Positions 1 through 64,000 of a stretch of DNA of 64,000 nt are shown piece by piece. Under the pieces are notes generated by a model. It was not told where the DNA came from. It was given only the letters and a program-made list of their open reading frames with translations, and searched no databases. This stretch comes from Candidatus Undinarchaeota archaeon. GTDB taxonomy: Archaea > SpSt-1190 > JASMDC01. The stretch covers positions 1-64,000 of the forward strand of contig CAZFHY010000014.1 in assembly GCA_964519305.1 (NCBI GenBank). Reading direction: 5' to 3'. Both the position numbers and the translations under genes were made by a program. Numbering within the stretch: the stretch's first letter is position 1; every line of letters begins with the position of its first letter.

Positions 1-170
1 CTCGGACGTTAAATTATTCGGAATGTGATCCCTCGGGGATTGATGGGTAAAAAGAATGACATGACGTTGAATCGGGGGGAAGCGAGATGGTTCGGATACT
101 CAGTCATCAGGAAAGAATCCACTCGAAGGACCGCTGCAAGATGACGCGGTCGATCTCATCTAGAGGCTGA

Positions 171-1883
171 ATGATGTCAGAAACGCAACGGGAATCCATA
201 ACTGACGTATCCGGGACCACGTTCAGCTCTCGGATGGAAATGGTCCTGCTCGTGTGCCTATTATTGGTCGGATTCTATGTGAGGACCGTAGGTATCGACT
301 TCGGGCTGCCTCTCCTTTTCCACCCTGACGAGCCGTTCATCGTGGAACGCACCCGGCGTATGGTCGAGACCGGTGACATGAATCCGCACGCGTTCAATTA
401 CCCCACGTTGTTCATGTACCTTCTCTACCTCATTTTCAAGGTGCAGTACGTCGTTCTCGAAGAGGTAACGCGGTCGACCCTGTACCTGACCGCTCGCACG
501 TTCGTAGCGCTCATGGGTTCGCTCTCAATCGTTACGTGCTATTTCATCGGAAAGGAACTCTACGACAGAGAGACCGGCCTGATCGCCGCGCTCATCATCT
601 CGCTCGTACCGATGGCCGTGCGTGATTCGCATTTCGCCACCGTGGACATCCCTCTCGTCCTCCTCGTCACGCTCGCGTTCTACTCGATCGCCCTTATCCC
701 GAGAGAGGGCACGTTGAGGCGCTATCTGATATCCGGAGCGCTGGCGGGTTTGGCGACATCGATAAAATATAACGGTGGGCTCTTGATCCTTCCTTTGTTC
801 GTGGCGTTCCTCTTGGATACCTGCCGGAGCCATGCGGGACACGACGTTCAGCTGACCGGGGCCGATGGACGCCTTCCATCGATTACTCTGTTGCTCGATC
901 ACTGTATGAAGAAGGGCGACCAGAGGAGGCTGGTCTTTCCGGGTATCGAGAGACTCGCACTTGCGTTCCTGGCCATGGCGCTAGCATTCATGTGTACGAC
1001 ACCGTACGCGGTCCTCGATTCCGATACATTCATGAAGGACCTCGGGATGATGAGCGCGTTCGTGAGGGGGGGCCACGGGGTCACTTTCACCGGTACAGCA
1101 TCGGGCTACATCTATCATCTGCAGCATTCCCTCAACACAGGTCTGACGACCGGAGTGGAAATTGTCTGCATTGCAGGATTTCTTGTCATCCTCACCGATA
1201 TCCTGTCGAGAAGGACAGGCACTGAAACCGGATCGGGCCTCCTGCTGATGTCCTGGATCGTTCCCTATTACATGATAATCGGTACATGGGAGGTTAAGTT
1301 CGACCGATATGTGATGCCCCTACTGCCGTTCCTGTCGGTATGCGCCGGCGTTCTCATCCATCGGCTCTCGGTCCTACTGGCGGGGATAGCATCGGAAAGG
1401 TGGCATGTCTCACGGATAAAGCCCCTCGGCGCCTTCATCATCTGTTTTTCAGTCTCTTTGCTGATTGTCGATCCGTTGCGTGCGACGAAAACCATAAACA
1501 ACGACTTCCTCAAGCTGGACACGCGCCAGGTCTCATTGCACTGGATCGGCCGGAACATCCCGGAGGATTCGTCCTTCTTCAGGGAGCCGTACACTCCGGA
1601 CATCGAGCTACTGGATAGGTATAACGTGACGCGGTTCAACTATGAGATCGAACGGATGTCGCTCTCCGAGATTGCTGCTGCTGACTATCTCATCATCAGC
1701 AGTGATGTCTACTCGCGCTATTATTCCCACCCCGAGGACGCTCAGGAGCAGATCGACTTCTATGACTCAATCCACTCTGACTTCCATCTGGTGAGAGAGT
1801 TCCACCCGAACGAGACCACGAAGGGCCCGATCATCAAGCTGTTCGCAACGGAAGAGCACGACCGCGAGGTGTTGGACACTTGA
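171..1883 (+). CDS. GT-C fold membrane glycosyltransferase (PMT/ArnT, family 39/83-like)
   Basis: Polytopic membrane ORF with FGLP..HPDE loop motif after TM1, SHFATVD, KYNG and RYVMPLLP motifs typical of PMT_2-like enzymes. Confidence 0.85.
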   Translation: MMSETQRESITDVSGTTFSSRMEMVLLVCLLLVGFYVRTVGIDFGLPLLFHPDEPFIVERTRRMVETGDMNPHAFNYPTLFMYLLYLIFKVQYVVLEEVTRSTLYLTARTFVALMGSLSIVTCYFIGKELYDRETGLIAALIISLVPMAVRDSHFATVDIPLVLLVTLAFYSIALIPREGTLRRYLISGALAGLATSIKYNGGLLILPLFVAFLLDTCRSHAGHDVQLTGADGRLPSITLLLDHCMKKGDQRRLVFPGIERLALAFLAMALAFMCTTPYAVLDSDTFMKDLGMMSAFVRGGHGVTFTGTASGYIYHLQHSLNTGLTTGVEIVCIAGFLVILTDILSRRTGTETGSGLLLMSWIVPYYMIIGTWEVKFDRYVMPLLPFLSVCAGVLIHRLSVLLAGIASERWHVSRIKPLGAFIICFSVSLLIVDPLRATKTINNDFLKLDTRQVSLHWIGRNIPEDSSFFREPYTPDIELLDRYNVTRFNYEIERMSLSEIAAADYLIISSDVYSRYYSHPEDAQEQIDFYDSIHSDFHLVREFHPNETTKGPIIKLFATEEHDREVLDT

Positions 1884-2617
1884 GCCTGAGGAAGCTGCAA
1901 GAGAGCTGGGACGAGTTCGGGAGGACGGATCCCCTGTGGTCTATCGTGACCTTCCCCCAGAAGAAGGGGGGCAAATGGGAGCCTGACGAGTTCTTCGCGA
2001 CCGGTGAACGGGAAATCACTGTCGTCATGGACTATCTTGGGACACTCGATGTGGAGTTAGCTTACGATCGGGCGCTCGACTTCGGTTGCGGCGTCGGAAG
2101 GTTGTCGCAGGCGCTGGCCGCCCACTTCGATGAGGTCGTCGGCGTCGATATCGCACCGTCCATGATAGAGCTTGCGAAGAAGTACAACCGCCAGGGGGGC
2201 AGGTGCACGTTCGTCCTGAACGAATCCGACGACCTCGAGCTGTTCGATGACGGATTGTTCGATTTCATCTACTCCAGCATCACTCTCCAGCACATCGAAC
2301 CGAGGTATTCCAAGAACTACATCCGGGAGTTCCTAAGATTGATACGGCCTCGCGGCGTCATCGTATTCCAGCTCCCTTGCGCACCAGCTCCGACGGTTAG
2401 GCAGGCGATAAAGCAGACGGTTCCTCAGAGCATGCTGGAGCTGTACAGATGGCTGAGGCACAAGAACGGTCCCCGAATGGAGACACACACGGTCCCACGA
2501 GATGAGGTCAACGGACTCGTAAGGGACAGCGGGGGAGAGGTCGTTGACGTCGTTGAGGATGAATTCGCTGGAAGGGACTGGATCAGTCTCAGGTACTGCA
2601 TCACTAAGAGGAAATAA
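1880..2617 (+). CDS. Class I SAM-dependent methyltransferase
   Basis: ALDFGCGVGRL motif I, GVDIAPSM, FDFIYS..TLQH; TTG start overlaps upstream stop by 4 nt. Confidence 0.88.
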   Translation: MSLRKLQESWDEFGRTDPLWSIVTFPQKKGGKWEPDEFFATGEREITVVMDYLGTLDVELAYDRALDFGCGVGRLSQALAAHFDEVVGVDIAPSMIELAKKYNRQGGRCTFVLNESDDLELFDDGLFDFIYSSITLQHIEPRYSKNYIREFLRLIRPRGVIVFQLPCAPAPTVRQAIKQTVPQSMLELYRWLRHKNGPRMETHTVPRDEVNGLVRDSGGEVVDVVEDEFAGRDWISLRYCITKRK

Positions 2618-2788
2618 TCATCATGGAATGATGACCCGGGCCTTCACGAGACCAAGCATCTAGGACCTTATCCTTGATCCAAGGAGAACTCGATCTGGAT
2701 GACTCAGTCGGATAACATCATCCCGAAGTCCGTTCGGTGGGCGCCGTTATCAGAAGGAAATAAAAACAAGAGGTTCCAGCCGTAGGAC

Positions 2789-3580
2789 GTGGGTGAGGGG
2801 AAAGGGGGAGGCAACGGACTCATTACCACCATCAAGAACGGGATCATCCATTCATACCTGTGGGTCCGTACGAAGCCGGAGCGTTTCTGGATCATCAAGT
2901 TCATGGAGTTCGCCTCACATGAGGTGAAGCCTTCGGAGAGGATGCTTGATGCAGGGGCGGGCACGCATCCTTACAGGGAGCACTTCGCCCACGCACGATA
3001 CGAATCAACGGACGTTGCTTGCCATGGGAGAGCGGATGCGGAATACGACTTCATCTGCGACCTTGAATCGATACCGGTGCCTGACAATTCATATGATGCG
3101 ATTATCAATACACAGGTGCTTGAGCATGTCGAACACCCTCAGAAGGTCATCGACGAGTTCCACCGCATCCTACGGCCCGGAGGGAAGCTCTTCTTGACCG
3201 CTCCGCAAGGATGGGGCATCCATGAAGCTCCACGTCACTTCTTCAATTTCACTAAGTACGGGCTGGAGTCATTGTTCACCTCCGCGGGCTTCAGGATTGA
3301 ATTCATTCGGCCCCATGGGGGCATGTTCTGTTATCTGGGTCATCGGCTGAGGATCATACCGTCATACATATTCCATCAGTACTGCTACGGGCCGTCCGGT
3401 GAGTTTGATCCGGGTGTTGTGGCGCTTATCATCTTCCCCTTCTATGTATTGACCACCCCTCTCTTCCGTCTGATGACCTTGATCCTGTTCTACTTCGACT
3501 TTCTAGACAAGAAGAAGGATTTCACGCTCGGATACAACTGCTATTGTGTTAAGGGGGCCAAGAGTGGTGTATATGGATAG
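2789..3580 (+). CDS. Class I SAM-dependent methyltransferase (surface-glycan-cluster type)
   Basis: LDAGAG motif, YDAIINTQVLEH, RILRPGGKL, HEAPRHFFNFT; start uncertain. Confidence 0.82.
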   Translation: MGEGKGGGNGLITTIKNGIIHSYLWVRTKPERFWIIKFMEFASHEVKPSERMLDAGAGTHPYREHFAHARYESTDVACHGRADAEYDFICDLESIPVPDNSYDAIINTQVLEHVEHPQKVIDEFHRILRPGGKLFLTAPQGWGIHEAPRHFFNFTKYGLESLFTSAGFRIEFIRPHGGMFCYLGHRLRIIPSYIFHQYCYGPSGEFDPGVVALIIFPFYVLTTPLFRLMTLILFYFDFLDKKKDFTLGYNCYCVKGAKSGVYG

Positions 3581-3594
3581 GTACGTAATACTCA

Positions 3595-3864
3595 GTGGTC
3601 CATAATCAGGTGTATGGGATGCCCTTACGTGGTCCATAATTTCAACAACAAGTATGGGGCGGGGTCATTTGAGCCCAAATTGTTGTTAAAATCACTCACA
3701 GAGGTAGGGAAGCGCCCGGTTCCTAAAACTCGGTCAAGTCACTGACGTGTCACGTCATACTGCGACATACCGTATTCGTCCCTGAAGAAAAAAAGTGGAC
3801 ATGTGTCGGTTGTGGGTGATCCCCCAAGATCCAGCGACGTTCGTGACACGTCATAGTGCGACAT
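3595..3864. repeat. Intergenic direct and inverted repeats, probably regulatory
   Basis: GTGGTCCATAAT at 3595 and 3629; palindrome TGACGTG-T-CACGTCA at 3743-3757; CACGTCATA(C/G)TGCGACAT at 3751 and 3847. Confidence 0.55.
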
Positions 3865-3966
3865 GATGGTACCGTCGCTGAACGCTGGTGGGGCGACATT
3901 GACGCGAAATAATTACTGGGCTCTACACCATTCACTGGAATTCGAAACGTTTTTATACAACCTGCC

Positions 3967-5118
3967 GTGCTAAGACATGGCAGGATTCTCCTGGGCTTGG
4001 AACACCCTGGAGGAAAGGGGACATTGGGGGTACGAGAGTTGTACGAACTGAGCGAGAGCACTATAGAAAGCGAGGAAGGGGCCGGGGAAAAGTACGCTGT
4101 GCTCATTTGTGGCATGGCGGACAGTTCTTCCTTCTACAACAACATCTCATTTGTCCATGACATGCTGCTGGAGAAGGGGTACAAGGAAGAGAACATCACA
4201 GTCCTCTACGACCGCGGGGAAGATCCGGAGTCGTTCGAGGTGGTCCGTGCCCAGGGCGAGTCCAAGATAGGAACTGCGAGATACGTGCCCGCCTCCACCT
4301 ACGGCTTCAGCCCACGCGAGAAGGGGATCGTGGACGGTGCGGCCGACCGCGAGACCATGACCAAGGTGTTCGCCGACCTCGGCGAGAAGGTCACCGAGCG
4401 CGACGAGCTGTTCGTGTACGTCACGGACCATGGGGGACGCGTCGGCTCGGGACACAAGGCCGAGAGCACCATCGTCGTCACCGATCCGGTGAAGGAAGCT
4501 GAGAATAGCACAGAGGAAGGGAGCAACGCGTACCCTCTCACCGTTGGGTTCGAGCCGGAGTACAACACCAAGGCCGACGAGGACGATGAACCACGACCTG
4601 ATCCTGATGAGCTGGAGAACCAGTACAGCGACCTCACGGACGAGGAGCTTCTGTCCTTGTTCTACGGCACTGACATTGACGGGTTCGAGGGCTTCGGCAA
4701 CTTGGGTGGTTTCGGCAGCTACGACGAGATCACCGAGTCCGAGTTCGCCCAGATGATCAAGCCCATAAAGGCTAAGAGCGAGATCATGGTGTTCGACCAG
4801 TGCCACTCGGGCGGCTTCGCCGACCACTTCGGCAGGGGCAACCGCGTGGCCGTCTCGGCGTGCCGTGCCAACGAGTCATCCTACATATCGCACCCGATGG
4901 ACGGGTTCCCGGCAGCGTTCTTCGGCGCTCTCCGGGGACGTGATTTCGAAGGAAACGCGATCGATGCGGACCTCAACGGCGACGGCAAGATCTCCATCAA
5001 GGAGGCCTACCAGTACGCGCTCGAGAACGATGAGTTCGCCAACGGTGACGGGTACTACACTGAGCACCCGCTGCTCATCGCCAGGAACCGCGACGCTGAC
5101 GAGGCGTTCATCGATTAG
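3967..5118 (+). CDS. Clan CD cysteine peptidase (C13 legumain/caspase-like)
   Basis: KYAVLICG, VYVTDHGG (catalytic His), FDQCHSGGF (catalytic Cys), C-terminal DADLNGDGKISIKE Ca-binding-like loop; real start may be the TTG near 4024. Confidence 0.8.
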   Translation: MLRHGRILLGLEHPGGKGTLGVRELYELSESTIESEEGAGEKYAVLICGMADSSSFYNNISFVHDMLLEKGYKEENITVLYDRGEDPESFEVVRAQGESKIGTARYVPASTYGFSPREKGIVDGAADRETMTKVFADLGEKVTERDELFVYVTDHGGRVGSGHKAESTIVVTDPVKEAENSTEEGSNAYPLTVGFEPEYNTKADEDDEPRPDPDELENQYSDLTDEELLSLFYGTDIDGFEGFGNLGGFGSYDEITESEFAQMIKPIKAKSEIMVFDQCHSGGFADHFGRGNRVAVSACRANESSYISHPMDGFPAAFFGALRGRDFEGNAIDADLNGDGKISIKEAYQYALENDEFANGDGYYTEHPLLIARNRDADEAFID

Positions 5119-6512
5119 GCGAGCGGGGCCGCGATCCCGTACGTGACGTATGCCATGTAGAGCGATAGCGCCAGGCCCGACCATACGGCGAAACGGTGGC
5201 CTGCCCGAGGGAATGCGCTGACGGCCATCTCAACGAGCCCGGCCGCCATGAGCACCGATGCCTGAGGAAGGAGAAGGACGAACCAACCGGGACCGTACGC
5301 ACCTGTCAAGCCCTCCACGAACGGGTGGGCCAGCACGTAGGCGACCATGGGGACAAGGAACAGGAGCAGTATTACGCCCTGTTCTACAGAGATGAGCGCC
5401 TTCCATCCTCGCATGAGGAACACCCCTGCTCCCATCACGACCAGGAAGGCTGCAAGATAGGTCGGACTGCCCTCCGTTACCCCAGGCCACGCAAGCGATC
5501 GTGCGAGATGCCCGCCCTCGTCCACCGCCCGGGCGAGACCGAGACCGGGTCCACTTACCATCGGGATACGTCCGAAGATAAACGATAGCGCGATACAGCA
5601 GGTGAGGATAACCCACACCACTGAATGAGCCGCGGTCACTGCGCCCTCGCTCCTGAGCATGACCGCAAGGATGATAATGACGAGGAAGGGGAGGAGAACG
5701 GGGACGATCGTCCGCTTCGCCGCAGAGGCCAGCTCACCCGGATCATCAGCACCGTATGCCCATGCTCCGTAGGGCAGGAGCAGTGTTGCGAGGAAGAGCA
5801 CGGCCGGTACCATGTGTCTTGCCGGAACGGACCGACCGAAGATGGCCCTGGCCACGGCCGCCGCTGGGATGAGGAGGAACGCGAGCGGCTCGAGCTGGAC
5901 TGCGCATCCCAGAGCGAGCCAGAGTGCCGCCAGAGGTCGTGCTCTGCTGGTCCGCAGAGAACTGACCATCGACAGCGCAACCAGCGAGACGACGAGCGGG
6001 AGGTAGCCCAGCTGCCATGGCCCGAGAGCGTACCGGGTCACGGTGAGCGGGAGAGTGAGGTGGAACAGTCCGGCAAGGAGCCCCATCTCGACACCCCCTA
6101 CCGCGCGACCGATGCGTGATACCAGCACGGTGGTGGCGAGGTGCACGAGCAGCATGACGTACACTAATGGACCGGTGCCCGTGCCCGCTACGATTCCAAC
6201 GGCGATATGAAGGAGCGTCCCGAGAGGTCCTGTTGGGACGCCCAGCGCTCCGGCCGGGCCCATGCGTGGAATAGAACCTTCCTCAAGTGCCTCACGTGCA
6301 AGGGATGCAACGGGTGCAATGGTGGTCCGGGAGACCGCACCAGGTGCTACCCAGAGGCCGAACAACAGGGCCACGACGAGAGCCCCGGCAAGGATATGCT
6401 CCGGGTCCGGAGGTTCCAGCACCCTTCTTGCGGTCACGCTCCCTTGAAGGACCTCCCGCTTAATAAGGATGCCGTCGGGCCGACGGTTCAGAGCCGGTCG
6501 AAGATCTGACAC
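5115..6512 (-). CDS. Polytopic membrane protein, GT-C/ArnT-like (divergent)
   Basis: Many TM segments; PRMGP..GVPTGPL loop resembles ArnT-like proteins; the usual acidic DE pair is not evident. Confidence 0.55.
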   Translation of the reverse strand: MSDLRPALNRRPDGILIKREVLQGSVTARRVLEPPDPEHILAGALVVALLFGLWVAPGAVSRTTIAPVASLAREALEEGSIPRMGPAGALGVPTGPLGTLLHIAVGIVAGTGTGPLVYVMLLVHLATTVLVSRIGRAVGGVEMGLLAGLFHLTLPLTVTRYALGPWQLGYLPLVVSLVALSMVSSLRTSRARPLAALWLALGCAVQLEPLAFLLIPAAAVARAIFGRSVPARHMVPAVLFLATLLLPYGAWAYGADDPGELASAAKRTIVPVLLPFLVIIILAVMLRSEGAVTAAHSVVWVILTCCIALSFIFGRIPMVSGPGLGLARAVDEGGHLARSLAWPGVTEGSPTYLAAFLVVMGAGVFLMRGWKALISVEQGVILLLFLVPMVAYVLAHPFVEGLTGAYGPGWFVLLLPQASVLMAAGLVEMAVSAFPRAGHRFAVWSGLALSLYMAYVTYGIAAPLA

Positions 6513-7372
6513 TTGAGCGCGACAGCAGTACTGAGGCTATGCCCTTCGAACATAACGGAGCGGACGATGTTCTGGATGTAGAACCGGGTGGCCGCGTTGG
6601 GCGTCTGCACCGTGAGGCCGTCCATGATGGCGGTACGCTCGTCATAGGGCTCGATCGTGCACTTACGCCGTTCGGCCTCCTTACGCACCTGACGTGCGAG
6701 CTCGCTGATGTTCACGAACACCATGACTACCACCTTTTTTCCTTTTACTAGGCGACGGGCTTTCGGCCAAAGCCAACGGGTATATGGCCGCTCGATGCCC
6801 AGGTCCTTGTCCGTTCCTATCGTGAGCGAGGATGGGAGCCAGAGATCACGGATCCCGGCCTCTCGCTCCAGGCGCTCGGTGGCCTGTTCGAGGGGCTCGC
6901 CGGCAGGGATGCACGCGATGAACATACCCGGCTCAGGACGTGTGTAGGCGGCCGAAGCCTGCTGTCTGCATCGGAGGACCGTGCGGGCCAGACGATCTCG
7001 CGGACGGAGCAGCTCGTTTCGGAGCGGGAGGTCCAGGGTCATCCGGAAGGGACGTCCACCAGCAAGCTTCTGGGCGAGCGCTTCGTTCTGTTCGTCCTCT
7101 TCCAGGTGGGGGACGATGTGGATCACGCTCCCTTCGTTACTGGCGCTGAAGATCGCGTGGGGTACTGGGGGCGCCCCTCGATGAGTGAAACTGAGCCGGG
7201 TCCGCATCTCGGCCGGTGTGTCCGCAGCGACCTCCCAGTAAACGTCAACAACGTACCCCTGTTCCTCCAGTCCCTGGCGGATGGACTTGAGGTTCTGGTC
7301 GATTTCCGGGAGCAAGGGTGGTATATTGATCAGCAGCTGCGTGCTCGATATCTGCTCATCGGTCCCATCCAT
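6488..7372 (-). CDS. Hypothetical protein
   Basis: 294-aa ATG ORF preceded by GGAGG, overlapping the next gene; no recognised motif. Confidence 0.6.
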   Translation of the reverse strand: MDGTDEQISSTQLLINIPPLLPEIDQNLKSIRQGLEEQGYVVDVYWEVAADTPAEMRTRLSFTHRGAPPVPHAIFSASNEGSVIHIVPHLEEDEQNEALAQKLAGGRPFRMTLDLPLRNELLRPRDRLARTVLRCRQQASAAYTRPEPGMFIACIPAGEPLEQATERLEREAGIRDLWLPSSLTIGTDKDLGIERPYTRWLWPKARRLVKGKKVVVMVFVNISELARQVRKEAERRKCTIEPYDERTAIMDGLTVQTPNAATRFYIQNIVRSVMFEGHSLSTAVALKCQIFDRL

Positions 7373-7483
7373 GGTTTTTCCCCTCCAGTTCGATGATTAT
7401 CCCCGTTCGCATTTAACGTTTTCGCCCGGATCGCCCCGTTCGCTGTCGAAGCCGTTAAATTGGTTGCTATCCATAAGGACGTC

Positions 7484-8182
7484 ATGACCGATGTGCCATG
7501 GTACGTGGATAACTATCAGATGTTCATCCTCATCACGGTCCTCACGCTCGGTCTCTTGGCCATCGATATAATGGATGTCACGGAGCAGCAGCCCCCCGGA
7601 CCCACTTGGGAGGAACGCAACGCCGATCGCATGGCACGCATGGAGGGGGCTTCGACAGACGAGCTCATCGAGCTCCTGGAGGAGGACGAGAACGATCCGT
7701 ACCCCGGTTCCAAGAAGTCGTCCCCGAAAGATCCCATGGGCGAGGTCAAGGTGTTCGGCAGTATAATCGTCATCGCCCTCTGCTACGGCTGGTACAAGAG
7801 TTTCCAGCGGTACAAGGAGGTGGTCGACGCCCTCGGTCCGCAGCTGGCCGCGGTGGAGGTCGTGAAGTTCATGTGGCACACCAGCCTCCACTGCACGACC
7901 TACGACGGCAGGGCTTTCTACCTCTACTACTTCGGCGGGTCCAAACACTCGCGTGCATACTATGAGCTGTGGATCGATGCAATGTCGATGCCCAACATCA
8001 CAGGGGCAGAACAGTACGTCGGCGCTATCGACCATCTCGATTCTATCCGTGCGCTCCCGGGGGACACCGATGGAAGCTGGAAGCTCACGGCCCGGCTGTC
8101 GGACGCGTGGTTCACCTCGGAAACGCCTGACATCCTCAAGACGCTGGACGCTCTCTACACGCTGAGGGACCAGCGAAGGTGA
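7484..8182 (+). CDS. Membrane protein of unknown family, paralogue 1
   Basis: 2 TM plus domain HTSLHCTTYDGRAFYLYYFGG..RAYYELW; ATG about 25 nt after a TTAAAT box. Confidence 0.75.
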   Translation: MTDVPWYVDNYQMFILITVLTLGLLAIDIMDVTEQQPPGPTWEERNADRMARMEGASTDELIELLEEDENDPYPGSKKSSPKDPMGEVKVFGSIIVIALCYGWYKSFQRYKEVVDALGPQLAAVEVVKFMWHTSLHCTTYDGRAFYLYYFGGSKHSRAYYELWIDAMSMPNITGAEQYVGAIDHLDSIRALPGDTDGSWKLTARLSDAWFTSETPDILKTLDALYTLRDQRR

Positions 8183-8231
8183 CGGGCGGGTCCGGCTCAT
8201 CTATTTATTGGTAGCCGCGTATACTGTGAAC

Positions 8232-8825
8232 ATGGTCGAGGTCCCCTGGTACGTGGAGAACTACCGGGCGTTCCTTCTCGCGGCTATTCTGGGGGTCGTG
8301 CTCTTTCTTGCACCGTTGTTCCCATGGACGTTCAGTCCGTACCTGGACGACTGGGTGGACCTGGTGGAGAGCGTGGACGAGCCCGGGTTCTTCCTGGTCA
8401 TCGCCACGCTACCAGGGTTCATCGGTTATTCCTACTTCAAGACATTCCAGCGGTACTGGGAGGTCGTAGAGGCCCTGGGTGACCGTCTGGTATCGGTGGA
8501 GGTCGTGGACCTGATGCGTCACACCAGCCTACACTGCACGACCTACGACGGCAGGTCGTTCTATCTCTACTACTTCGGAGGCGCCAAGCATGTGCGCGCC
8601 TACTATAAGCTGTGGATCGACCTTCCCGGCAAGCCATCGCGCTTCGACGACTCGCCGCATGTGGAGGCCATCGACCACCTGATGGGTATCGAGGTGGAGT
8701 ATGGTGACCAGGAGGGACAGGACAGGCTTGTCGCCAAGCTCTCCGACCAATGGTTCGTATCCGAGACGGAGGACATCCTGGCCTCGCTGGACGTGCTCTA
8801 CAAGATACGTGACGAGAAGCGGTAG
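8232..8825 (+). CDS. Membrane protein of unknown family, paralogue 2
   Basis: HTSLHCTTYDGRSFYLYYFGG..RAYYKLW shared with its neighbours; own TTTATT box. Confidence 0.78.
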   Translation: MVEVPWYVENYRAFLLAAILGVVLFLAPLFPWTFSPYLDDWVDLVESVDEPGFFLVIATLPGFIGYSYFKTFQRYWEVVEALGDRLVSVEVVDLMRHTSLHCTTYDGRSFYLYYFGGAKHVRAYYKLWIDLPGKPSRFDDSPHVEAIDHLMGIEVEYGDQEGQDRLVAKLSDQWFVSETEDILASLDVLYKIRDEKR

Positions 8826-8876
8826 CATTCCGGCCGGTGCCGTAGCTATTTATTGGTTGCATCGCACACAGTGTGT

Positions 8877-9467
8877 ATGGCGGAGATCCCCGCGCACATC
8901 GAGCGGTACAAGCAGTTCCTGGCGGTGGGTATAGTCGTGGGGCTCTTCATCACGAGCTCGTACTTCAATGACAAGCTCCCTTGGGGCGAGACCATCGTGG
9001 ACTTCTTACCGACCGAGGGTCCCACGGCTTTGCTCGTTCACATCGCCCTCCTCGTGATCGGCCTCACCAGCCTCCTTCTGGCTTTCGTCGGCGAGCGGTT
9101 CGTCTGGGCCCTCGACGCCCTCGAACCCCGCTTGGGCACGGCCGAGGTCCACGGCTCTATGTGGAGCTGGACCCTCCGCTGCACGACACCTGATGGGAGA
9201 AGCTACTTCTTGTACTACTACCCCGGAAGGAAGCGTGTGCGGCCCTATTACGAGCTCTGGCTTGAGCTGTTGGCAGAGATTAAAGACCTTGATGGGGGCG
9301 AGCACGTCACAGCCATCGACCACCTTGAGAGCATAGCCGTGCGGCCGGGGGAGGGCGGGGGACCTGCGAGACTGATCGCTCACCTCAATGAGAGCGCAAT
9401 AACGACGGACGCTCTTCTCAGGACCCTGGACGTTCTGTTCGAGCTCAGGGACCACACGCGGCACTGA
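8877..9467 (+). CDS. Membrane protein of unknown family, paralogue 3
   Basis: WTLRCTTPDGRSYFLYYYPG..RPYYELW and AIDHL shared; own TTTATT box. Confidence 0.75.
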   Translation: MAEIPAHIERYKQFLAVGIVVGLFITSSYFNDKLPWGETIVDFLPTEGPTALLVHIALLVIGLTSLLLAFVGERFVWALDALEPRLGTAEVHGSMWSWTLRCTTPDGRSYFLYYYPGRKRVRPYYELWLELLAEIKDLDGGEHVTAIDHLESIAVRPGEGGGPARLIAHLNESAITTDALLRTLDVLFELRDHTRH

Positions 9468-9477
9468 GAACCAGCTA

Positions 9478-9933
9478 TCAGTTGACCCGGATGCTCTGCT
9501 CCTTGATCTCGTTCAGGATCAGGTTCGTCTCCGTCCTTTCGATGAACTCGTACGTCTGGATCTTCTTCAGGAACGCGTCCATGGACTTCCTGTTCTTGAA
9601 CTTGGCGATGATGACAGCATCGAATTGCCCTGTCACGTCGTAGACGGCAAAGACGTGCGGATTGACCGCGATCTTCTTCTCGACCTCGAACAACTTACCC
9701 TTGGAGATCCTCAGCTTGATGATGATGCTCACATCATACCCGAGCTTCTCGTAATCGAAGACGGCGCTATAGCCCTTTATCATCCCTTCCTTCTCGAGCC
9801 ATTTGATCCTCTTCTGGACCGTGACCACCGAGACGCCCACCTGTCGTGCGATCTCTCTGTACGATAGCCGTGAGTTAGCCAGTACGGCGTTCAATATCTT
9901 CTTGTTGACGTCGTCGATTTCCACGGTTGACAC
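9478..9933 (-). CDS. Lrp/AsnC family transcriptional regulator
   Basis: IDDVNKKIL..NSRLSYREIA HTH, G.IKGY...DYEKLG, YDVTGQFD RAM domain; divergent from glnA. Confidence 0.92.
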   Translation of the reverse strand: MSTVEIDDVNKKILNAVLANSRLSYREIARQVGVSVVTVQKRIKWLEKEGMIKGYSAVFDYEKLGYDVSIIIKLRISKGKLFEVEKKIAVNPHVFAVYDVTGQFDAVIIAKFKNRKSMDAFLKKIQTYEFIERTETNLILNEIKEQSIRVN

Positions 9934-9961
9934 CTGTTAGCTTCTGAATGGAATAATCTAA

Positions 9962-10011
9962 CAAACTTTATCAAACTTTACATTATTTCGAATAATTACT
10001 AACAATTGTTA
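9962..10011. promoter_or_regulatory. AT-rich lrp/glnA divergent control region with palindromes
   Basis: CAAACTTTA twice (9962, 9972), ATTATT-TCG-AATAAT (9982-9996), perfect TAACAATTGTTA (10000-10011). Confidence 0.6.
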
Positions 10012-10093
10012 ACTAATTCTCTCGATATATTAATATCCGTTAATCGTCTTATTCAAAGTGCGTGCTTTGAACGTACTATGGAGGGATGAGAGA

Positions 10094-11419
10094 ATGGAAG
10101 ACATGTTGACCAAGGTCAAGGATGACAAGGTGATGTTCATCGAACTGCAGTTCACGGATATTTTCGGAACCCTGAAGTCTATTGAGATACCAACCAAACA
10201 CTTGGAGGACGCTATCGAAGGGGGTGTCTGGTTCGACGGGTCTTCGATCAAGGGTTTTGCACGGATAAAGGAGAGCGATATGTATCTCAAACCCGACCTT
10301 TCCACGTACGCGGTCCTTCCCGATGGTGACGAGAAGAGGACGGCCAGGTTCTTCTGTGATGTCTACACACCTGACGGGGAATTGTTCGAGAGCTCACCGA
10401 GAACGGTCCTGAAAAGGGTCATGGAAGAAGCGAAGGCGCTGGGATTCGATTTCAGGGTCGGGCCGGAGGTAGAGTTCTACCTGTTCAAACGGAGGGAGGA
10501 CGGTACTATCACGACACCCGAGTTCGATACGGGTTCCTACTTCGACAGCCCGGTCGGGGATGTCGGTAGCGATGTCAGGAAGGAGGTGATGCTCGCGCTC
10601 AAAGCGTTCGGTATCGATTCGGAGAGAGCGCACAACGAGGTGGGTGCTGGCCAGCACGAGATAGGATTCAGATACGATGATCCATTGACCACCGCGGACA
10701 GGGTGGTCACGCTCAAGCGGGTCATCAAATCGGTCGCTCACAAACATGGACTGATCGCCTCTTTCATGCCAAAACCGCTATTCGGGAAGGCCGGGAACGG
10801 TATGCACGTCCACTTCAGTCTGTTCGACAGGGAAGGAGAACCACTGTTCTTCGATCCGAAGGATAAGCACAAGCTCTCCCCATTGGCGAAGAGCTTCATC
10901 GCTGGCGAGCTTGCGTTCGTGAAAGATATGTGTCTCCTGCTGGACCCGACCGTGAGCTCGTACAAGAGGCTCGTCGCCGGTTACGAGGCTCCCGTCTACA
11001 TCTGCTGGGGGAGCCGGAACAGGTCGTCACTGGTCAGGATCCCGCGCTACACGAAAGGAAAGAAGGCGTCCGCGAGGGCGGAGCTCCGTTGCCCGGACCC
11101 CACTGCATCGCCGTATCTGGCGTTCGCCGCGATGCTCAAGGCCGGTCTTGAAGGGATCAAGCGGGACATGGAGCTGATGCCCGAGTCTGAGGACAGCGTT
11201 TTCAACAAGACGAAAGAGGAGCTCGACAGGCTAGGGATCGATGTGCTACCTGGCTCGCTGGGCGAGGCAGTGGTCCTGTTCAAGAAGAGCGGATTGATGA
11301 AGGACCTGCTGGGGGAGGAGCTCTTTCGGAAGTTCGCAGAAACGAAGGAAAGGGAGGCCGAGGAGTATAGGGTCGCTGTTACCGACTGGGAGATCGGAAG
11401 GTACCTGGAAGCGTGCTAG
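10094..11419 (+). CDS. glnA: Glutamine synthetase type I
   Basis: LQFTDIFG, FDGSSI, GPEVEF, HNEVGAGQHE, FMPKP..GNGMH, YKRLVAGYEAP, ELRCPD. Confidence 0.96.
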   Translation: MEDMLTKVKDDKVMFIELQFTDIFGTLKSIEIPTKHLEDAIEGGVWFDGSSIKGFARIKESDMYLKPDLSTYAVLPDGDEKRTARFFCDVYTPDGELFESSPRTVLKRVMEEAKALGFDFRVGPEVEFYLFKRREDGTITTPEFDTGSYFDSPVGDVGSDVRKEVMLALKAFGIDSERAHNEVGAGQHEIGFRYDDPLTTADRVVTLKRVIKSVAHKHGLIASFMPKPLFGKAGNGMHVHFSLFDREGEPLFFDPKDKHKLSPLAKSFIAGELAFVKDMCLLLDPTVSSYKRLVAGYEAPVYICWGSRNRSSLVRIPRYTKGKKASARAELRCPDPTASPYLAFAAMLKAGLEGIKRDMELMPESEDSVFNKTKEELDRLGIDVLPGSLGEAVVLFKKSGLMKDLLGEELFRKFAETKEREAEEYRVAVTDWEIGRYLEAC

Positions 11420-11438
11420 TCCGGTCCTCAGGTCAGTA

Positions 11439-12170
11439 TCAATGCAGACCGCGACGGACACTCGTGGGGGGGAAGTGACCGAGCCAGGCAATGGCTACGG
11501 CCGTGACCATCAGAGGCCGTGCTACGATGATGAACCACGTAACACCCCACATAGATTCAGAATAGGCAGCTATCAGCGCCAGAAGGAAGGAGATGGAGCA
11601 TGCCGCTAGGCGGTACATCATCATCTTGCTCCGTGCCTTGAAAGAGAGGAGGGGTATGGCCAATGCTAGGATAGCTCCGGGTACGAGGCCCCACAGGGTC
11701 AGCACCCCAAGAGCCGTGCGGTCATTGACGAACCAGAAGGTCCCCCAGACGCCCAGGCTGTACACACCAAGGCCGCCCTGCCACACGAGGATGCCTGCGC
11801 TGACACCGACAAGGAGCAGTAGGGTCGGTAGATGTTCAGCGGCCCCGCTCGAGCGGTTCTCGGATATGAAGCCTATTATGTAGGATGCCACTGGCACCGA
11901 GAGCACGCCCTGGATAACTAACGTGATGAGGAAGAGCGACCTGTCGACCCGGGGGAGCCCGAGGGCACCTGAGATCTGCCGCAGACCGATGAGACCGTAG
12001 AGCAGGGTGGTCAATAGCCAGAAGACCGTGACGCTGTCCGCCAACCGGTCACGTAGCTCGGCGAGCCGCGATGCGAGGACAGCTGTAACTGCAGCGAGCA
12101 CCAGTGCGCTGAATCCGTTGAGCAAGGTGCCAATCATAGCAATAGCTACCTCTTGTAGGTCGAAAAGCAC
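11439..12170 (-). CDS. Hypothetical polytopic (about 7 TM) membrane protein
   Basis: Hydrophobic ORF filling the glnA-glmM gap; start uncertain. Confidence 0.6.
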   Translation of the reverse strand: MLFDLQEVAIAMIGTLLNGFSALVLAAVTAVLASRLAELRDRLADSVTVFWLLTTLLYGLIGLRQISGALGLPRVDRSLFLITLVIQGVLSVPVASYIIGFISENRSSGAAEHLPTLLLLVGVSAGILVWQGGLGVYSLGVWGTFWFVNDRTALGVLTLWGLVPGAILALAIPLLSFKARSKMMMYRLAACSISFLLALIAAYSESMWGVTWFIIVARPLMVTAVAIAWLGHFPPTSVRRGLH

Positions 12171-12248
12171 TACATGCTTTATAATGCTGAACCCGTGGCC
12201 GGCGTCCGGGTGTTAAACATAAAAGGGTTGCCCGACCCATCCCACGCG

Positions 12249-13652
12249 ATGGGAGCGCTTTTCGGCACCTCGGGCATGCGGGGGATCGTCAACCTTGAGA
12301 TAACGCCACATCTGGTCCTCAAGACCGGGATGGCGCTGGCGGAATCGCTGGACCATAGCGGCAGCGTCGCTGTGGGGACGGACCACCGCACCTCTGCGGA
12401 GGCCATCAAGCGCGCCATGGTCGCGGGGATTCTGGCCGGAGGGTGCCACGTGATGGATGTCGGACTGGCCCCGACCCCGACCATAGTCTACGCCGGTTCC
12501 CATCTGGGATGCGATGCATCCGTTAGCATCACCGCCTCTCACAATCCGCCCGAGTACAACGGTATCAAGCTATGGAATCCCGACGGTTCAGGTTTCTCAC
12601 GAGAGCAGGAAGCCGATGTCGAGGAACGTATACTGGGTGCTCAGATCCCGGGTGCCGAGTGGAACAACGTGGGCAGGGTGTTCCGACGCCCGCACGCTTC
12701 ATACACACACATAGATGCGATAATCGCGGCCTTGGGACATGTGGACGGGTTCTCCGTCGTGTACGACGGGGGGTGCGGCGCCGGCTCGAAGGTGACTCCA
12801 TATCTCCTCCGAGAGCTGGGATGTAAGGTCTTCACGCTCAATTCCGTTCCCGATGGGCGATTCAATCCTAGGGACCACATACGTGGCGAGCCCCTCCCGG
12901 CCGCTGGCGACTGGAACCTGATAACGGACCTTGCGAACCTCGTCGACGCGGTCTCGGAGACCGAGGCCGACATAGGCCTGGCCAACGACGGCGATGCGGA
13001 CCGTATCCTCGTCGTGGACGAGACCGGTACAGTCGTCCCACCTGACGTGCTCATCGCCTTCTTTGCAGAACAGGCCCTGAAGGAGAACAAGGGCGGGACG
13101 ATCATCACCACCGTCGACGCTTCGATGCTGGTCGAAGAGGTCGCAAAGAAGAACAAGGGCAAGGTAGTGCGCACTCCCGTGGGCGACGTGTTCGTATCGC
13201 GGGCAGCGAAGGAGCACAGTGCACTACTTGGTGCCGAGCCTGCAGGGACCTTCATATTCCCGGACCTCCACTTATGCCCTGATGGTCCGTTCTCAGCCGC
13301 GCGCGCTGTACGTGTGCTCGCAGAACACGGCAAGCCGCTGTCAGAGATCCTGGCCGTGTACGAGCGTTACCCGATGGGCCGGCTACGTCTCGAATGCCCC
13401 AAGGAGCGCAAGGCAACGGCCATGGACGCGATCGGCGAGGAGCTCGAGGACGTTCTTTCCGGTGTCAAGGGCATCGATACCGTTGACGGGATCAGGGCCG
13501 AGCTAAAGGGCGGCTGGATCCTGGTGCGACCCTCCGGCACCGAACCTATCCTCCGCATAACCGCTGAGGCCCGGGACCAGAAGGCGCTCGATAAAACGCT
13601 TGAGGCCGCTCAGGAGGCCGTGGGCGAAATAATCGCCCGGGTGACGCGGTAG
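12249..13652 (+). CDS. glmM: Phosphoglucosamine mutase / phosphohexomutase
   Basis: LFGTSGMRG, ITASHNPPEYNG phosphoserine loop, DGDADR metal loop, VRPSGTEP; adjacent to a glmU-like gene. Confidence 0.88.
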   Translation: MGALFGTSGMRGIVNLEITPHLVLKTGMALAESLDHSGSVAVGTDHRTSAEAIKRAMVAGILAGGCHVMDVGLAPTPTIVYAGSHLGCDASVSITASHNPPEYNGIKLWNPDGSGFSREQEADVEERILGAQIPGAEWNNVGRVFRRPHASYTHIDAIIAALGHVDGFSVVYDGGCGAGSKVTPYLLRELGCKVFTLNSVPDGRFNPRDHIRGEPLPAAGDWNLITDLANLVDAVSETEADIGLANDGDADRILVVDETGTVVPPDVLIAFFAEQALKENKGGTIITTVDASMLVEEVAKKNKGKVVRTPVGDVFVSRAAKEHSALLGAEPAGTFIFPDLHLCPDGPFSAARAVRVLAEHGKPLSEILAVYERYPMGRLRLECPKERKATAMDAIGEELEDVLSGVKGIDTVDGIRAELKGGWILVRPSGTEPILRITAEARDQKALDKTLEAAQEAVGEIIARVTR

Positions 13653-13653
13653 C

Positions 13654-14790
13654 GTGGAAGCGGTAATACTCGCGGCAGGCCAGGGGACGCGGATGCGCCC
13701 CATCACGCCCGGTGTCCCCAAATCGCTCATCCCCGTAGCGAACCGTCCCTTCCTCTCACTTGTAGTGGACCGCGTACGTGCAGCTGGTGCAAAGCGTATA
13801 GTGGTCGTCGTCTCCCCGGAGAACCGTGACGCGGTCCAGGACGCGCTGGACGATGTAGATGTCGCGGTCCAGGAGGTCCCGCGCGGGACCGCTGACGCCG
13901 TTGCGGCCGCTGAGAACGCCGTTACTGATGACTTCCTTCTAGTAAACGGGGACACGCTCATCGAGGTGGACGACCTACGTCGCCTTGCGGGCGTATCAGG
14001 TTGTGCCATGGGGCTAGCGCGCGTGGATGATCCATCCGCCTACGGGATCGCCGAGGTCGTTGACGGTATCGTGATGGCCATCGATGAGAAGCCCGAGCAT
14101 CCCCAGGGCGACCTCGCCAACACCGGGACCTACCGTCTCACGCGGGCGGTATTCGATGCCATACGACGTACTCCGCTCTCGGAGCGGGGGGAGCTGGAGC
14201 TCACCACCTCGCTCATGCTACTGCACAAACAGGGGACGCCGGTGCACGCCTGCCTTATAGAGCGCGGATGGCGTGACTTCGGTGCGCCCTGGCACGTGCT
14301 GGACCTGAACGATGAGGCACTGGCCGTGCTCGAGGCCCCCACACCTCGGATCGACGGTGCAACCGTCAATGGTCCGGTCGTGCTCGGTACCGGTTGCACG
14401 GTAGGCGAGGACGCGATAATCCAGGGCCCGGCGGTGGTCGGCGATGGGTGCGAGATCGGTGCCGGGGCCCGTATCGGGCCGGGATCATCGGTGGGTGCGG
14501 GTTGTGTGCTGGGCGATGGGAGCGTTGTGGAGGGCTCGGTCCTTTGTGAGAGGGTCACCGTGGCAGAGGGCGCACAGGTGCTATCATCGGTGCTCGGGTC
14601 CGGGGCCACCATTGGATTGGCTGCCACCCTCCTGGACACAAACGACGACGGCTCGACCGTATGGATGACCGTGAAGGACCGCGACCTCGACACCGGGCGC
14701 ATGCGATGCGGCGCTCTGGTCGGATGTGGTGCCCTCGTGGACGACATGGAGGTCGTGTTCCCGGGGACGCTCGTGTTCGCGAGGGAATGA
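13654..14790 (+). CDS. Bifunctional sugar-1-phosphate nucleotidylyltransferase/acetyltransferase (archaeal GlmU-like)
   Basis: AVILAAGQGTRMRP..PK, EKP, SERGELE, C-terminal hexapeptide left-handed beta-helix repeats. Confidence 0.88.
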   Translation: MEAVILAAGQGTRMRPITPGVPKSLIPVANRPFLSLVVDRVRAAGAKRIVVVVSPENRDAVQDALDDVDVAVQEVPRGTADAVAAAENAVTDDFLLVNGDTLIEVDDLRRLAGVSGCAMGLARVDDPSAYGIAEVVDGIVMAIDEKPEHPQGDLANTGTYRLTRAVFDAIRRTPLSERGELELTTSLMLLHKQGTPVHACLIERGWRDFGAPWHVLDLNDEALAVLEAPTPRIDGATVNGPVVLGTGCTVGEDAIIQGPAVVGDGCEIGAGARIGPGSSVGAGCVLGDGSVVEGSVLCERVTVAEGAQVLSSVLGSGATIGLAATLLDTNDDGSTVWMTVKDRDLDTGRMRCGALVGCGALVDDMEVVFPGTLVFARE

Positions 14791-14821
14791 CCTTAAAAAA
14801 ACGTACGACCACTCCTTGAAC

Positions 14822-16339
14822 GTGGTCGTCTGCCTGATCAATCCACCGCAGTTGTCCACACCCTACCAGGTTACCGATGGCCTCATGCCGCCCTTGGGCA
14901 TCATGTCCATTTCCGCAGTTCTCAAGCAGGAGGGGTTCGATGTGCATGTCATCGATGCACCGGGCGAGGCAGCGACGAACCGGTACGTCCATGACGGAAC
15001 CCCGCTCCGCGGTCTCGGGTTCGAGACTATTCTCGAGCGCATCCCGGAGGGCACCAAGCTTATCGGCATCTCGGGCATCTTCTCCATGAACCATCGCGTC
15101 CTCATCGACCTTGCACGTTCCATCAAGGAGAGGTGCCCTGACACTATCGTGGTCGTTGGCGGCTCCCATGCGACAGCTGTACCCGAGCAGGTCATGCTCT
15201 CGGGGGACGTGGATATTGTGTGCCTGGGGGAGGGCGAGCGCTCGCTGCCCATGCTCTGTCATGCCTTGGAGCGGGATGGATGGAAGATAATCACCGAGGA
15301 CCTCGTGGACATCGCGGGGATCGCCTACCGAGACGGAGAGCGGGTCATCATCAATCAGGATGTGGCGCTAATCGACGACGTGGACGCTCTACCGTACCCT
15401 GACTGGGACAGCGTTCCCATGGAGACATACTACGCCTTCAAGGAGGGGAACGGGCCGGTGTGGACCGATAGATGGGTACCTCTGCTCTCCTCACGGGGCT
15501 GTCCGTACGACTGCGCCTTCTGTAGCACTCCGTCGATCTGGCGGCGTCGATGGCGTCCGCGTGATCCGGTCAAGCTCGTGGACGAGATAGCCTGGCTCCA
15601 GCGTGAGCACAACATCGAAGAGGTACACTTTGAGGACGAGAACATGAGCACCGATCCGGAGAGGCTGGAGACGTTCTGCGATGAACTGGTGCAGCGTAGC
15701 ATCGGCATAAGATGGCAGGCGGCGAACGGCATGCGTGCCCACGGCCTTGACAGGGAGCTGCTGGCCAAGATGGTCGCCTCCGGATGCACGAACCTCGTGC
15801 TCGCTCCCGAGTCAGGATCACGTTGTCTTCTCCAAGATGAACTGAACAAGGATATTGACCTGGACGAGATCGCGCGAGCGGGTCGGACCGCCCATGACCT
15901 GGGCCTGCGCACGTCCACATTCTTCATGATGGGCATGCCCGGAGAGACTCGAAGGGACGTTACACGGACACTGGCGTACCTCATGCGACTCGCGTTCGCA
16001 GGAGTTGACGAGTGCTCGATCTCACAGTTCGTGCCTCTTCCCGGTAGTCGTCTGTTCGACCGACTACGCTCCGAGGGACGGATCAAGCTGGATGATGCGT
16101 TCTACCGTTCGCTCACGTCCATGGGCGACCTTGCCTCGTCCCGCTCATGGTCCGAGCACTACTCCAACTGGGAGCTGAAGCTGTACCAGCTGATAGGCTA
16201 TGGCTTGTTCCACGTTACTCGGCTCGTTTTCCATCCCGTGAGCTCGGGACGGACCTTCGTCAACGTGCTCAAGGGACGACAGGAGCTGAAGAGCGAGCGT
16301 TTTCTCATTGCGAAGCTCCGCCGGTTCCGCGGCAGCTGA
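14822..16339 (+). CDS. B12-binding radical SAM protein
   Basis: LINPP..PPLG, VVGGSHAT, GEGE cobalamin domain, SRGCPYDCAFC (CX3CX2C); GTG about 25 nt after TTAAAAA. Confidence 0.9.
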   Translation: MVVCLINPPQLSTPYQVTDGLMPPLGIMSISAVLKQEGFDVHVIDAPGEAATNRYVHDGTPLRGLGFETILERIPEGTKLIGISGIFSMNHRVLIDLARSIKERCPDTIVVVGGSHATAVPEQVMLSGDVDIVCLGEGERSLPMLCHALERDGWKIITEDLVDIAGIAYRDGERVIINQDVALIDDVDALPYPDWDSVPMETYYAFKEGNGPVWTDRWVPLLSSRGCPYDCAFCSTPSIWRRRWRPRDPVKLVDEIAWLQREHNIEEVHFEDENMSTDPERLETFCDELVQRSIGIRWQAANGMRAHGLDRELLAKMVASGCTNLVLAPESGSRCLLQDELNKDIDLDEIARAGRTAHDLGLRTSTFFMMGMPGETRRDVTRTLAYLMRLAFAGVDECSISQFVPLPGSRLFDRLRSEGRIKLDDAFYRSLTSMGDLASSRSWSEHYSNWELKLYQLIGYGLFHVTRLVFHPVSSGRTFVNVLKGRQELKSERFLIAKLRRFRGS

Positions 16340-16342
16340 GCC

Positions 16343-18211
16343 TCAGGCATCCTGCCAGCAGTTACCGTCCTGACCGCACTCCGAATCCGGAGGACAACCG
16401 CATACGGGGCATGAGGGCACGAGCCCCTGTCCTCGTGTGCACAGGAAAGGCTTCACCTCGGAGCAGGCGCCGTGGAACGTACCATCGTCGCAAATGCGGT
16501 CCGGATCGTAGCATCGGTCGTCGGAGTAACACCCCATCCGGTCAGGACAACCGCATAGGGCGCAGTCGGGAATGAGCGAAATACTGTCCGGCTCGCAGAA
16601 ATGCTCACCTCCGGACGCGCAGGTGCCCACAGGTGTACCATCGGTGCAGGATTCGTACGGGTAGGGAACGAACCAACCGCGGATGCCCCCGGCGTCGTCC
16701 ATGGCCCCCGAAGCGCGTGCCGTGGTCTCGATGAACCTGCTCGCCCCGTCGCTGAACGTTACGTGTAGGAGGACGTGGTTGATGGTGCGGGGTGCGGACA
16801 GGCTGTCCGAGTCGACGTAGGCGAACTGCAGGCGCATGCCGTATTTGGCCTGTCCGTCCCCTGCCATGATGAGAGCGGCCATGAGCACAGCCGAGTCACG
16901 GCAGCTCCCCCTTCCCTCGGTGAGTGTCTCCAGGGGCCACTGCGCCGTCTCGTTGGTCACCTGGTAGATCATGAGCCGGTTCTTGAGGTTGTACACCTCG
17001 TCGATGAACTGTCGTGCCGTCCGGCCATCGGTAAGGTCGCCGATCACGTCGGTGAATGCCTCGGGTCGCACGAAAGTGCGGTAATCGGGCACAGTGAGGT
17101 TCTCCTCGGGGCAACCGGGGCAGGAGATTGCCCGATAGTACACGGGCCGGGGAGCCGATACCAGGGTACGGTAGGTGTCCACGGGCATGTTCCACACCAC
17201 GGTCTCTCCGAGGTTGTCGGGATACTGCCAGCGGATCATCCCCTCGTTTATGACGGTATGGAATCCCTCCGGCGTCGTCCCCTGCTGACTCTCGACGCAG
17301 TACGCGCGGTCGGTGTCGCACGCATGTTCTTGCGGGCAGTCAGCGTCCGTCCGGCAGCATCGTGTCCCCTCCAGGCAGCACACACCGGCCACGCAGTTCC
17401 CGCTCGCACACTCGCTCAGTGTCTGACAGTAGCCGCCATTGGGTGCAGGTGTGCCGGTCGGGTCCGCAGTAGGCCGGGTGGTCGGTGACGGCACGGCCCC
17501 GGATTCATCGCATGCGGACTCGGCGTGATCGCACATAGTCTCTCCTGGACAGTCACGGTCGTCCTGGCAGCAGGTTCTTCCTTCAGCACAGCACACGCCG
17601 TTGATACAGTTGTCGCTGAGACACTCGTCGTCCACGATACATGGCATGCCGTTTAGCCGCGTGGCCTGTGGCACCGTCGGCTCCGTTCCAGGTGTCGGTG
17701 AGGGGGTTTGACGGACGTCGGCAGTGCAATAGGAACGGTCAGTGTCGCATAGTTCCTCAGGACCGCAGTCGCTGTCGTCGAGGCAGCACGGACTTCCTGC
17801 GAGGCAGCATACCCCGTTCCTGCAGTTGCCGCTGAGGCAGATGTGGTCCCCTTCGCACATCATACCGTTGCGTCGTGGTGCAGGTGTTGGTGTCGGCGAT
17901 GGTGTTGGGCGGGGGATGCAGAATGACCGGCGGTCATCGCATCGCTCCACATAATCACAGTCATGGTCATTGCTACAACAGTCCCTTCCTTCAAGACAGC
18001 AGATGCCGTCATGGCAGTTACCACTGAGGCACTCGATGTCATCTGAGCACGGTGCACCAATGCCAAGGGCGGGAGGGAGTGATGTGGGTATCGCGGTGGA
18101 CGCGGGTTCCGAGCCTCCCAGCTCTTCAATGCACCCGGACATGAGGACGAGCGCCAGGACCAGAGCCGTGACGGTCCGCCCCAAGATCATCGGGATGAAT
18201 GTGTCCCCCAA
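16343..18211 (-). CDS. Cys-rich lipoprotein with transglutaminase-like domain
   Basis: Lipobox LMSGC; four 10-Cys repeats with PT linkers; GRGSCRDSAVL / NHVLL / FIETT triad region; two C-terminal C.DGT...CGC repeats. Confidence 0.8.
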   Translation of the reverse strand: MGDTFIPMILGRTVTALVLALVLMSGCIEELGGSEPASTAIPTSLPPALGIGAPCSDDIECLSGNCHDGICCLEGRDCCSNDHDCDYVERCDDRRSFCIPRPTPSPTPTPAPRRNGMMCEGDHICLSGNCRNGVCCLAGSPCCLDDSDCGPEELCDTDRSYCTADVRQTPSPTPGTEPTVPQATRLNGMPCIVDDECLSDNCINGVCCAEGRTCCQDDRDCPGETMCDHAESACDESGAVPSPTTRPTADPTGTPAPNGGYCQTLSECASGNCVAGVCCLEGTRCCRTDADCPQEHACDTDRAYCVESQQGTTPEGFHTVINEGMIRWQYPDNLGETVVWNMPVDTYRTLVSAPRPVYYRAISCPGCPEENLTVPDYRTFVRPEAFTDVIGDLTDGRTARQFIDEVYNLKNRLMIYQVTNETAQWPLETLTEGRGSCRDSAVLMAALIMAGDGQAKYGMRLQFAYVDSDSLSAPRTINHVLLHVTFSDGASRFIETTARASGAMDDAGGIRGWFVPYPYESCTDGTPVGTCASGGEHFCEPDSISLIPDCALCGCPDRMGCYSDDRCYDPDRICDDGTFHGACSEVKPFLCTRGQGLVPSCPVCGCPPDSECGQDGNCWQDA

Positions 18212-18218
18212 AGAATAT

Positions 18219-19202
18219 CTACCTATCGATAACCGGGATGGTCACCGCGTCACGCCATTTCCGATGGTATGAAAGCGCTGCCATGGCGCCGATGCACCCG
18301 CGCCGGCCTGTGATGGGTTCAAGACCGATTGAGGGGAGGGTGGCTGCTGTGCTGAACGCGTCCTCAACGCTCACCTCCGCTCCTCGTGCGGCCCGACCGA
18401 AGAGCGAGAGCGCGGGGGGAACGTCCCGGCCGTGGAGCCAGGCCATCCCGGTGTGCTCGGACAATGTCCATTTCTCTAAAAGGTCGCGGGCCGAGCTCAG
18501 GAGGGCGTCCCGCCCGTCCGGAGGTACGGCGAGGGTGATCGCAGTTGCCACGCAGTTACGTGTCCGGTGCGGGGCGCTGGGGTAGAGCTGGACGAGAGCA
18601 TGGTATAGATAACGACCTTGCCCTTTCTCCTGGAGCGTGCTCCCGAGGGTGTGGCAAAGGGACCATGTGGATCCCTCGTCCTCCGTGTCAGTGTCGTCGA
18701 CACCGAGCACGACCTTCTCCAGGAGCGGGAGCACGAGCGTGGCAGAGCTCTTTCGGGAGCCTCCCGGCGGCTCGTGGACCACGATGCGCAGGACTCCCTC
18801 AGCGAGCCCGCGGGAGAGGCATGCACCTACCCCGCCTCCGCCGAGACCGTGGTACGTGACGTGCACCTCCGCAGACTCCCTGTCCACGGACACTGCACCG
18901 ATGCCGGCAGGGCGGATGCCCGGGACCAGCTCAGGCTTGACATTTCCGGTACACAGGTCATATATGGCGAGCGTTCCCTCACGTAGTGCGCTGGTGACCA
19001 GCTTGCTGGCAGCGGGGTAGTGGTGGCCGGTCCATGCAGCCCCACCGAGGCAGCAGCCCTCTTCTACGAGCTCGACGAACGAAGGGTCCGTGGGATCGAC
19101 CGTGGCGGTTATCCGCTTCGTGGAGGCGGCCCAGGGGACATCCGCTACCAAGGCGCGCAGCTCCGAGGGCAGGTGTTCACCCGGTGCCAGCTCCAGTGCC
19201 AT
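18219..19202 (-). CDS. Methanogenesis marker protein 11 (DUF1743/TiaS-N-like)
   Basis: PW...VELVE..C.GG..W..HHY..SKLV, TYHGLGGGGVGA..RGLAEGV, VLGVDDTD..EGSTW, QLYP....T.NC, G.RG.IGA.AAL recognised as the Mmp11 family. Confidence 0.85.
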   Translation of the reverse strand: MALELAPGEHLPSELRALVADVPWAASTKRITATVDPTDPSFVELVEEGCCLGGAAWTGHHYPAASKLVTSALREGTLAIYDLCTGNVKPELVPGIRPAGIGAVSVDRESAEVHVTYHGLGGGGVGACLSRGLAEGVLRIVVHEPPGGSRKSSATLVLPLLEKVVLGVDDTDTEDEGSTWSLCHTLGSTLQEKGQGRYLYHALVQLYPSAPHRTRNCVATAITLAVPPDGRDALLSSARDLLEKWTLSEHTGMAWLHGRDVPPALSLFGRAARGAEVSVEDAFSTAATLPSIGLEPITGRRGCIGAMAALSYHRKWRDAVTIPVIDR

Positions 19203-19221
19203 TGCACCGACGCCGCTGACA

Positions 19222-19234
19222 AGCTTAATAAACA
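19222..19234. promoter_or_regulatory. Shared AT-rich TATA element for divergent mmp11/mtxX
   Basis: TTAATAAA at 19225-19232 lies about 23 nt from both ATGs (19202 minus, 19255 plus) in GC-rich DNA. Confidence 0.55.
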
Positions 19235-19254
19235 TGCGCCCGGAGTGGGAGGGC

Positions 19255-20103
19255 ATGGGGGGTCCCTTGTGGGAGTCGGTCACGGCCATGGCCCGAAAAA
19301 GACCGGCCAAGGTGGCCGTGGGCATGCGCCCTGGCGTATCCCCCGACGATCATGCTTTCCTTTCCGACGCCGAGCGGTTCCGCACCGAAGGATTCGGATG
19401 GCCCGTTGTCGTAGCGCCCCCAGGCGTCACGGTCCCTGACGAACTGGACGTTATCGAGGTCGAGGACCCTGAGCGGGAGCTTGTCCGTCTGCTGGCTAAT
19501 GGAGAGGTGGACGCCGCTGTCCGCGGTGCCATGGACGCAGCGACCACATTGGGCTACCTGAAGCGCGTCTTCAACGTCCAATCGCTCTGTCGCATCGCCC
19601 TACTCCGGGCCGCGAACGGAGAGGAGTTCTTCCTCGCGCCCGTGGGTGTGGACGAGGGTGCTGCGATGGTCAATCGTCTCGAGCTCGTGCGACGGTACAC
19701 CGAGCTGGCCGCAGTCCTTGGGATCGAGCCTAAGCTCTCGGTGCTCGCTGAGGGAAGGACGCAGGACCGTGGGCGAGGGCGGTCTCTGGAAGAGAGCCTT
19801 CACGAGGCCGAGCTCATCACCAAGCTGGCCCGGGAGCGTCTCGGAGTGACGGACGCCCGGATGACGGGCATCGTCATCGAGGAAGCTCTGGAGGATGGCC
19901 CTCGACTCGTCCTGGCTCCTAGCGGTCCCGCTGGGAACCTGGTGTTCCGGAGCCTTGTCTACCTGGGTGCCGGGACCGGTCTGGGGGCTCCTGCCTGCTC
20001 GCTACACCGCCCATTCGTGGATGTGTCCCGCGGACGGACGGACGTGCTCAACGCCATGGTCTTCGCCTCTGCATTGGTGGCCGGGGGCTGGGGTCGTGAG
20101 TGA
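19255..20103 (+). CDS. mtxX: Methanogenesis marker protein 4 / MtxX (Pta/PdxA-like fold)
   Basis: EVDAAVRG, RIALL...FFLAPVGVDEG, GR..D.GR, I.IEEA, AP.G..GNLVFRSL..LG, FVD.SR motifs. Confidence 0.85.
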   Translation: MGGPLWESVTAMARKRPAKVAVGMRPGVSPDDHAFLSDAERFRTEGFGWPVVVAPPGVTVPDELDVIEVEDPERELVRLLANGEVDAAVRGAMDAATTLGYLKRVFNVQSLCRIALLRAANGEEFFLAPVGVDEGAAMVNRLELVRRYTELAAVLGIEPKLSVLAEGRTQDRGRGRSLEESLHEAELITKLARERLGVTDARMTGIVIEEALEDGPRLVLAPSGPAGNLVFRSLVYLGAGTGLGAPACSLHRPFVDVSRGRTDVLNAMVFASALVAGGWGRE

Positions 20104-21622
20104 TCTAGCCCATTCGCTCGCCGAGACAGTGGCAACGCTCGGCTCACGTCGATGCATGTGCAATCCTGGTCAGGACGTCGTAGGTATTATCGACGCTTTG
20201 GAGGGGGTCATGGACACCACCATGTTCCCGACGGAGGTCGGGGCGGGATTCGCTGCTGACGGATATCGTCGTGTGGACCCGCGGGGGACGGACCTGCCCG
20301 TATGCGTCGTGACCGGGAAGGCCGGCGCCGCACACCTCGCCCTCCCCCTCGAGAACGCGTTCGCCGACAGCATCGGGATGCTGGCCGTGATGGGCAGGTG
20401 CAGAGTAGGACTTGCGCCAGTGAGCGTTGCGAAAGTTGACATAGGCGATGACGTCGACCATGGTCTGCCTAAAGTGGTGGACGCCTTCGAGCTCGCGTGC
20501 ACGCCCCCCCAGGGACCAGCTCTTGTCTCCCTCGATCGATCTGCCCAGTACGGACCGGCCGAGGCAGCGCCCCGTGAGCTCACATTCGAACCGAGAGGTC
20601 CAAATCCTCGTGATGTGGAGCTTGGCGCGGACATGATCGCCCGCGCTGAGCGACCGCTCCTTCTTCTGGGGAGCGGCTGCCTGTCAGGTGACAAGGAAGG
20701 GCTGCGCGAGGCAGTGAATGCCATCGGGATCCCCTGTGTGACCTCGATGCCCGCGCGGGGTGTTGTGGACGAGACACTTGAGCATTGCCTGGGCCCTGCA
20801 GGAATGCGCGGTACTACTGCTGCGAACGACGCCCTGCGCAAGGCCGATGTGGTCCTTGTCGCAGGCAGCTCCTTATCCCGACTGACGGTCCCTCCCGGAG
20901 CACTGGACGGTACACGGATATTCCGCGTGGACGTGCGGGGGAAGGCCGATGTGTGTGCGGACGCCGCGGAGTTCGTCACAGGGACGCTTCGTGCCGTCGG
21001 CGAACGTGAGCCGTGGGTCCGGGCGGACGGACATGTCACCTACGAGGGACCGTTCGCGTCTCCTGTCGCGGTATCAACGATCATGGACAACCTCCGTCCA
21101 GGCGACTGCCACGTCTACGATGTGGGGGCCTTCTCCATGTGGGCGTGTAATGCTGGTACAATCCGTGAGCCAGGAGCCTTCCTCATGCCCCACAACGTGT
21201 ACCCGCTCGGGTATGCCATCCCCGCCGCCATAGGGGCCCTCATGCGCGGGACCCGTCGACGGGTCGTTGCCGTATGCGGCGATGGTGGTTTCATCGCATC
21301 GCTGGCCACTCTCCCCAATGCAGCGGAGCACGACCTGACCATAGTAGTCCTGGACGACGGAGGGATGGACCTGATCCGCCAGCGACAGGATGAGCGGGGC
21401 CTCTCCACTTTGACCTCGAACCTCCCCCGTACCGATCCTATAGCGATGGCGCGGGGATGCGGTATCGAGTCAGTGCGTATCGACAGTCGTGAGGACCTCT
21501 CAGCCCAGCTGGAGGGCGCGGGGCATGGACCGCTTCTCGTCCACTGTCAGCTGGAACATGGACCCGGTGTCCTGGGCGCCCTGGAAGGCAACAATTTTAA
21601 AGTCAGGGATGGTTCGGGATGA
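20096..21622 (+). CDS. ThDP-dependent enzyme (acetolactate synthase/decarboxylase superfamily), divergent
   Basis: E.GAGFAADGY.R, PPQGPALV, AERPLLLLGSG, LGYAIPAAIGA, CGDGGF..VLDDGG ThDP motif; overlaps mtxX stop. Confidence 0.85.
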   Translation: MSDLAHSLAETVATLGSRRCMCNPGQDVVGIIDALEGVMDTTMFPTEVGAGFAADGYRRVDPRGTDLPVCVVTGKAGAAHLALPLENAFADSIGMLAVMGRCRVGLAPVSVAKVDIGDDVDHGLPKVVDAFELACTPPQGPALVSLDRSAQYGPAEAAPRELTFEPRGPNPRDVELGADMIARAERPLLLLGSGCLSGDKEGLREAVNAIGIPCVTSMPARGVVDETLEHCLGPAGMRGTTAANDALRKADVVLVAGSSLSRLTVPPGALDGTRIFRVDVRGKADVCADAAEFVTGTLRAVGEREPWVRADGHVTYEGPFASPVAVSTIMDNLRPGDCHVYDVGAFSMWACNAGTIREPGAFLMPHNVYPLGYAIPAAIGALMRGTRRRVVAVCGDGGFIASLATLPNAAEHDLTIVVLDDGGMDLIRQRQDERGLSTLTSNLPRTDPIAMARGCGIESVRIDSREDLSAQLEGAGHGPLLVHCQLEHGPGVLGALEGNNFKVRDGSG

Positions 21623-22634
21623 CGTGGTCAGTTCCACCCTGCGACTGAAAGCAGAGCTCCTCGCGTATGGCCGGATCCGCCTCCATCCCGGTGTTTCTAC
21701 GAAAGGTTTCTTATCCTCCCCATCCGCAGGGCCGGCAGCAGGTGAGCCCACTGTGTTCATCCGCATTGACGGTTCCCGAGTAAGACTCAGGCTCGATGAC
21801 AATTCGCGGATGGCCTTGACGGCCGGGATGACGCTCGAGCTTGACGGTGAAGTCATAGCCACAGGTGTCCAGATGGAGCCCGTCGTGGCACACTGTCCGG
21901 AACAGGTGTATACGACCGTTGTCCCGGGCTGCATCCACAATTGCGCATTCTGTGCTCTGGCGGGACATATCGCTAACGCTCGCTCCGAGGAGAAAATAAT
22001 ATCACGTATCGAGCGTGCCTTCGACTCGTCAGCGGTTGTCCCTGTAGCGCTAACGTCCGGTGTATCACCCGACGGATCCGAGGTGGACCTCTGTGTGAGT
22101 ATCGTGGAGCGTATCAAGGACAGATGGCGCGTGGTCCCTGTCGGCGTTTCGATATGTCTCAAGGACAAGAAGGACTTGAAGCGCCTCCAAGAGGCCGATT
22201 GCGACGAGATCAAGATCAACCTCGAGGTGGCCGATCGGGACATCCTACGTAGGGTGTGCCCACAGAAGGACAGGGCCCTCATCATCGACCTCATGAAAGA
22301 GGCCGTTGAGTTGTTCGGCCGGGGCCGTGTGTCCTCTAACATAATCCTGGGCCTTGGGGAGAGCGACCAGGCCGTGCTGGACACGATTGAGGAGCTCGCA
22401 GCAATAGGGGTCGTGGCCAACCTGCGACCTCTGGAGGTGACGCCCGCCATTGAGCCCGCCCTTGAGCGTGTCCTTGGGATAGGGTGTTTTGGTAGACCGC
22501 AGGCCGACCGGCTCATCCGTCTGGCCGAGAAGCAGTGCCAGATCCTTGCCAATCATCGTCTTTCAGCCTCAGGTATGGACACGATGTGCTCAGCATGCAC
22601 GGGATGCGATCTAGCCCCCGGACATGACCTGTGA
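21609..22634 (+). CDS. Biotin-synthase-related radical SAM protein (COG2516-like)
   Basis: LKAELL, SAGPAAG, HCPEQ, GCIHNCAFC (CX3CX2C), ALTSGV, C-terminal TMCSACTGCDL extra Cys cluster. Confidence 0.82.
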   Translation: MVRDDVVSSTLRLKAELLAYGRIRLHPGVSTKGFLSSPSAGPAAGEPTVFIRIDGSRVRLRLDDNSRMALTAGMTLELDGEVIATGVQMEPVVAHCPEQVYTTVVPGCIHNCAFCALAGHIANARSEEKIISRIERAFDSSAVVPVALTSGVSPDGSEVDLCVSIVERIKDRWRVVPVGVSICLKDKKDLKRLQEADCDEIKINLEVADRDILRRVCPQKDRALIIDLMKEAVELFGRGRVSSNIILGLGESDQAVLDTIEELAAIGVVANLRPLEVTPAIEPALERVLGIGCFGRPQADRLIRLAEKQCQILANHRLSASGMDTMCSACTGCDLAPGHDL

Positions 22635-22646
22635 GGTGGCCTGGAC

Positions 22647-23819
22647 ATGGCGTGCGAGCGGACGGACGATGAGGCTGCGTCACCGTACGCACGAAGGGCG
22701 CGGTTGAAGGGGCCGATCGAGCTTTATGATTCTACGCTCCGGGACGGCGAGCAGACCCCCGGCGTGTGCTTCAATCCAGACGAGAAGGTGGCGATAGCGC
22801 GTAAGCTAGACGCGATGGGCGTACCGATCATCGAGGCGGGATTCCCCGTTGTCTCGCCCAAGGAGGCCGAAGGCGTCAAGCGTATCGTTGAGGCAGGACT
22901 CGACGCACGACTCGTGGCGCTCTCGCGCCTCAGGGTAGAGGACATCGACGTCGCCGTTGATTGCGGTGTGGAGGGAGTGCTACTCTTTATCGCGAGCTCC
23001 GACCTTCACCTCGACCACAAGCTCCGCATGGACAGGGAAAAAGTACTGCAGGCCATCGATTCAAAGGTCGCCTATGCATGTGCCCGCGGGCTTCGCGTCC
23101 AGTTCACTCCGGAGGATGCTTCGCGAACAGATCCGGCCTTCCTCGCAGAAGTGCTCGCTTCAGCGGAGGCTGCGGGCGCCGATCGTGTGGGCGTGGCCGA
23201 CACCGTGGGCATCCTCGATCCGGCCGCGACCAGAAGGCTGGTGCGTACGGCCATGGACGCCGTGAAGGTGCCGGTCTCCGTCCATCTACATAATGACCTG
23301 GGTCTGGCGACCGCGAACACGCTCGCAGCTTTCGAGGAGGGGGCCATGGCAGCTGCCGTTACGGTGAACGGTATCGGCGAGCGGGCCGGCAACGCTTCCC
23401 TGGAAGAAGTGGCCACGGCGCTGGCCGTCCACTACGGTTACGACTGCGGCATCGATCTATCACAGCTCACTGAGCTCTCCGGGCTCGTCTCCAGGCTCAC
23501 GGGTATCCCTGTCCCGGGCAACAAAGCAGTGGTCGGTATCAACACATTCACGCACGAGTCCGGGATACATGTAGCAGCGGTGCTGGAGGAGCCCGCCACC
23601 TACGAACCGTTCCCTGCCGAGATGGTGGGAGGACGACGCCACCTTGTGTTCGGCAAACACAGTGGTCGCAAAGCCGTGCGCCACCTACTTCGAAAGGAGG
23701 GGCTCATCCATGATGCCGATGCCGTCGGTCGCTTACTGGCCCTGCTCAAGGACGTGGAAGGTCCGCTATCCCACCAGGACCTCTTGGAGCTTGCCAGGGA
23801 CGGGGGTCCAACGCGGTGA
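22647..23819 (+). CDS. aksA: Homocitrate synthase / AksA-type 2-oxoacid elongation synthase
   Basis: DSTLRDGEQTPG, HLHNDLGLATAN, GIGERAGN, HESGIH; 390 aa lacking the LeuA regulatory domain. The family is secure; the aksA label comes from context. Confidence 0.75.
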   Translation: MACERTDDEAASPYARRARLKGPIELYDSTLRDGEQTPGVCFNPDEKVAIARKLDAMGVPIIEAGFPVVSPKEAEGVKRIVEAGLDARLVALSRLRVEDIDVAVDCGVEGVLLFIASSDLHLDHKLRMDREKVLQAIDSKVAYACARGLRVQFTPEDASRTDPAFLAEVLASAEAAGADRVGVADTVGILDPAATRRLVRTAMDAVKVPVSVHLHNDLGLATANTLAAFEEGAMAAAVTVNGIGERAGNASLEEVATALAVHYGYDCGIDLSQLTELSGLVSRLTGIPVPGNKAVVGINTFTHESGIHVAAVLEEPATYEPFPAEMVGGRRHLVFGKHSGRKAVRHLLRKEGLIHDADAVGRLLALLKDVEGPLSHQDLLELARDGGPTR

Positions 23820-24820
23820 CGCGACCACTCGTTGTGGTCCGTGGTGACGGTGTGGGGCCCGAGGTCGTTGACGCGGCCCTTGCAGCTGCATCGCCTCTTC
23901 TGGTTGATTTCGAGCTCGTAGAGGCCCGGATGGGGCTGGCCTGCTTCAAGGATACAGGGAGCGCATTGCCGGCTGACACGCTCGATTCGATAAAGGAGGG
24001 GGGTCTCGCCCTCCTCGGCGCGGTCCAGACCCCGCCCAACGTCGATTACCGCTCACCGTTGCTCCGTATCAGACGAGAGCTTGATCTGTACGCCAACCTT
24101 CGTCCGGTGCGCGACCTCCGTGGCGGTCCTGTTGACCTGGTGGTCGTGCGCGAGAACCTCGAGTGCCTGTATGCGGGCCTGGAAGGTGGTAATGAGGACA
24201 CAGCCCTGGCGATACGAGTAATCACACGACAGAACTGCGAGAGGATATCGCGGTTCGCCCTGGAACGGGCCCAGGTTCGGCCGCTCGGCCATCGAATGGT
24301 GACCTGTGTGCACAAGGCCAACGTCCTTACACAGACCTGTGGTCTCTTCCGCGATACCTTCAACAAGGTGTCGGGCGACTACCCCGACGTACCCGTGAGC
24401 GAGCTACATGCGGACGTGTGCGCCATGAGGATGGTCATGGAGCCGGGCTCCCTCGACGTCCTGGTCACGACCAACATGTTCGGTGACATCCTCTCCGACC
24501 TGGCCGCTGGACTGGTCGGTGGCCTCGGTACGGTGCCTTCAGGCAATATCGGTGAGCGATGCGCAGTGTTTGAGCCCGTGCACGGGGCCGCGCCCGATAT
24601 CGCGGGGAAAGGTGTGGCCAATCCCGTCGCCGCCATCCTATCGCTCGCCATGCTGCTCGAGCATGCGGGTGACGTCGAGGAAGGTCGTCGCCTCACCCAC
24701 GCGGTCGAGTCATGCGTGCTGGCGGGAGAGACCACACCGGACCTCGGTGGTACCTTGAGCACCGATGCGGTCGCCAGGGCGGTCTTATCCCGGCTGGAGG
24801 CCGATCGTACGGAGGAGTGA
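23816..24820 (+). CDS. aksF: Homoisocitrate / beta-decarboxylating dehydrogenase (AksF-type)
   Basis: [54 protein letters not shown]; 4-nt overlap with aksA. Confidence 0.72.
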
Positions 24821-24822
24821 TC

Positions 24823-25464
24823 ATGCGCTGGAACGCCCATGTGATACTTGCCCTGTGCGGACTGCCCGTCATGGCGCGTCTTCTACCGGGCCTAGATCCA
24901 TTGGCGGACGGTCTGGTCGCCGCCATGACACTGTGCCTGGCCGCCATGCTCCCCGATTTCGACCGGGTGGAGGGTCTGGACCAGATCCCGGGCTATTTCA
25001 CTGGCGTCTGGCGCCGGACCCTTGCCGGTTGCGGAGTGCTCTACCCGCTTTTCCTCGTAGCCCGGTACGTGGGAGGCTGGCGCCCGGTCACTCCTGACCT
25101 GCAGCTCACGATGCTCCTTCTGGTCCTGGTAGCGGCCTCGTTCGTGGTTCTGGCGATCGTGTTCGCGACCATCACACGTTTGTTTGGGCTAGCGCACAGG
25201 AAGCTGCTCCACTCTCTTGTGCTGCCGGTGGCCGGTGCTGCTGTTGCCATGCTCGAGGGTATCCCGGTCATCGTTCCCATGTCGTTCGTCGTGGGATTCG
25301 CGTCCCATGTGCTCGCTGATTCGCTCACCCCTGCCGGTGTGTACCCGCTCTATCCTGTCTCGGTACGCCGTGTCTCTCTGGCGCTCGTGCATACGGGCGG
25401 GTGGGGCGAGCGGTCGTTCATGGCCCTGTTCTTGATCGCATTCGTGGTCCTGAGCATAGTGTGA
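24823..25464 (+). CDS. Metal-dependent membrane hydrolase (YdjM-like)
   Basis: N-terminal His, [26 protein letters not shown] motifs. Confidence 0.85.
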
Positions 25465-25516
25465 GATCGCCACGGCTGGCGAAAGGAACTTAAAGCATCA
25501 CAGGTGTTTCGATAGT

Positions 25517-25921
25517 ATGCTCAGGCCGCTCAGGGAGGAGGTCCAGCGACTCGAAACGCAGGACTATGCGATGCTTGGCGCTGTAATAATATTCCTGGCC
25601 CTCGCGTGGCACCAGTTCCTCACGGAGATGCCCCTGACGCAAGTGACCGAGGAGAGCCAGACGGTGTTCATCATCTCCGGGCTTTTCGACCTAGTGCTCC
25701 TGCTGTTCATACTCAACCTGCTCTTCCACCTCCACCGTATCGAGCGCAGGCTCGAGGGAGAGGTAGAGGCCGTTGAGGCCGAGGTCAAGGACATCGAGGA
25801 CGAGGTCGAAGCTGTTGAGGAGGAGGTCCTCGAGGTGGAGGCCGAGGTCAAGGCCGTCGAGCACGATGTAGAGGTCGAGCGTGAGAAGTCACGGAAGGAT
25901 CGTAAGAAACGGAAGAAGTAA
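25517..25921 (+). CDS. Small 2-TM protein with acidic coiled coil
   Basis: Two hydrophobic helices, then heptads (VEAVEAE)n and a basic tail. Confidence 0.7.
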   Translation: MLRPLREEVQRLETQDYAMLGAVIIFLALAWHQFLTEMPLTQVTEESQTVFIISGLFDLVLLLFILNLLFHLHRIERRLEGEVEAVEAEVKDIEDEVEAVEEEVLEVEAEVKAVEHDVEVEREKSRKDRKKRKK

Positions 25922-25924
25922 CGG

Positions 25925-27598
25925 TCACGAGCCCGTATTGAGCTCCTTTTCCACTACCTCACGTGCCACTCTTGCATCCATAGTCGTGCTCCCGGCTCTC
26001 GCGAGCATTTCTCCGATGTTGTCCAGGAGCGCCCGGTCAGTGTCGGAGACCATGATGAGCGCATCCTCCTCGTCGGACACGACCGCACCCCGGAACGGAC
26101 CGCCCGCCACGTGCCCCTCGTCGCCGTGAAGCGCATAGTCGATGCGTACGCGTAGGGTACCGCTGGCCACAAGACGCAGATCGATGATATTGTCCTCGAG
26201 CGTGCGGTTGAGGGTGCGGAGCACGTCCTCCCGGGGGAGGAAGAACCCGGCGTGCACGAACCGTTCCACAGGCCCTTCGGGAAGGAGCACGATCTCGTCG
26301 TCCTGGTCCTCGACCGCGTCAAGTGATGCAAGTGCGCGCCACGCGTTGGCGAGGTCGTCACCCAGGTCCGTGCCGAACACCCCCCTGTATACCTTGCGTG
26401 GGACACCGCGGCGGGCTGCCAGAGTCCGCAGCACCCAGTGGATACGCTCCAGTCCGGGGTTCATGACGTAACCGCTGAACAGGGAACCGCCGCAGGGACC
26501 GTCACCTTCCATGCTCATGGTGCGGTAGCGTGCCTGGCCGAACACGTAGGACTCACTATGGATGCCAAGACCGAGCAGTGAGCAGGCGCGGATGTCATCG
26601 AAGTTGTAGAGCGCTCCGAGCTCGCGAGCCTTGTCGCTACCCACGAACCACTGCGAGGCTGAACCCGGACGCATCAAGGCCACGGGATCCATGGTCATGC
26701 CCGCCCTACCGGCCGCCTGCCGGAGGCGAGGGAGCACGTTTTCCGATAGACCACGTAGGTGTCTGTCGAAACCATCGAGATCTGAACCGTAGAACCTGTC
26801 AAGATAGTCGTCCCGGGGTTGGAGCGGGTATATGCAGACCGAGTCCGGTCCCAAGGCCGCAAGATGCTCGAACCCATCAATGAATGAGTCGGCCGTCTCG
26901 CCCCACAGTCCCAGGATGATGTCGCAGTTGACGCAGTCGATCCCGGCCGCATGGAGCTGTTCGATAGCGGCGGATACCACATCCTTGTCCTGGCGGAGAC
27001 GGTTCGCATCGTTCAGGACCGTTGCGTCCATGGACTGGACACCGAGGCTCACACGGTTGAAACCTGCATCATGAATGGCCCGTGCCTTCTCATGTGTCAT
27101 GTCGCAAGGATTGGATTCAAAGGTACGTTCGCCTCGGGGAGCGAGGTCGAACAGTTCACCAAGGGTTCCGAAGAGGTCCCTCACCTGCTCGGGTGAGAGG
27201 AGGCTTGGACTACCTCCGCCCACGTAAAGGGTGGAGAACGTCGTTCCATGGAGTGCACCGCTGAGGTACTTTGCGGCGGTCTTGATCCGGTCGCAGTACC
27301 CTTCGAGGGCGTCAGGTGATGGGAGGATGGTCGATGGGGAGACGCAGTAAGCGCACTTTGAGGAACACCAAGGGACCTCCACGAAGAGGTTGAGCTGGCG
27401 GTCCGCGCCGTCGGCGATGGACCGTGCCTCGCGTTCCCACATGGTCCTGATCTGGGGTGTGGTGAACCGTCGGCGTGGTAGGACCGCCGGAAGGAGGTCG
27501 ATGAGGAAGTAGTTATTGCGGTAGTCGAACCGCTCCTTCATCGCGCGGGCCAGGAGGTCGAAGAGCTGCCTGTCCGCCTCGACCGCATCGAGGGTCAC
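25925..27598 (-). CDS. HemN-like (class C) radical SAM protein with extensions
   Basis: VPWCSSKCAYC, YVGGGSPS, ESNP, RVSLGVQS, DIILGL motifs. Confidence 0.85.
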   Translation of the reverse strand: MTLDAVEADRQLFDLLARAMKERFDYRNNYFLIDLLPAVLPRRRFTTPQIRTMWEREARSIADGADRQLNLFVEVPWCSSKCAYCVSPSTILPSPDALEGYCDRIKTAAKYLSGALHGTTFSTLYVGGGSPSLLSPEQVRDLFGTLGELFDLAPRGERTFESNPCDMTHEKARAIHDAGFNRVSLGVQSMDATVLNDANRLRQDKDVVSAAIEQLHAAGIDCVNCDIILGLWGETADSFIDGFEHLAALGPDSVCIYPLQPRDDYLDRFYGSDLDGFDRHLRGLSENVLPRLRQAAGRAGMTMDPVALMRPGSASQWFVGSDKARELGALYNFDDIRACSLLGLGIHSESYVFGQARYRTMSMEGDGPCGGSLFSGYVMNPGLERIHWVLRTLAARRGVPRKVYRGVFGTDLGDDLANAWRALASLDAVEDQDDEIVLLPEGPVERFVHAGFFLPREDVLRTLNRTLEDNIIDLRLVASGTLRVRIDYALHGDEGHVAGGPFRGAVVSDEEDALIMVSDTDRALLDNIGEMLARAGSTTMDARVAREVVEKELNTGS

Positions 27599-27656
27599 GA
27601 TGACCAGCCCACGCCGCAGCTATTTAAAAGTGCGTGAATAGGACAGCACGGGGCTC

Positions 27657-29231
27657 ATGGCGGATCCTGCTACGCTCATTAACGCCGCCTATCCGCTCGT
27701 GCTCTACACCAATCTCGCTGCCATAGTACTGGCTATAGTTGGGATGCGAGTAACGTTCGCACGACGGTTAGAACCGATGGGGCGATCACTCCCGTTGCTC
27801 GTCATATTCCTTGTTGGAGGTCTCGCCCTGCGCGTGTTCCACGGCGTCCAAGCGGACCCGCTATGGTCGTCCGGCCAGGAGCAGCGTCTAGTGGCCAAGG
27901 GCCTCCTACTCAACCACGAGCTAACGGATTGTGGATGGGGAAGCTTCGTGGAATGCGACCGACCGGGATCACCGGGACACCCGGGGGGATACTCTACCAT
28001 ACTCGCTGCATGGTTCTCGCTCTTCGGGGCAACCCTGTGGTCGACCCGTGTGTTCTCCCTCCTGGCCAGCACGCTCGCGATCCCTCTCGCATACATAACC
28101 GCACTGCTGTTGTGGGATGACCGTCGTGCTGCCGAGGCGGCCGCGCTCATCACGGCCGTTCTCCCTTGGGCCGTTAACTTCGCAGGGCATGGTGACCTTG
28201 TCCCGGTGACCGCACCTTGGGTGCTTCTCTGCGTGTCCGCTGCAGCGCTGGCGGTCCATACTCGGAACCGCGGGCACCAGATGCTCACCGTGCTCGTGGT
28301 GTGCTACGCGGTCCATCTTTCTCTTGAGAACGGTCTCCTCCTGGGCATCCTCGTTCTCCTGCCCATCGTTCGACGGATGCTTCCATTCCTCGTGGTGGCG
28401 TTATTAGTGCTGCCGCTTATCGCGTGGCACCTCCAGATACCCGGTCATTTCCAACCGGGGGACGCGTCCTCGGTGACGCCCTTGGGTATGTTCTCCATCG
28501 ATGCGTTCCTCAGGGACGTTCCCGGCATCCTTAGGAGCCTCATCGCTCCAGATTCGTTCGGACCCCTCCCACTAATCCTCGTCGTATGTGCCCTTCTGGG
28601 CGGAAGGGACCGTCGTGGCGGTACTGTGGCGCTTGCGCTCCTTGTCGTGCTCTATTTGGTGACCTATGCTGCATATTGGACCGAGGACGTCTACGAGTAT
28701 CTCCCGCTGCCATTCACGCTCCTCGCGGTCCTGGGCGGAAAAGGCCTCGTTGTACTTGCGAGCTGGGCTGGGGATGATGACGCCGGTCGCACGCTCGCCG
28801 CTGTCGCCATTGTCCTTGCTCTTTCAGTGTCCTATGGTCGGTTCACGACAGTGTACCCGACGCTAACCACTACGGAGGACCTGGTCGCCGCCTCGTCCGT
28901 CGCATCGACGGACGGATACGTGATAACCTCGAGCTGCAACGGTGCACGCGCCCTCCTCTTCGCACGTGATGATGTAAAGGCCATATGCAGCGTATACGGT
29001 CTGGAGGTACTAGAGAGCAGGCTCGCGGAGCGCACGGACGTTCACTTCCTCCGCTCCTGGGAGTGCGACGCCCAAGATGGTTTCTACCTTCCAAAGCGGG
29101 ATAGGTACTATCTCTTCTGTCGCTCTATAGAACGCAACTTCCACATGGCCTTCGAAGGGAGCTATGGGGATATTATGGTCTATCGTCTTTCGCCAAGATC
29201 ACCGGATGAGCAGTACAACCCGGGGAGCTGA
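27657..29231 (+). CDS. GT-C fold membrane glycosyltransferase-like protein
   Basis: About 12 TM, HPGGY...LFG....R..SL..S motif of PMT_2-like proteins; divergent from the radical SAM gene across a TTTAAA box. Confidence 0.7.
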   Translation: MADPATLINAAYPLVLYTNLAAIVLAIVGMRVTFARRLEPMGRSLPLLVIFLVGGLALRVFHGVQADPLWSSGQEQRLVAKGLLLNHELTDCGWGSFVECDRPGSPGHPGGYSTILAAWFSLFGATLWSTRVFSLLASTLAIPLAYITALLLWDDRRAAEAAALITAVLPWAVNFAGHGDLVPVTAPWVLLCVSAAALAVHTRNRGHQMLTVLVVCYAVHLSLENGLLLGILVLLPIVRRMLPFLVVALLVLPLIAWHLQIPGHFQPGDASSVTPLGMFSIDAFLRDVPGILRSLIAPDSFGPLPLILVVCALLGGRDRRGGTVALALLVVLYLVTYAAYWTEDVYEYLPLPFTLLAVLGGKGLVVLASWAGDDDAGRTLAAVAIVLALSVSYGRFTTVYPTLTTTEDLVAASSVASTDGYVITSSCNGARALLFARDDVKAICSVYGLEVLESRLAERTDVHFLRSWECDAQDGFYLPKRDRYYLFCRSIERNFHMAFEGSYGDIMVYRLSPRSPDEQYNPGS

Positions 29232-29276
29232 CGTAAAGGGAAGGTATATACGGGGTCTGCAGGGCGTAGGCCAACA

Positions 29277-30143
29277 GTGCCTATCACACACGTGATCCTC
29301 GATTGGGATGGTACGATCACCGACATAGATCGTGAGTCGCAGTCATTCCAGGAGCTCTATCCCCAGATATTCTGTGAGCGTCTTGGCATCGATCAGAAGA
29401 AATACCACACTGTGTTCGATGAGCTACGGGAAGATGTGCTCAGCGATCCCGGAACGGGCTTCGAGATACTCGGCTATGATGTGGTCCCTGCCGCGGCCGA
29501 TCCTTACCTCTTGACACAGAAGACAATTCAGGTGACGCTCCAAGGATTGCAGGACGGGAGCCTCGATATCCCTCACTCGGACCTTCCCGATGACGAGAGC
29601 GCCTTCCTGATCGACCTGTACAAGGACGCCGTTGGACGCGTTGAGAACGGGGCCTACTTCAGGGAAGGGGAGCAGGCTACTAAGCGGTTCCTTGACGACC
29701 TCATCGCGCACAAGGATGTCGCTATCGTGACGAACTCGAGCACAGCGAAGGTAGAGGCGCAGCTCGGTGAGCTCGGCTATTCGAACGAGGACATATCGCG
29801 ATTCACGATCAGGGGCAATGCGAAGAAGCTCTTCGTGACCCCATCATACGAAGACCTCCCTGACGAGGTGATACCTCCCGGATTCCCGAGAGCTGTCCAG
29901 CTACGGAGGGGCCACTACCACGACGTCCTTTCGGACCTGGAACAGCAAGGCTACTCTCCGGAGAGCACTGCGGTGGTCGGCGACTGCTACGAGCTTGACC
30001 TTGCTCTACCAGAGGTCCTTGGCTATACTACCGTCCAGTTCGCCACGCCGTTCACACCGGAGCACGAGAGAGCCTACAACGAGGGCAAAGGGGATACCTC
30101 ATTCGTTCGGACGTACGGTGAGCTGAGCGAAGCGCTCTGCTGA
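29277..30143 (+). CDS. HAD-family hydrolase
   Basis: ILDWDGT motif I, VTNS motif II, VVGD.YELD motif IV. Confidence 0.85.
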   Translation: MPITHVILDWDGTITDIDRESQSFQELYPQIFCERLGIDQKKYHTVFDELREDVLSDPGTGFEILGYDVVPAAADPYLLTQKTIQVTLQGLQDGSLDIPHSDLPDDESAFLIDLYKDAVGRVENGAYFREGEQATKRFLDDLIAHKDVAIVTNSSTAKVEAQLGELGYSNEDISRFTIRGNAKKLFVTPSYEDLPDEVIPPGFPRAVQLRRGHYHDVLSDLEQQGYSPESTAVVGDCYELDLALPEVLGYTTVQFATPFTPEHERAYNEGKGDTSFVRTYGELSEALC

Positions 30144-30249
30144 ATAACGTTACAGTGAACTCACTTTCACCGGGCCAGCGCTGCAGCTACTGGGATGGTT
30201 ATCATCTACAAAAGTCCACAGCCCGGGCTGCCGGGTGTGAAAACATGGT

Positions 30250-30256
30250 AAAAAAA
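30250..30256 (-). terminator. Oligo-T terminator of the rRNA operon
   Basis: T7 run on the minus strand just after the 23S processing stem. Confidence 0.5.
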
Positions 30257-30283
30257 GTAGATAACCATGCATTCGTTCGGAAA

Positions 30284-33270
<2,987 letters not shown>

Positions 33271-33365
33271 ATTTCTTCCGAACGAATGCATGGCATCATC
33301 ATGACATGTGAGGTCATTACGCCGCCGGCCGCAAGGGGTTACCTTACGGACGGGATCAGGCTTGA

Positions 33366-33454
33366 TGGACCGGGCGGGATTTGAACCCGCGGCCATTGCC
33401 TTTCTTGTGATTTCTCATTGCAAGGGCAACACTCTTCCACTGAGCTACCGGCCC
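33366..33454 (-). tRNA. tRNA-Ala(TGC) with a 17-nt canonical intron (33402-33418)
   Basis: GGGCCGG/CCGGTCC acceptor with G3:U70, TTCAAAT T-loop; perfect BHB (CAA bulge, CTTG/CAAG helix, AAA bulge) at position 37/38; CCA not encoded. Confidence 0.95.
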
Positions 33455-33509
33455 TCGCGAGTGAAATGAGAGAGGACAATTTGGTGCCCGACTACAAGAG
33501 CCGAGTTCT

Positions 33510-34979
<1,470 letters not shown>

Positions 34980-35050
34980 TAATTGGGCTGCAACGCTTAT
35001 AATTTGAAACTAAAAGGGTGGCAACCTTCCTGTAAAAGGAAGGTATAGCC

Positions 35051-35083
35051 CTTGTAGTCGGGTTTCACCTATGTCCTCCCTCA
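35051..35083 (-). other. 5' arm of the 16S bulge-helix-bulge processing stem (pairs with 33467-33498)
   Basis: GAGGACA..GGTG-AAA-CCCGACTACAAG pairs with CTTGTAGTCGGG-CACC-AAA-.TGTCCTC, a canonical 3-4-3 BHB. Confidence 0.85.
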
Positions 35084-35456
35084 GACCCGAAGGATCACTT
35101 CGGGCCCTCATATTATGCCGCACACGGAATTAGCCCCATCCTCGCAAGGGGTTACCCCTTACTCAAAGGCCTCGCCTACGGTGCGGTATCAGGGAGGTCA
35201 ACGGCAGGACATTAACCTTAAATACCTTTCGGTGGGTCGCCGGCGTCCCTTGTTATCGTATATAGAGATTGAATCTCCACCCTTCCATTTATACCTGTGA
35301 ATAGTCGTAACACATTACTATATTTCATAAAATAATCACGACTGAATTGGGGGTCTTACATCCGACGATTCCTCGTCACATGTACCCGGAATGCCACGCC
35401 AGAGCGAGCCCCCGGATTGGTTTGATTAATAAAGATTACATCCCTTCATCCCATTC

Positions 35457-36728
35457 ATGATGGAGAATCTCGGCATCAAGGTCGTGTTCGATAACTCTCA
35501 TGGGGAGATCGTGGGGGTGCTGTCCTTCGCCAAGGAGGATTACTCCACCCTAGCAAGCATCTTCCAGCTCTTCGGATGCAGGCTTGATGTCATTATGGAC
35601 CGCATCAGCAATCAGCACCTGGCTGGCAGCCAGGTCCTCATAGTCCCTGTTCCTACAAAGCAGTTCCAGCAGGACGAGGTCCTTGCGATCAAGCAGTTCG
35701 TCGAGGGCGGAGGTGGCCTCCTGCTCATCGGTGAGTACGGTGGTTACGCCAACAATGACACATATCTTAACCAGCTGGGACAGTTGTTCGGCATCCAGTT
35801 CAACCGGGACGTCATCTGCGACAGCCAGGCACGTCTTACGAACGCTGCCGCGGACCCAAAGAAGGCTATGGTCTGTCCGATCGTCGACGGCATAGCGCAG
35901 CACCCCGCTCTGGAAGGTGTAACGAAGCTCCGACTCGAACTGTCCTGTTCGGTGACCGCGGGCGGTAGTGCCATTCCACTGGCGTGGGCCGGTAACTACT
36001 CATTCGCGGACCGCGACTTCAATTACCTGGCCGATACTTACGAGCAGCGTGGCAACGTGATATTCCTTGCCGCTACCCAGGCCGGTGCAGGTCGTGTGGT
36101 CTGCATGGGCGACTCTTCGCTCCTCTCGAACGAGAACCTACTGGACCCGAACCACAGCAAGCTCGGACTGAACCTCATCCGCTGGCTCGCAGGGATCGCG
36201 CAGGGCGCAGCCCCTGGTGTCGGTGCCATGCCGGCAGCCGCTCCTGCTATGGGTGGGCCGGGGCCGATCCCCAGTATGCCCTCCGCGCCTCCAGCCGCTC
36301 CGCCGGTCACAGCGCCTGCGGGACCTCCGGGCTTCGCTCCTCCGGTCGTAGCACCTCCTCCTACTGCTCCACCTGGTCCGCCATCTGCGGCACCGCCCGG
36401 TTTCGGTCCTCCGACCGCCGCACCACCACCTCCTACTGCTCCACCTGGTCCGCCATCTGCGGCACCGCCCGGTTTCGGTCCTCCTGTGGGAGCACCTCCA
36501 TCGCCCTTACCGGATCTCGCGCCTCCCGGTATACCACCCGGAGCGCCTCCCGGTATACCTCCTGGGGCACCCCCTGGCGCACCTCCCGGTTCGCCCGGTG
36601 CAGCGGGGCCTTTTGGTCCTCCACCTTCTATAGGAGGGCCGGCCGTTACGGGCGCTCCCGAAGCAAGCCCACCTAAGGACAAACCCAGGATACCGCCACC
36701 ACCACCTCCTCCTCCCCGGAAGAGCTAG
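35457..36728 (+). CDS. DUF4350/GldG-IFT52(GIFT)-like domain protein with long Pro-rich tail
   Basis: VVFDNSHGE, P.KQF..DE..AIKQFVEGGGGLLLIGE, GAGRVVCMGDSSL, N...NLIRWL; about 175-aa Pro/Ala/Gly tail. Confidence 0.75.
   Translation: MMENLGIKVVFDNSHGEIVGVLSFAKEDYSTLASIFQLFGCRLDVIMDRISNQHLAGSQVLIVPVPTKQFQQDEVLAIKQFVEGGGGLLLIGEYGGYANNDTYLNQLGQLFGIQFNRDVICDSQARLTNAAADPKKAMVCPIVDGIAQHPALEGVTKLRLELSCSVTAGGSAIPLAWAGNYSFADRDFNYLADTYEQRGNVIFLAATQAGAGRVVCMGDSSLLSNENLLDPNHSKLGLNLIRWLAGIAQGAAPGVGAMPAAAPAMGGPGPIPSMPSAPPAAPPVTAPAGPPGFAPPVVAPPPTAPPGPPSAAPPGFGPPTAAPPPPTAPPGPPSAAPPGFGPPVGAPPSPLPDLAPPGIPPGAPPGIPPGAPPGAPPGSPGAAGPFGPPPSIGGPAVTGAPEASPPKDKPRIPPPPPPPPRKS
36357..36484 (+). repeat. Exact 56-bp duplication (72-bp period) in the Pro-rich tail
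   Basis: CCTCCTACTGCTCCACC...TTCGGTCCTCC identical at 36357-36412 and 36429-36484. Confidence 0.9.
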
Positions 36729-37006
36729 TGACGACGTAATCGTCCCGGACCCTGTCTCCCTCGGGGAGATGGTGTTCTGAACTCAGGTTGATCGATAGAC
36801 CCAAGTCTGACCTTTGTTTACCCGTTAATAGAAACATGTCCCGCGCCACTGTCACGCGTTATCATGACACGCGTGTGCCAGTATGCCACGGAAAAGCTCA
36901 AATCTTCCGTTATTTCTCGAAATAAGCCGAAATATTCCGAGAATCCCGTTTTAACCTTTAAATATATATATAGTCCATGGGGGCGCACGCAAGGACTGTG
37001 GCGTAT

Positions 37007-38926
37007 ATGGGACTTCCTCTAGCGCGAAAGATACTCGAAGAGCACATCGTCGAGGGCAAGTACGTCATCGGCGAGGAGATCGGCATCAAGGTAGATCGGA
37101 CCCTCACCCAGGACGCGACGGGTACCATGGCGTACCTGCAGTTCGAGGCTCTGGGCATACCACGTGTCAAGACGGAGCTGTCGGTGAGCATCATCGACCA
37201 CAACACGCTTCAGAACGACTTCAGGAATGCTGATGACCATAAGTACCTGCAGAGCGTGGCGGCCAAGTATGGCATCAAGCTCTCAAAGGCCGGGAACGGC
37301 ATCTGCCACCAGGTACACCTTGAGCGGTTCGCCAAGACCGGACGCACGCTCATTGGTTCCGACAGCCACACACCTACCGCAGGTGGGGTGGGTATGATCG
37401 CCATCGGTGCGGGCGGTCTCGACGTGGCCGTCGCCATGGGTGGCGCTCCCTTCTATATGAAGGCGCCTAAGATAATGGGCATCAAGCTCACTGGCGAGCT
37501 CCAGCCCTTCGTATCGGGTAAGGACGTCATCCTCGAAGTGCTGCGCCGTATCGATGTCAAGGGAGGCGTGGGCTACATCCTAGAATACTTCGGACCCGGG
37601 GTAAAGTCGCTCGACGTGCCCTCGCGTGCGACCATCACAAATATGGGTGCCGAGACCGGGGCTACTACTTCCATATTCCCTTCCGACGATGTGACGCGGG
37701 AGTTCTTCAAGCAGCAGGGTAGGGAGGGCGAGTGGTTCCCGCTGGGCGCGGACCCTGACGCCGAGTACGATGAGGTCATGGAGATCGACCTATCCGCTGT
37801 CGAGCCATTGGCCGCGTGCCCACACAGCCCTGGCAAAGTGGTGCCTGTCACCGAGCTCGCCGGGATGAACGTGGACCAGGTCGCAATCGGCTCATGTACC
37901 AACTCCTCCTACCGCGATCTCATGACCGTCGCGGGGATGCTTAAGGGAAAGAAGGTCGATCCGACGACCTCTCTCAGCATCTCCCCTGGCTCCCGCCAGG
38001 TCCTCGTGACCCTGTCGCGTAACGGTACGATGGCCGACATCGTAGAGTCCGGCGCTCGTATCCTCGAGTGCACCTGTGGTCCCTGCATCGGCATGGGCCA
38101 GGCCCCGTCGACCGACGGCATCCGCGTGTGCACGTTCAACCGTAACTTCTTCGGTCGTACCGGGACCAAGTCAGCGAGCGGTTATCTGGTGAGCCCCGAG
38201 ACCGCTGCTGCTACGGCCATCAATGGTGTGATGACTGATCCTCGCACAATGGGCGAGCTCCCGACGTTCGACTACCCGGAGCTGTTCCCCATCGACGATT
38301 CGATGGTGCTCGAGCCATCCGACGATCCGGACAGCGTGGAGATCATCCGCGGGCCGAACATCAAATCCCTTCCAAAGAAGGATCCCCTGCCCGGCGTGCT
38401 CGATGGCAAGGTCCTCATCAAACTGGAGGACAACATCACTACCGACCACATAATGCCCGCAGGTTCCAAGATCCTGCCTCTGCGCAGCAACGTGCCCGAG
38501 ATATCCAAGTACGTGTTCGAGCAGATCGATCCGGACTTCCACGCGCGTGCCCTTGAGATGGGCGGCGGATTCATCATCGGTGGGGGGAACTACGGTCAAG
38601 GATCGTCCCGCGAGCACGCAGCGCTCGCACCGATGTACCTGGGCGTTAAGGGCGTGATCGTCAAGTCGTTCGCACGCATTCACCTGGCGAACCTGATCAA
38701 CTTCGGGATCATCCCGCTGGAGTTCGTAGATGCCGCGGACTATGACGCCATAGAACCTGGCGATATCCTGTCCATCGATGTTAGCGACCTTAGTGGCGAT
38801 CTTGTCCTGAAGAACACGACCAAGGGTAAGGAAATCCCCGTGCGCCACCACATGAGCGAGCGGGACAGAGCCATCCTCAAGGCCGGCGGAAAGCTGCCGT
38901 TCACCGCACAGGGGGGGGTGGCCTGA
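37007..38926 (+). CDS. Aconitate hydratase (single-chain, about 640 aa)
   Basis: TQDATG, DHN, GICHQ, GSDSHT, IGSCTN, CGPCIGMG, FNRNF, DNITTDHI, NYGQGSSREHA. Confidence 0.93.
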   Translation: MGLPLARKILEEHIVEGKYVIGEEIGIKVDRTLTQDATGTMAYLQFEALGIPRVKTELSVSIIDHNTLQNDFRNADDHKYLQSVAAKYGIKLSKAGNGICHQVHLERFAKTGRTLIGSDSHTPTAGGVGMIAIGAGGLDVAVAMGGAPFYMKAPKIMGIKLTGELQPFVSGKDVILEVLRRIDVKGGVGYILEYFGPGVKSLDVPSRATITNMGAETGATTSIFPSDDVTREFFKQQGREGEWFPLGADPDAEYDEVMEIDLSAVEPLAACPHSPGKVVPVTELAGMNVDQVAIGSCTNSSYRDLMTVAGMLKGKKVDPTTSLSISPGSRQVLVTLSRNGTMADIVESGARILECTCGPCIGMGQAPSTDGIRVCTFNRNFFGRTGTKSASGYLVSPETAAATAINGVMTDPRTMGELPTFDYPELFPIDDSMVLEPSDDPDSVEIIRGPNIKSLPKKDPLPGVLDGKVLIKLEDNITTDHIMPAGSKILPLRSNVPEISKYVFEQIDPDFHARALEMGGGFIIGGGNYGQGSSREHAALAPMYLGVKGVIVKSFARIHLANLINFGIIPLEFVDAADYDAIEPGDILSIDVSDLSGDLVLKNTTKGKEIPVRHHMSERDRAILKAGGKLPFTAQGGVA

Positions 38927-40191
38927 TGGCGCAGCGAGCTATTCGCGAGGTCGACGCCCGACGGCTCCTGGCTGCCCATCTCGGAGGAGGGTTCCCCTTC
39001 CCGGACAAGGCTGTCCAGGTCACGGCCGAGACCGACTGGGACAAGCTGGCCAAAGACCATCCCTGGCTCGACTCCGAGAAGCTCGTGTGCAAGCCGGACC
39101 AGCTCTTCGGCAAGCGCGGGAAGCACAACCTCATCCTTCTGGACGCTACACTCGCCGAGCTCAAAGCTTGGGTGAATGAGCGATTGGGCACAGAGGTCAC
39201 CATCGGCAAGGCGCCTGGGGTGCTGACCCACTTCCTCATCGTGCCCTTCACGCCGCACGACGGGGAGATGGAGTACTACGCGGCCATCAAGAGCGAGCGG
39301 GATGGCGATGTCATACTTGTCTCCCCCAAGGGGGGCATCTTCGTGGAAGAGCATTGGGACCAGGTCGAGCAGACCCACGTACCTATCGATGCCGATATCG
39401 GCTCACTCGAAATAGGCATGCCCTCGGGCATCCCTGCCGAACATCACGAGCAGGTGACCGGGTTCATCAGAGCGCTCTACAAGTTCTACGCGGACCTGCA
39501 ACTGGCGTTCTTGGAGCTCAATCCCTACACTCTGGTCGATGGCGTACCCATCGCGCTGGACATGCGCATCAAGCTCGACGACACCGCTGCCTTCGAGGCA
39601 GGGCGCAAGTGGGGGGACATCGAGTTCCCCGTGCCCTTCGGCCGGACCACCTCTGCAGAGGAGTCCTACATCAAGGAGATGGACGAGAAGAGCGGTGCAT
39701 CGCTCAAGCTTACCCTGCTCAACACCAAGGGTCGCGTGTGGACCATGGTGGCTGGCGGTGGAGCGTCCGTCATCTATGCTGACACGATCTCGGACCTCGG
39801 TTACGGGAAGGAGATGGCCAATTATGGCGAATACTCCGGTAATCCCAAGACCGATGAGACCTACGAGTACGCCAAGACCATCCTCGACCTCATGACCCGG
39901 GAGAAGGATCCTGAGGGCAGGGATAAGGTCCTCCTCATCGGCGGCGGTATCGCCAACTTCACCGACGTGGCAAAGACCTTCACCGGTATCATCAAGGCGC
40001 TCAAGGAGTACGCACCCAAGCTCAAGGAGACGGGTGTTCGCATCTACGTCAGGCGCGGCGGCCCGAACTACCGCTATGGGCTCAAGCTCATGCGCGAGCT
40101 CGGTCAGGAGATGGGAGTGCCCATTGAGGTGTACGGTCCCGAGACCCACATGACACGCATCGTGTCCATGGCACTTGGAGGTGAGCAATAA
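38926..40191 (+). CDS. aclB: ATP-citrate lyase, beta (ATP-grasp) subunit
   Basis: KPDQLFGKRGK, KLDDTA, SLKLTLLN..GRVWTMVAGGGASVIY, NYGEYSG, GIANFT, RRGGPNY. Confidence 0.93.
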   Translation: MAQRAIREVDARRLLAAHLGGGFPFPDKAVQVTAETDWDKLAKDHPWLDSEKLVCKPDQLFGKRGKHNLILLDATLAELKAWVNERLGTEVTIGKAPGVLTHFLIVPFTPHDGEMEYYAAIKSERDGDVILVSPKGGIFVEEHWDQVEQTHVPIDADIGSLEIGMPSGIPAEHHEQVTGFIRALYKFYADLQLAFLELNPYTLVDGVPIALDMRIKLDDTAAFEAGRKWGDIEFPVPFGRTTSAEESYIKEMDEKSGASLKLTLLNTKGRVWTMVAGGGASVIYADTISDLGYGKEMANYGEYSGNPKTDETYEYAKTILDLMTREKDPEGRDKVLLIGGGIANFTDVAKTFTGIIKALKEYAPKLKETGVRIYVRRGGPNYRYGLKLMRELGQEMGVPIEVYGPETHMTRIVSMALGGEQ

Positions 40192-42020
40192 TGGCGAAGG
40201 ATTACGACCTCTTCCACCCCGACACCGTGAGCGTGGTGTACGGCATGCAGACCAACGCGGTCCAGCGCATGCTGGACTTCGACGCGGTGTGCGGACGCAA
40301 GCGGCCGTCGGTGGCCTGCATGGTCAACCCCGGCAGGACGACGACGCACAAGGCGTTCTTCGGCGAGAAGGAGATCCTCATCCCCGTCTACCCTGACGTG
40401 GCGACCGCGTGCGCGGCCCACACCGACGTGGACGTGATGGTGAACTTCGCCTCGTTCAGGTCGGCGTACGCCGCGACCAAGGAGGCCTTCGAACAGGACC
40501 AGCTCCGGACGGTGGTCATCATCGCAGAAGGCGTTCCAGAACGTCGCATCCGCGAGCTCACAGCTGACGCGAGAAAGCTGGGCAAGGTCATCATCGGCCC
40601 CGCCACGGTGGGCGGGATGGTGGCCGGTGCCTTCAAGATCGGCAACACGGCCGGTACGATCGACAACATCATCGCATCCAAGCTCTACAGGCCAGGATGC
40701 GTGGGCTTCGTATCCAAGTCGGGCGGGATGTCCAACGAGATGTACAACATCATAGCCCGCAATACCAATGGTCTATACGAGGGTGAGGCCATCGGCGGAG
40801 ACGCCTATCCTGGTTCGACGCTGCTGGAGCACCTTCTTCGGTACGAAAAGAACCCGAAGATCAAGATGCTGGTGTGTCTGGGCGAGGTCGGCGGGACCGA
40901 CGAGTACGACATAGTGGAGGCTGTCAAGGAGGGTAAGCTCACCAAGCCCCTCGTGATGTGGGTGACCGGTACCTGCGCCAAGGTGTTCCCTACGAGCGTC
41001 CAGTTCGGACATGCAGGGGCCAAGGCGGACTCCGATGCCGAGACCGCCGATGCCAAGAACGAGGCCCTCAAGGCCGCCGGTGTCATCGTACCCCACAGCT
41101 TCGACGACTTCAACGAGAAGATCAAGGAGACCTTTGAGGACCTCATCCGCAAGGGAGAGGTCATCGAGGCGCCCGAGGAGGAACCGCCCTCCCCGCCCAT
41201 GGATTACGCCATGGCCGTAAAGATGGGCAAGGTCCGGAAGCCGACCAGCTTCATCTCGACGATTGCTGACGACCGGGGCGAGGAGCTGACGTACAACCAC
41301 GTGCTCATCAGTGATATCGTCAAGGACCAGCGTGGAATCGGTCACGTCCTCGGTCACCTGTGGTTCAAGAAGGACCTGCCTCCGTGGGCGACACAGTTCA
41401 TAGAGATCGTCCTGAAGCTCACGGCCGACCACGGCCCCTGCGTGTCCGGTGCCCACAACGCTATCGTGACGTCGCGGGCGGGCAAGGACCTGATATCGTC
41501 GCTGGTGTCAGGGCTGCTGGCCATCGGACCGAGGTTCGGCGGCGCAATCGACGGCGCGGCCAAGCACTTCACCGAGGCCTTCGACCGGGGATTGGGACCG
41601 CACGAGTTCGTGGGTGACATGAAGAAACGGAACATCCGTATCCCCGGGATCGGCCACCGCGTGAAGTCGGTGCAGAACCCGGACATGCGCGTCACCCTGC
41701 TCCAGGAGTTCGCGCACAAGAACTTCCCCAAGACCGAACTGCTCGACTACGCCCTCGAGGTGGAGAAGGTCACCACGGCCAAGAAGAACAACCTCATCCT
41801 GAACGTGGACGGATGCATCGGCATCCTGTTCGTGGACATGATGAGGAGCCTGCCCGACCTCTTCACCAAGGAGGATATCAAGGAGGTCCTCGCGTTGGGG
41901 TACCTCAACGGGCTGTTCGTCCTGGGCCGCTCCATCGGGTTCATCGGCCATGTCATGGACCAGAAGCGGCTGAAGGCAGGGCTCTACCGGCACCCGTGGG
42001 ACGACGTGCTATACCTGTAG
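40191..42020 (+). CDS. aclA: ATP-citrate lyase, alpha subunit
   Basis: QRMLDFD, NFASFRS, IAEGVPE, SKSGGMSNE, QFGHAGA phospho-His, DHGPCVSGAHN, IPGIGHR, LNVDG, YRHPWDD. Confidence 0.95.
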   Translation: MAKDYDLFHPDTVSVVYGMQTNAVQRMLDFDAVCGRKRPSVACMVNPGRTTTHKAFFGEKEILIPVYPDVATACAAHTDVDVMVNFASFRSAYAATKEAFEQDQLRTVVIIAEGVPERRIRELTADARKLGKVIIGPATVGGMVAGAFKIGNTAGTIDNIIASKLYRPGCVGFVSKSGGMSNEMYNIIARNTNGLYEGEAIGGDAYPGSTLLEHLLRYEKNPKIKMLVCLGEVGGTDEYDIVEAVKEGKLTKPLVMWVTGTCAKVFPTSVQFGHAGAKADSDAETADAKNEALKAAGVIVPHSFDDFNEKIKETFEDLIRKGEVIEAPEEEPPSPPMDYAMAVKMGKVRKPTSFISTIADDRGEELTYNHVLISDIVKDQRGIGHVLGHLWFKKDLPPWATQFIEIVLKLTADHGPCVSGAHNAIVTSRAGKDLISSLVSGLLAIGPRFGGAIDGAAKHFTEAFDRGLGPHEFVGDMKKRNIRIPGIGHRVKSVQNPDMRVTLLQEFAHKNFPKTELLDYALEVEKVTTAKKNNLILNVDGCIGILFVDMMRSLPDLFTKEDIKEVLALGYLNGLFVLGRSIGFIGHVMDQKRLKAGLYRHPWDDVLYL

Positions 42021-42065
42021 GTGATTGAGAACGACATCAGACCTAATGCGACATTGTCAAGTTAA

Positions 42066-44309
<2,244 letters not shown>

Positions 44310-44419
44310 AACTGAAGAAAGGGGCAAACGGACGGGATACGAAAGGGCGGCGTCCGGGGGGGCGTCGCCCGACACCCTTCATAGTAGATATAAAACTGCA
44401 CGCCCGTCACCATGATGCC

Positions 44420-44827
44420 ATGGACGCAGACAGGTACCGTAACGACTACGGTAACAACGTCGCTGTTATCGGTGCATCGTCCAAGCGGGACCGTTACTCC
44501 AACAAGGCAGTCAGAGCGCTGGTGGAGGCAGGCTACAACGTCTTTCCCATACACCCGAAAGAGACAGAGATCGAGGGACTCCGGGTCTTTCCCGACATCA
44601 AGTCGGTCAATGGTGATATTGACCTGGTCTCCATCTACCTCAATCCCCAGGTCGTGCTCCGGTCCGGACTAGTTGGGCAGTTGGAGGGGCGAGGGATCAA
44701 GGCCGCTATTCTGAATCCAGGGACACAGGATCCCGCTCTGATCAAAGAGCTCGAGGGCAGCAGTATCATCGTGCTCCAAGAGTGCACTCTCGTCAATGGG
44801 CTCGGCCGGAGCCCTTCAGAATTCTGA
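44420..44827 (+). CDS. CoA-binding protein (YccU-like)
   Basis: VAVIGAS...RYS, GY.VFPIHP, IDLVSIYL, LNPG, ECTLV. Confidence 0.85.
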   Translation: MDADRYRNDYGNNVAVIGASSKRDRYSNKAVRALVEAGYNVFPIHPKETEIEGLRVFPDIKSVNGDIDLVSIYLNPQVVLRSGLVGQLEGRGIKAAILNPGTQDPALIKELEGSSIIVLQECTLVNGLGRSPSEF

Positions 44828-44884
44828 TATCGATCCCGGCCTGAACCGCTACCTATATATACACCCTGCGGGCGCCGGCGATGT

Positions 44885-46471
44885 GTGGACGAGGTAGTGG
44901 ACCCTGTAATGACCGAGGCCGATGCCCGCGTCTATTTAGGGGACGCCATGCAGCAGGCCGAAGAGGTCCGCCGGCAGGGTATGCTCGGACACTGGGAGCT
45001 GTACACCACCGGGAGCCACACCGCATCGGAGCGGGCGGACCGGGAGGCCCGCGCGTTCTACACGGATCCCGTTCTCTCCTCGACCCTCGAGTCATGCTAC
45101 GACATCGTAACCGATCCCGAACTCACCGAGAACATCGACTACCTCTACAACCGGACCAAGGTCTATACATCCCAAGCCGATAACGAGAACGCGATAGATG
45201 CGAAAGCACGTGAAGCGGGGACGCTCCAGATGTCCCACCGTGCCACCTATCAGGGAGCCGAGACCACGGACCAGGCAATGGACAATGTGCTCGAGACCGA
45301 GAAGGACCCGGCCATGCGCAAGGAGGCCTGGTACGCACGCAACGCCAAGGGCGATGCGGCGGCGTCCACCATCGTCGAGCTTGTCAAGCTGCGCAATGCG
45401 TACGCCCGTGAGCAGGGTCATGCCAACTACTACGAGATGTGCCTCGAAGAGGAGGGCTACGATCCGGAAGGTCTGTACGAGTTCCTTGAAGAGGTCGACC
45501 GGGACACCGTGTTGAGCTACAATGCCAAGAACGAGGACCGGAAGGCCGAGCTGGCCGCGGCATTCAGCATCGGTGTGGACGACCTGCGCCCCTGGCACTT
45601 CGGTCTTGATGTCGACGGGCTGACCAAGGAGATCGACGCGTACTTCCCTGAGGGGGAGCAGATGAAGATGCTCGAACGCTCGTACACCGACATGGGCTTC
45701 GATCTGAAGGGGCTAGGTATCACCTACGACACCGATCCGCGACCCGGGAAGAGCCAGCACTGCTTCGCCATGGGCATCAGCATGCCCGATGACGTGCGCG
45801 TGCTCGCCAACAAGGAGGCGACCTACGACTTCCAGCAAGTGCTACACCACGAGTCGGGGCACGCTATCTACTATGCCGATATGGATCCTAAACTTCCTTT
45901 CTACGACAGGGGGGCGCCTACGAACACCATGAACGAGGCCGTGCCCATGCTCATGGAACAGGTGTGCTCCACCGCCCAGTGGCTCGAAGAGTACGCCGGT
46001 GTGCCCACGGAGCTCGCCGCGCGTGTGGAGGCTGACAACCTGTGGGGCGAGGAGCGCTCCATCCGCAAGATACTCTCCGTCGCCGCCTTCGAGCGGCGGA
46101 TGTACGAGAATCCTGACCAGGACCTGGCGGCTCTTTGGTGGGAGCTGAAGGAACGATATGAGGGCATACCGAAGCCCGACGACACCTCGGTCAACGCCTG
46201 GGCGGCTCTACCTCACTTCATCGACTATCCCGCCTATTATCAGGATTACCTTATGGCCAGCATGGCCGCAAGCCAGCTCCGGGTCGCTATCGAGTCCGAG
46301 AACGGTACGGTCCAGGGGAATCCCAAGACCGCGGTGTTCCTGCGCGAGAAGGTGTTCGCCCCCGGCCAGAGCACGGGCGAGTCCGAGATCATGGAGGGCG
46401 CGACCGGTGAGGAAGTGAATACCCAGGCCTACTTCGAGTGGGTGTACGGTGCGGACGAGGACGATGCCTAG
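44885..46471 (+). CDS. Zn metallopeptidase, M2/M3 (oligoendopeptidase) family
   Basis: LVKLRN..A...G..NYY, LRPW, RPGKSQH, LHHESGH (HEXXH), NEA, H....PAYY.DY; start 44885 or 44909. Confidence 0.88.
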   Translation: MDEVVDPVMTEADARVYLGDAMQQAEEVRRQGMLGHWELYTTGSHTASERADREARAFYTDPVLSSTLESCYDIVTDPELTENIDYLYNRTKVYTSQADNENAIDAKAREAGTLQMSHRATYQGAETTDQAMDNVLETEKDPAMRKEAWYARNAKGDAAASTIVELVKLRNAYAREQGHANYYEMCLEEEGYDPEGLYEFLEEVDRDTVLSYNAKNEDRKAELAAAFSIGVDDLRPWHFGLDVDGLTKEIDAYFPEGEQMKMLERSYTDMGFDLKGLGITYDTDPRPGKSQHCFAMGISMPDDVRVLANKEATYDFQQVLHHESGHAIYYADMDPKLPFYDRGAPTNTMNEAVPMLMEQVCSTAQWLEEYAGVPTELAARVEADNLWGEERSIRKILSVAAFERRMYENPDQDLAALWWELKERYEGIPKPDDTSVNAWAALPHFIDYPAYYQDYLMASMAASQLRVAIESENGTVQGNPKTAVFLREKVFAPGQSTGESEIMEGATGEEVNTQAYFEWVYGADEDDA

Positions 46472-47316
46472 CGCGCGAGCGCCTTGAGCGGCTCTTCTAA
46501 TGTAACGTGCTGTTTCAATGTCTTCGCTAGGCATGCGATGAGCCATGTTTTCGTGGGCTCTTTCTTACCGAGGCCGAGGTCATCGACAGGCTGGTCAGAG
46601 CCCAGCCATGCGGACAGCTTCCTGAACTCCTGCCTCGCAAAAGAGGTGACCTCAACGCTGGCGGAGCCACACCCCTCGAAACCGGCCACCGGCTCGAGCC
46701 TGTCTATCCCCCGAATCACCTTCTCCAGGTTCTGAGGGAAGGCGTAGTGACAGATGTCGCAGGACAAGATCTGGAGATTCAGCCCACTGAGCTCACCATC
46801 GCCGAGGTGGGCCTCAAGATTGCGACCGAGGAGGCGGTCGAGGAGGAGGTTCACATAACGTACCTTCTCATCGCTCTTCTCACCGAGGGATGCATCGATC
46901 CATCCCTGGATCTCGTCAAGACCGCCCAGGTCACGGGAACCCTCCTCGCCCAGCCACGAGCATAGGGCCGTGATGTAGCGCATGCCCACCTCGCTCCGTC
47001 CGGTGGTGTCCTTTTTCCATGCATCCCCTTTATGACAGGGATGATGGGCACCGATCCGCTTGACATCGATGACCGGGCGCAGTTGCGCGATGGAGCGAAG
47101 GATGTTCCGGTAATGACGCTCCACCTTGAAGTGGCAGATCTCGAACCGGGTGATGAGCTCGCGGACAGCAACTACCTTATCCGGCAGCTCGCCCAAGTCC
47201 TTCTCCATGCGGTCGATGACGGCGATCTCCTCGTCCTCCGGTGCTACGATGATGTTGGCCCATGCACCTTGTCCTGCGGTTTCCATAGACTCTTCTCTCC
47301 GTGTTGCCATACCCAA
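46468..47316 (-). CDS. Hypothetical protein
   Basis: 282-aa ORF downstream of the flavodoxin gene; ICH motif occurs twice, plus FEGCG. Confidence 0.65.
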   Translation of the reverse strand: MGMATRREESMETAGQGAWANIIVAPEDEEIAVIDRMEKDLGELPDKVVAVRELITRFEICHFKVERHYRNILRSIAQLRPVIDVKRIGAHHPCHKGDAWKKDTTGRSEVGMRYITALCSWLGEEGSRDLGGLDEIQGWIDASLGEKSDEKVRYVNLLLDRLLGRNLEAHLGDGELSGLNLQILSCDICHYAFPQNLEKVIRGIDRLEPVAGFEGCGSASVEVTSFARQEFRKLSAWLGSDQPVDDLGLGKKEPTKTWLIACLAKTLKQHVTLEEPLKALAR

Positions 47317-47324
47317 GTGTTGAT

Positions 47325-47861
47325 CTAACGAATTAGCTTCCCTGTCACATCGCTCACACGCTTGCCCAGTTTCCTGCAGCTCTCGAGCAGCACCTCGTTC
47401 GGTGGATCATCGTAACCGATACCGTCGGCCATTGTGCCCAACATCCCGGGCCACCCTTCCTCGCGCCCCGGTGCGCTTACGATTACCATATCATGCATAG
47501 CCAGGGCCGTGATCAGTGAGAGGACCGTCGTCTCTGCTCCGGTACCTGTCCCCGCTGCCGATACGAAGGCCGCTCCTACCTTGTCCCTGAGCTTACTCTC
47601 ACCGTATAGAGAGACCGACTTGTCCACGAATGCCTTCATCCGGCCGGTCATATTGCCGAAGTAGGTCGGTGAGCCAAGGACGATCCCATCGGCCCATACA
47701 AGGTCATCCATCCCTGCCTTAGTTACCTTCTTCAGGAGCACTTCAGCGCCAGCGTCCTTGGCACCCTGCTCCACTGCCTTAGCCATGGCCTCGGTGTTGC
47801 CCGTATGGGTGTCGTAAACGATCAGTACTTTTACCATGGTCTTCATTCCCCCGATTCCCAA
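47325..47861 (-). CDS. WrbA/flavodoxin-like NAD(P)H:quinone oxidoreductase
   Basis: VYDTHTGNTE.MA, ADGIVLGSPTYFG, KVGAAF, G.ETT; real start probably a few codons downstream. Confidence 0.88.
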   Translation of the reverse strand: MGIGGMKTMVKVLIVYDTHTGNTEAMAKAVEQGAKDAGAEVLLKKVTKAGMDDLVWADGIVLGSPTYFGNMTGRMKAFVDKSVSLYGESKLRDKVGAAFVSAAGTGTGAETTVLSLITALAMHDMVIVSAPGREEGWPGMLGTMADGIGYDDPPNEVLLESCRKLGKRVSDVTGKLIR

Positions 47862-47928
47862 CGCCTTCTACTCGTTAAGTGATAAATATTTCCACCAGAG
47901 CATCGCAGCGCCATGCAAGGGCGGTCAA

Positions 47929-48732
47929 TCATCTCTCGTTTGGAGGTGAGTCCAGCACTGATCGCGTGATGTCCTGCAGGTATCGTGAACCTATTGCGAT
48001 TCGCTCCTCGAGCGTGTTCGCAGTGTTCGTCTCAATCACATAGGAGAAAGGTGTCCGCTCGTCCTCGACCTTGCGAAGGGTCCCATCTGAGCTCGTATCG
48101 GGGGAGATCACAGGCCAGTAGCCTTGCGCGGTCAGTGCATCACCCGTGGGATGGGCCTTCGCAACCGCGCCCGGGTCCGTCGCGCACACCATGTGCATAG
48201 AGCCCAGCGAGAATCCGGACTTGGAGGTCTCGTGGATGTCGAAGGCCAAGGCCAGCGGTCCGTACTGCTTTTCCGCCCGAGTGAGCGTTTCCAGTACGGC
48301 CTGCTCCTCTGGGACCTGTGATCCCGTCGGGGAGTAGCCGCTGTTCATCACCTGCCCGGAAGCGTTGGTCTCGTCCTTCTCGATGGGGAACTTACCGGGA
48401 TCGGCCATATCATATCGGTCAGCGTTGACCACCGGTGCCATGACCAGTGAATAGCGCTCACGTATCCCCTCGAAGACAGAATCGCTCAGATAAGTATCGA
48501 GGAAGTCCAGTGCTGCTGACACGGAGGCGGGTTCGCTGACGTGCTGCCCCGCTGTCACGTAGATCAGCCCCTGTGATTCGCCGCTGGCGGCGACTTCGAT
48601 GAGCGGAATGTCCTTACCCTGGGATGAGGCCCCCTCGGCGCGGCCGAAGCTGACACGGTCACCATAAGTGTCGGCCAGTGAGGAGCAGTACTGCTCTACG
48701 TCCGACAATGTGTAGAGCGCAGCACCTTCCAT
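47929..48732 (-). CDS. M14 zinc carboxypeptidase-like hydrolase
   Basis: S.QGKDI, AGQHVSE (HxxE), PVVNAD, FDIHE, C-terminal IET. Confidence 0.8.
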   Translation of the reverse strand: MEGAALYTLSDVEQYCSSLADTYGDRVSFGRAEGASSQGKDIPLIEVAASGESQGLIYVTAGQHVSEPASVSAALDFLDTYLSDSVFEGIRERYSLVMAPVVNADRYDMADPGKFPIEKDETNASGQVMNSGYSPTGSQVPEEQAVLETLTRAEKQYGPLALAFDIHETSKSGFSLGSMHMVCATDPGAVAKAHPTGDALTAQGYWPVISPDTSSDGTLRKVEDERTPFSYVIETNTANTLEERIAIGSRYLQDITRSVLDSPPNER

Positions 48733-48807
48733 TGTTGTTACTACTAGTCAGTAGTGATATAAATACTTACCGCATTATCCGGCATGATACCGTTCAGGCT
48801 ATCTTCA

Positions 48808-49617
48808 CTACGTCCTAGAGCTCTGCCCTTCCTCGATACCTTCCCTGATGCTACGGGCGAATGCACGTATTTCGTCCAACGAGGCATCAGGATCGTCAAG
48901 ATACTGCTCATAGATGCTCCCTATTGCGCTGCCGGTGATCACGCCATCGGCGCCGGCTGAGACCACCGCGGTCGCCTGTTCCTGCTTCGAAATTCCGAAA
49001 CCGACAAGGAGCGGGATGTCAGAGTGAGCTCGAACCCTCTCGATGAGCCTTAAAGTCGCCTCATGGAGCGATTCCCTGGCACCGGTGACACCGGCGACGG
49101 AAACCACGTAGACGAATCCACGGGCAACTGAAAGGATCTTTTCGAGACGGTCGTCAGGGGTGGTCGGGGCGACGAGGAAGATAATATCGATACCGTTCTG
49201 CTCACTTGCCTCTAGCAGGTCATCAGCTTCCTCTATCGGGACATCGGGAACGATAAGGGCGCATGCTCCTGCGTCCTTGATCCTCTTGACGAAAGACCCT
49301 ACCCCCATATGGTAGATGATGTTATAGTAGGAGGTGACGACGATGGGTTGCGTGATGCCCTCATCCCGGAGCTTACTGATCGACTCTATGGTCTTAGAAG
49401 GGGTCATACCGGCCTTCAGCGCCCGCTCGCAGGCCCGCTGGAACACGGGACCATCGGCAGTGGGGTCCGAGAATGGTATACCCAGCTCGATGATGGACAC
49501 GCCGCTATCGCACAGTGCTTTGATCTCCTTCAGGGAGAACCCTTCGCTGGGATCGCCGTAGTATACATGTGCCATGTACGCTACCTTTTCCTTGGCGAAC
49601 AGCTCACTGAGGTTCAC
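48808..49617 (-). CDS. trpA: Tryptophan synthase alpha
   Basis: [32 protein letters not shown]. Confidence 0.96.
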
Positions 49618-50795
49618 AGGCTCACCCCCTCTAGTCCAGCGATCATATGGACGTCCTTATCCCCCCTGCCAGAGAGGCAAACGATGATAATGTCATCCTT
49701 CTCGAGGCTCGGAGCAAGGTCCTTGAGATGCGCAAGTGCGTGCGAACTCTCCAGAGCGGGGATGATCCCCTCGACCTTGGACAGGAGGTGGAACGCCTCG
49801 ACCGCTTCGTCGTCGGTCACAGCGACGTACTCAGCTCGCTTTAAGTCATTGTAGAACGCGTGCTCCGGCCCGACGCCCGGGTAGTCCAGGCCCGCCGAGA
49901 TGGAGTGCGCCTCGCGGATCTGGCCGTTCTCGTCCTGGATGAAGTAGCTCTTCTTACCGTGCATGATACCTACCTCGCCGGCACCAATGGAGGCACCGTG
50001 CTTGCCGGTAGCGATACCCTTACCAGCGGCCTCGACGCCCACCATACGGACATCGTCATCGAAGAAAGGATGAAAAAGACCCATAGCGTTACTGCCACCG
50101 CCGACACAAGCGACGAGGCAGCTGGGAAGCTGTCCCTCCTGCTCCAGTATCTGTCGCCTGGCCTCGATACCGATGACGGCCTGGAAGTCGCGAACCATGG
50201 TCGGATAGGGATGCGGGCCCACGACCGATCCGATGACGTAGTGGGTGTTCCGGCAGTTTGCGGTATAGTCCCTCATTGCTTCATTGACAGCATCCTTGAG
50301 CGTCCTGGAACCAGAGGTGACCGGTACGACCCGTGCACCGAACAACCGCATTCTGAAAACGTTCAGTGATTGGCGCTGGATGTCGACCTCACCCATATAT
50401 ACGTCGCACTCGAGCCCTAGAGCTGCCGCTGCCGCAGCTGTGGCAACGCCATGTTGACCAGCTCCAGTTTCTGCGATTATCCTCGTCTTTCCCATCCGCT
50501 TAGCAAGGAGCACATGGCCCAGGGTGCTGTTGATCTTGTGGGCTCCAAGGTGGGCGAGGTCTTCGCGTTTAAGGTAGATCTTGGCACCACCAAGAAGCTC
50601 GGTCAGACGATGTGCGAGGTACAGCGGTGTCGGCCTGCCCGCGAACTTTTCCAGGTATAGTCTCAGCTCCTTCTGGAAATCCTCGTCGGTCTGCACCTCC
50701 CTGTACGCTGCGTCCAGCTCCTGGAGTATGGGCATGAGCGTCTCAGGGACGAACTGGCCACCGTACTCGCCGAAATAAGCATCATCGTTCCTCAT
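49614..50795 (-). CDS. trpB: Tryptophan synthase beta (TrpB1)
   Basis: [48 protein letters not shown]. Confidence 0.97.
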
Positions 50796-51430
50796 TCTTT
50801 ACACCTCTTCACGAACTGTCTGACCTTCTCAGGGTCTTTTCTCCCGTCGTCCGACTCGACACCGGAGGACACGTCGACCATGTACGGACCGAGCTTAAGC
50901 GCCTCATCTACGTTGTCGGGTGTAAGACCGCCAGCGATGCTGAATCGCGGGCAATATCGTATATAGGGGGAGAGCGCGGTCGCGTAATCGGTACTCAAAC
51001 CCATGCCGCCGACCTTCCCGTCATGCGTCGGCTCGAAAAGTAAAAGGTCACAGACCTCCACGAACCCCTCGAGCTCTTCGATGGTCGACGAGAGCTTCCC
51101 GGTCATGACATCGACGCCTACTGCACGAACGATTCTGAAGCCGCTGTCCCGCATCCTTGTGAGCTGACTAGCGGTCAGTGTGTACACCTGCAGCACGTCG
51201 GCCTTGACGCGCTCTCCCTTCTCGATGAACTCCTCTGCTGTAACGGGGAATCCGATGAGCGTAGAATCGACCGAGGGGCCCAAACGTCCGATGATGTCCT
51301 TGATCTGTTCAAGTGGGACGTTCCTCTTCCGGCCCTCAACGCTGACGAAACCGATGGCGTCCACACCCGCGGCCTTGCATATCAATGCATCCTCGAAGCT
51401 CCGAACCCCGCAGACCTGCACCTTCGTCAT
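50792..51430 (-). CDS. trpF: Phosphoribosylanthranilate isomerase
   Basis: [29 protein letters not shown]; operon context. Confidence 0.9.
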
Positions 51431-52221
51431 CGTACCACCTCATCTCCCGCGGCTACAAGCTCTGCGACCTTTCTGGAGACGCTGTCGGCCGTCATCAGGG
51501 ACGAGCCGACCAGGACCGCATCCACACGACCGCCCGACGATGCGTACGCATGCTCGATGTCGGCTGCTGTCGATATGCCAGAGGCGCTCACGAAAGCGAT
51601 GTCGTTCGCCAGCCCCTTGCCGATGGCGGCATTCTTGAGGTCGAAAGACAGATCGCCGTAGATGTCCCGGTTGTTTATCTCGATGATCGTAGCGCCAACG
51701 CCCAATGCCTTTTCGATCTCGTCGGGTGTGTTGGCTTCGATGAACGCTTCCATACCAAGGGCCTCGCCAAGCTCGATGAGCCTGCCCGCATCCTGTAGGA
51801 CCGCGTCGACGACACGGACCATGAGCAGATAGGCGTCCGCGCCCGCTACCATGCACTCCGCCAGCTGACGTGGTGAGAACAGGAAGCCCTTGGCGAGTAA
51901 TGGTAGGTCGGTGCACTCTCGCACTGTCCTGAGGTTCTCGAGGCTACCCCCGAAACGCCGTGGCTCCACCAGGACCGAGATAGCATGCGCACCGCCCGAT
52001 TCGAGCTCCTCGACTATTGAAGGTATCTCACGTGCTCCAATGCTCCTGAGCTCTCCCCTGCTGGGGGAGGACGGCTTAAGCTCGGCGATGACACGCACTC
52101 CATTCCTGCGACCGTCGCGGAGAGCGTCGTACATACCACGGACGTTCTTTTTTTCACGCAGTATATCGTCGACTATATCCCCGACGGCCTTCCCCAGGAG
52201 CTCGTGCGTACTCATCGTCAC
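51427..52221 (-). CDS. trpC: Indole-3-glycerol phosphate synthase
   Basis: IAELKPSSPSRG, ISVLVE..F.GS, LP.L.K.F, GADA.LL, INNRD, SGI, VLVG. Confidence 0.92.
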   Translation of the reverse strand: MTMSTHELLGKAVGDIVDDILREKKNVRGMYDALRDGRRNGVRVIAELKPSSPSRGELRSIGAREIPSIVEELESGGAHAISVLVEPRRFGGSLENLRTVRECTDLPLLAKGFLFSPRQLAECMVAGADAYLLMVRVVDAVLQDAGRLIELGEALGMEAFIEANTPDEIEKALGVGATIIEINNRDIYGDLSFDLKNAAIGKGLANDIAFVSASGISTAADIEHAYASSGGRVDAVLVGSSLMTADSVSRKVAELVAAGDEVVR

Positions 52222-53234
52222 TAGTTCCCGAAACCCTTGGACCGCTCGATCAGCTGATCGAGCTTCTCCCGGGCCTTTCCGCTCTTGATGGCCTGGCGTG
52301 CGAGCTCGATACCCTCTGCGATGTCGCCGGCCTTGTCGGCGGCATAGAGGGCAGCGCCCGCGTTCAGAAGGACGATGTCCGTGTACGGCGAGTCATCACC
52401 GTCCAGCACCGAGCGGGTGATGGCGGTGTTATCCTCTGGAGTCCCGCCCTGGATGTCCTCGAGCTTGGCACGGTCGAGCCCGAACTGCTCGGGGGTCAGG
52501 TAGTAAGTCTCCACCTTGCCGTCCTTCAGTTCAGAAACCTTCGTCCTATCGATGGTGGAAAGCTCGTCCAGGCCTGAGCCGTGCACTACCAGAGCGTGGC
52601 GGAGACCGAACTTGCCCAGCACGCGGGCCAACGGCTCGGTGAGCCGTTCGTCGTACACACCGATAACCTGGTGCGCCACGTTCGCGGGATTCGTAAGAGG
52701 TCCGAGCACGTTGAACACTGTCCGGATACCGATCTCCCTCCGCGGGCCGATTGCGTACTTCATGGCCTTGTGGAAAGTCGGCGCGAAGATGAAGCCGATC
52801 CCAACGTCGCGTATGCACGTCTCGACGTCCTTTGGTGACAGGGTGATATCCACGCCCAAGCTCTCGAGGAGGTCGGCGGACCCAGACCTGCTCGATACGC
52901 TCCTGTTCCCATGCTTGGCGACGGACACACCCGCACCGGCCACGACGAACGCGACAGTGGTACTGATGTTGAACGTCCCGGCGCAGTCGCCGCCCGTCCC
53001 GCAGGTGTCCACCGCAGTGCCCTGGACCGAGATGCTCTCGGCCTTCTGTCGCATCACGGTAGCGCATGCGAAGATCTCATCCACTGTCTCGCCCTTCAGT
53101 CTGAGCGCGGTCAGGAACGCAGCGATCTGCGCGGGCGTAGCGTCACCGCCCATGATCTCGTTCATAACGTCGAGCGCCTCTTTCTCCGACAGGTCCTTGC
53201 CTTCGATGACTTTCTTGATTGCATCTTTTATCAT
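52221..53234 (-). CDS. trpD: Anthranilate phosphoribosyltransferase
   Basis: DTCGTGGD, FNIST, KHGNRSVSS.SGSAD, RTVFN.LGPL.NP, GLDE. Confidence 0.97.
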   Translation of the reverse strand: MIKDAIKKVIEGKDLSEKEALDVMNEIMGGDATPAQIAAFLTALRLKGETVDEIFACATVMRQKAESISVQGTAVDTCGTGGDCAGTFNISTTVAFVVAGAGVSVAKHGNRSVSSRSGSADLLESLGVDITLSPKDVETCIRDVGIGFIFAPTFHKAMKYAIGPRREIGIRTVFNVLGPLTNPANVAHQVIGVYDERLTEPLARVLGKFGLRHALVVHGSGLDELSTIDRTKVSELKDGKVETYYLTPEQFGLDRAKLEDIQGGTPEDNTAITRSVLDGDDSPYTDIVLLNAGAALYAADKAGDIAEGIELARQAIKSGKAREKLDQLIERSKGFGN

Positions 53235-53804
53235 TCATGCTCCCTCCAGGAAGTTTCTGAGGATGTCCCTACCATGTTCTGTGAGTATAGATTCGGGATG
53301 GAACTGGACGCCGTGGATCGGGTACTCGCGGTGCCGGACCGCCATGATCTCGTCGGCCTCTGTCCTGCCTGTGATCTCCAGCTGGTCGGGGAAACCTTCA
53401 AGGGCGATGACGAGCGAGTGGTATCTGGTCGCGGTGATGGGGGTCGGTACATCGGCGAAGATGCCCGTGCCGGTGTGATGGACGCGGCTCGTCTTCCCGT
53501 GAAGGAGGTTGGCCGCCCGCTCGATCGTGCCCCCGAACACGAGCCCCATGGCCTGATGGCCCAGGCACACACCGAGGGTCGGTATCTTCCTGCTCATCGT
53601 CCGCAGTATGTCGAGGGTGACGCCCGAGTCCTTGGGATGGCCGGGCCCCGGACTGAGCACGATCCTGTCCGGTTTTGCGGCCATGGCCTCCTTAAGGGTG
53701 ATGTCGTTCCTCTTAACGATGATCTCTGCTCCCATCTCGCCAAGGTACTGTGCTATGTTGTACACGAACGAGTCGTAGTTATCGATGATGAGGACCCTGA
53801 CCAT
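53235..53804 (-). CDS. trpG: Anthranilate synthase component II
   Basis: IDNYDSF, LSPGPG, GVCLGHQ, RYHSL, QFHPES. Confidence 0.96.
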   Translation of the reverse strand: MVRVLIIDNYDSFVYNIAQYLGEMGAEIIVKRNDITLKEAMAAKPDRIVLSPGPGHPKDSGVTLDILRTMSRKIPTLGVCLGHQAMGLVFGGTIERAANLLHGKTSRVHHTGTGIFADVPTPITATRYHSLVIALEGFPDQLEITGRTEADEIMAVRHREYPIHGVQFHPESILTEHGRDILRNFLEGA

Positions 53805-53805
53805 C

Positions 53806-55104
53806 TCAGCCGCCCCCCAGCACCGACATCATGGCGCCCATCTTGTTCTCCGTTTCGATGAACTCGTTCTCTGGGACAGAGTCCGCGACGATACCGGCGC
53901 CCGCCTGCAGGTACGCCTTGTTCCCCTTAGTGAATATCGATCTGATCGTGATGGCGAAGTCCATGTTCCCGCAGAAGTCAAAGTATCCGACCGCGCCAGC
54001 GTAAGGCCCCCGCCGGGTCATCTCGAGCTCCTCGATGATCTCCATTGCCCTGATCTTAGGAGCGCCCGAGACGGTGCCCGCCGGGAAGCATGAGCGCAGC
54101 GCGTCGAAGCAGTCCCGGTCCTTACGCAGCCTGCTCGTGACGTTCGAGACGATATGCTGGACATGTGAGTACTTCTCGCAGCCCATGAGCTCGTCCACCT
54201 TGACAGATCCGTACTCGGAGACGCGGCCCATGTCGTTGCGGTGCAGGTCCACGAGCATGATGTGCTCGGCCCGCTCCTTCTCGTCGAGAAGCATGCTCAC
54301 TTTCAGCTTCTCGTCCTCCTCGGGGTCCTTGGACCGGGGACGCGTGCCGGCCAGTGGCCGGGTGGTCAGGACGCTGTTCTCGAGCCGCACGAGCATCTCG
54401 GGAGAGGAACCGAAGACCTTCGACTCGGCGAAGTCGATGTAGAAGAGGTAGGGTGAGGGATTCACTTGCCTGAGGATCCGGTACATGTCGAACTCATTGC
54501 CCTTGAAGGTCGCTTCCGTCCGCCTCGAGATTACCGACTGGAATATGTCGCCCGCCCGGATGTACTCCTTCGCCTGCTCGACCGCGTTCTCGAATGCCGG
54601 GCTCTTCATATTGGTCCTCGGCTTACCGATCGTGAGCTCTTCTCGTTCCTCATCTCGATAGCTGTTGATAAGACCCTCGACCTCTCGGGCGGATCCGTGG
54701 GAGATCAGGTAGGCCTTCTGGTTGATGTGGTCGAAGCAGACGACCTGTGACGGAATGATGAAGTGCGCATCGGGAAGGTTCAGCTCGTCCGTTCTCAGTT
54801 CAGGGAGCCGCTCGAAGAACCTGACGATATCGTAGGAGAAGTATCCCACCATTCCACCCGAGAACGGGAGGAAGTCGACGGGCTCGGCACTGAAGTCGTA
54901 GAACTCGCGTCGCAGATAGTCGTACGGGTCCTCGCACTTCTCTCGGGTGCCATTGAACCGCACCTCGTGTCCCTTGGACCTGAAGGATAAGACCGGATCG
55001 AATCCGATAAATGAGTACCGCGCGGTCTTCTTGGTCCCCTCCACCGACTCCAGGAGGAAGCTCTCGTCCTTGTACTCCTGTTTGATCGCAGCGTATGCGC
55101 CCAC
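53806..55104 (-). CDS. trpE: Anthranilate synthase component I (frame is open to 55218; true start unresolved, see findings)
   Basis: SFLLES, NPSPY, GSSPE, PLAGT, AEH.MLVDL.RND, FPAGTVSGAPK, AGAGIVADS. Confidence 0.96.
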   Translation of the reverse strand: MGAYAAIKQEYKDESFLLESVEGTKKTARYSFIGFDPVLSFRSKGHEVRFNGTREKCEDPYDYLRREFYDFSAEPVDFLPFSGGMVGYFSYDIVRFFERLPELRTDELNLPDAHFIIPSQVVCFDHINQKAYLISHGSAREVEGLINSYRDEEREELTIGKPRTNMKSPAFENAVEQAKEYIRAGDIFQSVISRRTEATFKGNEFDMYRILRQVNPSPYLFYIDFAESKVFGSSPEMLVRLENSVLTTRPLAGTRPRSKDPEEDEKLKVSMLLDEKERAEHIMLVDLHRNDMGRVSEYGSVKVDELMGCEKYSHVQHIVSNVTSRLRKDRDCFDALRSCFPAGTVSGAPKIRAMEIIEELEMTRRGPYAGAVGYFDFCGNMDFAITIRSIFTKGNKAYLQAGAGIVADSVPENEFIETENKMGAMMSVLGGG

Positions 55105-55171
55105 GACGTCGAACCTGTCGAGACGGAGGTTCCGGACACGTGTTTTCAGAAGGTGTGGGTTGGACGTGGGA

Positions 55172-55222
55172 CTACCTTTGCGCTTCTTTCCGCCGACGCC
55201 AAAGATGATCCCTCCTTTTCAT
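55172..55222 (-). CDS. trp leader ORF MKRRDHLWRRRKEAQR with candidate +1 frameshift site CTT-TGG
   Basis: ATG AAA AGG AGG GAT CAT CTT TGG CGT CGG CGG AAA GAA GCG CAA AGG TAG; ATG about 29 nt after the TATA box; single Trp codon; the +1 frame is trpE. Confidence 0.7.
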   Translation of the reverse strand: MKRRDHLWRRRKEAQR

Positions 55223-55250
55223 GTGACCGAATAGAATAGACGCTTCCAGC

Positions 55251-55258
55251 TATATAAA
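55251..55258 (-). promoter_or_regulatory. TATA box of the trp operon
   Basis: TTTATATA on the minus strand upstream of the leader ATG. Confidence 0.7.
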
Positions 55259-55276
55259 GATTGCTATTATATGTTG

Positions 55277-55312
55277 ATAATTGTACATTATTGTCCATTT
55301 TATTATTGTCCA
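55277..55312. promoter_or_regulatory. TRP-box-like repeats (TGTACA/TGTCCA)
   Basis: TGTACA-N4-TGTCCA at 55282-55297 plus TGTCCA at 55307-55312; ATTATTGTCCA occurs twice. Confidence 0.55.
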
Positions 55313-55357
55313 CCCCTAGTAAAAGTATAAGAACCGGATCAGGCCGCATCCCGCCAC

Positions 55358-56734
55358 ATGGACGCTGAACACCTAGTTCCGCCAGATGAGCTCTACGACA
55401 AGGCGGTAACCTTCTTCGAGGGTGTCAGCAAGTACGACAAAGTGCTGGTCTATGGTGACGGTGATCCTGATGGGATGACCGCAGCGGTATGCGTGTCCGA
55501 GGTGCTGGACGCCCGACTCGCCACCTATGATGTGCGGTTCACCCGGGGCCAGCTCAATACAAAGGATGTCGAACAGGTGGCACGTGGCGGGTACAACAAG
55601 ATCTACTGCACTGACTTCTGGGAGATCTACGAGTCGCCCGTAGAGGTCGTCGCCGACATGGTCGAGAAGGTGAAGGAGTTCGTGGTGTATGATCATCATG
55701 ACATCCGCACCGCGGGGCGAGAGAACCTCGACCGCCTGTACGAGGAACTTGACAGGCGTGGCATCCGTGACCGGTTCACTCTCATAAATCCTAATCTGGA
55801 GGGCGTCGTCGAAGTCCCCAATGGCTCGGCATGGGAGTACCGGGTCGCCGAGCGGTACGTCGCCCGCCACCCGCGGGCGTTGCTCGGTAAGCATATGGCG
55901 CGACTCAAGGAGGTGGCGACAGCAGGAGCGATCCTCGACTACTGTGCACCACAGTCTGCCGACCTCGTGGCCGAGACGCTGCTCGAGCATCCCGATTCCC
56001 TCGACTGCGACCGGACGGTCCTGAGGAAAGCGCTGGATGACTACCAGAACGCCATACCGGAGGACGCTGTTACGTTTACTGCACTGAAGGAAGCACTGCC
56101 GTCGCAGAACGAACTGCTCGGCTCAACCTTCGGTCTCGCCGGGCGTAACACGTTCGCCAATTGGATTGTCGCTGGATGGCGCGGAGCACAGGACGTGTAT
56201 AAGGCGGCCAAGTCCATGGTCCGCGGAACTGGCTCCTTCAATGACCTCGTAGAGGACACGGGCAGGTTCCCTGCGTACTTCAAGAACGTGAACCGCGTGG
56301 AGGGCGAACTGACTTCACAGTACGCGATATTCGAAAAGGACCTGGAGCGTCACGAGCGGGGAGAGGATACGACCGCGACCTCGTTCGATGACGAGCTGGA
56401 GCTCGCTGTGTTCCAGTACTCCTCGGAGGATCCCTTGCGTTTCGCCAGCCATCTGTCCACAAACCTGCGCGACCGACATCCAGAGTTCACTTGGTTCGTA
56501 TACCAGATCAACGAGGAGAAGGGGTGGGCCGGTGGGAGCCTGCGTCTTGACGAGGAGCATTTCCCACAGTACGACCTCGCCCGCGCTGTAGCCGAAGCGT
56601 CAAAGGGCATTGACGGGGCACGCGGTGGTGGCCACAGTGCCGCCAGTGGAGCGAGCATGGCCGAGAAGGACCTCCCGCAGTTCATTGAGCGTATCAAGGA
56701 AGAGCTCAGGCAGCAGCGGAGTGCACCTGAATAA
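55358..56734 (+). CDS. DHH/DHHA1 family phosphoesterase (RecJ-like)
   Basis: YGDGDPDG, TD, YDHH, GSLR, GGGHSAASG. Confidence 0.88.
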   Translation: MDAEHLVPPDELYDKAVTFFEGVSKYDKVLVYGDGDPDGMTAAVCVSEVLDARLATYDVRFTRGQLNTKDVEQVARGGYNKIYCTDFWEIYESPVEVVADMVEKVKEFVVYDHHDIRTAGRENLDRLYEELDRRGIRDRFTLINPNLEGVVEVPNGSAWEYRVAERYVARHPRALLGKHMARLKEVATAGAILDYCAPQSADLVAETLLEHPDSLDCDRTVLRKALDDYQNAIPEDAVTFTALKEALPSQNELLGSTFGLAGRNTFANWIVAGWRGAQDVYKAAKSMVRGTGSFNDLVEDTGRFPAYFKNVNRVEGELTSQYAIFEKDLERHERGEDTTATSFDDELELAVFQYSSEDPLRFASHLSTNLRDRHPEFTWFVYQINEEKGWAGGSLRLDEEHFPQYDLARAVAEASKGIDGARGGGHSAASGASMAEKDLPQFIERIKEELRQQRSAPE

Positions 56735-56876
56735 ATGTCCGCATGATGCCAGTGGGACACCGTTCGACCAATCCCGACATGCCGGTGTCGTCCCGGCACC
56801 TCGCGGTATAACAATTTAAAACTGAGATACCTCTAGCTTGTTGATACACCGATGGGTGTATAGGAGGTGGCATCTT

Positions 56877-57152
56877 ATGTGTAGTAACGAATTCGATGCA
56901 AGGACCGCGGGTTTCTTTGTCCTCTCACTCTGCGCCATGCTGATGTTGTTGAAGTTCATCTCGCCGGAAACACTGCTCCTGTCGATGATCAGTCTGATCC
57001 TTCTGGTCCTGATCATTTTCCTCAGGATCGATGTTATTGAGAACCGGAAGATTCTTTCCGATATCAGGGATGAGTTGAAGAGTCTGAAGGATAAGAAGGA
57101 CGAAAAGAAGGACGAAAAGAAGGACGAAAAGAAGGACGAAAAGAAGAAGTGA
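56877..57152 (+). CDS. Small 2-TM protein with (KKDE)n tail
   Basis: ATG after GGAGGTG; two hydrophobic helices; charged repeat tail. Confidence 0.65.
   Translation: MCSNEFDARTAGFFVLSLCAMLMLLKFISPETLLLSMISLILLVLIIFLRIDVIENRKILSDIRDELKSLKDKKDEKKDEKKDEKKDEKKK
57093..57146 (+). repeat. 12-bp tandem repeat (AAGAAGGACGAA) x4.5
   Basis: Four exact copies plus a half copy, encoding KKDE. Confidence 0.92.
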
Positions 57153-57184
57153 GGTCCCCACAAAGGGGCCTCATTCCCTCTTTT
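57150..57184 (+). terminator. Hairpin plus pyrimidine/T tract
   Basis: TGAGGTCCC...GGGCCTCA stem at the stop codon, followed by TTCCCTCTTTT. Confidence 0.5.
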
Positions 57185-57250
57185 CGGGGGTAAGGGGGCC
57201 GAAAAACCGTGTTATTTTTATACTCCGGACGCTGCTCCCCTCTACTATCC

Positions 57251-58036
57251 ATGCGAAGTGCTGTCACGCTACTAGTGCTCGTTCTCATCTGCGGCTGCAC
57301 CGGCGGTCCGGCGGACGACCTCGCAGCCAACACCACTACAGCAGGTACGGACGCACATGATAGGGCGAACCTATTATCGAAGGAGGCGTTACCGCTCCGT
57401 GTAGCACAACGTGAGCCGCTGGACCTCACAAGTGTCGAGAGCTTCGGACATTACCAGCGTTTCTGCAACGAGACCAACGTCCTCGTCGACGAGATGAACC
57501 GGGAGTTCGACCTCGGGATGCCTCGCATGGAGGCCACGCGTGAGGGCTGGGATAAGGCCGCCGTGACGATCAATGAGTATGGCCCGCTCATCCGCACGCA
57601 CAACGAGCTCATCGACACGGCCCGCGCTTATGAGAAGGAGCCTACAGAGGCGAACCTGGAACTCTTCTATCGCAAGTCAGGACGCTTCGCCCTGGAGACG
57701 ACGCTCATCTCAGGCCTGGTATTCTCGGTCCCCGGAATCACCATCATCAGAGTGGGTTATCACGCGACCAAGGTCAACCGGTTCGACTGGGACCGTTCCA
57801 GCAGCGTCACCAGGATGCTCAGTGAGGCCAGGGACACGACGAAGGAAGTGCTCGTCGAGACGAGCCAGACGCCGGCCGACGAGGCGATCGAGGGTATCCT
57901 CGAGATGGCGAAAGAGCAGGATGGGATTGAAGCGAGCTTCGATGATCTGAACGAGTCCCTCGGCGACCTGAAGGACGAGCTCGTCAGCGGGCTCGACGAT
58001 GTCCGACGTCAGGCGGCCGAGATCACGGACAGCTGA
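57251..58036 (+). CDS. Hypothetical lipoprotein
   Basis: MRSAVTLLVLVLICGC lipobox-like signal; ATG about 30 nt after TTTTATA. Confidence 0.7.
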   Translation: MRSAVTLLVLVLICGCTGGPADDLAANTTTAGTDAHDRANLLSKEALPLRVAQREPLDLTSVESFGHYQRFCNETNVLVDEMNREFDLGMPRMEATREGWDKAAVTINEYGPLIRTHNELIDTARAYEKEPTEANLELFYRKSGRFALETTLISGLVFSVPGITIIRVGYHATKVNRFDWDRSSSVTRMLSEARDTTKEVLVETSQTPADEAIEGILEMAKEQDGIEASFDDLNESLGDLKDELVSGLDDVRRQAAEITDS

Positions 58037-58424
58037 TCTGCGGGACGGACGTCAGTGATACCGATTGTGCATGCCTGCGATGCTCATGCTCTGGAATAGA
58101 TGGTCCCGTAGCTCATGCTCCCGCGGCGCAGTATGACTCGATAAAAGGCGCGGATGAGCGTCCATCTAACGAGTTCCATGCGAAGGAGCTGGCTCAAGGA
58201 CATTTCCGAGATATCGGGGCGGGCATGCGAAGGCCTTTTCATACCTTCGGCAGGGGGGGGCATACTCTGCATCTAGCAATGAGCTACGACCTCGGGCCAT
58301 ATGAACCTTGCACACTTATTCTCTATACGATATCAATGGTAAAGATGTCCCCATCTACCAATGGCCCGATGTGACGTCACCGAGGGAGAGATATTTAAGA
58401 GTCGTTCGTCGTTTAAAGAACGTC

Positions 58425-58661
58425 ATGGGTGTTGCCGACCGGGATTACATGAAGGGCGGGTACGATGAGGGTGACCACCCACCTGCATGTACCTGCTGGA
58501 AATGTAACGAGGTCCGGCGTCGCCGTCGCGCAGAAGAGGGGCCGAGGTCGGAAGATGGAGGGGAGGAAATGTTCGAAGGGCTCCCGGGGATCCTCCAGAA
58601 CCGTGTGTTCTGGGCCGCGATCGCCATGCTCGCGGGATTCTTCCTCCTGCGGGCGCTGTGA
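58425..58661 (+). CDS. Small protein with HxxxCxCxxC motif and C-terminal TM
   Basis: MGVADRDYM start after AT-rich boxes; HPPACTCWKC; hydrophobic C-terminus. Confidence 0.6.
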   Translation: MGVADRDYMKGGYDEGDHPPACTCWKCNEVRRRRRAEEGPRSEDGGEEMFEGLPGILQNRVFWAAIAMLAGFFLLRAL

Positions 58662-58753
58662 GCGGTCCTGGAACGAAATATATATTTTGTATGGGTATTT
58701 TGGATACTCACATAACCGCTGAGTGGCACATAGATTATTAGGGAGGCATAGGA

Positions 58754-61700
58754 TTGGTAATCAAGTTATCCGCACATGGACGCAACAGGGCACAAATGGC
58801 AGTGGAGTTCCTGTTGAGCTATGGGTGGCTTATGGTCATCATCGTGATCGCGGGGGCAGCCATGTACGCCATGGGCATCCTCCGCCCAGGTACCTATGTC
58901 AAGACACATTGTGTTGGATTCGAGAGGCTCCATTACCACGACCACCTCTTCGGTGCTCCGGGGGAGCCCTTCATCTGGAACATGGAACACGATGATAGCG
59001 ATTATGACGACCGTGAGAGCGTGTTCGATCTACGGATCCAGAACGGTGCTGGGATCATGCTACGCGTCACTGAGATGGACGTGCATTATCCCGAGGGCAC
59101 TCACGTGAAGTGGTCCGAGAAGGGCTTTGGCTGCGCCTATTACAATACAGCAGGGAACGTCAGCTCGGGATGCCGCGAGCAGAACGTGTCCGAGGCCGAG
59201 CTGACGACCCTCTCCGTCGAGGACGTCGGAGCGGGCACGCTGGACCTGAAGCATGGCTCGGTCTATCATATGAAGGTGAAGGTGACCTTCGACATTTTCA
59301 CACAACTCGGAGACCATTCAGAGACGGCAATCTGCTCTGGCAAGATCGAGGCTGGAGGGACGACCATCTCGGCCATGTCCGTACAAACGTACACCCTCGA
59401 CTCGAGCTTCGGAGGTGCGGACGCGGTGTATGCCACGGACATTGACGGTGACGGGGACAATGACATCCTGGGAGCTTCGTTCAACCTCGACGATATCTCG
59501 TGGTGGGAGAACGGCAATGACTGGGCAAAACACGACGTCGACACGAATTTCGACGGTGCTCGATTCGTTTATGCCGTAGATATTTCCGGCGACAGTGTCG
59601 TGGACGTGTTCGGTGCGGCGAATGGAGGGAACGAGATCGCGTACTGGACGAACAACGGGGATGGATCGAGCTGGTCCAAGACCAGCATCGACTCGAGCTT
59701 CGGTGGCGCCTGTTCTGTGTACGTGGCGGACATCAACGGTGACGGCAGCCTGGACGTCCTCGGAGCGGCCAACCTGACCGACCAGATCGCTTGGTGGAAG
59801 AACACCGGTGGCGGGTGGTCCAAGGGCACGCTCGCCAGCGATTTCGATGCGGCGCGCGACGTATATGCAGTGGACATCGACGGTGACGATGACCTCGACG
59901 TTCTCGGAGCGGCCTACAACAGCGACGAGATCGCCTGGTGGGAGAACGGCGGTGGCACATCGCCCTCATTCTCAAAGCACACAATCGACTCGAGCTTCGA
60001 CGGTGCCAGTTCGGTCATGGGGATCGACATGGACGGCGACGGCGACAATGACGTCGTCGGAGGCGCTTATGAGGCCGGTAGTATCGTCTGGTGGGAGAAC
60101 GACAACGGCGATGGTTCCAGCTGGACGAGCCATGAGATATCAGGGGATTACGAGCACGTGACATCGATCTTCGCCATGGATATGGACGGTGACGGGGATA
60201 TCGACGTCGTCGCCGCCCAGTACAACGACGGATCGGTCTCCTGGTTCGAGAACACAGGTGTCCGCTGGGAGCAGCGGATGGTACAGAGCAGTTTCCACGG
60301 AGCCATGTCGGTCCACGCGGCCGACCTATCGGGTGACAGCTTCCCCGACGTGCTCGGGGCCGCAGAGATTGTCGACACGGTCTCCTGGTGGGAACTGACC
60401 CACACACGACGGGCAGGACAAGGACGGGGCGGTACATCAGGCTCGTCCTCCGGCAGCGGTACCGGCAGCGGTACCGGCAGCGGTACCGGGAGCGGAACGG
60501 GCAGTGGAACCGGTTCAGGCACAGGGACCGGCACCGGTAGCGGTTCTGGTGGCGACACGAGCCCGCCGTCCATCACGCTCACATCGGTCGGAGGCGACAG
60601 TTCCACCGCCTATTCGACCTCTGACAACACACCCGATATTGCTATCACTACCGACGAGAACGGGTCCTGCCGTGCCAGTGCGACCGACGAGAGCTACACA
60701 GACATGAGCGATGACATCACCTGCTCCGGCGGCGGTAGCACCAGCCACACATGCACGTTCACAACGCTTTCCGATGGTTCAACGACGCTATATGTCGCCT
60801 GCACAGATACGAGCAGCAACGAGCACACAGCATCCACGAATACCGGGATAACTCTTGAAGTCGACACAGCGACACCCACCCAGTCCGGATGGGACCCGGC
60901 CGACCAGGCATCCGTGTCCTCCAGCTCACCGACGATCAACATAACGCTGAACGAGAACGGTGACTGCAAGTGGAGCCTCACCGACCAGGCCTACGGTGAC
61001 ATGACGGGCGACTGCACGGGCGACGGGACCACGTCGATCTTGTGCGCGACCAGCGGGCTCGTGACCGGGACCGAGGAGATCTTCATCGCGTGCCGCGACG
61101 ACACCGACACTTCGCCGAACGCTGACACAACGGACTCCAACTCGGAGCTCACGTACACGGTCAGCGAGGGCGGCGTCGCCGGTATCACCCTCACGTCCGC
61201 GGGCGGAGATTCCTCCACTGGGGACGTCTCGACCTCCGACAACACTCCTGAGATAGTCATCACCACCGGCGAGAACGCCTACTGCCGTGCAGGAACCTCC
61301 GACGAGAGCTACGGTGATATGGCGGACGACATCACCTGCACCGGTGGCGGTGGCACCAGCCACACTTGCACCTTCCCGACACAGTCGGATGGGACCGTGA
61401 CGCTACACGTCTCGTGCAAGGACGGTGACGGCAACGAGGACACCTCGGAGACGAACATCGACATAACCATGACCATCGACACCCAGCCGCCATCGACGTC
61501 CGGTGAGTCACCGTCAAGCGGATCGACTGTCACCACAACCTCTCCGACCATCACCATCACCCTTGACGAAGCAGGAGACTGCAAGTGGGACCTTGACGAC
61601 GACGCCTACGCTAGCATGTCGGGCGACTGCACCGGCGATGGTACGACGTCCATCTCGTGCGCTACCAGCGAGATACACGCGGGCGAGGAGATAGTCTACA

Positions 61701-62848
61701 TAGGGTGCCGTGACGAGACCGAGGGCGGTGGGGCCAACGGCGACACCGCGGATACCAACACCGAGATATCGCTCACCGTTGACGCGGACGCGATCGCGGA
61801 CACGGAGGCCATCGGTAGCGGCTACAGCGTGGTCATCGGCGACACCGGAGGCTACGTGACGATCCTGCGTAACGACTATGCGGACAACACACACTGGACG
61901 GCCATCCAGGTGGACCAGCACGACAACGTCGGTGATGTGGCCGTCGGCGATTTCAACGGCGACGACGAGGTCGATATCGTATCGGGCTCGAGCACAGGCC
62001 GTATCTACTTCTACGAGCAGACCTCGAGCGGTGACGGCTCGGCATGGGACACGATCACGTGGACCGGGAGCTCATCCGCTGTGAAAGGCATCGCCCTGAT
62101 GAACCTTGACGGTGATAGCGACGATGACATGGCGACCGCTCATTCAGGCGGTGAGGTCAGACGCTCCCTCAATCCCGGCACCGGTGGCGCTTGGACTAAC
62201 ACCACGATCGCGGACTTCAGCAATCCTGTCGCGCTCACATCGCTCGACGTGGGCGACGTCGACGGCGACAACGACCTGGACTACGTGGTAGGGGACGGTG
62301 CGAACAAGGTTCGGCTGGTCCTGGATAGCGGCGGTTGGAGCTCCTTGACGGTATACAGCGGGACCAAGGACGTCAACGATGTGGCCTTCGGCAACATCAA
62401 TGGCGCGGGCGGCCTGGACATAGTCATGGGCGGTACCGATGCGGCCGTCAGCTTCCTCACCAACACCGGCGGCTCGTTTACAGGACCCACCACGATCGGC
62501 AGCCTCTCCAACACGCTCTGGGCGCTGGACGTCTACGACGTGGACGGTGACGGTGACCTCGATGTCGTGACCGGAGACGGTGGAGGCAGCACCGGATACG
62601 TCAAGCTCCACCGCAACGGTGGTGGCGGGAGCAGCTGGACCTCGGTCACTGTGCGCACGTCCTCGGGTGGCGACATCAACGCCGTGGAGATCATCGACGT
62701 GGACCAGGACGGCGACGGCGACGTGCTCTCGGCTGGAAAGGACAACCTCGTGGTGCTGAGCATCAACGACGGTAACTACAACGACAACTGGTCGTCGTCA
62801 ACGATGTACACCGCGACCCACACGGTCAACACGCTGGCGCCCATCTGA
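58754..62848 (+). CDS. Large surface adhesin: class III signal/pilin domain, FG-GAP/VCBS propellers, Cys-containing Ig-like repeats
   Basis: RA|QMAVEFLLSYGW prepilin motif; many D.DGDGD.DV repeats in two blocks; (GSGT)n linker; duplicated roughly 205-aa module. Confidence 0.88.
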   Translation: MVIKLSAHGRNRAQMAVEFLLSYGWLMVIIVIAGAAMYAMGILRPGTYVKTHCVGFERLHYHDHLFGAPGEPFIWNMEHDDSDYDDRESVFDLRIQNGAGIMLRVTEMDVHYPEGTHVKWSEKGFGCAYYNTAGNVSSGCREQNVSEAELTTLSVEDVGAGTLDLKHGSVYHMKVKVTFDIFTQLGDHSETAICSGKIEAGGTTISAMSVQTYTLDSSFGGADAVYATDIDGDGDNDILGASFNLDDISWWENGNDWAKHDVDTNFDGARFVYAVDISGDSVVDVFGAANGGNEIAYWTNNGDGSSWSKTSIDSSFGGACSVYVADINGDGSLDVLGAANLTDQIAWWKNTGGGWSKGTLASDFDAARDVYAVDIDGDDDLDVLGAAYNSDEIAWWENGGGTSPSFSKHTIDSSFDGASSVMGIDMDGDGDNDVVGGAYEAGSIVWWENDNGDGSSWTSHEISGDYEHVTSIFAMDMDGDGDIDVVAAQYNDGSVSWFENTGVRWEQRMVQSSFHGAMSVHAADLSGDSFPDVLGAAEIVDTVSWWELTHTRRAGQGRGGTSGSSSGSGTGSGTGSGTGSGTGSGTGSGTGTGTGSGSGGDTSPPSITLTSVGGDSSTAYSTSDNTPDIAITTDENGSCRASATDESYTDMSDDITCSGGGSTSHTCTFTTLSDGSTTLYVACTDTSSNEHTASTNTGITLEVDTATPTQSGWDPADQASVSSSSPTINITLNENGDCKWSLTDQAYGDMTGDCTGDGTTSILCATSGLVTGTEEIFIACRDDTDTSPNADTTDSNSELTYTVSEGGVAGITLTSAGGDSSTGDVSTSDNTPEIVITTGENAYCRAGTSDESYGDMADDITCTGGGGTSHTCTFPTQSDGTVTLHVSCKDGDGNEDTSETNIDITMTIDTQPPSTSGESPSSGSTVTTTSPTITITLDEAGDCKWDLDDDAYASMSGDCTGDGTTSISCATSEIHAGEEIVYIGCRDETEGGGANGDTADTNTEISLTVDADAIADTEAIGSGYSVVIGDTGGYVTILRNDYADNTHWTAIQVDQHDNVGDVAVGDFNGDDEVDIVSGSSTGRIYFYEQTSSGDGSAWDTITWTGSSSAVKGIALMNLDGDSDDDMATAHSGGEVRRSLNPGTGGAWTNTTIADFSNPVALTSLDVGDVDGDNDLDYVVGDGANKVRLVLDSGGWSSLTVYSGTKDVNDVAFGNINGAGGLDIVMGGTDAAVSFLTNTGGSFTGPTTIGSLSNTLWALDVYDVDGDGDLDVVTGDGGGSTGYVKLHRNGGGGSSWTSVTVRTSSGGDINAVEIIDVDQDGDGDVLSAGKDNLVVLSINDGNYNDNWSSSTMYTATHTVNTLAPI
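60452..60547 (+). repeat. 12-bp (GGCAGCGGTACC) repeat encoding a GSGT linker
   Basis: Three exact and about five degenerate copies. Confidence 0.85.
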
Positions 62849-62958
62849 GCGGAACGGGCCGACCGTTCAAACGGTTGCGCGAGCGTTGCGGGACGGTTAC
62901 AGGGAACCGATTTAAACAATCGAGCACATAGTCTATCAACAAGGTAGGTGGAGCAGTA

Positions 62959-64000
62959 ATGAAGTTCACGTTCTCACGCAAAGGTCAGGCATCCTTGGAG
63001 TTCCTGATGAGCTACGGGTGGCTGATGGTGATCATCGTCATCGCCGGAGCAGCGCTGTATGGTATGGGTATCCTCAATCCATCCACGTACCGCAAGACCG
63101 GCTGCATCGGTTTCGAGAAGATACACTACCGCGACCATCTCTTCCGTGCCACGGGAACGACGGGGATCTGGGACCTTACCATGGACAATGTGGATGCTGA
63201 CGACCGGGACAGCGACTTCAAGCTCCGTATCCAGAACGGTGGGGGGATGCAGATCCGCGTAAGCAACGTCGACGTCGAGTACCCGGAAGGTGTGCACGTG
63301 ACGTGGGCGGAGCGCGGGTACAACTGTGACTACTACAATACAGCAGGCGACACGACCAGCGGCTGCCGCGAGCAGAACGTGTCCGAGGGCGAGATCGGTA
63401 CGCTCTCCATCGAGGACGTGGGCGCCGGGACGGTGGACCTGCGCCATGGTGCCGGCTACCGGGCCAAGGTGAAGGTCTCCTTTGATGTGTTCAACGCAAT
63501 AGGCGACCATTCCGAGACCGCCATCTGCTCGGGCAAGATCGCGGGCGGCCAGGACCCCGAGGCAATCAGCCTCCTAGTCTCGTCGGGTGCCATCGACGAG
63601 GACGCTGGTACGTCCACCATCACCGCCCGGCTCTCGGGCCACAATGACCTGGACGTGCATGTCGTATTCACCATCTCGGGCACCGCCATTGACGGCACCG
63701 ACTATACCGTTGACCTTTACGAGGTGACCATCCCGCAGGGTGAACTGGAGAAGAGCATCACGATAACGTCCATCCACGACAGGGTGGACGAGGACGACGA
63801 GACCGTCGTGGCGACGATACAGAGCGTCTCCAACATCGCCCACAACCAGCATGGACAGTCGGCGACGGTCACCATCACGGACGATGACGACTCGGGCATC
63901 GTCACCGACAGCACGCCCGAGGTCTACGAGGACTCGGGCGATGGCTCGACGACGGACACGTACCAGGTCAAGATGAACAGTGATCCAACCTCGACCGTCA
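62959..64000 (+). CDS. Paralogous class III signal/pilin-domain adhesin with Calx-beta domain (runs off window; not in ORF track)
   Basis: ATG 62959 MKFTFSRKG|QASLEFLMSYGW; N-domain closely similar to 58754; then E..G....RLS..SGTA..GTDY..D.VDEDDET..VTITDDD Calx-beta pattern. Confidence 0.85.
   Translation, partial: MKFTFSRKGQASLEFLMSYGWLMVIIVIAGAALYGMGILNPSTYRKTGCIGFEKIHYRDHLFRATGTTGIWDLTMDNVDADDRDSDFKLRIQNGGGMQIRVSNVDVEYPEGVHVTWAERGYNCDYYNTAGDTTSGCREQNVSEGEIGTLSIEDVGAGTVDLRHGAGYRAKVKVSFDVFNAIGDHSETAICSGKIAGGQDPEAISLLVSSGAIDEDAGTSTITARLSGHNDLDVHVVFTISGTAIDGTDYTVDLYEVTIPQGELEKSITITSIHDRVDEDDETVVATIQSVSNIAHNQHGQSATVTITDDDDSGIVTDSTPEVYEDSGDGSTTDTYQVKMNSDPTSTV

Follow-up and report, generated by a model that had tools for sequence, protein, structure and literature searches.

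The question raised by this locus is what genes known as methanogenesis markers do in an archaeon that is not a methanogen. The window, by which the whole analysed stretch of 64,000 nucleotides is meant, carries markers 4 and 11, and the remark in the initial annotation that they lie about 10 kb from an rRNA operon is borne out by the 10.2 kb that separate the end of mmp4 from that operon (30276..34979, minus strand). What had been missed is that both markers form one operon-like unit with aksA, aksF, and the genes of a thiamine-diphosphate (TPP) enzyme and a radical SAM protein (Table 1).

Table 1. Positions of the cluster genes and of the rRNA operon in the window
Feature	Position	Strand	Family matches and remarks
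mmp11 (methanogenesis marker 11)	18219..19235	-	TIGR03280, Pfam TiaS_TCKD; 338 aa
mmp4 / mtxX (methanogenesis marker 4)	19255..20103	+	TIGR03270, PDB 9nzy; 282-aa database product
ALS-like thiamine-diphosphate enzyme	20096..21622	+	Pfam TPP_enzyme_N/M/C
radical SAM protein	21609..22634	+	Pfam Radical_SAM; ORF open from 21489
aksA-like homocitrate/isopropylmalate-synthase-family enzyme	22647..23819	+	390 aa; Pfam HMGL-like + HCS_D2
aksF-like homoisocitrate/isopropylmalate-dehydrogenase-family enzyme	23816..24820	+	start overlaps aksA stop
23S rRNA	30276-33281	-	Rfam LSU_rRNA_archaea 2711.4 bits, full-length match
spacer tRNA	33366-33454	-	Rfam tRNA 61.1 bits
16S rRNA	33511-34979	-	Rfam SSU_rRNA_archaea 1508.2 bits, full-length match

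A Wood-Ljungdahl archaeon without Mcr

The organism is a free-living, marine Wood-Ljungdahl archaeon without Mcr. Its genome comprises 3.63 Mb in 42 contigs and is 99.83% complete, and that it does not belong to a methanogen, as had been supposed from the rRNA, agrees with the searches for mcr, hdr, mtr and com genes that the initial annotation had suggested. McrA (TIGR03256) and McrB (TIGR03257) have no match in this genome, whereas both control methanogens match; the A2 activation component finds generic ABC ATPases (best 126.8 bits, cut-off 517.1); and CfbD (marker 13, TIGR03282), which belongs to F430 synthesis, is unmatched, as are Mer and also ComA (PF02679) and ComD (TIGR03845), which leaves the genome without a known archaeal route to coenzyme M. 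Much else is retained. Ftr is present twice and over the cut-off, Mtd, FwdABCD-type genes and CdhABCDE are detected by Pfam (FwdB with 517 bits, cut-off 327.8), and marker 14 is present as well. MtrH (347.7, cut-off 271.4) and MtrA (151, below the cut-off of 249) occur as two MtrAH pairs, and no other Mtr subunits were seen near them. HdrA, with MvhD, is accompanied by HdrB (338.2 bits, just under the cut-off of 345.15) and HdrC, and there are two further Hdr-like modules, HdrB2C2 and an HdrD-like gene. As the assembly is in 42 contigs and Hdr and the greater part of the upper pathway are there, it could be argued that the organism is a methanogen or alkane oxidiser after all, the mcr genes of which were not assembled. 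This is extremely unlikely, because A2, CfbD, ComA, ComD and Mer would have to be five independent assembly losses from a nearly complete genome that has no match to McrA or McrB either, and McrA is also unmatched in a second, 98% complete genome of the same genus. Absence of mcr has likewise been reported for the lineage in the accessible part of a published commentary (PMC11481508).

The "DPANN-like" character that the organism had been given is a matter of database placement only. The genome shares its database phylum and class with 15 small genomes of 0.6-1.2 Mb, which are the species outside its genus among the 17 of the phylum, and to this extent the label stands. Against it speak the size of the genome, the 16S identity of only 74-79% to the 16S from 10 other genomes in the same phylum, and the conflict between public records for the genus, of which the nearest named one says Undinarchaeales and another Methanopyri.

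The marker genes and their operon partners

The gene mmp11 is arranged head-to-head with the five co-directional genes mmp4, TPP enzyme, radical SAM, aksA and aksF, the ends of which overlap or abut. The same gene order is found in a same-genus relative that is collinear over about 15 kb, with 82-85% nucleotide identity. Purifying selection acts on each of the six genes, with dN/dS values of 0.117 (mmp11), 0.098 (mmp4), 0.169 (TPP enzyme), 0.192 (radical SAM), 0.115 (aksA) and 0.129 (aksF) against 0.090 for GlmM, all from one comparison, as the related sequences L006, L032 and contig C58 of the same-genus genome G006 are 100% identical over 3876 bases and were counted as one relative. A foreign origin of the cluster, be it by a mis-binned or chimeric contig or by a recent transfer from a methanogen, is very unlikely. 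The estimated contamination of 4.29%, the GC content of 0.635 in the cluster versus 0.596 in the genome, and the failure to find either marker in the 15 phylum members outside the genus would fit such an origin, but GlnA, GlmM, GlmU and Trp genes as well as the rRNA operon are on the 111 kb contig of the cluster, the gene order is kept within the genus, and the 4-mer distance of the cluster to the genome is at the 77th percentile of random genome windows. In addition, the nearest Mmp11 outside the genus has 42% identity (46% in one metagenome locus), and on the gene tree the Mmp11 of the window groups with two unnamed sequences, outside every named methanogen clade.

Marker 11 is the better supported of the two markers, as Mmp11 scores 273.8-274.4 bits with TIGR03280 (methan_mark_11), above the curated cut-off of 255.8. 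The reading frame is open from 18219 to 19325, with M31 at 19235 as the likely start. Pfam gives a partial match to TiaS_TCKD, and a profile of 34 Mmp11 homologues matches the TiaS structures 3amt, 3au7 and 4rvz with E-values of 3e-13 to 9e-13, and 3u02 with 2.5e-21. The C-terminal half of Mmp11 is thus homologous to the kinase domain of TiaS, the tRNA(Ile2) 2-agmatinylcytidine synthetase, and shares with it the DDTD motif: GxDDTD is kept in the window's protein, D180, T182 and D183 are invariant among the 34 homologues, at least 90% of these also keep D181, and T190 aligns with Thr18 of TiaS. Mmp11 as a TiaS was rejected, since the profile match is to the kinase domain only, the FLD, OB and zinc-ribbon parts of TiaS were not detected in it, and the TiaS model NF040849 gave no match at E<=1e-5. 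Its N-terminal domain, which is about 170 residues long and contains a conserved GLGGxGVGA stretch, differs from TiaS, and in the Atlas the first 172 residues retrieved only members of the protein's own family, at scores of at most 0.80. TiaS may lend a borrowed model for the chemistry only, namely the activation of a carbonyl by the kinase with ATP and the subsequent attack of an amine.

The first gene of the plus-strand operon is mmp4, with an open frame from 19090 to 20103 and an uncertain start (ATG at 19234, 19255, 19288 or 19324). Its product reaches 167.8-169.3 bits with TIGR03270, below the curated cut-off of 190, yet it matches the solved MtxX structure 9nzy (MTH_231) with E=4.4e-30 over residues 46-257, has a phosphotransacetylase-like fold, and its relatives carry the PTA_PTB domain PF01515. 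It is clearly homologous to MtxX and is best regarded as a divergent relative rather than a certified family member, so that the presence of both markers, as initially annotated, holds in full for marker 11 and in this weaker form for marker 4. According to the accessible part of the 2026 structure paper, the fold of MtxX is that of a phosphate acyltransferase, an acidic C-terminus was bound in its basic cleft, and the function of the protein was left open (PMC12978539).

The TPP enzyme, the frame of which is open from 19895 with an inferred start near 20096 that overlaps the end of mmp4, is the only acetolactate synthase (ALS)-family protein of the genome. It is not an acetolactate synthase by the equivalog standard, as the best NCBIfam ALS model yields 145.4 bits where 738 are required, and PDB acetolactate synthases are matched at E=1.4e-26 or weaker only. 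This divergent ALS-like enzyme is a candidate for a 2-oxosuberate decarboxylase. The radical SAM protein has CIHNCAFC and a C-terminal CxxCxxC motif in its translation and resembles the MSMEG_0568, LipS2 and BioB families, with 76.3 bits for NF045502 (cut-off 125), 63.2 for TIGR04043, 62-64 for LipS2 (cut-off 270) and 47 for BioB (cut-off 225), and with no PDB match at E<=0.001.

AksA and AksF of the window are below all equivalog and subfamily cut-offs. AksA, the sole member of its family in the genome and without the LeuA regulatory domain, scores 442.3 with TIGR02090 (cut-off 484.75) and 394.1 with nifV homocitrate synthase (cut-off 462.9); AksF scores 367.5 with TIGR02088 (cut-off 409.8) and 351.2 with AksF2_Meth (cut-off 540), and isocitrate dehydrogenase models match it with 308 bits. 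That aksD and aksE are not in the cluster, as had been observed, is correct, and genes of the HacA/HacB type sit on another contig, C16, where a homoaconitase-type large subunit (557.2 with hacA_fam, over the cut-off of 385.7, and 497.2 with HacA_Meth, under that of 550) and a small subunit are found beside a second dehydrogenase, which is the one paralogue of AksF.

A different view of these genes would be that the markers are leftovers from the methanogenic toolkit of an ancestor and now do unrelated jobs, that their adjacency to aksA and aksF has no meaning, and that the Aks-type enzymes serve some other 2-oxoacid elongation, such as lysine synthesis via 2-aminoadipate, or act together as Re-citrate synthase and isocitrate dehydrogenase with the TCA-type genes that lie 12 kb downstream. 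This is rather unlikely. The low scores of AksA and AksF, together with the isocitrate dehydrogenase matches, would agree with it, as would the downstream genes (36977-44309: aconitase, a citryl-CoA-lyase-type pair and monomeric isocitrate dehydrogenase), and as LysA was found neither in this genome nor in G006, lysine needs another source. Remnant markers are moreover documented in Mcr-less Wood-Ljungdahl archaea, with functions that could not be inferred from context in the portion of the study at hand (PMC9635834). However, the monomeric isocitrate dehydrogenase (1284 bits) already covers isocitrate oxidation, and this genome has no LysX over the cut-off: its best LysX-like gene (210.9, cut-off 275.6) is a RimK/MptN-type ligase beside FwdB, for which reason a suspected LysW-type lysine cluster on contig C3 was rejected, and the one good LysX of G006 has no counterpart here. 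An operon for leucine and valine was rejected as well, since IlvC gives only a 27.7-bit match in this genome and is present in 14 of 14 control genomes. With IlvC, a second isopropylmalate-synthase- or ALS-family gene, LysA and an over-cut-off LysX all missing from the genome, the aks-type genes are left without another obvious job, and the similar constraint on all six genes also argues against leftovers.

Recurrence of the linkage in other lineages

For a survey of the linkage, the proteins of the window were compared by tblastn with 80 metagenome loci that hold an Mmp11 homologue, the loci having been searched with a 12-row Mmp11 alignment. AksF-like and aconitase-family genes occur in 32 loci each, AksA-like genes in 13, TPP enzymes in 11, radical SAM genes in 10 and Mmp4 in 4. 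Clustering of Mmp11 at 60% identity gives 16 lineages, the largest of which consists of 41 kindred loci that were counted once. An Aks, TPP, radical SAM or Mmp4 gene lies within 8 kb of Mmp11 in 10 of the 16 lineages (9 of 15 without the window's own), and an Aks gene does so in 8, for which a rough estimate, assuming genomes of 2000 genes with 5 aks genes each, gives a chance probability of 6e-8. The linked loci are mostly co-directional, with gaps of 0-50 bases, and this tight adjacency in lineages that belong to several orders is difficult to reconcile with markers that have merely been left over. No linkage is seen in the other six lineages, five of which have loci of at most 10 kb and one a locus of 18.7 kb. 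Next to the Mmp11-like genes of L007 and L008 there are no related genes.

Examples are L075 (AksA-Mmp4-AksD-AksE-TPP-Mmp11-FAD oxidoreductase), where both markers are over their cut-offs (Mmp4 198.3 versus 190, Mmp11 331.1 versus 255.8), L104 (Mmp11-Mmp11-rSAM-TPP2-AksA-AksD-AksE-DUF7714-AksF) and L086 (AksA-TPP-Mmp11), and the largest lineage has a true HacA_Meth (594.1, cut-off 550) as the neighbour of Mmp11. On the Mmp11 gene tree, the AksA-TPP context is anchored with Methanofastidiosum, the AksA-Mmp4-AksDE-TPP context with Methanosuratincola, and the rSAM/TPP2 contexts with Methanosarcinales. The partners resemble each other only weakly: the TPP enzyme of the window is 25% and its radical SAM protein 20-36% identical to those adjacent to Mmp11 elsewhere, being joined with them by single linkage only, and in two lineages an IOR-alpha-like TPP enzyme takes the place of the ALS-like one. 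SufS-like and FAD-oxidoreductase neighbours were left out of the counts, this genome having no homologue of the latter, and a second radical SAM family near Mmp11 (14 loci) was dropped, as it is the AmmeMemoRadiSam enzyme.

In a sample of Thermoplasmatota, all 61 genomes with McrA have Mmp11, but only 15 of the 340 without McrA do. Five genomes combine an unmatched McrA with an Mmp11 over the cut-off; AksA directly adjoins Mmp11 in three of them, and HdrB homologues occur in each of the five, in four of them above the cut-off. A single-contig Thermoplasmatota genome of 3.58 Mb has AksA beside Mmp11 and no Mmp4. In one Thermoplasmatota genome, LipS1 (281.4 bits, cut-off 230) and a lipoate ligase adjoin Mmp11. 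Together with the LipS2 and BioB resemblance of the radical SAM protein, which are its best named matches and make it the only LipS2-like protein of the genome, this could mean that the cluster turns 2-oxosuberate, or a 2-oxoacid of shorter chain, into something else, for instance pimelate for biotin or a dithiol akin to lipoate, with the radical SAM protein inserting sulfur, and Mmp11 and Mmp4 coupling the acid with an amine. In methanogens, biotin synthesis also draws on 2-oxosuberate, and the IOR-alpha-like enzymes would give an acyl-CoA. Such a product is nevertheless improbable, even more so than unrelated leftovers, because the distribution in Thermoplasmatota indicates a methanogen-specific need rather than one for biotin or lipoate, a radical SAM gene lies beside Mmp11 in only 5 of the 16 lineages, and the LipS2 and BioB scores are far below their cut-offs.

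A proposed coenzyme B-type thiol for Hdr, and the known systems

With about even chances, the cluster makes coenzyme B (7-mercaptoheptanoyl-threonine phosphate) or a close analogue, with late steps by Mmp11, Mmp4, the TPP enzyme and the radical SAM protein, and with the thiol serving Hdr and not Mcr. By the known Aks chemistry, AksA, AksF and the HacA/HacB-type proteins of contig C16 would convert 2-oxoglutarate to 2-oxosuberate. For the later steps, i.e. decarboxylation of 2-oxosuberate, thiol formation, threonine amide and phosphate, a search of the literature outside subscription journals found no gene assignment, and what we infer is that 7-oxoheptanoate would arise by decarboxylation through the ALS-like TPP enzyme, that the TiaS-kinase-like domain of Mmp11 would activate the carboxylate of 7-mercaptoheptanoate, and that Mmp4/MtxX may contribute to an acyl or phosphoryl transfer by which the threonine amide and the phosphate are formed. 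The conserved DDTD and Thr18 positions of Mmp11 and the phosphate-acyltransferase fold of MtxX suit such late chemistry. For the introduction of the thiol, the radical SAM protein with its second Cys motif is conceivable as a candidate in this lineage, although the classical labelling route to 7-mercaptoheptanoate needs no radical SAM enzyme. The product would then serve HdrABC-type disulfide reductases and not methane formation, and as HdrABC and two further Hdr-like modules exist, the coenzyme B-dependent Hdr thiol cycle without Mcr that had been considered initially is indeed possible.

Several findings count against coenzyme B. Coenzyme M is its usual disulfide partner, and the genome has no match to ComA and ComD; Mmp4 is near Mmp11 in just 4 of the 80 loci; Mmp4, AksA and AksF of the window are below their cut-offs; and the organism lacks Mcr, to our knowledge the only heterodisulfide-forming enzyme, which leaves the oxidised thiol without an evident source. 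The low identities of the TPP enzyme and the radical SAM protein to those elsewhere, the six unlinked lineages, the Thermoplasmatota genome with Mmp11 beside AksA and no Mmp4, the other neighbours of mtxX in cultured methanogens, and a lysine route via 2-aminoadipate with these enzymes, given the absence of LysA, count against it as well. The wider proposal is somewhat less probable but still to be taken seriously: that Mmp11, Mmp4, the ALS-like or IOR-like TPP enzyme and the MSMEG_0568-type radical SAM protein are the missing late enzymes of coenzyme B synthesis in general, and that, in addition, coenzyme B or an analogue is a redox thiol for Hdr outside methane metabolism, in archaea of at least two phyla without an Mcr match, of which the present lineage is also without genes for F430 and coenzyme M. 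The conserved neighbourhood offers four concrete candidates for the late steps that can be tested in model methanogens. Synthesis of coenzyme B is, as far as we know, specific to methane-cycling archaea, and this specificity makes it a possible target for methane mitigation. If the cluster truly makes coenzyme B, then purifying selection in genomes without Mcr means that the cofactor has a life outside methanogenesis, which would have implications for the descent of non-methanogenic and host-dependent archaea from methanogenic ancestors.

Compared with coenzyme B biosynthesis in methanogens (AksA, AksD/E, which are HacA/B, and AksF), the same three enzyme families are found here, with AksA and AksF in the window and the HacA/HacB-like proteins on C16, but the aks genes of the window form a single unit together with markers 4 and 11 and the genes of the TPP enzyme and the radical SAM protein, and the host has no match to Mcr, CfbD, ComA or ComD. 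In cultured methanogens that were surveyed for synteny, mtxX has uppS, mmp12, mmp2 and mtxAH as neighbours, according to the accessible text (PMC12978539), whereas here it heads an aks operon. Methanogenesis genes without mcr have already been published for the lineage in mBio in 2024, where genomes of about 4 Mb from oxygen-deficient zones were described as having near-complete methanogenesis pathways and no mcr (PMC10936187, PMC11481508, available portions). These genomes and the Mcr-less Wood-Ljungdahl archaea with remnant markers (PMC9635834, available portion) have the same pattern of an H4MPT-type Wood-Ljungdahl pathway, MtrAH, Hdr and markers as seen here. In the accessible parts of the three papers, annotation is at the level of modules, roles of the remnant markers are given as not inferable, and the aksA/aksF operon and its recurrence are not described; new are thus the context of the cluster and its recurrence across lineages. 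Another acetyl-CoA-pathway archaeon without Mcr, Met12, a non-methanogenic representative of the Methanocellales, is reported in the available portion of its description to be without ComA-E, AksA-F, CfbA-E, Mtr and Hdr (PMC11176372), and differs in this from the present genome, in which the Aks-type cluster has been retained along with MtrAH, several Hdr modules and markers 4, 11 and 14.

Marker genes in one unit with aks-type genes

In the window, mmp11 lies head-to-head with an operon that is led by mmp4 (mtxX) and continues with genes of a TPP enzyme, a radical SAM protein, an AksA-like synthase and an AksF-like dehydrogenase, and the ends of these four downstream genes overlap or abut. 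The Mmp11 product on record (P0001) has 338 aa, with its start at 19235, and Mmp4 matches the solved MtxX structure 9nzy with E=4.4e-30. The marker matches and the archaeal rRNA operon 10.2 kb away establish that the proximity of markers 4 and 11 to an rRNA operon, reported in the initial annotation, is real. It also holds that aksD and aksE are not part of the unit; their equivalents are found on contig C16 of the same genome, with a hacA-family large subunit (557 bits versus 385.7), a small subunit and a second dehydrogenase.

Features in the window and in related contigs and loci (G000, genome carrying the window; G006, same-genus relative; G207, Thermoplasmatota genome; C, contigs; L, loci from metagenomes or genomes)
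Feature	Location	Strand	Remarks
B12-binding radical SAM gene	14726-16339	+	beside the cluster
622-aa protein	16343-18211	-	four Cys-rich repeats with Pro/Thr linkers between them; adjoins mmp11
mmp11 ORF	18219-19325	-	TIGR03280, 273.8 bits (curated cut-off 255.8); TiaS kinase-type domain
mmp4/mtxX ORF	19090-20103	+	TIGR03270, 167.8-169.3 bits (under cut-off 190)
TPP (thiamine-diphosphate) enzyme	~20096-21622	+	divergent, acetolactate-synthase (ALS)-like; best ALS model 145.4 bits (cut-off 738)
Radical SAM	~21609-22634	+	CIHNCAFC motif, C-terminal CxxCxxC; weak matches to MSMEG_0568, LipS2 and BioB families
aksA-like synthase	22647-23819	+	
aksF-like dehydrogenase	23816-24820	+	
Archaeal rRNA operon	30276-34979	-	
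16S-23S spacer tRNA	33366-33454	-	tRNA-Cys(GCA), 89 bases (ARAGORN); 61 bits (Rfam)
TCA-type run	36977-46471		
Full Trp operon	48808-55104		
1364-aa ORF	58754-62848	+	no NCBIfam match at E<=1e-10
MtrA-MtrH pairs	G000:C26:3121-4595 (L019); G000:C9:30756-32302 (L018)		
Hcp-matching ORF	G000:C16 (L016:6620-7306)	-	PF05638, 98.3 bits
DUF7714 homologue	G000:C20:780-1652		29.5% identity
LysX	G006:C64:18057-18875 (L112)		352.9 bits, above cut-off
AksA-Mmp11-LipS1	G207:C203 (L117), 9086-12483		LipS1 281.4 bits (versus 230)
DUF7714	L104:13025-13951; L110		between AksE and AksF
Tandem Mmp11-family genes	L104:6290-8120; L110:688-2608		342.3 bits (above cut-off) and 195.3 bits (below)
GMC/FAD-type oxidoreductase	L063:10964-12145; L075:10912-12081; L098:13711-14940		~390 aa

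Nothing points to a recent transfer or a decay of the cluster genes, as judged by synteny, dN/dS, 4-mer make-up and a tree. In the same-genus genome the gene order is identical over about 15 kb of collinear sequence with 82-85% nucleotide identity (L006, L032 and G006:C58 are mutually identical and count as one relative, not as three independent comparisons), and dN/dS between the two copies is 0.117 for mmp11, 0.098 for mmp4, 0.169 for the TPP gene, 0.192 for the radical SAM gene, 0.115 for aksA and 0.129 for aksF, with 0.090 for the nearby housekeeping gene GlmM as a reference. The 4-mer make-up of the cluster is at the 77th percentile of random genome windows. The initial annotation had allowed for a chimeric contig, and the synteny and the 4-mer make-up speak against a chimeric or foreign stretch. 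Mmp11 has just 146 representative clusters in a set of 1.84 billion proteins, its closest relatives outside the genus have 42% identity, or 46% in a metagenome locus, and in a quick 54-row tree it joins two other proteins (SH-aLRT 96), outside the clades with Methanosarcinales, Methanocella, Methanofastidiosum, Methanosuratincola and a Thermoplasmata sequence. The cluster is compatible with an ancient transfer as well as with vertical descent.

Adjoining mmp11, the 622-aa protein with Cys-rich repeats has no Pfam or NCBIfam family match; a copy of 78% identity is also found beside mmp11 in the same-genus genome. The B12-binding radical SAM gene on its other side has more than 30 paralogous matches across the genome (tblastn), and a family of this size is unusual within a single genome. 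On contig C16 of this archaeal genome, one ORF has a match to Hcp, a type VI secretion protein, and two family-less 714-aa ORFs are nearby.

A Wood-Ljungdahl archaeon without methane metabolism

The database phylum of the genome comprises 17 species, of which this one and one of the same genus have genomes of 3.6-3.8 Mb; the other 15 genomes (0.6-1.2 Mb) have neither marker 4 nor marker 11, and the 16S has 74-79% identity to that of the 10 among them that possess one. The label 'DPANN-like' rests on this database placement, and in public records the genus appears both as 'Candidatus Undinarchaeales archaeon' and as 'Methanopyri archaeon'. The isolate name of the Undinarchaeales-labelled record is also used in an mBio 2024 paper on DPANN genomes from oxygen-deficient zones, which mentions two SpSt-1190 genomes of ~4 Mb with 'nearly complete pathways for methanogenesis' (PMC10936187), and a commentary on these genomes states that mcr is lacking and that the genes may have another use (PMC11481508). 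The general point of the initial annotation is thus already in print.

By its gene content, the organism is a Wood-Ljungdahl archaeon without methane metabolism. In the genome (3.63 Mb in 42 contigs, the one with the window being 111 kb; estimated as 99.83% complete and 4.29% contaminated), there is no match for McrA, McrB, CfbD/marker 13, ComA, ComD or Mer, and for A2 there are only generic ABC ATPases (best 126.8 versus a cut-off of 517.1). The main inference of the initial annotation is sound, if not new in its general form. Present are two Ftr genes above cut-off, Mtd, FwdABCD-type genes (FwdB 517 bits), a complete CdhABCDE set with HdrA/MvhD-type fusions after it, HdrA(+MvhD)-HdrB-HdrC (HdrB 338.2 versus 345.15), a further HdrBC-like pair and an HdrD-like gene. 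Neither of two MtrA-MtrH pairs has further Mtr subunits in its vicinity. The gene after one pair is MetE-like (Meth_synt_2), and this set may constitute a route from methyl-H4MPT to homocysteine; after the other pair comes methanogenesis marker 14 (336.5 versus 274).

The TCA-type run in the window comprises genes for a monomeric NADP isocitrate dehydrogenase (1284 bits) and a fused aconitase (950 bits), together with a succinyl-CoA-ligase-beta-like gene, a ligase-alpha-like part fused to a citryl-CoA-lyase-like one (ATP-citrate-lyase type) and a small ORF resembling CoA ligases. The run may represent a TCA module that works reductively or reversibly. Spacer tRNAs between archaeal 16S and 23S genes are usually tRNA-Ala; the 89 bases of the tRNA-Cys called here suggest an intron or a miscalled anticodon.

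As regards amino acid synthesis, a role of the aks-type genes in the leucine or valine pathway is unlikely, as IlvC is missing (best 27.7 bits; present in 14 of 14 control genomes) and as there is no second IPMS-family synthase or ALS-type enzyme in the genome. The same-genus genome has one LysX above cut-off, on a contig that matches nothing in the genome studied here at the nucleotide or close protein level and may be a contamination (that bin is estimated to be 6% contaminated). In the present genome the best LysX-like gene (210.9 versus 275.6) encodes a ligase of the RimK/MptN type, lies beside FwdB and does not belong to a lysine cluster. LysA is lacking in both genomes of the genus. A lysine route via 2-aminoadipate is thus not supported. 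Auxotrophy for lysine and branched-chain amino acids is possible, as is the use of other routes. The Trp operon in the window is kept in full.

Recurrence of the Mmp11 neighbourhood

The conserved neighbourhood of aks and marker genes is what this analysis adds. Among 80 metagenome loci encoding an Mmp11 homologue, tblastn with the proteins of the window detected neighbours of the AksF-like and of the aconitase family at 32 loci each, AksA-like neighbours at 13, TPP enzymes at 11, radical SAM proteins at 10 and Mmp4 at 4. The 824 ORFs lying no more than 8 kb from Mmp11 were clustered, and Mmp11 itself was grouped at 60% identity, giving 17 groups and, as two of them are tandem paralogues of the same loci, 16 lineages. 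In 10 of these, one or more genes of the Aks, TPP, window-type radical SAM or Mmp4 kinds lie within 8 kb, and in 8 an Aks gene does; the probability of 8 of 16 by chance is roughly 6e-8 under set assumptions. The other six have no such neighbour within 8 kb, five of them having loci of at most 10 kb. The largest lineage, 41 kindred loci counted once, has a HacA_Meth neighbour over the cut-off (594.1 versus 550).

The neighbour genes have the same direction and tight spacing, as in AksA-Mmp4-AksD-AksE-TPP-Mmp11-FAD oxidoreductase (L075, with Mmp4 at 198.3 and Mmp11 at 331.1 bits, both above the cut-offs; L035 has the same order plus a TnpB-like insertion), Mmp11-Mmp11-radical SAM-IOR-like TPP-AksA-AksD-AksE-DUF7714-AksF (L104), AksA-TPP-Mmp11 (L086), Mmp11-AksA-TPP (L098) and Mmp11-radical SAM (L090, L084). 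The tree links these contexts to relatives of Methanofastidiosum, Methanosuratincola and Methanosarcinales.

Further genes accompany some of these clusters. Two Mmp11-family genes stand in tandem at the head of L104 and L110, where DUF7714, a candidate for a further pathway member in these Methanosarcinales-like clusters, also occurs; its homologue in the genome with the window is on another contig than the cluster. In three lineages a GMC/FAD-type oxidoreductase follows the Mmp11 or TPP gene; the present genome has no homologue of it, and in the lineages that carry it this enzyme might act as the reductive partner in forming the thiol.

In a second phylum, Mmp11 with aks neighbours is likewise seen without an McrA match. 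A sample of 401 Thermoplasmatota genomes contains 61 with McrA, each of which also has an Mmp11 match (E<=1e-20); such a match is found too in 15 of the 340 genomes without an McrA match, whose completeness is not given. Five of the 15, with genomes of 3.6-5.0 Mb, exceed the Mmp11 cut-off: AksA is directly beside Mmp11 in three, Mmp4 and ComD are each present in four, and HdrB homologues in all five, in four over the cut-off. One of the three is a single contig of 3.58 Mb, in which neither Mmp4 nor ComD was found. At L117, in a Thermoplasmatota genome without an McrA match, LipS1 with a lipoate ligase nearby again places a sulfur-inserting radical SAM protein beside Mmp11.

A putative route to coenzyme B

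TiaS activates a carbonyl with ATP. The C-terminal half of Mmp11 is homologous to its kinase domain, with the GxDDTD motif and the Thr18 position conserved, and by analogy Mmp11 might activate a carboxylate with ATP. Coenzyme B synthesis starts from 2-oxoglutarate, which three elongation rounds convert to 2-oxosuberate (PMC3087415). The TPP enzyme would then decarboxylate 2-oxosuberate, and the radical SAM protein may, in this lineage, contribute to forming the thiol. The published fold of MtxX is that of a phosphate acyltransferase, with a basic cleft that is conserved, and the authors leave its function open (PMC12978539); Mmp4 may help in an acyl or phosphoryl transfer that leads to the threonine amide and its phosphate, and the product would serve Hdr. 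Two orphan 'methanogenesis markers' and two enzymes without a name thereby become candidates for filling the gaps in coenzyme B synthesis. In the text of the openly available papers searched, marker 11 and MtxX are not linked to coenzyme B synthesis, and its late steps are not assigned.

Remnant markers have already been described in Wood-Ljungdahl archaea without Mcr, and according to the authors their function could not be inferred from the genomic context (PMC9635834). In a non-methanogenic Methanocellales genome, Aks, Com, Cfb and Hdr genes are reported to have been lost along with Mcr (PMC11176372), and the selective gene retention in the genome studied here contrasts with such a loss.

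Follow-up and report, generated by a model that had tools for sequence, protein, structure and literature searches.

Control of amino-acid biosynthesis through a translated leader peptide is a textbook theme in bacteria, for which we know of no archaeal counterpart. In the bacterial trpL leader, the supply of charged tRNA-Trp is reported by a tandem pair of Trp codons. The known programmed +1 frameshifts sense release factor or polyamines, and shifts at hungry sense codons are usually inefficient. In prfB, the gene of RF2, re-pairing of the tRNA from CUU to UUU with the help of an upstream SD-like stimulator is established (PMC5009743). The same 2016 review, in the sections drawn on here, says of starvation shifts giving functional trans-frame products that 'no examples are known' (PMC5009743).

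In Methanothermobacter thermautotrophicus, with its trpEGCFBAD operon, TrpY binds to TRP boxes located between trpY and trpE (PMC6737238). This protein is described, in the portions of that 2019 paper used here, as the only known trp control mechanism in archaea (PMC6737238). A literature search found no archaeal case of the trpL type, nor any published account of a frameshift or attenuation mechanism in archaea. The remark of the first-pass annotation, that no amino-acid-sensing frameshift of this kind has been described in archaea, also withstood the search.

The present analysis concerns a short leader that precedes trpE in an archaeal window (the whole stretch of 64,000 nucleotides that was analysed). 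We put at roughly one in two the probability that this leader senses tryptophan by means of a +1 frameshift cassette.

Anatomy of the trpE leader

All the features described below lie on the minus strand of the window. The TATA box (TTTATATA, 55258-55251) has its first T 36 nt 5' of ATG 55222, and the predicted mRNA 5' end would fall about 4-8 nt before this ATG, making the leader near-leaderless. Across the genome, the first T of TATA-like motifs shows a peak at -32 to -28 from the starts of 2,373 ORFs (counts of 20, 26, 24, 23 and 19, with 7 at -36). The ATG opens a leader ORF of 16 codons (MKRRDHLWRRRKEAQR, 55222-55172), which ends at TAG 55174-55172 and has its sole Trp codon at position 8. 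This arrangement, on which the first-pass annotation had built its reading, is borne out by the sequence. Inside the ORF lies AGGAGG (55216-55211), contained in an SD-like stretch (AGGAGGGATC, 55216-55207) that is complementary to the 16S 3' end apart from one skipped base. The complementarity of AGGAGG to the genome's own rRNA had been claimed earlier and holds, as the 16S gene of the window ends in GGATCACCTCCT; we infer that the longer register is a functional pairing.

The candidate shift site CTT-TGG (55204-55199; CTT 55204-55202, TGG 55201-55199) follows where it had been annotated, with AGGAGG 6 nt before CTT, or 2 nt if GATC pairs too (one base skipped). With T 55201 next to CTT, re-pairing on TTT is possible, and a tRNA-Leu(GAG) gene was found in the genome. 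The usual SD-start geometry of this genome (GGAGG at -14 to -11) fits a P site on CTT, and fits the +1 codon TTT better.

The gene for anthranilate synthase component I, trpE, is read in the +1 frame relative to the leader (55203-53806, from the +1 codon TTT to the stop). After a TGA at 55221-55219, this frame runs open as far as 53806. The earliest ATG, GTG or TTG in it is GTG 55104, which agrees with the earlier claim of a start-less stretch in the trpE frame. By chance, an open +1 stretch of 18 codons would be expected about 4 times in 10, which counts against the frameshift. Across the 3.63-Mb genome, the two strands together hold 19 copies of the pattern ATG-N15-YTTTGG. Only 2 of 2,395 long ORFs have a copy ahead of them that is in the right frame and leads into the gene without a stop, a scarcity that speaks against chance; one of the two is trpE. 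With Rfam at gathering thresholds, only the rRNA operon and a tRNA were detected in the window, and among the 34 TATA-proximal short ORFs listed by a whole-genome screen, none was convincing as a leader peptide for a different amino acid.

Some other readings of this region were tried and rejected. A shift at AAA-AGG with a hungry AGG does not suit a codon that is not rare (8.8 per 1,000), and codons 2-4 vary among the methanogen cassettes described below. For transcriptional slippage, the window site offers only TTT and AAAA runs. A start at the in-frame ATC 55209 or 55206 would have its SD 1-4 nt away, and the second ATC is ACC in the congener G001.

Apart from these, an ORF in the third frame runs from TTG 55202 over 18 codons to TGA 55148; it has ideal SD spacing but no Trp codon, and it shows no clear conservation.

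Proposed mechanism and its relation to known systems

From this anatomy, we infer leader translation, a shift, its gating by tryptophan and help from the SD-like stretch. Ribosomes would initiate at ATG 55222, near the mRNA 5' end and outside the trpE frame. At codon 7, they would hold tRNA-Leu(GAG) on CTT in the P site, with TGG waiting in the A site. When charged tRNA-Trp is plentiful, TGG would be read and translation would stop at TAG after 16 codons, so that no TrpE would come from that ribosome. When it is scarce, the ribosome would wait and the tRNA-Leu would re-pair from CTT to TTT (55203-55201), the pairing of AGGAGGGATC with the 16S 3' end favouring the forward slip. The next codon would then be GGC 55200-55198, in the trpE frame. 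The TrpE made by the shift would bear leader residues 1-7 together with a basic linker, and the coupled, Trp-free downstream genes would follow.

The likeness to prfB extends over several features. The first ORF is short and stops a little way past the shift site, an SD-like stretch closely precedes that site, and the P-site CUU is followed by U, on which tRNA-Leu is able to re-pair as UUU (the methanogens use TTT-T). The main product lies in the +1 frame and, in the window and in G001, is without a canonical start of its own, a near-cognate ACG with AGGT being present. As proposed, the pathway end product would also speed A-site decoding and shut the shift off. However, the A-site codon here is the sense codon UGG, decoded by tRNA-Trp, in trpE; in RF2 the corresponding codon is UGA, and the product of the gene itself decodes it. 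This difference keeps the window out of the RF2 class, and it is the feedback logic that is analogous. The host is archaeal, the site is located at codons 7-8 next to the start, and the leader of the window is predicted to be near-leaderless. The distance of AGGAGG from the shift codon also differs, being 6 nt (2 nt with GATC paired) against the 3 nt of RF2 and of bacterial +1 sites, and this counts against the frameshift. To our knowledge, no stimulatory effect of SD pairing on elongating archaeal ribosomes has been established.

With trpL attenuation, the locus shares a short leader ORF before trpE, in which a Trp codon would report on charged tRNA-Trp, as well as controlled enzymes that are poor in Trp. 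The window leader differs in having one Trp codon and in lacking a terminator/antiterminator pair, as there is a single hairpin with no T run after it. As proposed, the leader would act by shifting the frame or by exposing a start, rather than by terminating transcription. In the hungry-codon frameshifting of E. coli, the slip similarly occurs at a slippery P-site codon while the A site awaits a scarce aminoacyl-tRNA. That shift is an error process, whereas here it is proposed as a designed route to the product.

Integrity of the locus and conservation in the genus

Deleting one A of the AAAA at 55219-55216 would bring ATG 55222 into the trpE frame. An assembly indel at this point, or a trpE gene decaying after the loss of its start, would thus offer another explanation, which we consider very improbable. 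Logan contigs of 4 out of 4 runs from 2 studies cover 54900-55450 with no other letters and no gaps (depths 6-32; these four separately assembled runs may include the source sample). The indel that the first-pass annotation had wished to see excluded is thus absent from all of them. The same AAAA is present in G001 and in contig L024 of another collection, which is identical to G001 (0 differences over 2,940 nt). As for decay, trpE is, by its substitution pattern, under strong purifying selection, since 114 of its 137 changes from G001 over 1,332 nt fall at third positions.

The operon is intact as well. Homologues of TrpE carry PF04715 and PF00425, and trpG, trpD, trpC, trpF, trpB and trpA (53804-48808) match the Pfam families GATase, Glycos_transf_3, IGPS, PRAI, PALP and Trp_syntA, respectively. 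As previously noted, the genes of the trpE-G-D-C-F-B-A series abut or overlap; no gap exceeds 1 nt, and the overlaps measure 1-4 nt. The seven enzymes have 0 Trp in 2,129 residues, against 11.2 per 1,000 genome-wide. Thus, the TGG of the leader is the only Trp codon met on the coding frames of the operon.

At the DNA level, the genus comparison comprises the window and G001; a third congener, P0001, is represented by protein only. It was observed that the ATG, AGGAGG, CTT-TGG and the TAG are all retained in G001, where the +1 frame is likewise open and lacks a start. From the ATG to ACG 55167, there is 1 change in 55 nt (equally 1 in 51 nt over the leader ORF), synonymous in the leader frame, and only 2.8% of the 51-nt windows within trpE are as conserved. 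The conserved block ends sharply at this ACG. The flanks of the leader diverge like neutral sites, with 8 changes in the 30 nt from ACG to 55137 (3, 2 and 3 across the codon positions) and a third-position divergence of 25.7% in trpE. Clear protein-level constraint on trpE is seen from 55137 (VRNLRLDRFDVV) onward. A metagenome scan returned one 5' locus, identical to G001, and a scan of genome collections returned G001 alone, while a shorter protein search gave nothing above 61% identity.

The first-pass annotation had doubted GTG 55104 as the start of trpE, and we reject this codon. It is GTC in G001, whose first in-frame canonical start is situated within the conserved LLESVEG block. A coding signature is already evident upstream of GTG 55104, and none of the 9 changes that the aligned stretch shows from 55137 on alters a TrpE residue.

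The local hairpin and the ACG site

Relatives with a normal in-frame start and no CTT-TGG would speak against the frameshift, as the first-pass annotation itself had recognized. G001 has no canonical start. The TrpE of P0001, identical at 433 of 451 residues, has its called start at an ATG aligned to ACG 55167 (MSDPNLLRTRV...). Distant TrpE homologues start at the same position too, for example, P0003 (MSTKNLKTSV...). Here, ACG 55167-55165 lies 4 nt past the leader TAG and is preceded by AGGT (55177-55174) with a 6-nt spacer. Together with the ATG of P0001 and the starts of the distant homologues, this suggests that the ACG may be a weak, shift-free start. CTG 55149 is less likely as a start than the ACG, since the residues of P0001 are similar upstream of CTG.

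A local hairpin spans 55212-55168. Its 5' arm consists of leader codons 4-9, including CTT-TGG, and the 3' arm, which includes AAAGGTAGTCCC, stops 1 nt short of the ACG. The 52-nt stretch has an MFE of -19.8 kcal/mol (z -3.33), with 1 of 200 shuffles folding as well; in G001, the MFE is -22.4 kcal/mol (z -3.82), with 0 of 200 shuffles. The lone substitution of G001 in the hairpin turns a U.G pair into C-G. It is the local hairpin alone that behaves in this way, the whole leader of 111 nt folding no better than its shuffles (z 0.35).

The hairpin finds no explanation in frameshifting, as the shift site lies inside its 5' arm, and beginning 7-10 nt after the ATG, it could hinder the initiation of the leader. 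It is more readily accommodated by attenuation without a frameshift, restricted to the genus. TrpE would then start at ACG 55167 behind its AGGT, and the hairpin would hide this site. Translation of the leader would open the hairpin, and a stall at TGG for want of Trp-tRNA would keep it open for a second ribosome to initiate at the ACG; in a variant, the ribosome terminating at TAG, 4 nt upstream, would restart at the ACG. Such a switch would be comparable to the ermC and cat leaders. In the window and in G001, the hairpin pairs, in silico, leader codons with the approach to the next start, which a ribosome stalled in the leader would presumably free. It would differ from them in its start, ACG rather than a canonical codon in both species, and in its stall signal, a hungry codon rather than a drug; moreover, the hairpin is absent from the methanogen cassettes.

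Several observations agree with attenuation of this kind. The fold is stable and beats its shuffles in both species, the 3' arm is exactly the approach from AGGT to ACG, the 5' arm contains TGG, and the single substitution strengthens a pair. The conserved block also ends just at the ACG, where P0001 and the more distant homologues have Met. Furthermore, L068 and L069, from two methanogen lineages without the cassette, have no canonical trpE start (an SD followed by an in-frame ATT), so weak trpE starts recur. Nevertheless, attenuation does not tell us why, in the window and G001 alike, trpE should occupy the +1 frame of the leader with no stop codon between them. It also leaves the methanogen cassette unexplained, where no hairpin is present (z about 0 for 31 unique leaders) and the candidate start lies upstream of TGG. 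ACG is not known as an archaeal start codon, and a literature search yielded no case of it. On balance, we regard this attenuation as unlikely, though as the main rival to the frameshift.

Recurrence of the cassette in methanogens

The cassette comprises 27 nt, that is, a start codon, an SD-like stretch, a slippery YTT codon and TGG as codon 8, with trpE in the +1 frame. It was found before trpE in 36 type-1 loci of the methanogen phylum, which are all the type-1 loci examined except g43 and G101. These include all 30 of the best trpE loci of the relatives of G018 and 6 of 20 further loci, hand-picked from about 200 remaining matches to cover genera not yet seen. Scripted parsing recovered 35 of the 36; L041 failed the filter and was positive on direct reading. 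Codons 7-8 are TTT-TGG in all 36, where the window has CTT-TGG. In the 35 scripted loci, an SD 4-mer stands 5-9 nt before the start codon (34 ATG, 1 GTG). The purine-rich stretch of the methanogens ends in GTGA, and the distance from GA to the slippery codon is 4 nt, as in the window. In its core, the cassette is conserved as nucleotide sequence, whichever of the two frames is considered; codons 2-4 vary. The leader tail after TGG is unconserved and 0-18 codons long, the stop following TGG directly in two loci. The gene mcrA is present in the cassette-bearing methanogens and absent from the genome of the window (G000) and from G001.

A matrix built only from the 20 unique methanogen 27-mers places ATG 55222 first among the 122,777 ATG sites of this genome, with 14.1 bits, the next site having 5.9 bits. 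The joint cassette pattern has one match in this genome, at the trpE leader. Three phyla with 47 genomes (40, 5 and 2) yielded none, and two large phyla with 802 genomes yielded 4, which is chance level, all of them away from trpE. The cassette is absent from 64 other archaeal trpE loci. From the distant-locus set, 9 of 12 loci were used (L010, L011 and L013 were dropped, as their matches begin at residue 96 or later), and from the further non-cassette sets, 10 of 18 (8 partial matches being dropped) and 4 of 4.

In 35 of the 35 scripted methanogen loci, an in-frame GTG is retained between the leader start and TGG, and it could be the real start of trpE there, which counts against the frameshift. 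A ribosome stalled at TGG would cover this GTG, and only a shift would then give induction on starvation. Stalling at UGG without a shift would probably block the translation of trpE rather than induce it, and this argues for the frameshift. The comparison of related trpE 5' regions, which the first-pass annotation had proposed, shows the cassette conserved in G001 and its geometry conserved in the methanogens, with the in-frame GTG of the methanogens retained.

The transcriptional layer

Upstream of the TATA box, the window carries the hexamers TGGACA (55312-55307), TGGACA (55297-55292) and TGTACA (55287-55282). In sequence, all three are close to the TRP boxes to which TrpY binds; we take the consensus of those boxes to be TGTACA, and the hexamers are predicted sites. 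G001 has two exact TGTACA boxes at the equivalent position, and in the methanogen cassette loci, TGTACA boxes likewise lie 5' of the TATA box. A trpY-like homologue is encoded in this genome at C18:55936-56436 (36% identity, E 6e-29). It is unlinked to trpE, whose divergent neighbour here is a DHH/DHHA1 protein, whereas a divergent trpY-like gene adjoins trpE in the cassette-bearing methanogen loci. With both the boxes and a homologue in the genome, the locus resembles that of M. thermautotrophicus, and TrpY-type binding is predicted. Transcriptional control thus probably exists anyway, but as a separate layer, which leaves the leader ORF unexplained.

These elements could also place the cassette itself in another light, as a site for a protein or RNA regulator (e.g., of the TrpY circuit) or as a decoy start that keeps trpE low. 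The Trp codon and the frame would then be by-products, and TrpE would start regardless of Trp, at a weak ACG or CTG here and at GTG in the methanogens. The conservation of the core at the nucleotide level, in both frames, would suit a sequence-specific ligand as well as dual coding, and the trpY-like homologue, the hexamers and the invariant in-frame GTG fit with it. A mere binding site or decoy, however, does not account for the well-spaced SD before the start codon in 35 of 35 methanogen cassettes, where the one change from ATG to GTG keeps a start. Neither does it account for TGG being always codon 8 and always after a slippery codon, for the free variation of the leader once TGG is passed, including the two immediate stops, or for an operon otherwise free of Trp. 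We hold it to be distinctly improbable.

The reading of the first-pass annotation, a +1 frameshift gated by tryptophan, is thus partly supported. The conservation in G001 and in the methanogens speaks for it, and the ATG of P0001, the hairpin, the methanogen GTG and the 6-nt spacing speak against it.

Significance

What may be new at this locus is a recoding cassette of RF2-like logic with a sense UGG, in trpE and in an archaeal host. A shuttle vector is reported for cultured methanogens (PMC8609365), and as the cassette occurs in cultured methanogens with such a vector, the idea is directly testable. If the frameshift is real, gene callers mis-start or truncate trpE in these lineages: P0002 has an internal GTG as its called start, and the first canonical trpE start in the window would drop a conserved segment. 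It would be the first natural amino-acid-sensing programmed frameshift, and also the first case in archaea of a biosynthetic operon controlled through a leader peptide. The cassette would be active across the methanogen phylum, including genetically tractable Methanothermobacter-like species. In its widest form, which we rate a little short of even, the cassette would be an ancient and portable recoding element that turns Trp starvation into a +1 slip into trpE throughout the methanogen phylum, and that is obligatory in this marine, non-methanogen genus, where every canonical trpE start would have been lost. One element of 27 nt would thus fill gaps in both archaeal regulation and recoding.

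The leader and the trp operon

The TATA box of the trp operon (55258-55251, minus strand) is placed 36 nt before ATG 55222, which is the first ATG and lies about 6 nt from the mRNA 5' end predicted from the TATA geometry of the genome. This ATG opens a leader ORF of 16 codons, MKRRDHLWRRRKEAQR, ending at TAG 55174-55172 on the minus strand. Within it, the SD-like AGGAGG (55216-55211, minus strand) is complementary to the 3' end of the window's 16S rRNA, GGATCACCTCCT, and is followed after 6 nt by CTT-TGG (55204-55199, minus strand). The frame of trpE is the +1 frame of the leader ORF; after a TGA at 55221-55219, it stays open as far as 53806 (minus strand), with GTG 55104 as its earliest ATG, GTG or TTG. 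Downstream on the same strand, trpG, D, C, F, B and A, identified by Pfam, abut or overlap by 1-4 nt. The first-pass annotation had described this layout (ORF, frames, GTG 55104, pairing of AGGAGG with 16S rRNA, CTT-TGG and gene junctions), and all its factual statements were correct on re-reading the sequence. The seven Trp-pathway proteins (48808-55203, minus strand) contain zero Trp in 2,129 residues, the genome mean being 11.2 TGG per 1,000 codons.

A third-frame ORF of 18 codons is also present (55146-55202, minus strand) and stays open in G001, a second species of the genus. Its TTG 55202 is 8 nt after AGGAGG, the best SD spacing in G000 (the genome of the window), and its TGA 55148-55146 overlaps the in-frame CTG 55149 of trpE. 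The window also holds a complete 16S-tRNA-23S rRNA operon (30276-34979, minus strand).

Accuracy and conservation of the leader

An assembly indel around the leader, for which a check of the reads had been advised, was not found. The stretch is present in eight sequencing runs from two studies, and in each of the four compared a single contig, at a depth of 6-32, matched all of 54900-55450 letter for letter and without gaps; as the runs may include the source sample, this comparison tests the assembly rather than the population. In G001, TrpE is 95% identical to that of the window across the full open frame (470 codons), and the layout is the same: ATG, AAAA run, AGGAGG, CTT-TGG and TAG, with the +1 frame again start-less. 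Over 2,940 compared bases, G001 is matched without a difference by a metagenome contig of a separate collection. The layout in a second species gives, at the level of sequence, independent support against an artefact. The observation is real and rare, not an artefact.

Between the window and G001, the 55 nt from ATG 55222 to ACG 55167-55165 differ at a single site (CAT in the window, CAC in G001), which is silent in the leader frame. The 30 nt after ACG hold 8 changes (codon positions 3, 2, 3), and the promoter spacer diverges too. Third positions of trpE diverge by 25.7%, and a 51-nt window inside the gene equals the leader in conservation in just 2.8% of cases. Judged by these comparisons, the leader is a discrete element, under constraint above that of ordinary coding sequence.

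The start of TrpE

GTG 55104, named in the first-pass annotation as a possible TrpE start, is excluded here, as it aligns with GTC in G001, where the first in-frame canonical start falls within the conserved LLESVEG block. The two trpE genes differ by 137 changes in 1,332 nt, of which third positions hold 114, and the changes in the aligned 5' part, from 55137 (VRNLRLDRFDVV) onward, are all synonymous. Thus, trpE is functional. Its coding sequence starts before 55137, in a stretch where neither the window nor G001 has a canonical start.

Two further congeners were compared as proteins alone, and a search for shorter TrpE fragments gave no others. P0001 (433/451 identical to the window) has the N-terminus MSDPNLLRTRVRDLRL, its Met being aligned to ACG 55167-55165; more distant homologues, such as P0003, open with M-x(4-6)-LKTSVK. 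P0002 (391/412 identical) was called from an internal GTG, as would happen if it also lacked a canonical start. The sequence AGGT-N6-ACG resembles what is left of a normal ribosome-binding site in which ATG, still present in P0001, was replaced by ACG.

A second, distant TrpE-like gene exists in G000 (C11:84206-85540; L016, L021; 32-37% identity, 537-aa open frame), and one in G001 too; it is possibly PabB or another chorismate-utilising paralogue.

The same cassette in methanogens

Leader ORFs were sought at nine distant trpE loci, and one was positive: L006, in the methanogen genome G018. Here an SD is followed by an ATG opening MQGSEYFWKNP, with TTT-TGG as codons 7-8 and trpE in the +1 frame. 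This cassette was seen in 30/30 of the best trpE loci among relatives of G018, representing three families, and in 6 of 20 further methanogen loci hand-picked to span other genera. Its features were scored by script on 35 loci; L041 also has the cassette but failed a filter. In these 35 loci, the leader start is ATG (34) or GTG (1), with an SD 4-mer 5-9 nt upstream; codon 6 is TGT, TAT, TAC or TGC; codon 8 is always TGG preceded by TTT; and the tail after TGG, of 0-18 codons, is unconserved. An in-frame GTG is present 10 nt after the leader start in every one of them. The core, GTGAATGTTTTTGG, is near-invariant, and the flanks on both sides diverge freely. The cassette-bearing genomes are taken to be Methanobacteria-like; mcrA is present in them and absent from G000 and G001.

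In several methanogen genera, TrpE is of a divergent type 2 (L056-L063, L073-L075), 43-47% identical to the type 1 that follows the cassette and with the N-terminus MFSPSLEEVKEI. These loci have an ordinary start and no leader, yet retain TGTACA boxes and a TATA box. L068 and L069 (genus g43) and L064 (genome G101, family f31) lack both the cassette and an in-frame ATG, GTG or TTG near the trpE N-terminus; an in-frame ATT lies downstream of an SD of sequence GGTGA or GGTGG. The reading frame of L064 begins at ATT just past a stop, and CGG stands in the sensor position in place of TGG.

The window 27-mer, ATGAAAAGGAGGGATCATCTTTGGCGT, and a methanogen example (L032), ATGTACAGGAGTGAATGTTTTTGGCAT, agree in the start codon and in codons 3 (AGG), 5 (acidic), 6 (Y-R-Y), 7 (YTT) and 8 (TGG), the last being followed by C in both. 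At most 20 of 27 bases are identical between the window and methanogen 27-mers, 18 on average. When all 122,777 ATG sites of G000 were scored with a weight matrix derived solely from the 20 unique methanogen 27-mers, the ATG itself being left unscored, ATG 55222 came first (14.1 bits; second-best 5.9 bits). ATG-N15-YTTTGG occurs 19 times in G000, and it stands in the right frame before 2 of 2,395 long ORFs.

As a control, a uORF was sought with trpE in +1 and TGG after YTT within the open trpE frame. None of 64 other trpE loci showed such a leader: 8 of the 9 distant loci, 14 methanogen loci (11 with type-2 TrpE and ordinary start, the rest from g43 and G101) and, newly added, 29 loci of a third phylum and 13 of two more phyla. 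A pattern covering both cassette versions has a single match in G000, at the leader; it gave none in 47 genomes of three small phyla and four in 802 genomes of two large phyla, equal to the rate of a reversed-pattern control and none at trpE. The window leader belongs to a conserved element common to a methanogen phylum.

Proposed mechanisms: frameshift or attenuator

The leader is, on this sequence evidence, very likely translated. The first-pass annotation had proposed a Trp-starvation-gated +1 frameshift; we consider it the best single explanation, at a probability of about one half, and the sole one fitting both lineages. With YTT in its P site, a ribosome held up at TGG would re-pair one base forward. 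The methanogen TTT to TTT re-pairing would be a perfect match, and that of CTT to TTT in the window would be the RF2 move, with tRNA-Leu(GAG), whose gene G000 carries, as decoder. In RF2, the SD is 3 nt upstream of the CUU-to-UUU shift (PMC5009743), whereas AGGAGG is 6 nt from CTT-TGG in the window. Counted from the GA of the SD-like stretch, the distance to the slippery codon is 4 nt in both lineages. In the window, GGAGG precedes CTT by 11 nt and the +1 TTT by 12 nt; as 12 is the commonest SD-to-start distance in G000, pairing with the 16S 3' end would favour the shifted register. Once in the trpE frame, a starved ribosome could complete the Trp-free enzymes.

In methanogens, the leader has a well-placed SD, and the in-frame GTG is 15-19 nt from the same SD. 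If a ribosome stalled without shifting, it would sit over the leader start as well as this GTG, so starvation would shut trpE off, which is physiologically senseless; only a shift would induce it.

In the genus of the window, a serious, though less likely, rival is an ermC-like attenuator, in which a stall at TGG keeps a hairpin open and a second ribosome uses the weak ACG; alternatively, termination at TAG, 4 nt upstream of ACG, could feed re-initiation. A hairpin at 55212-55168, which plays no part in the frameshift model, is predicted in the window and G001 (-20 to -22 kcal/mol; z -3.3 and -3.8) and pairs leader codons 4-9 with AAAGGTAGTCCC, the approach to ACG. The AGGT-N6-ACG site supports this route, and the start-less trpE genes of L068, L069 and L064 suggest that weak trpE starts recur, which keeps the ACG reading alive. 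However, the likeness to ermC, where the stalled leader ribosome opens the hairpin, is confined to the predicted fold of the window and G001; the methanogen leaders have no hairpin, and the route does not fit both lineages. The frameshift and the hairpin-ACG route may also coexist in the genus.

Regulatory setting and significance

TRP-box-like hexamers (TGGACA, TGGACA, TGTACA) precede the TATA box of the window at 55282-55312. The ACT-domain gene divergent to trpE in one methanogen, presumed to be trpY, has an unlinked homologue in G000 (C18:55936-56436, L126; 36% identity, E 6e-29). Elsewhere in G000, two His-rich short ORFs close to a TATA box, with 5 and 3 His, precede long ORFs of 441 aa (C18, starting at 63800) and 344 aa (C6, starting at 92711). 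The genome is 3.6 Mb and that of a congener 3.8 Mb (L025); all other class members in the collection are 0.6-1.2 Mb, with no TrpE match. The taxonomic placement looks odd for a genome so large and biosynthetically complete (stated contamination 4.3%).

Apart from TrpY, little is known of Trp regulation in archaea, according to the passages of one source (PMC6737238). In the relevant passages of a 2016 recoding review, the archaeal cases given are Mg-chelatase and viral only, trpE and anthranilate synthase go unmentioned, and for hungry-codon shifts with functional products 'no examples are known' (PMC5009743). A full-text literature search gave no trp leader peptide, attenuator or frameshift before an archaeal trpE, in line with the first-pass remark that no amino-acid-sensing frameshift of this kind is known to be described in archaea. 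Either reading, if true, would mean that a leader with a Trp codon controls the translation of archaeal trpE, of which no description was found.
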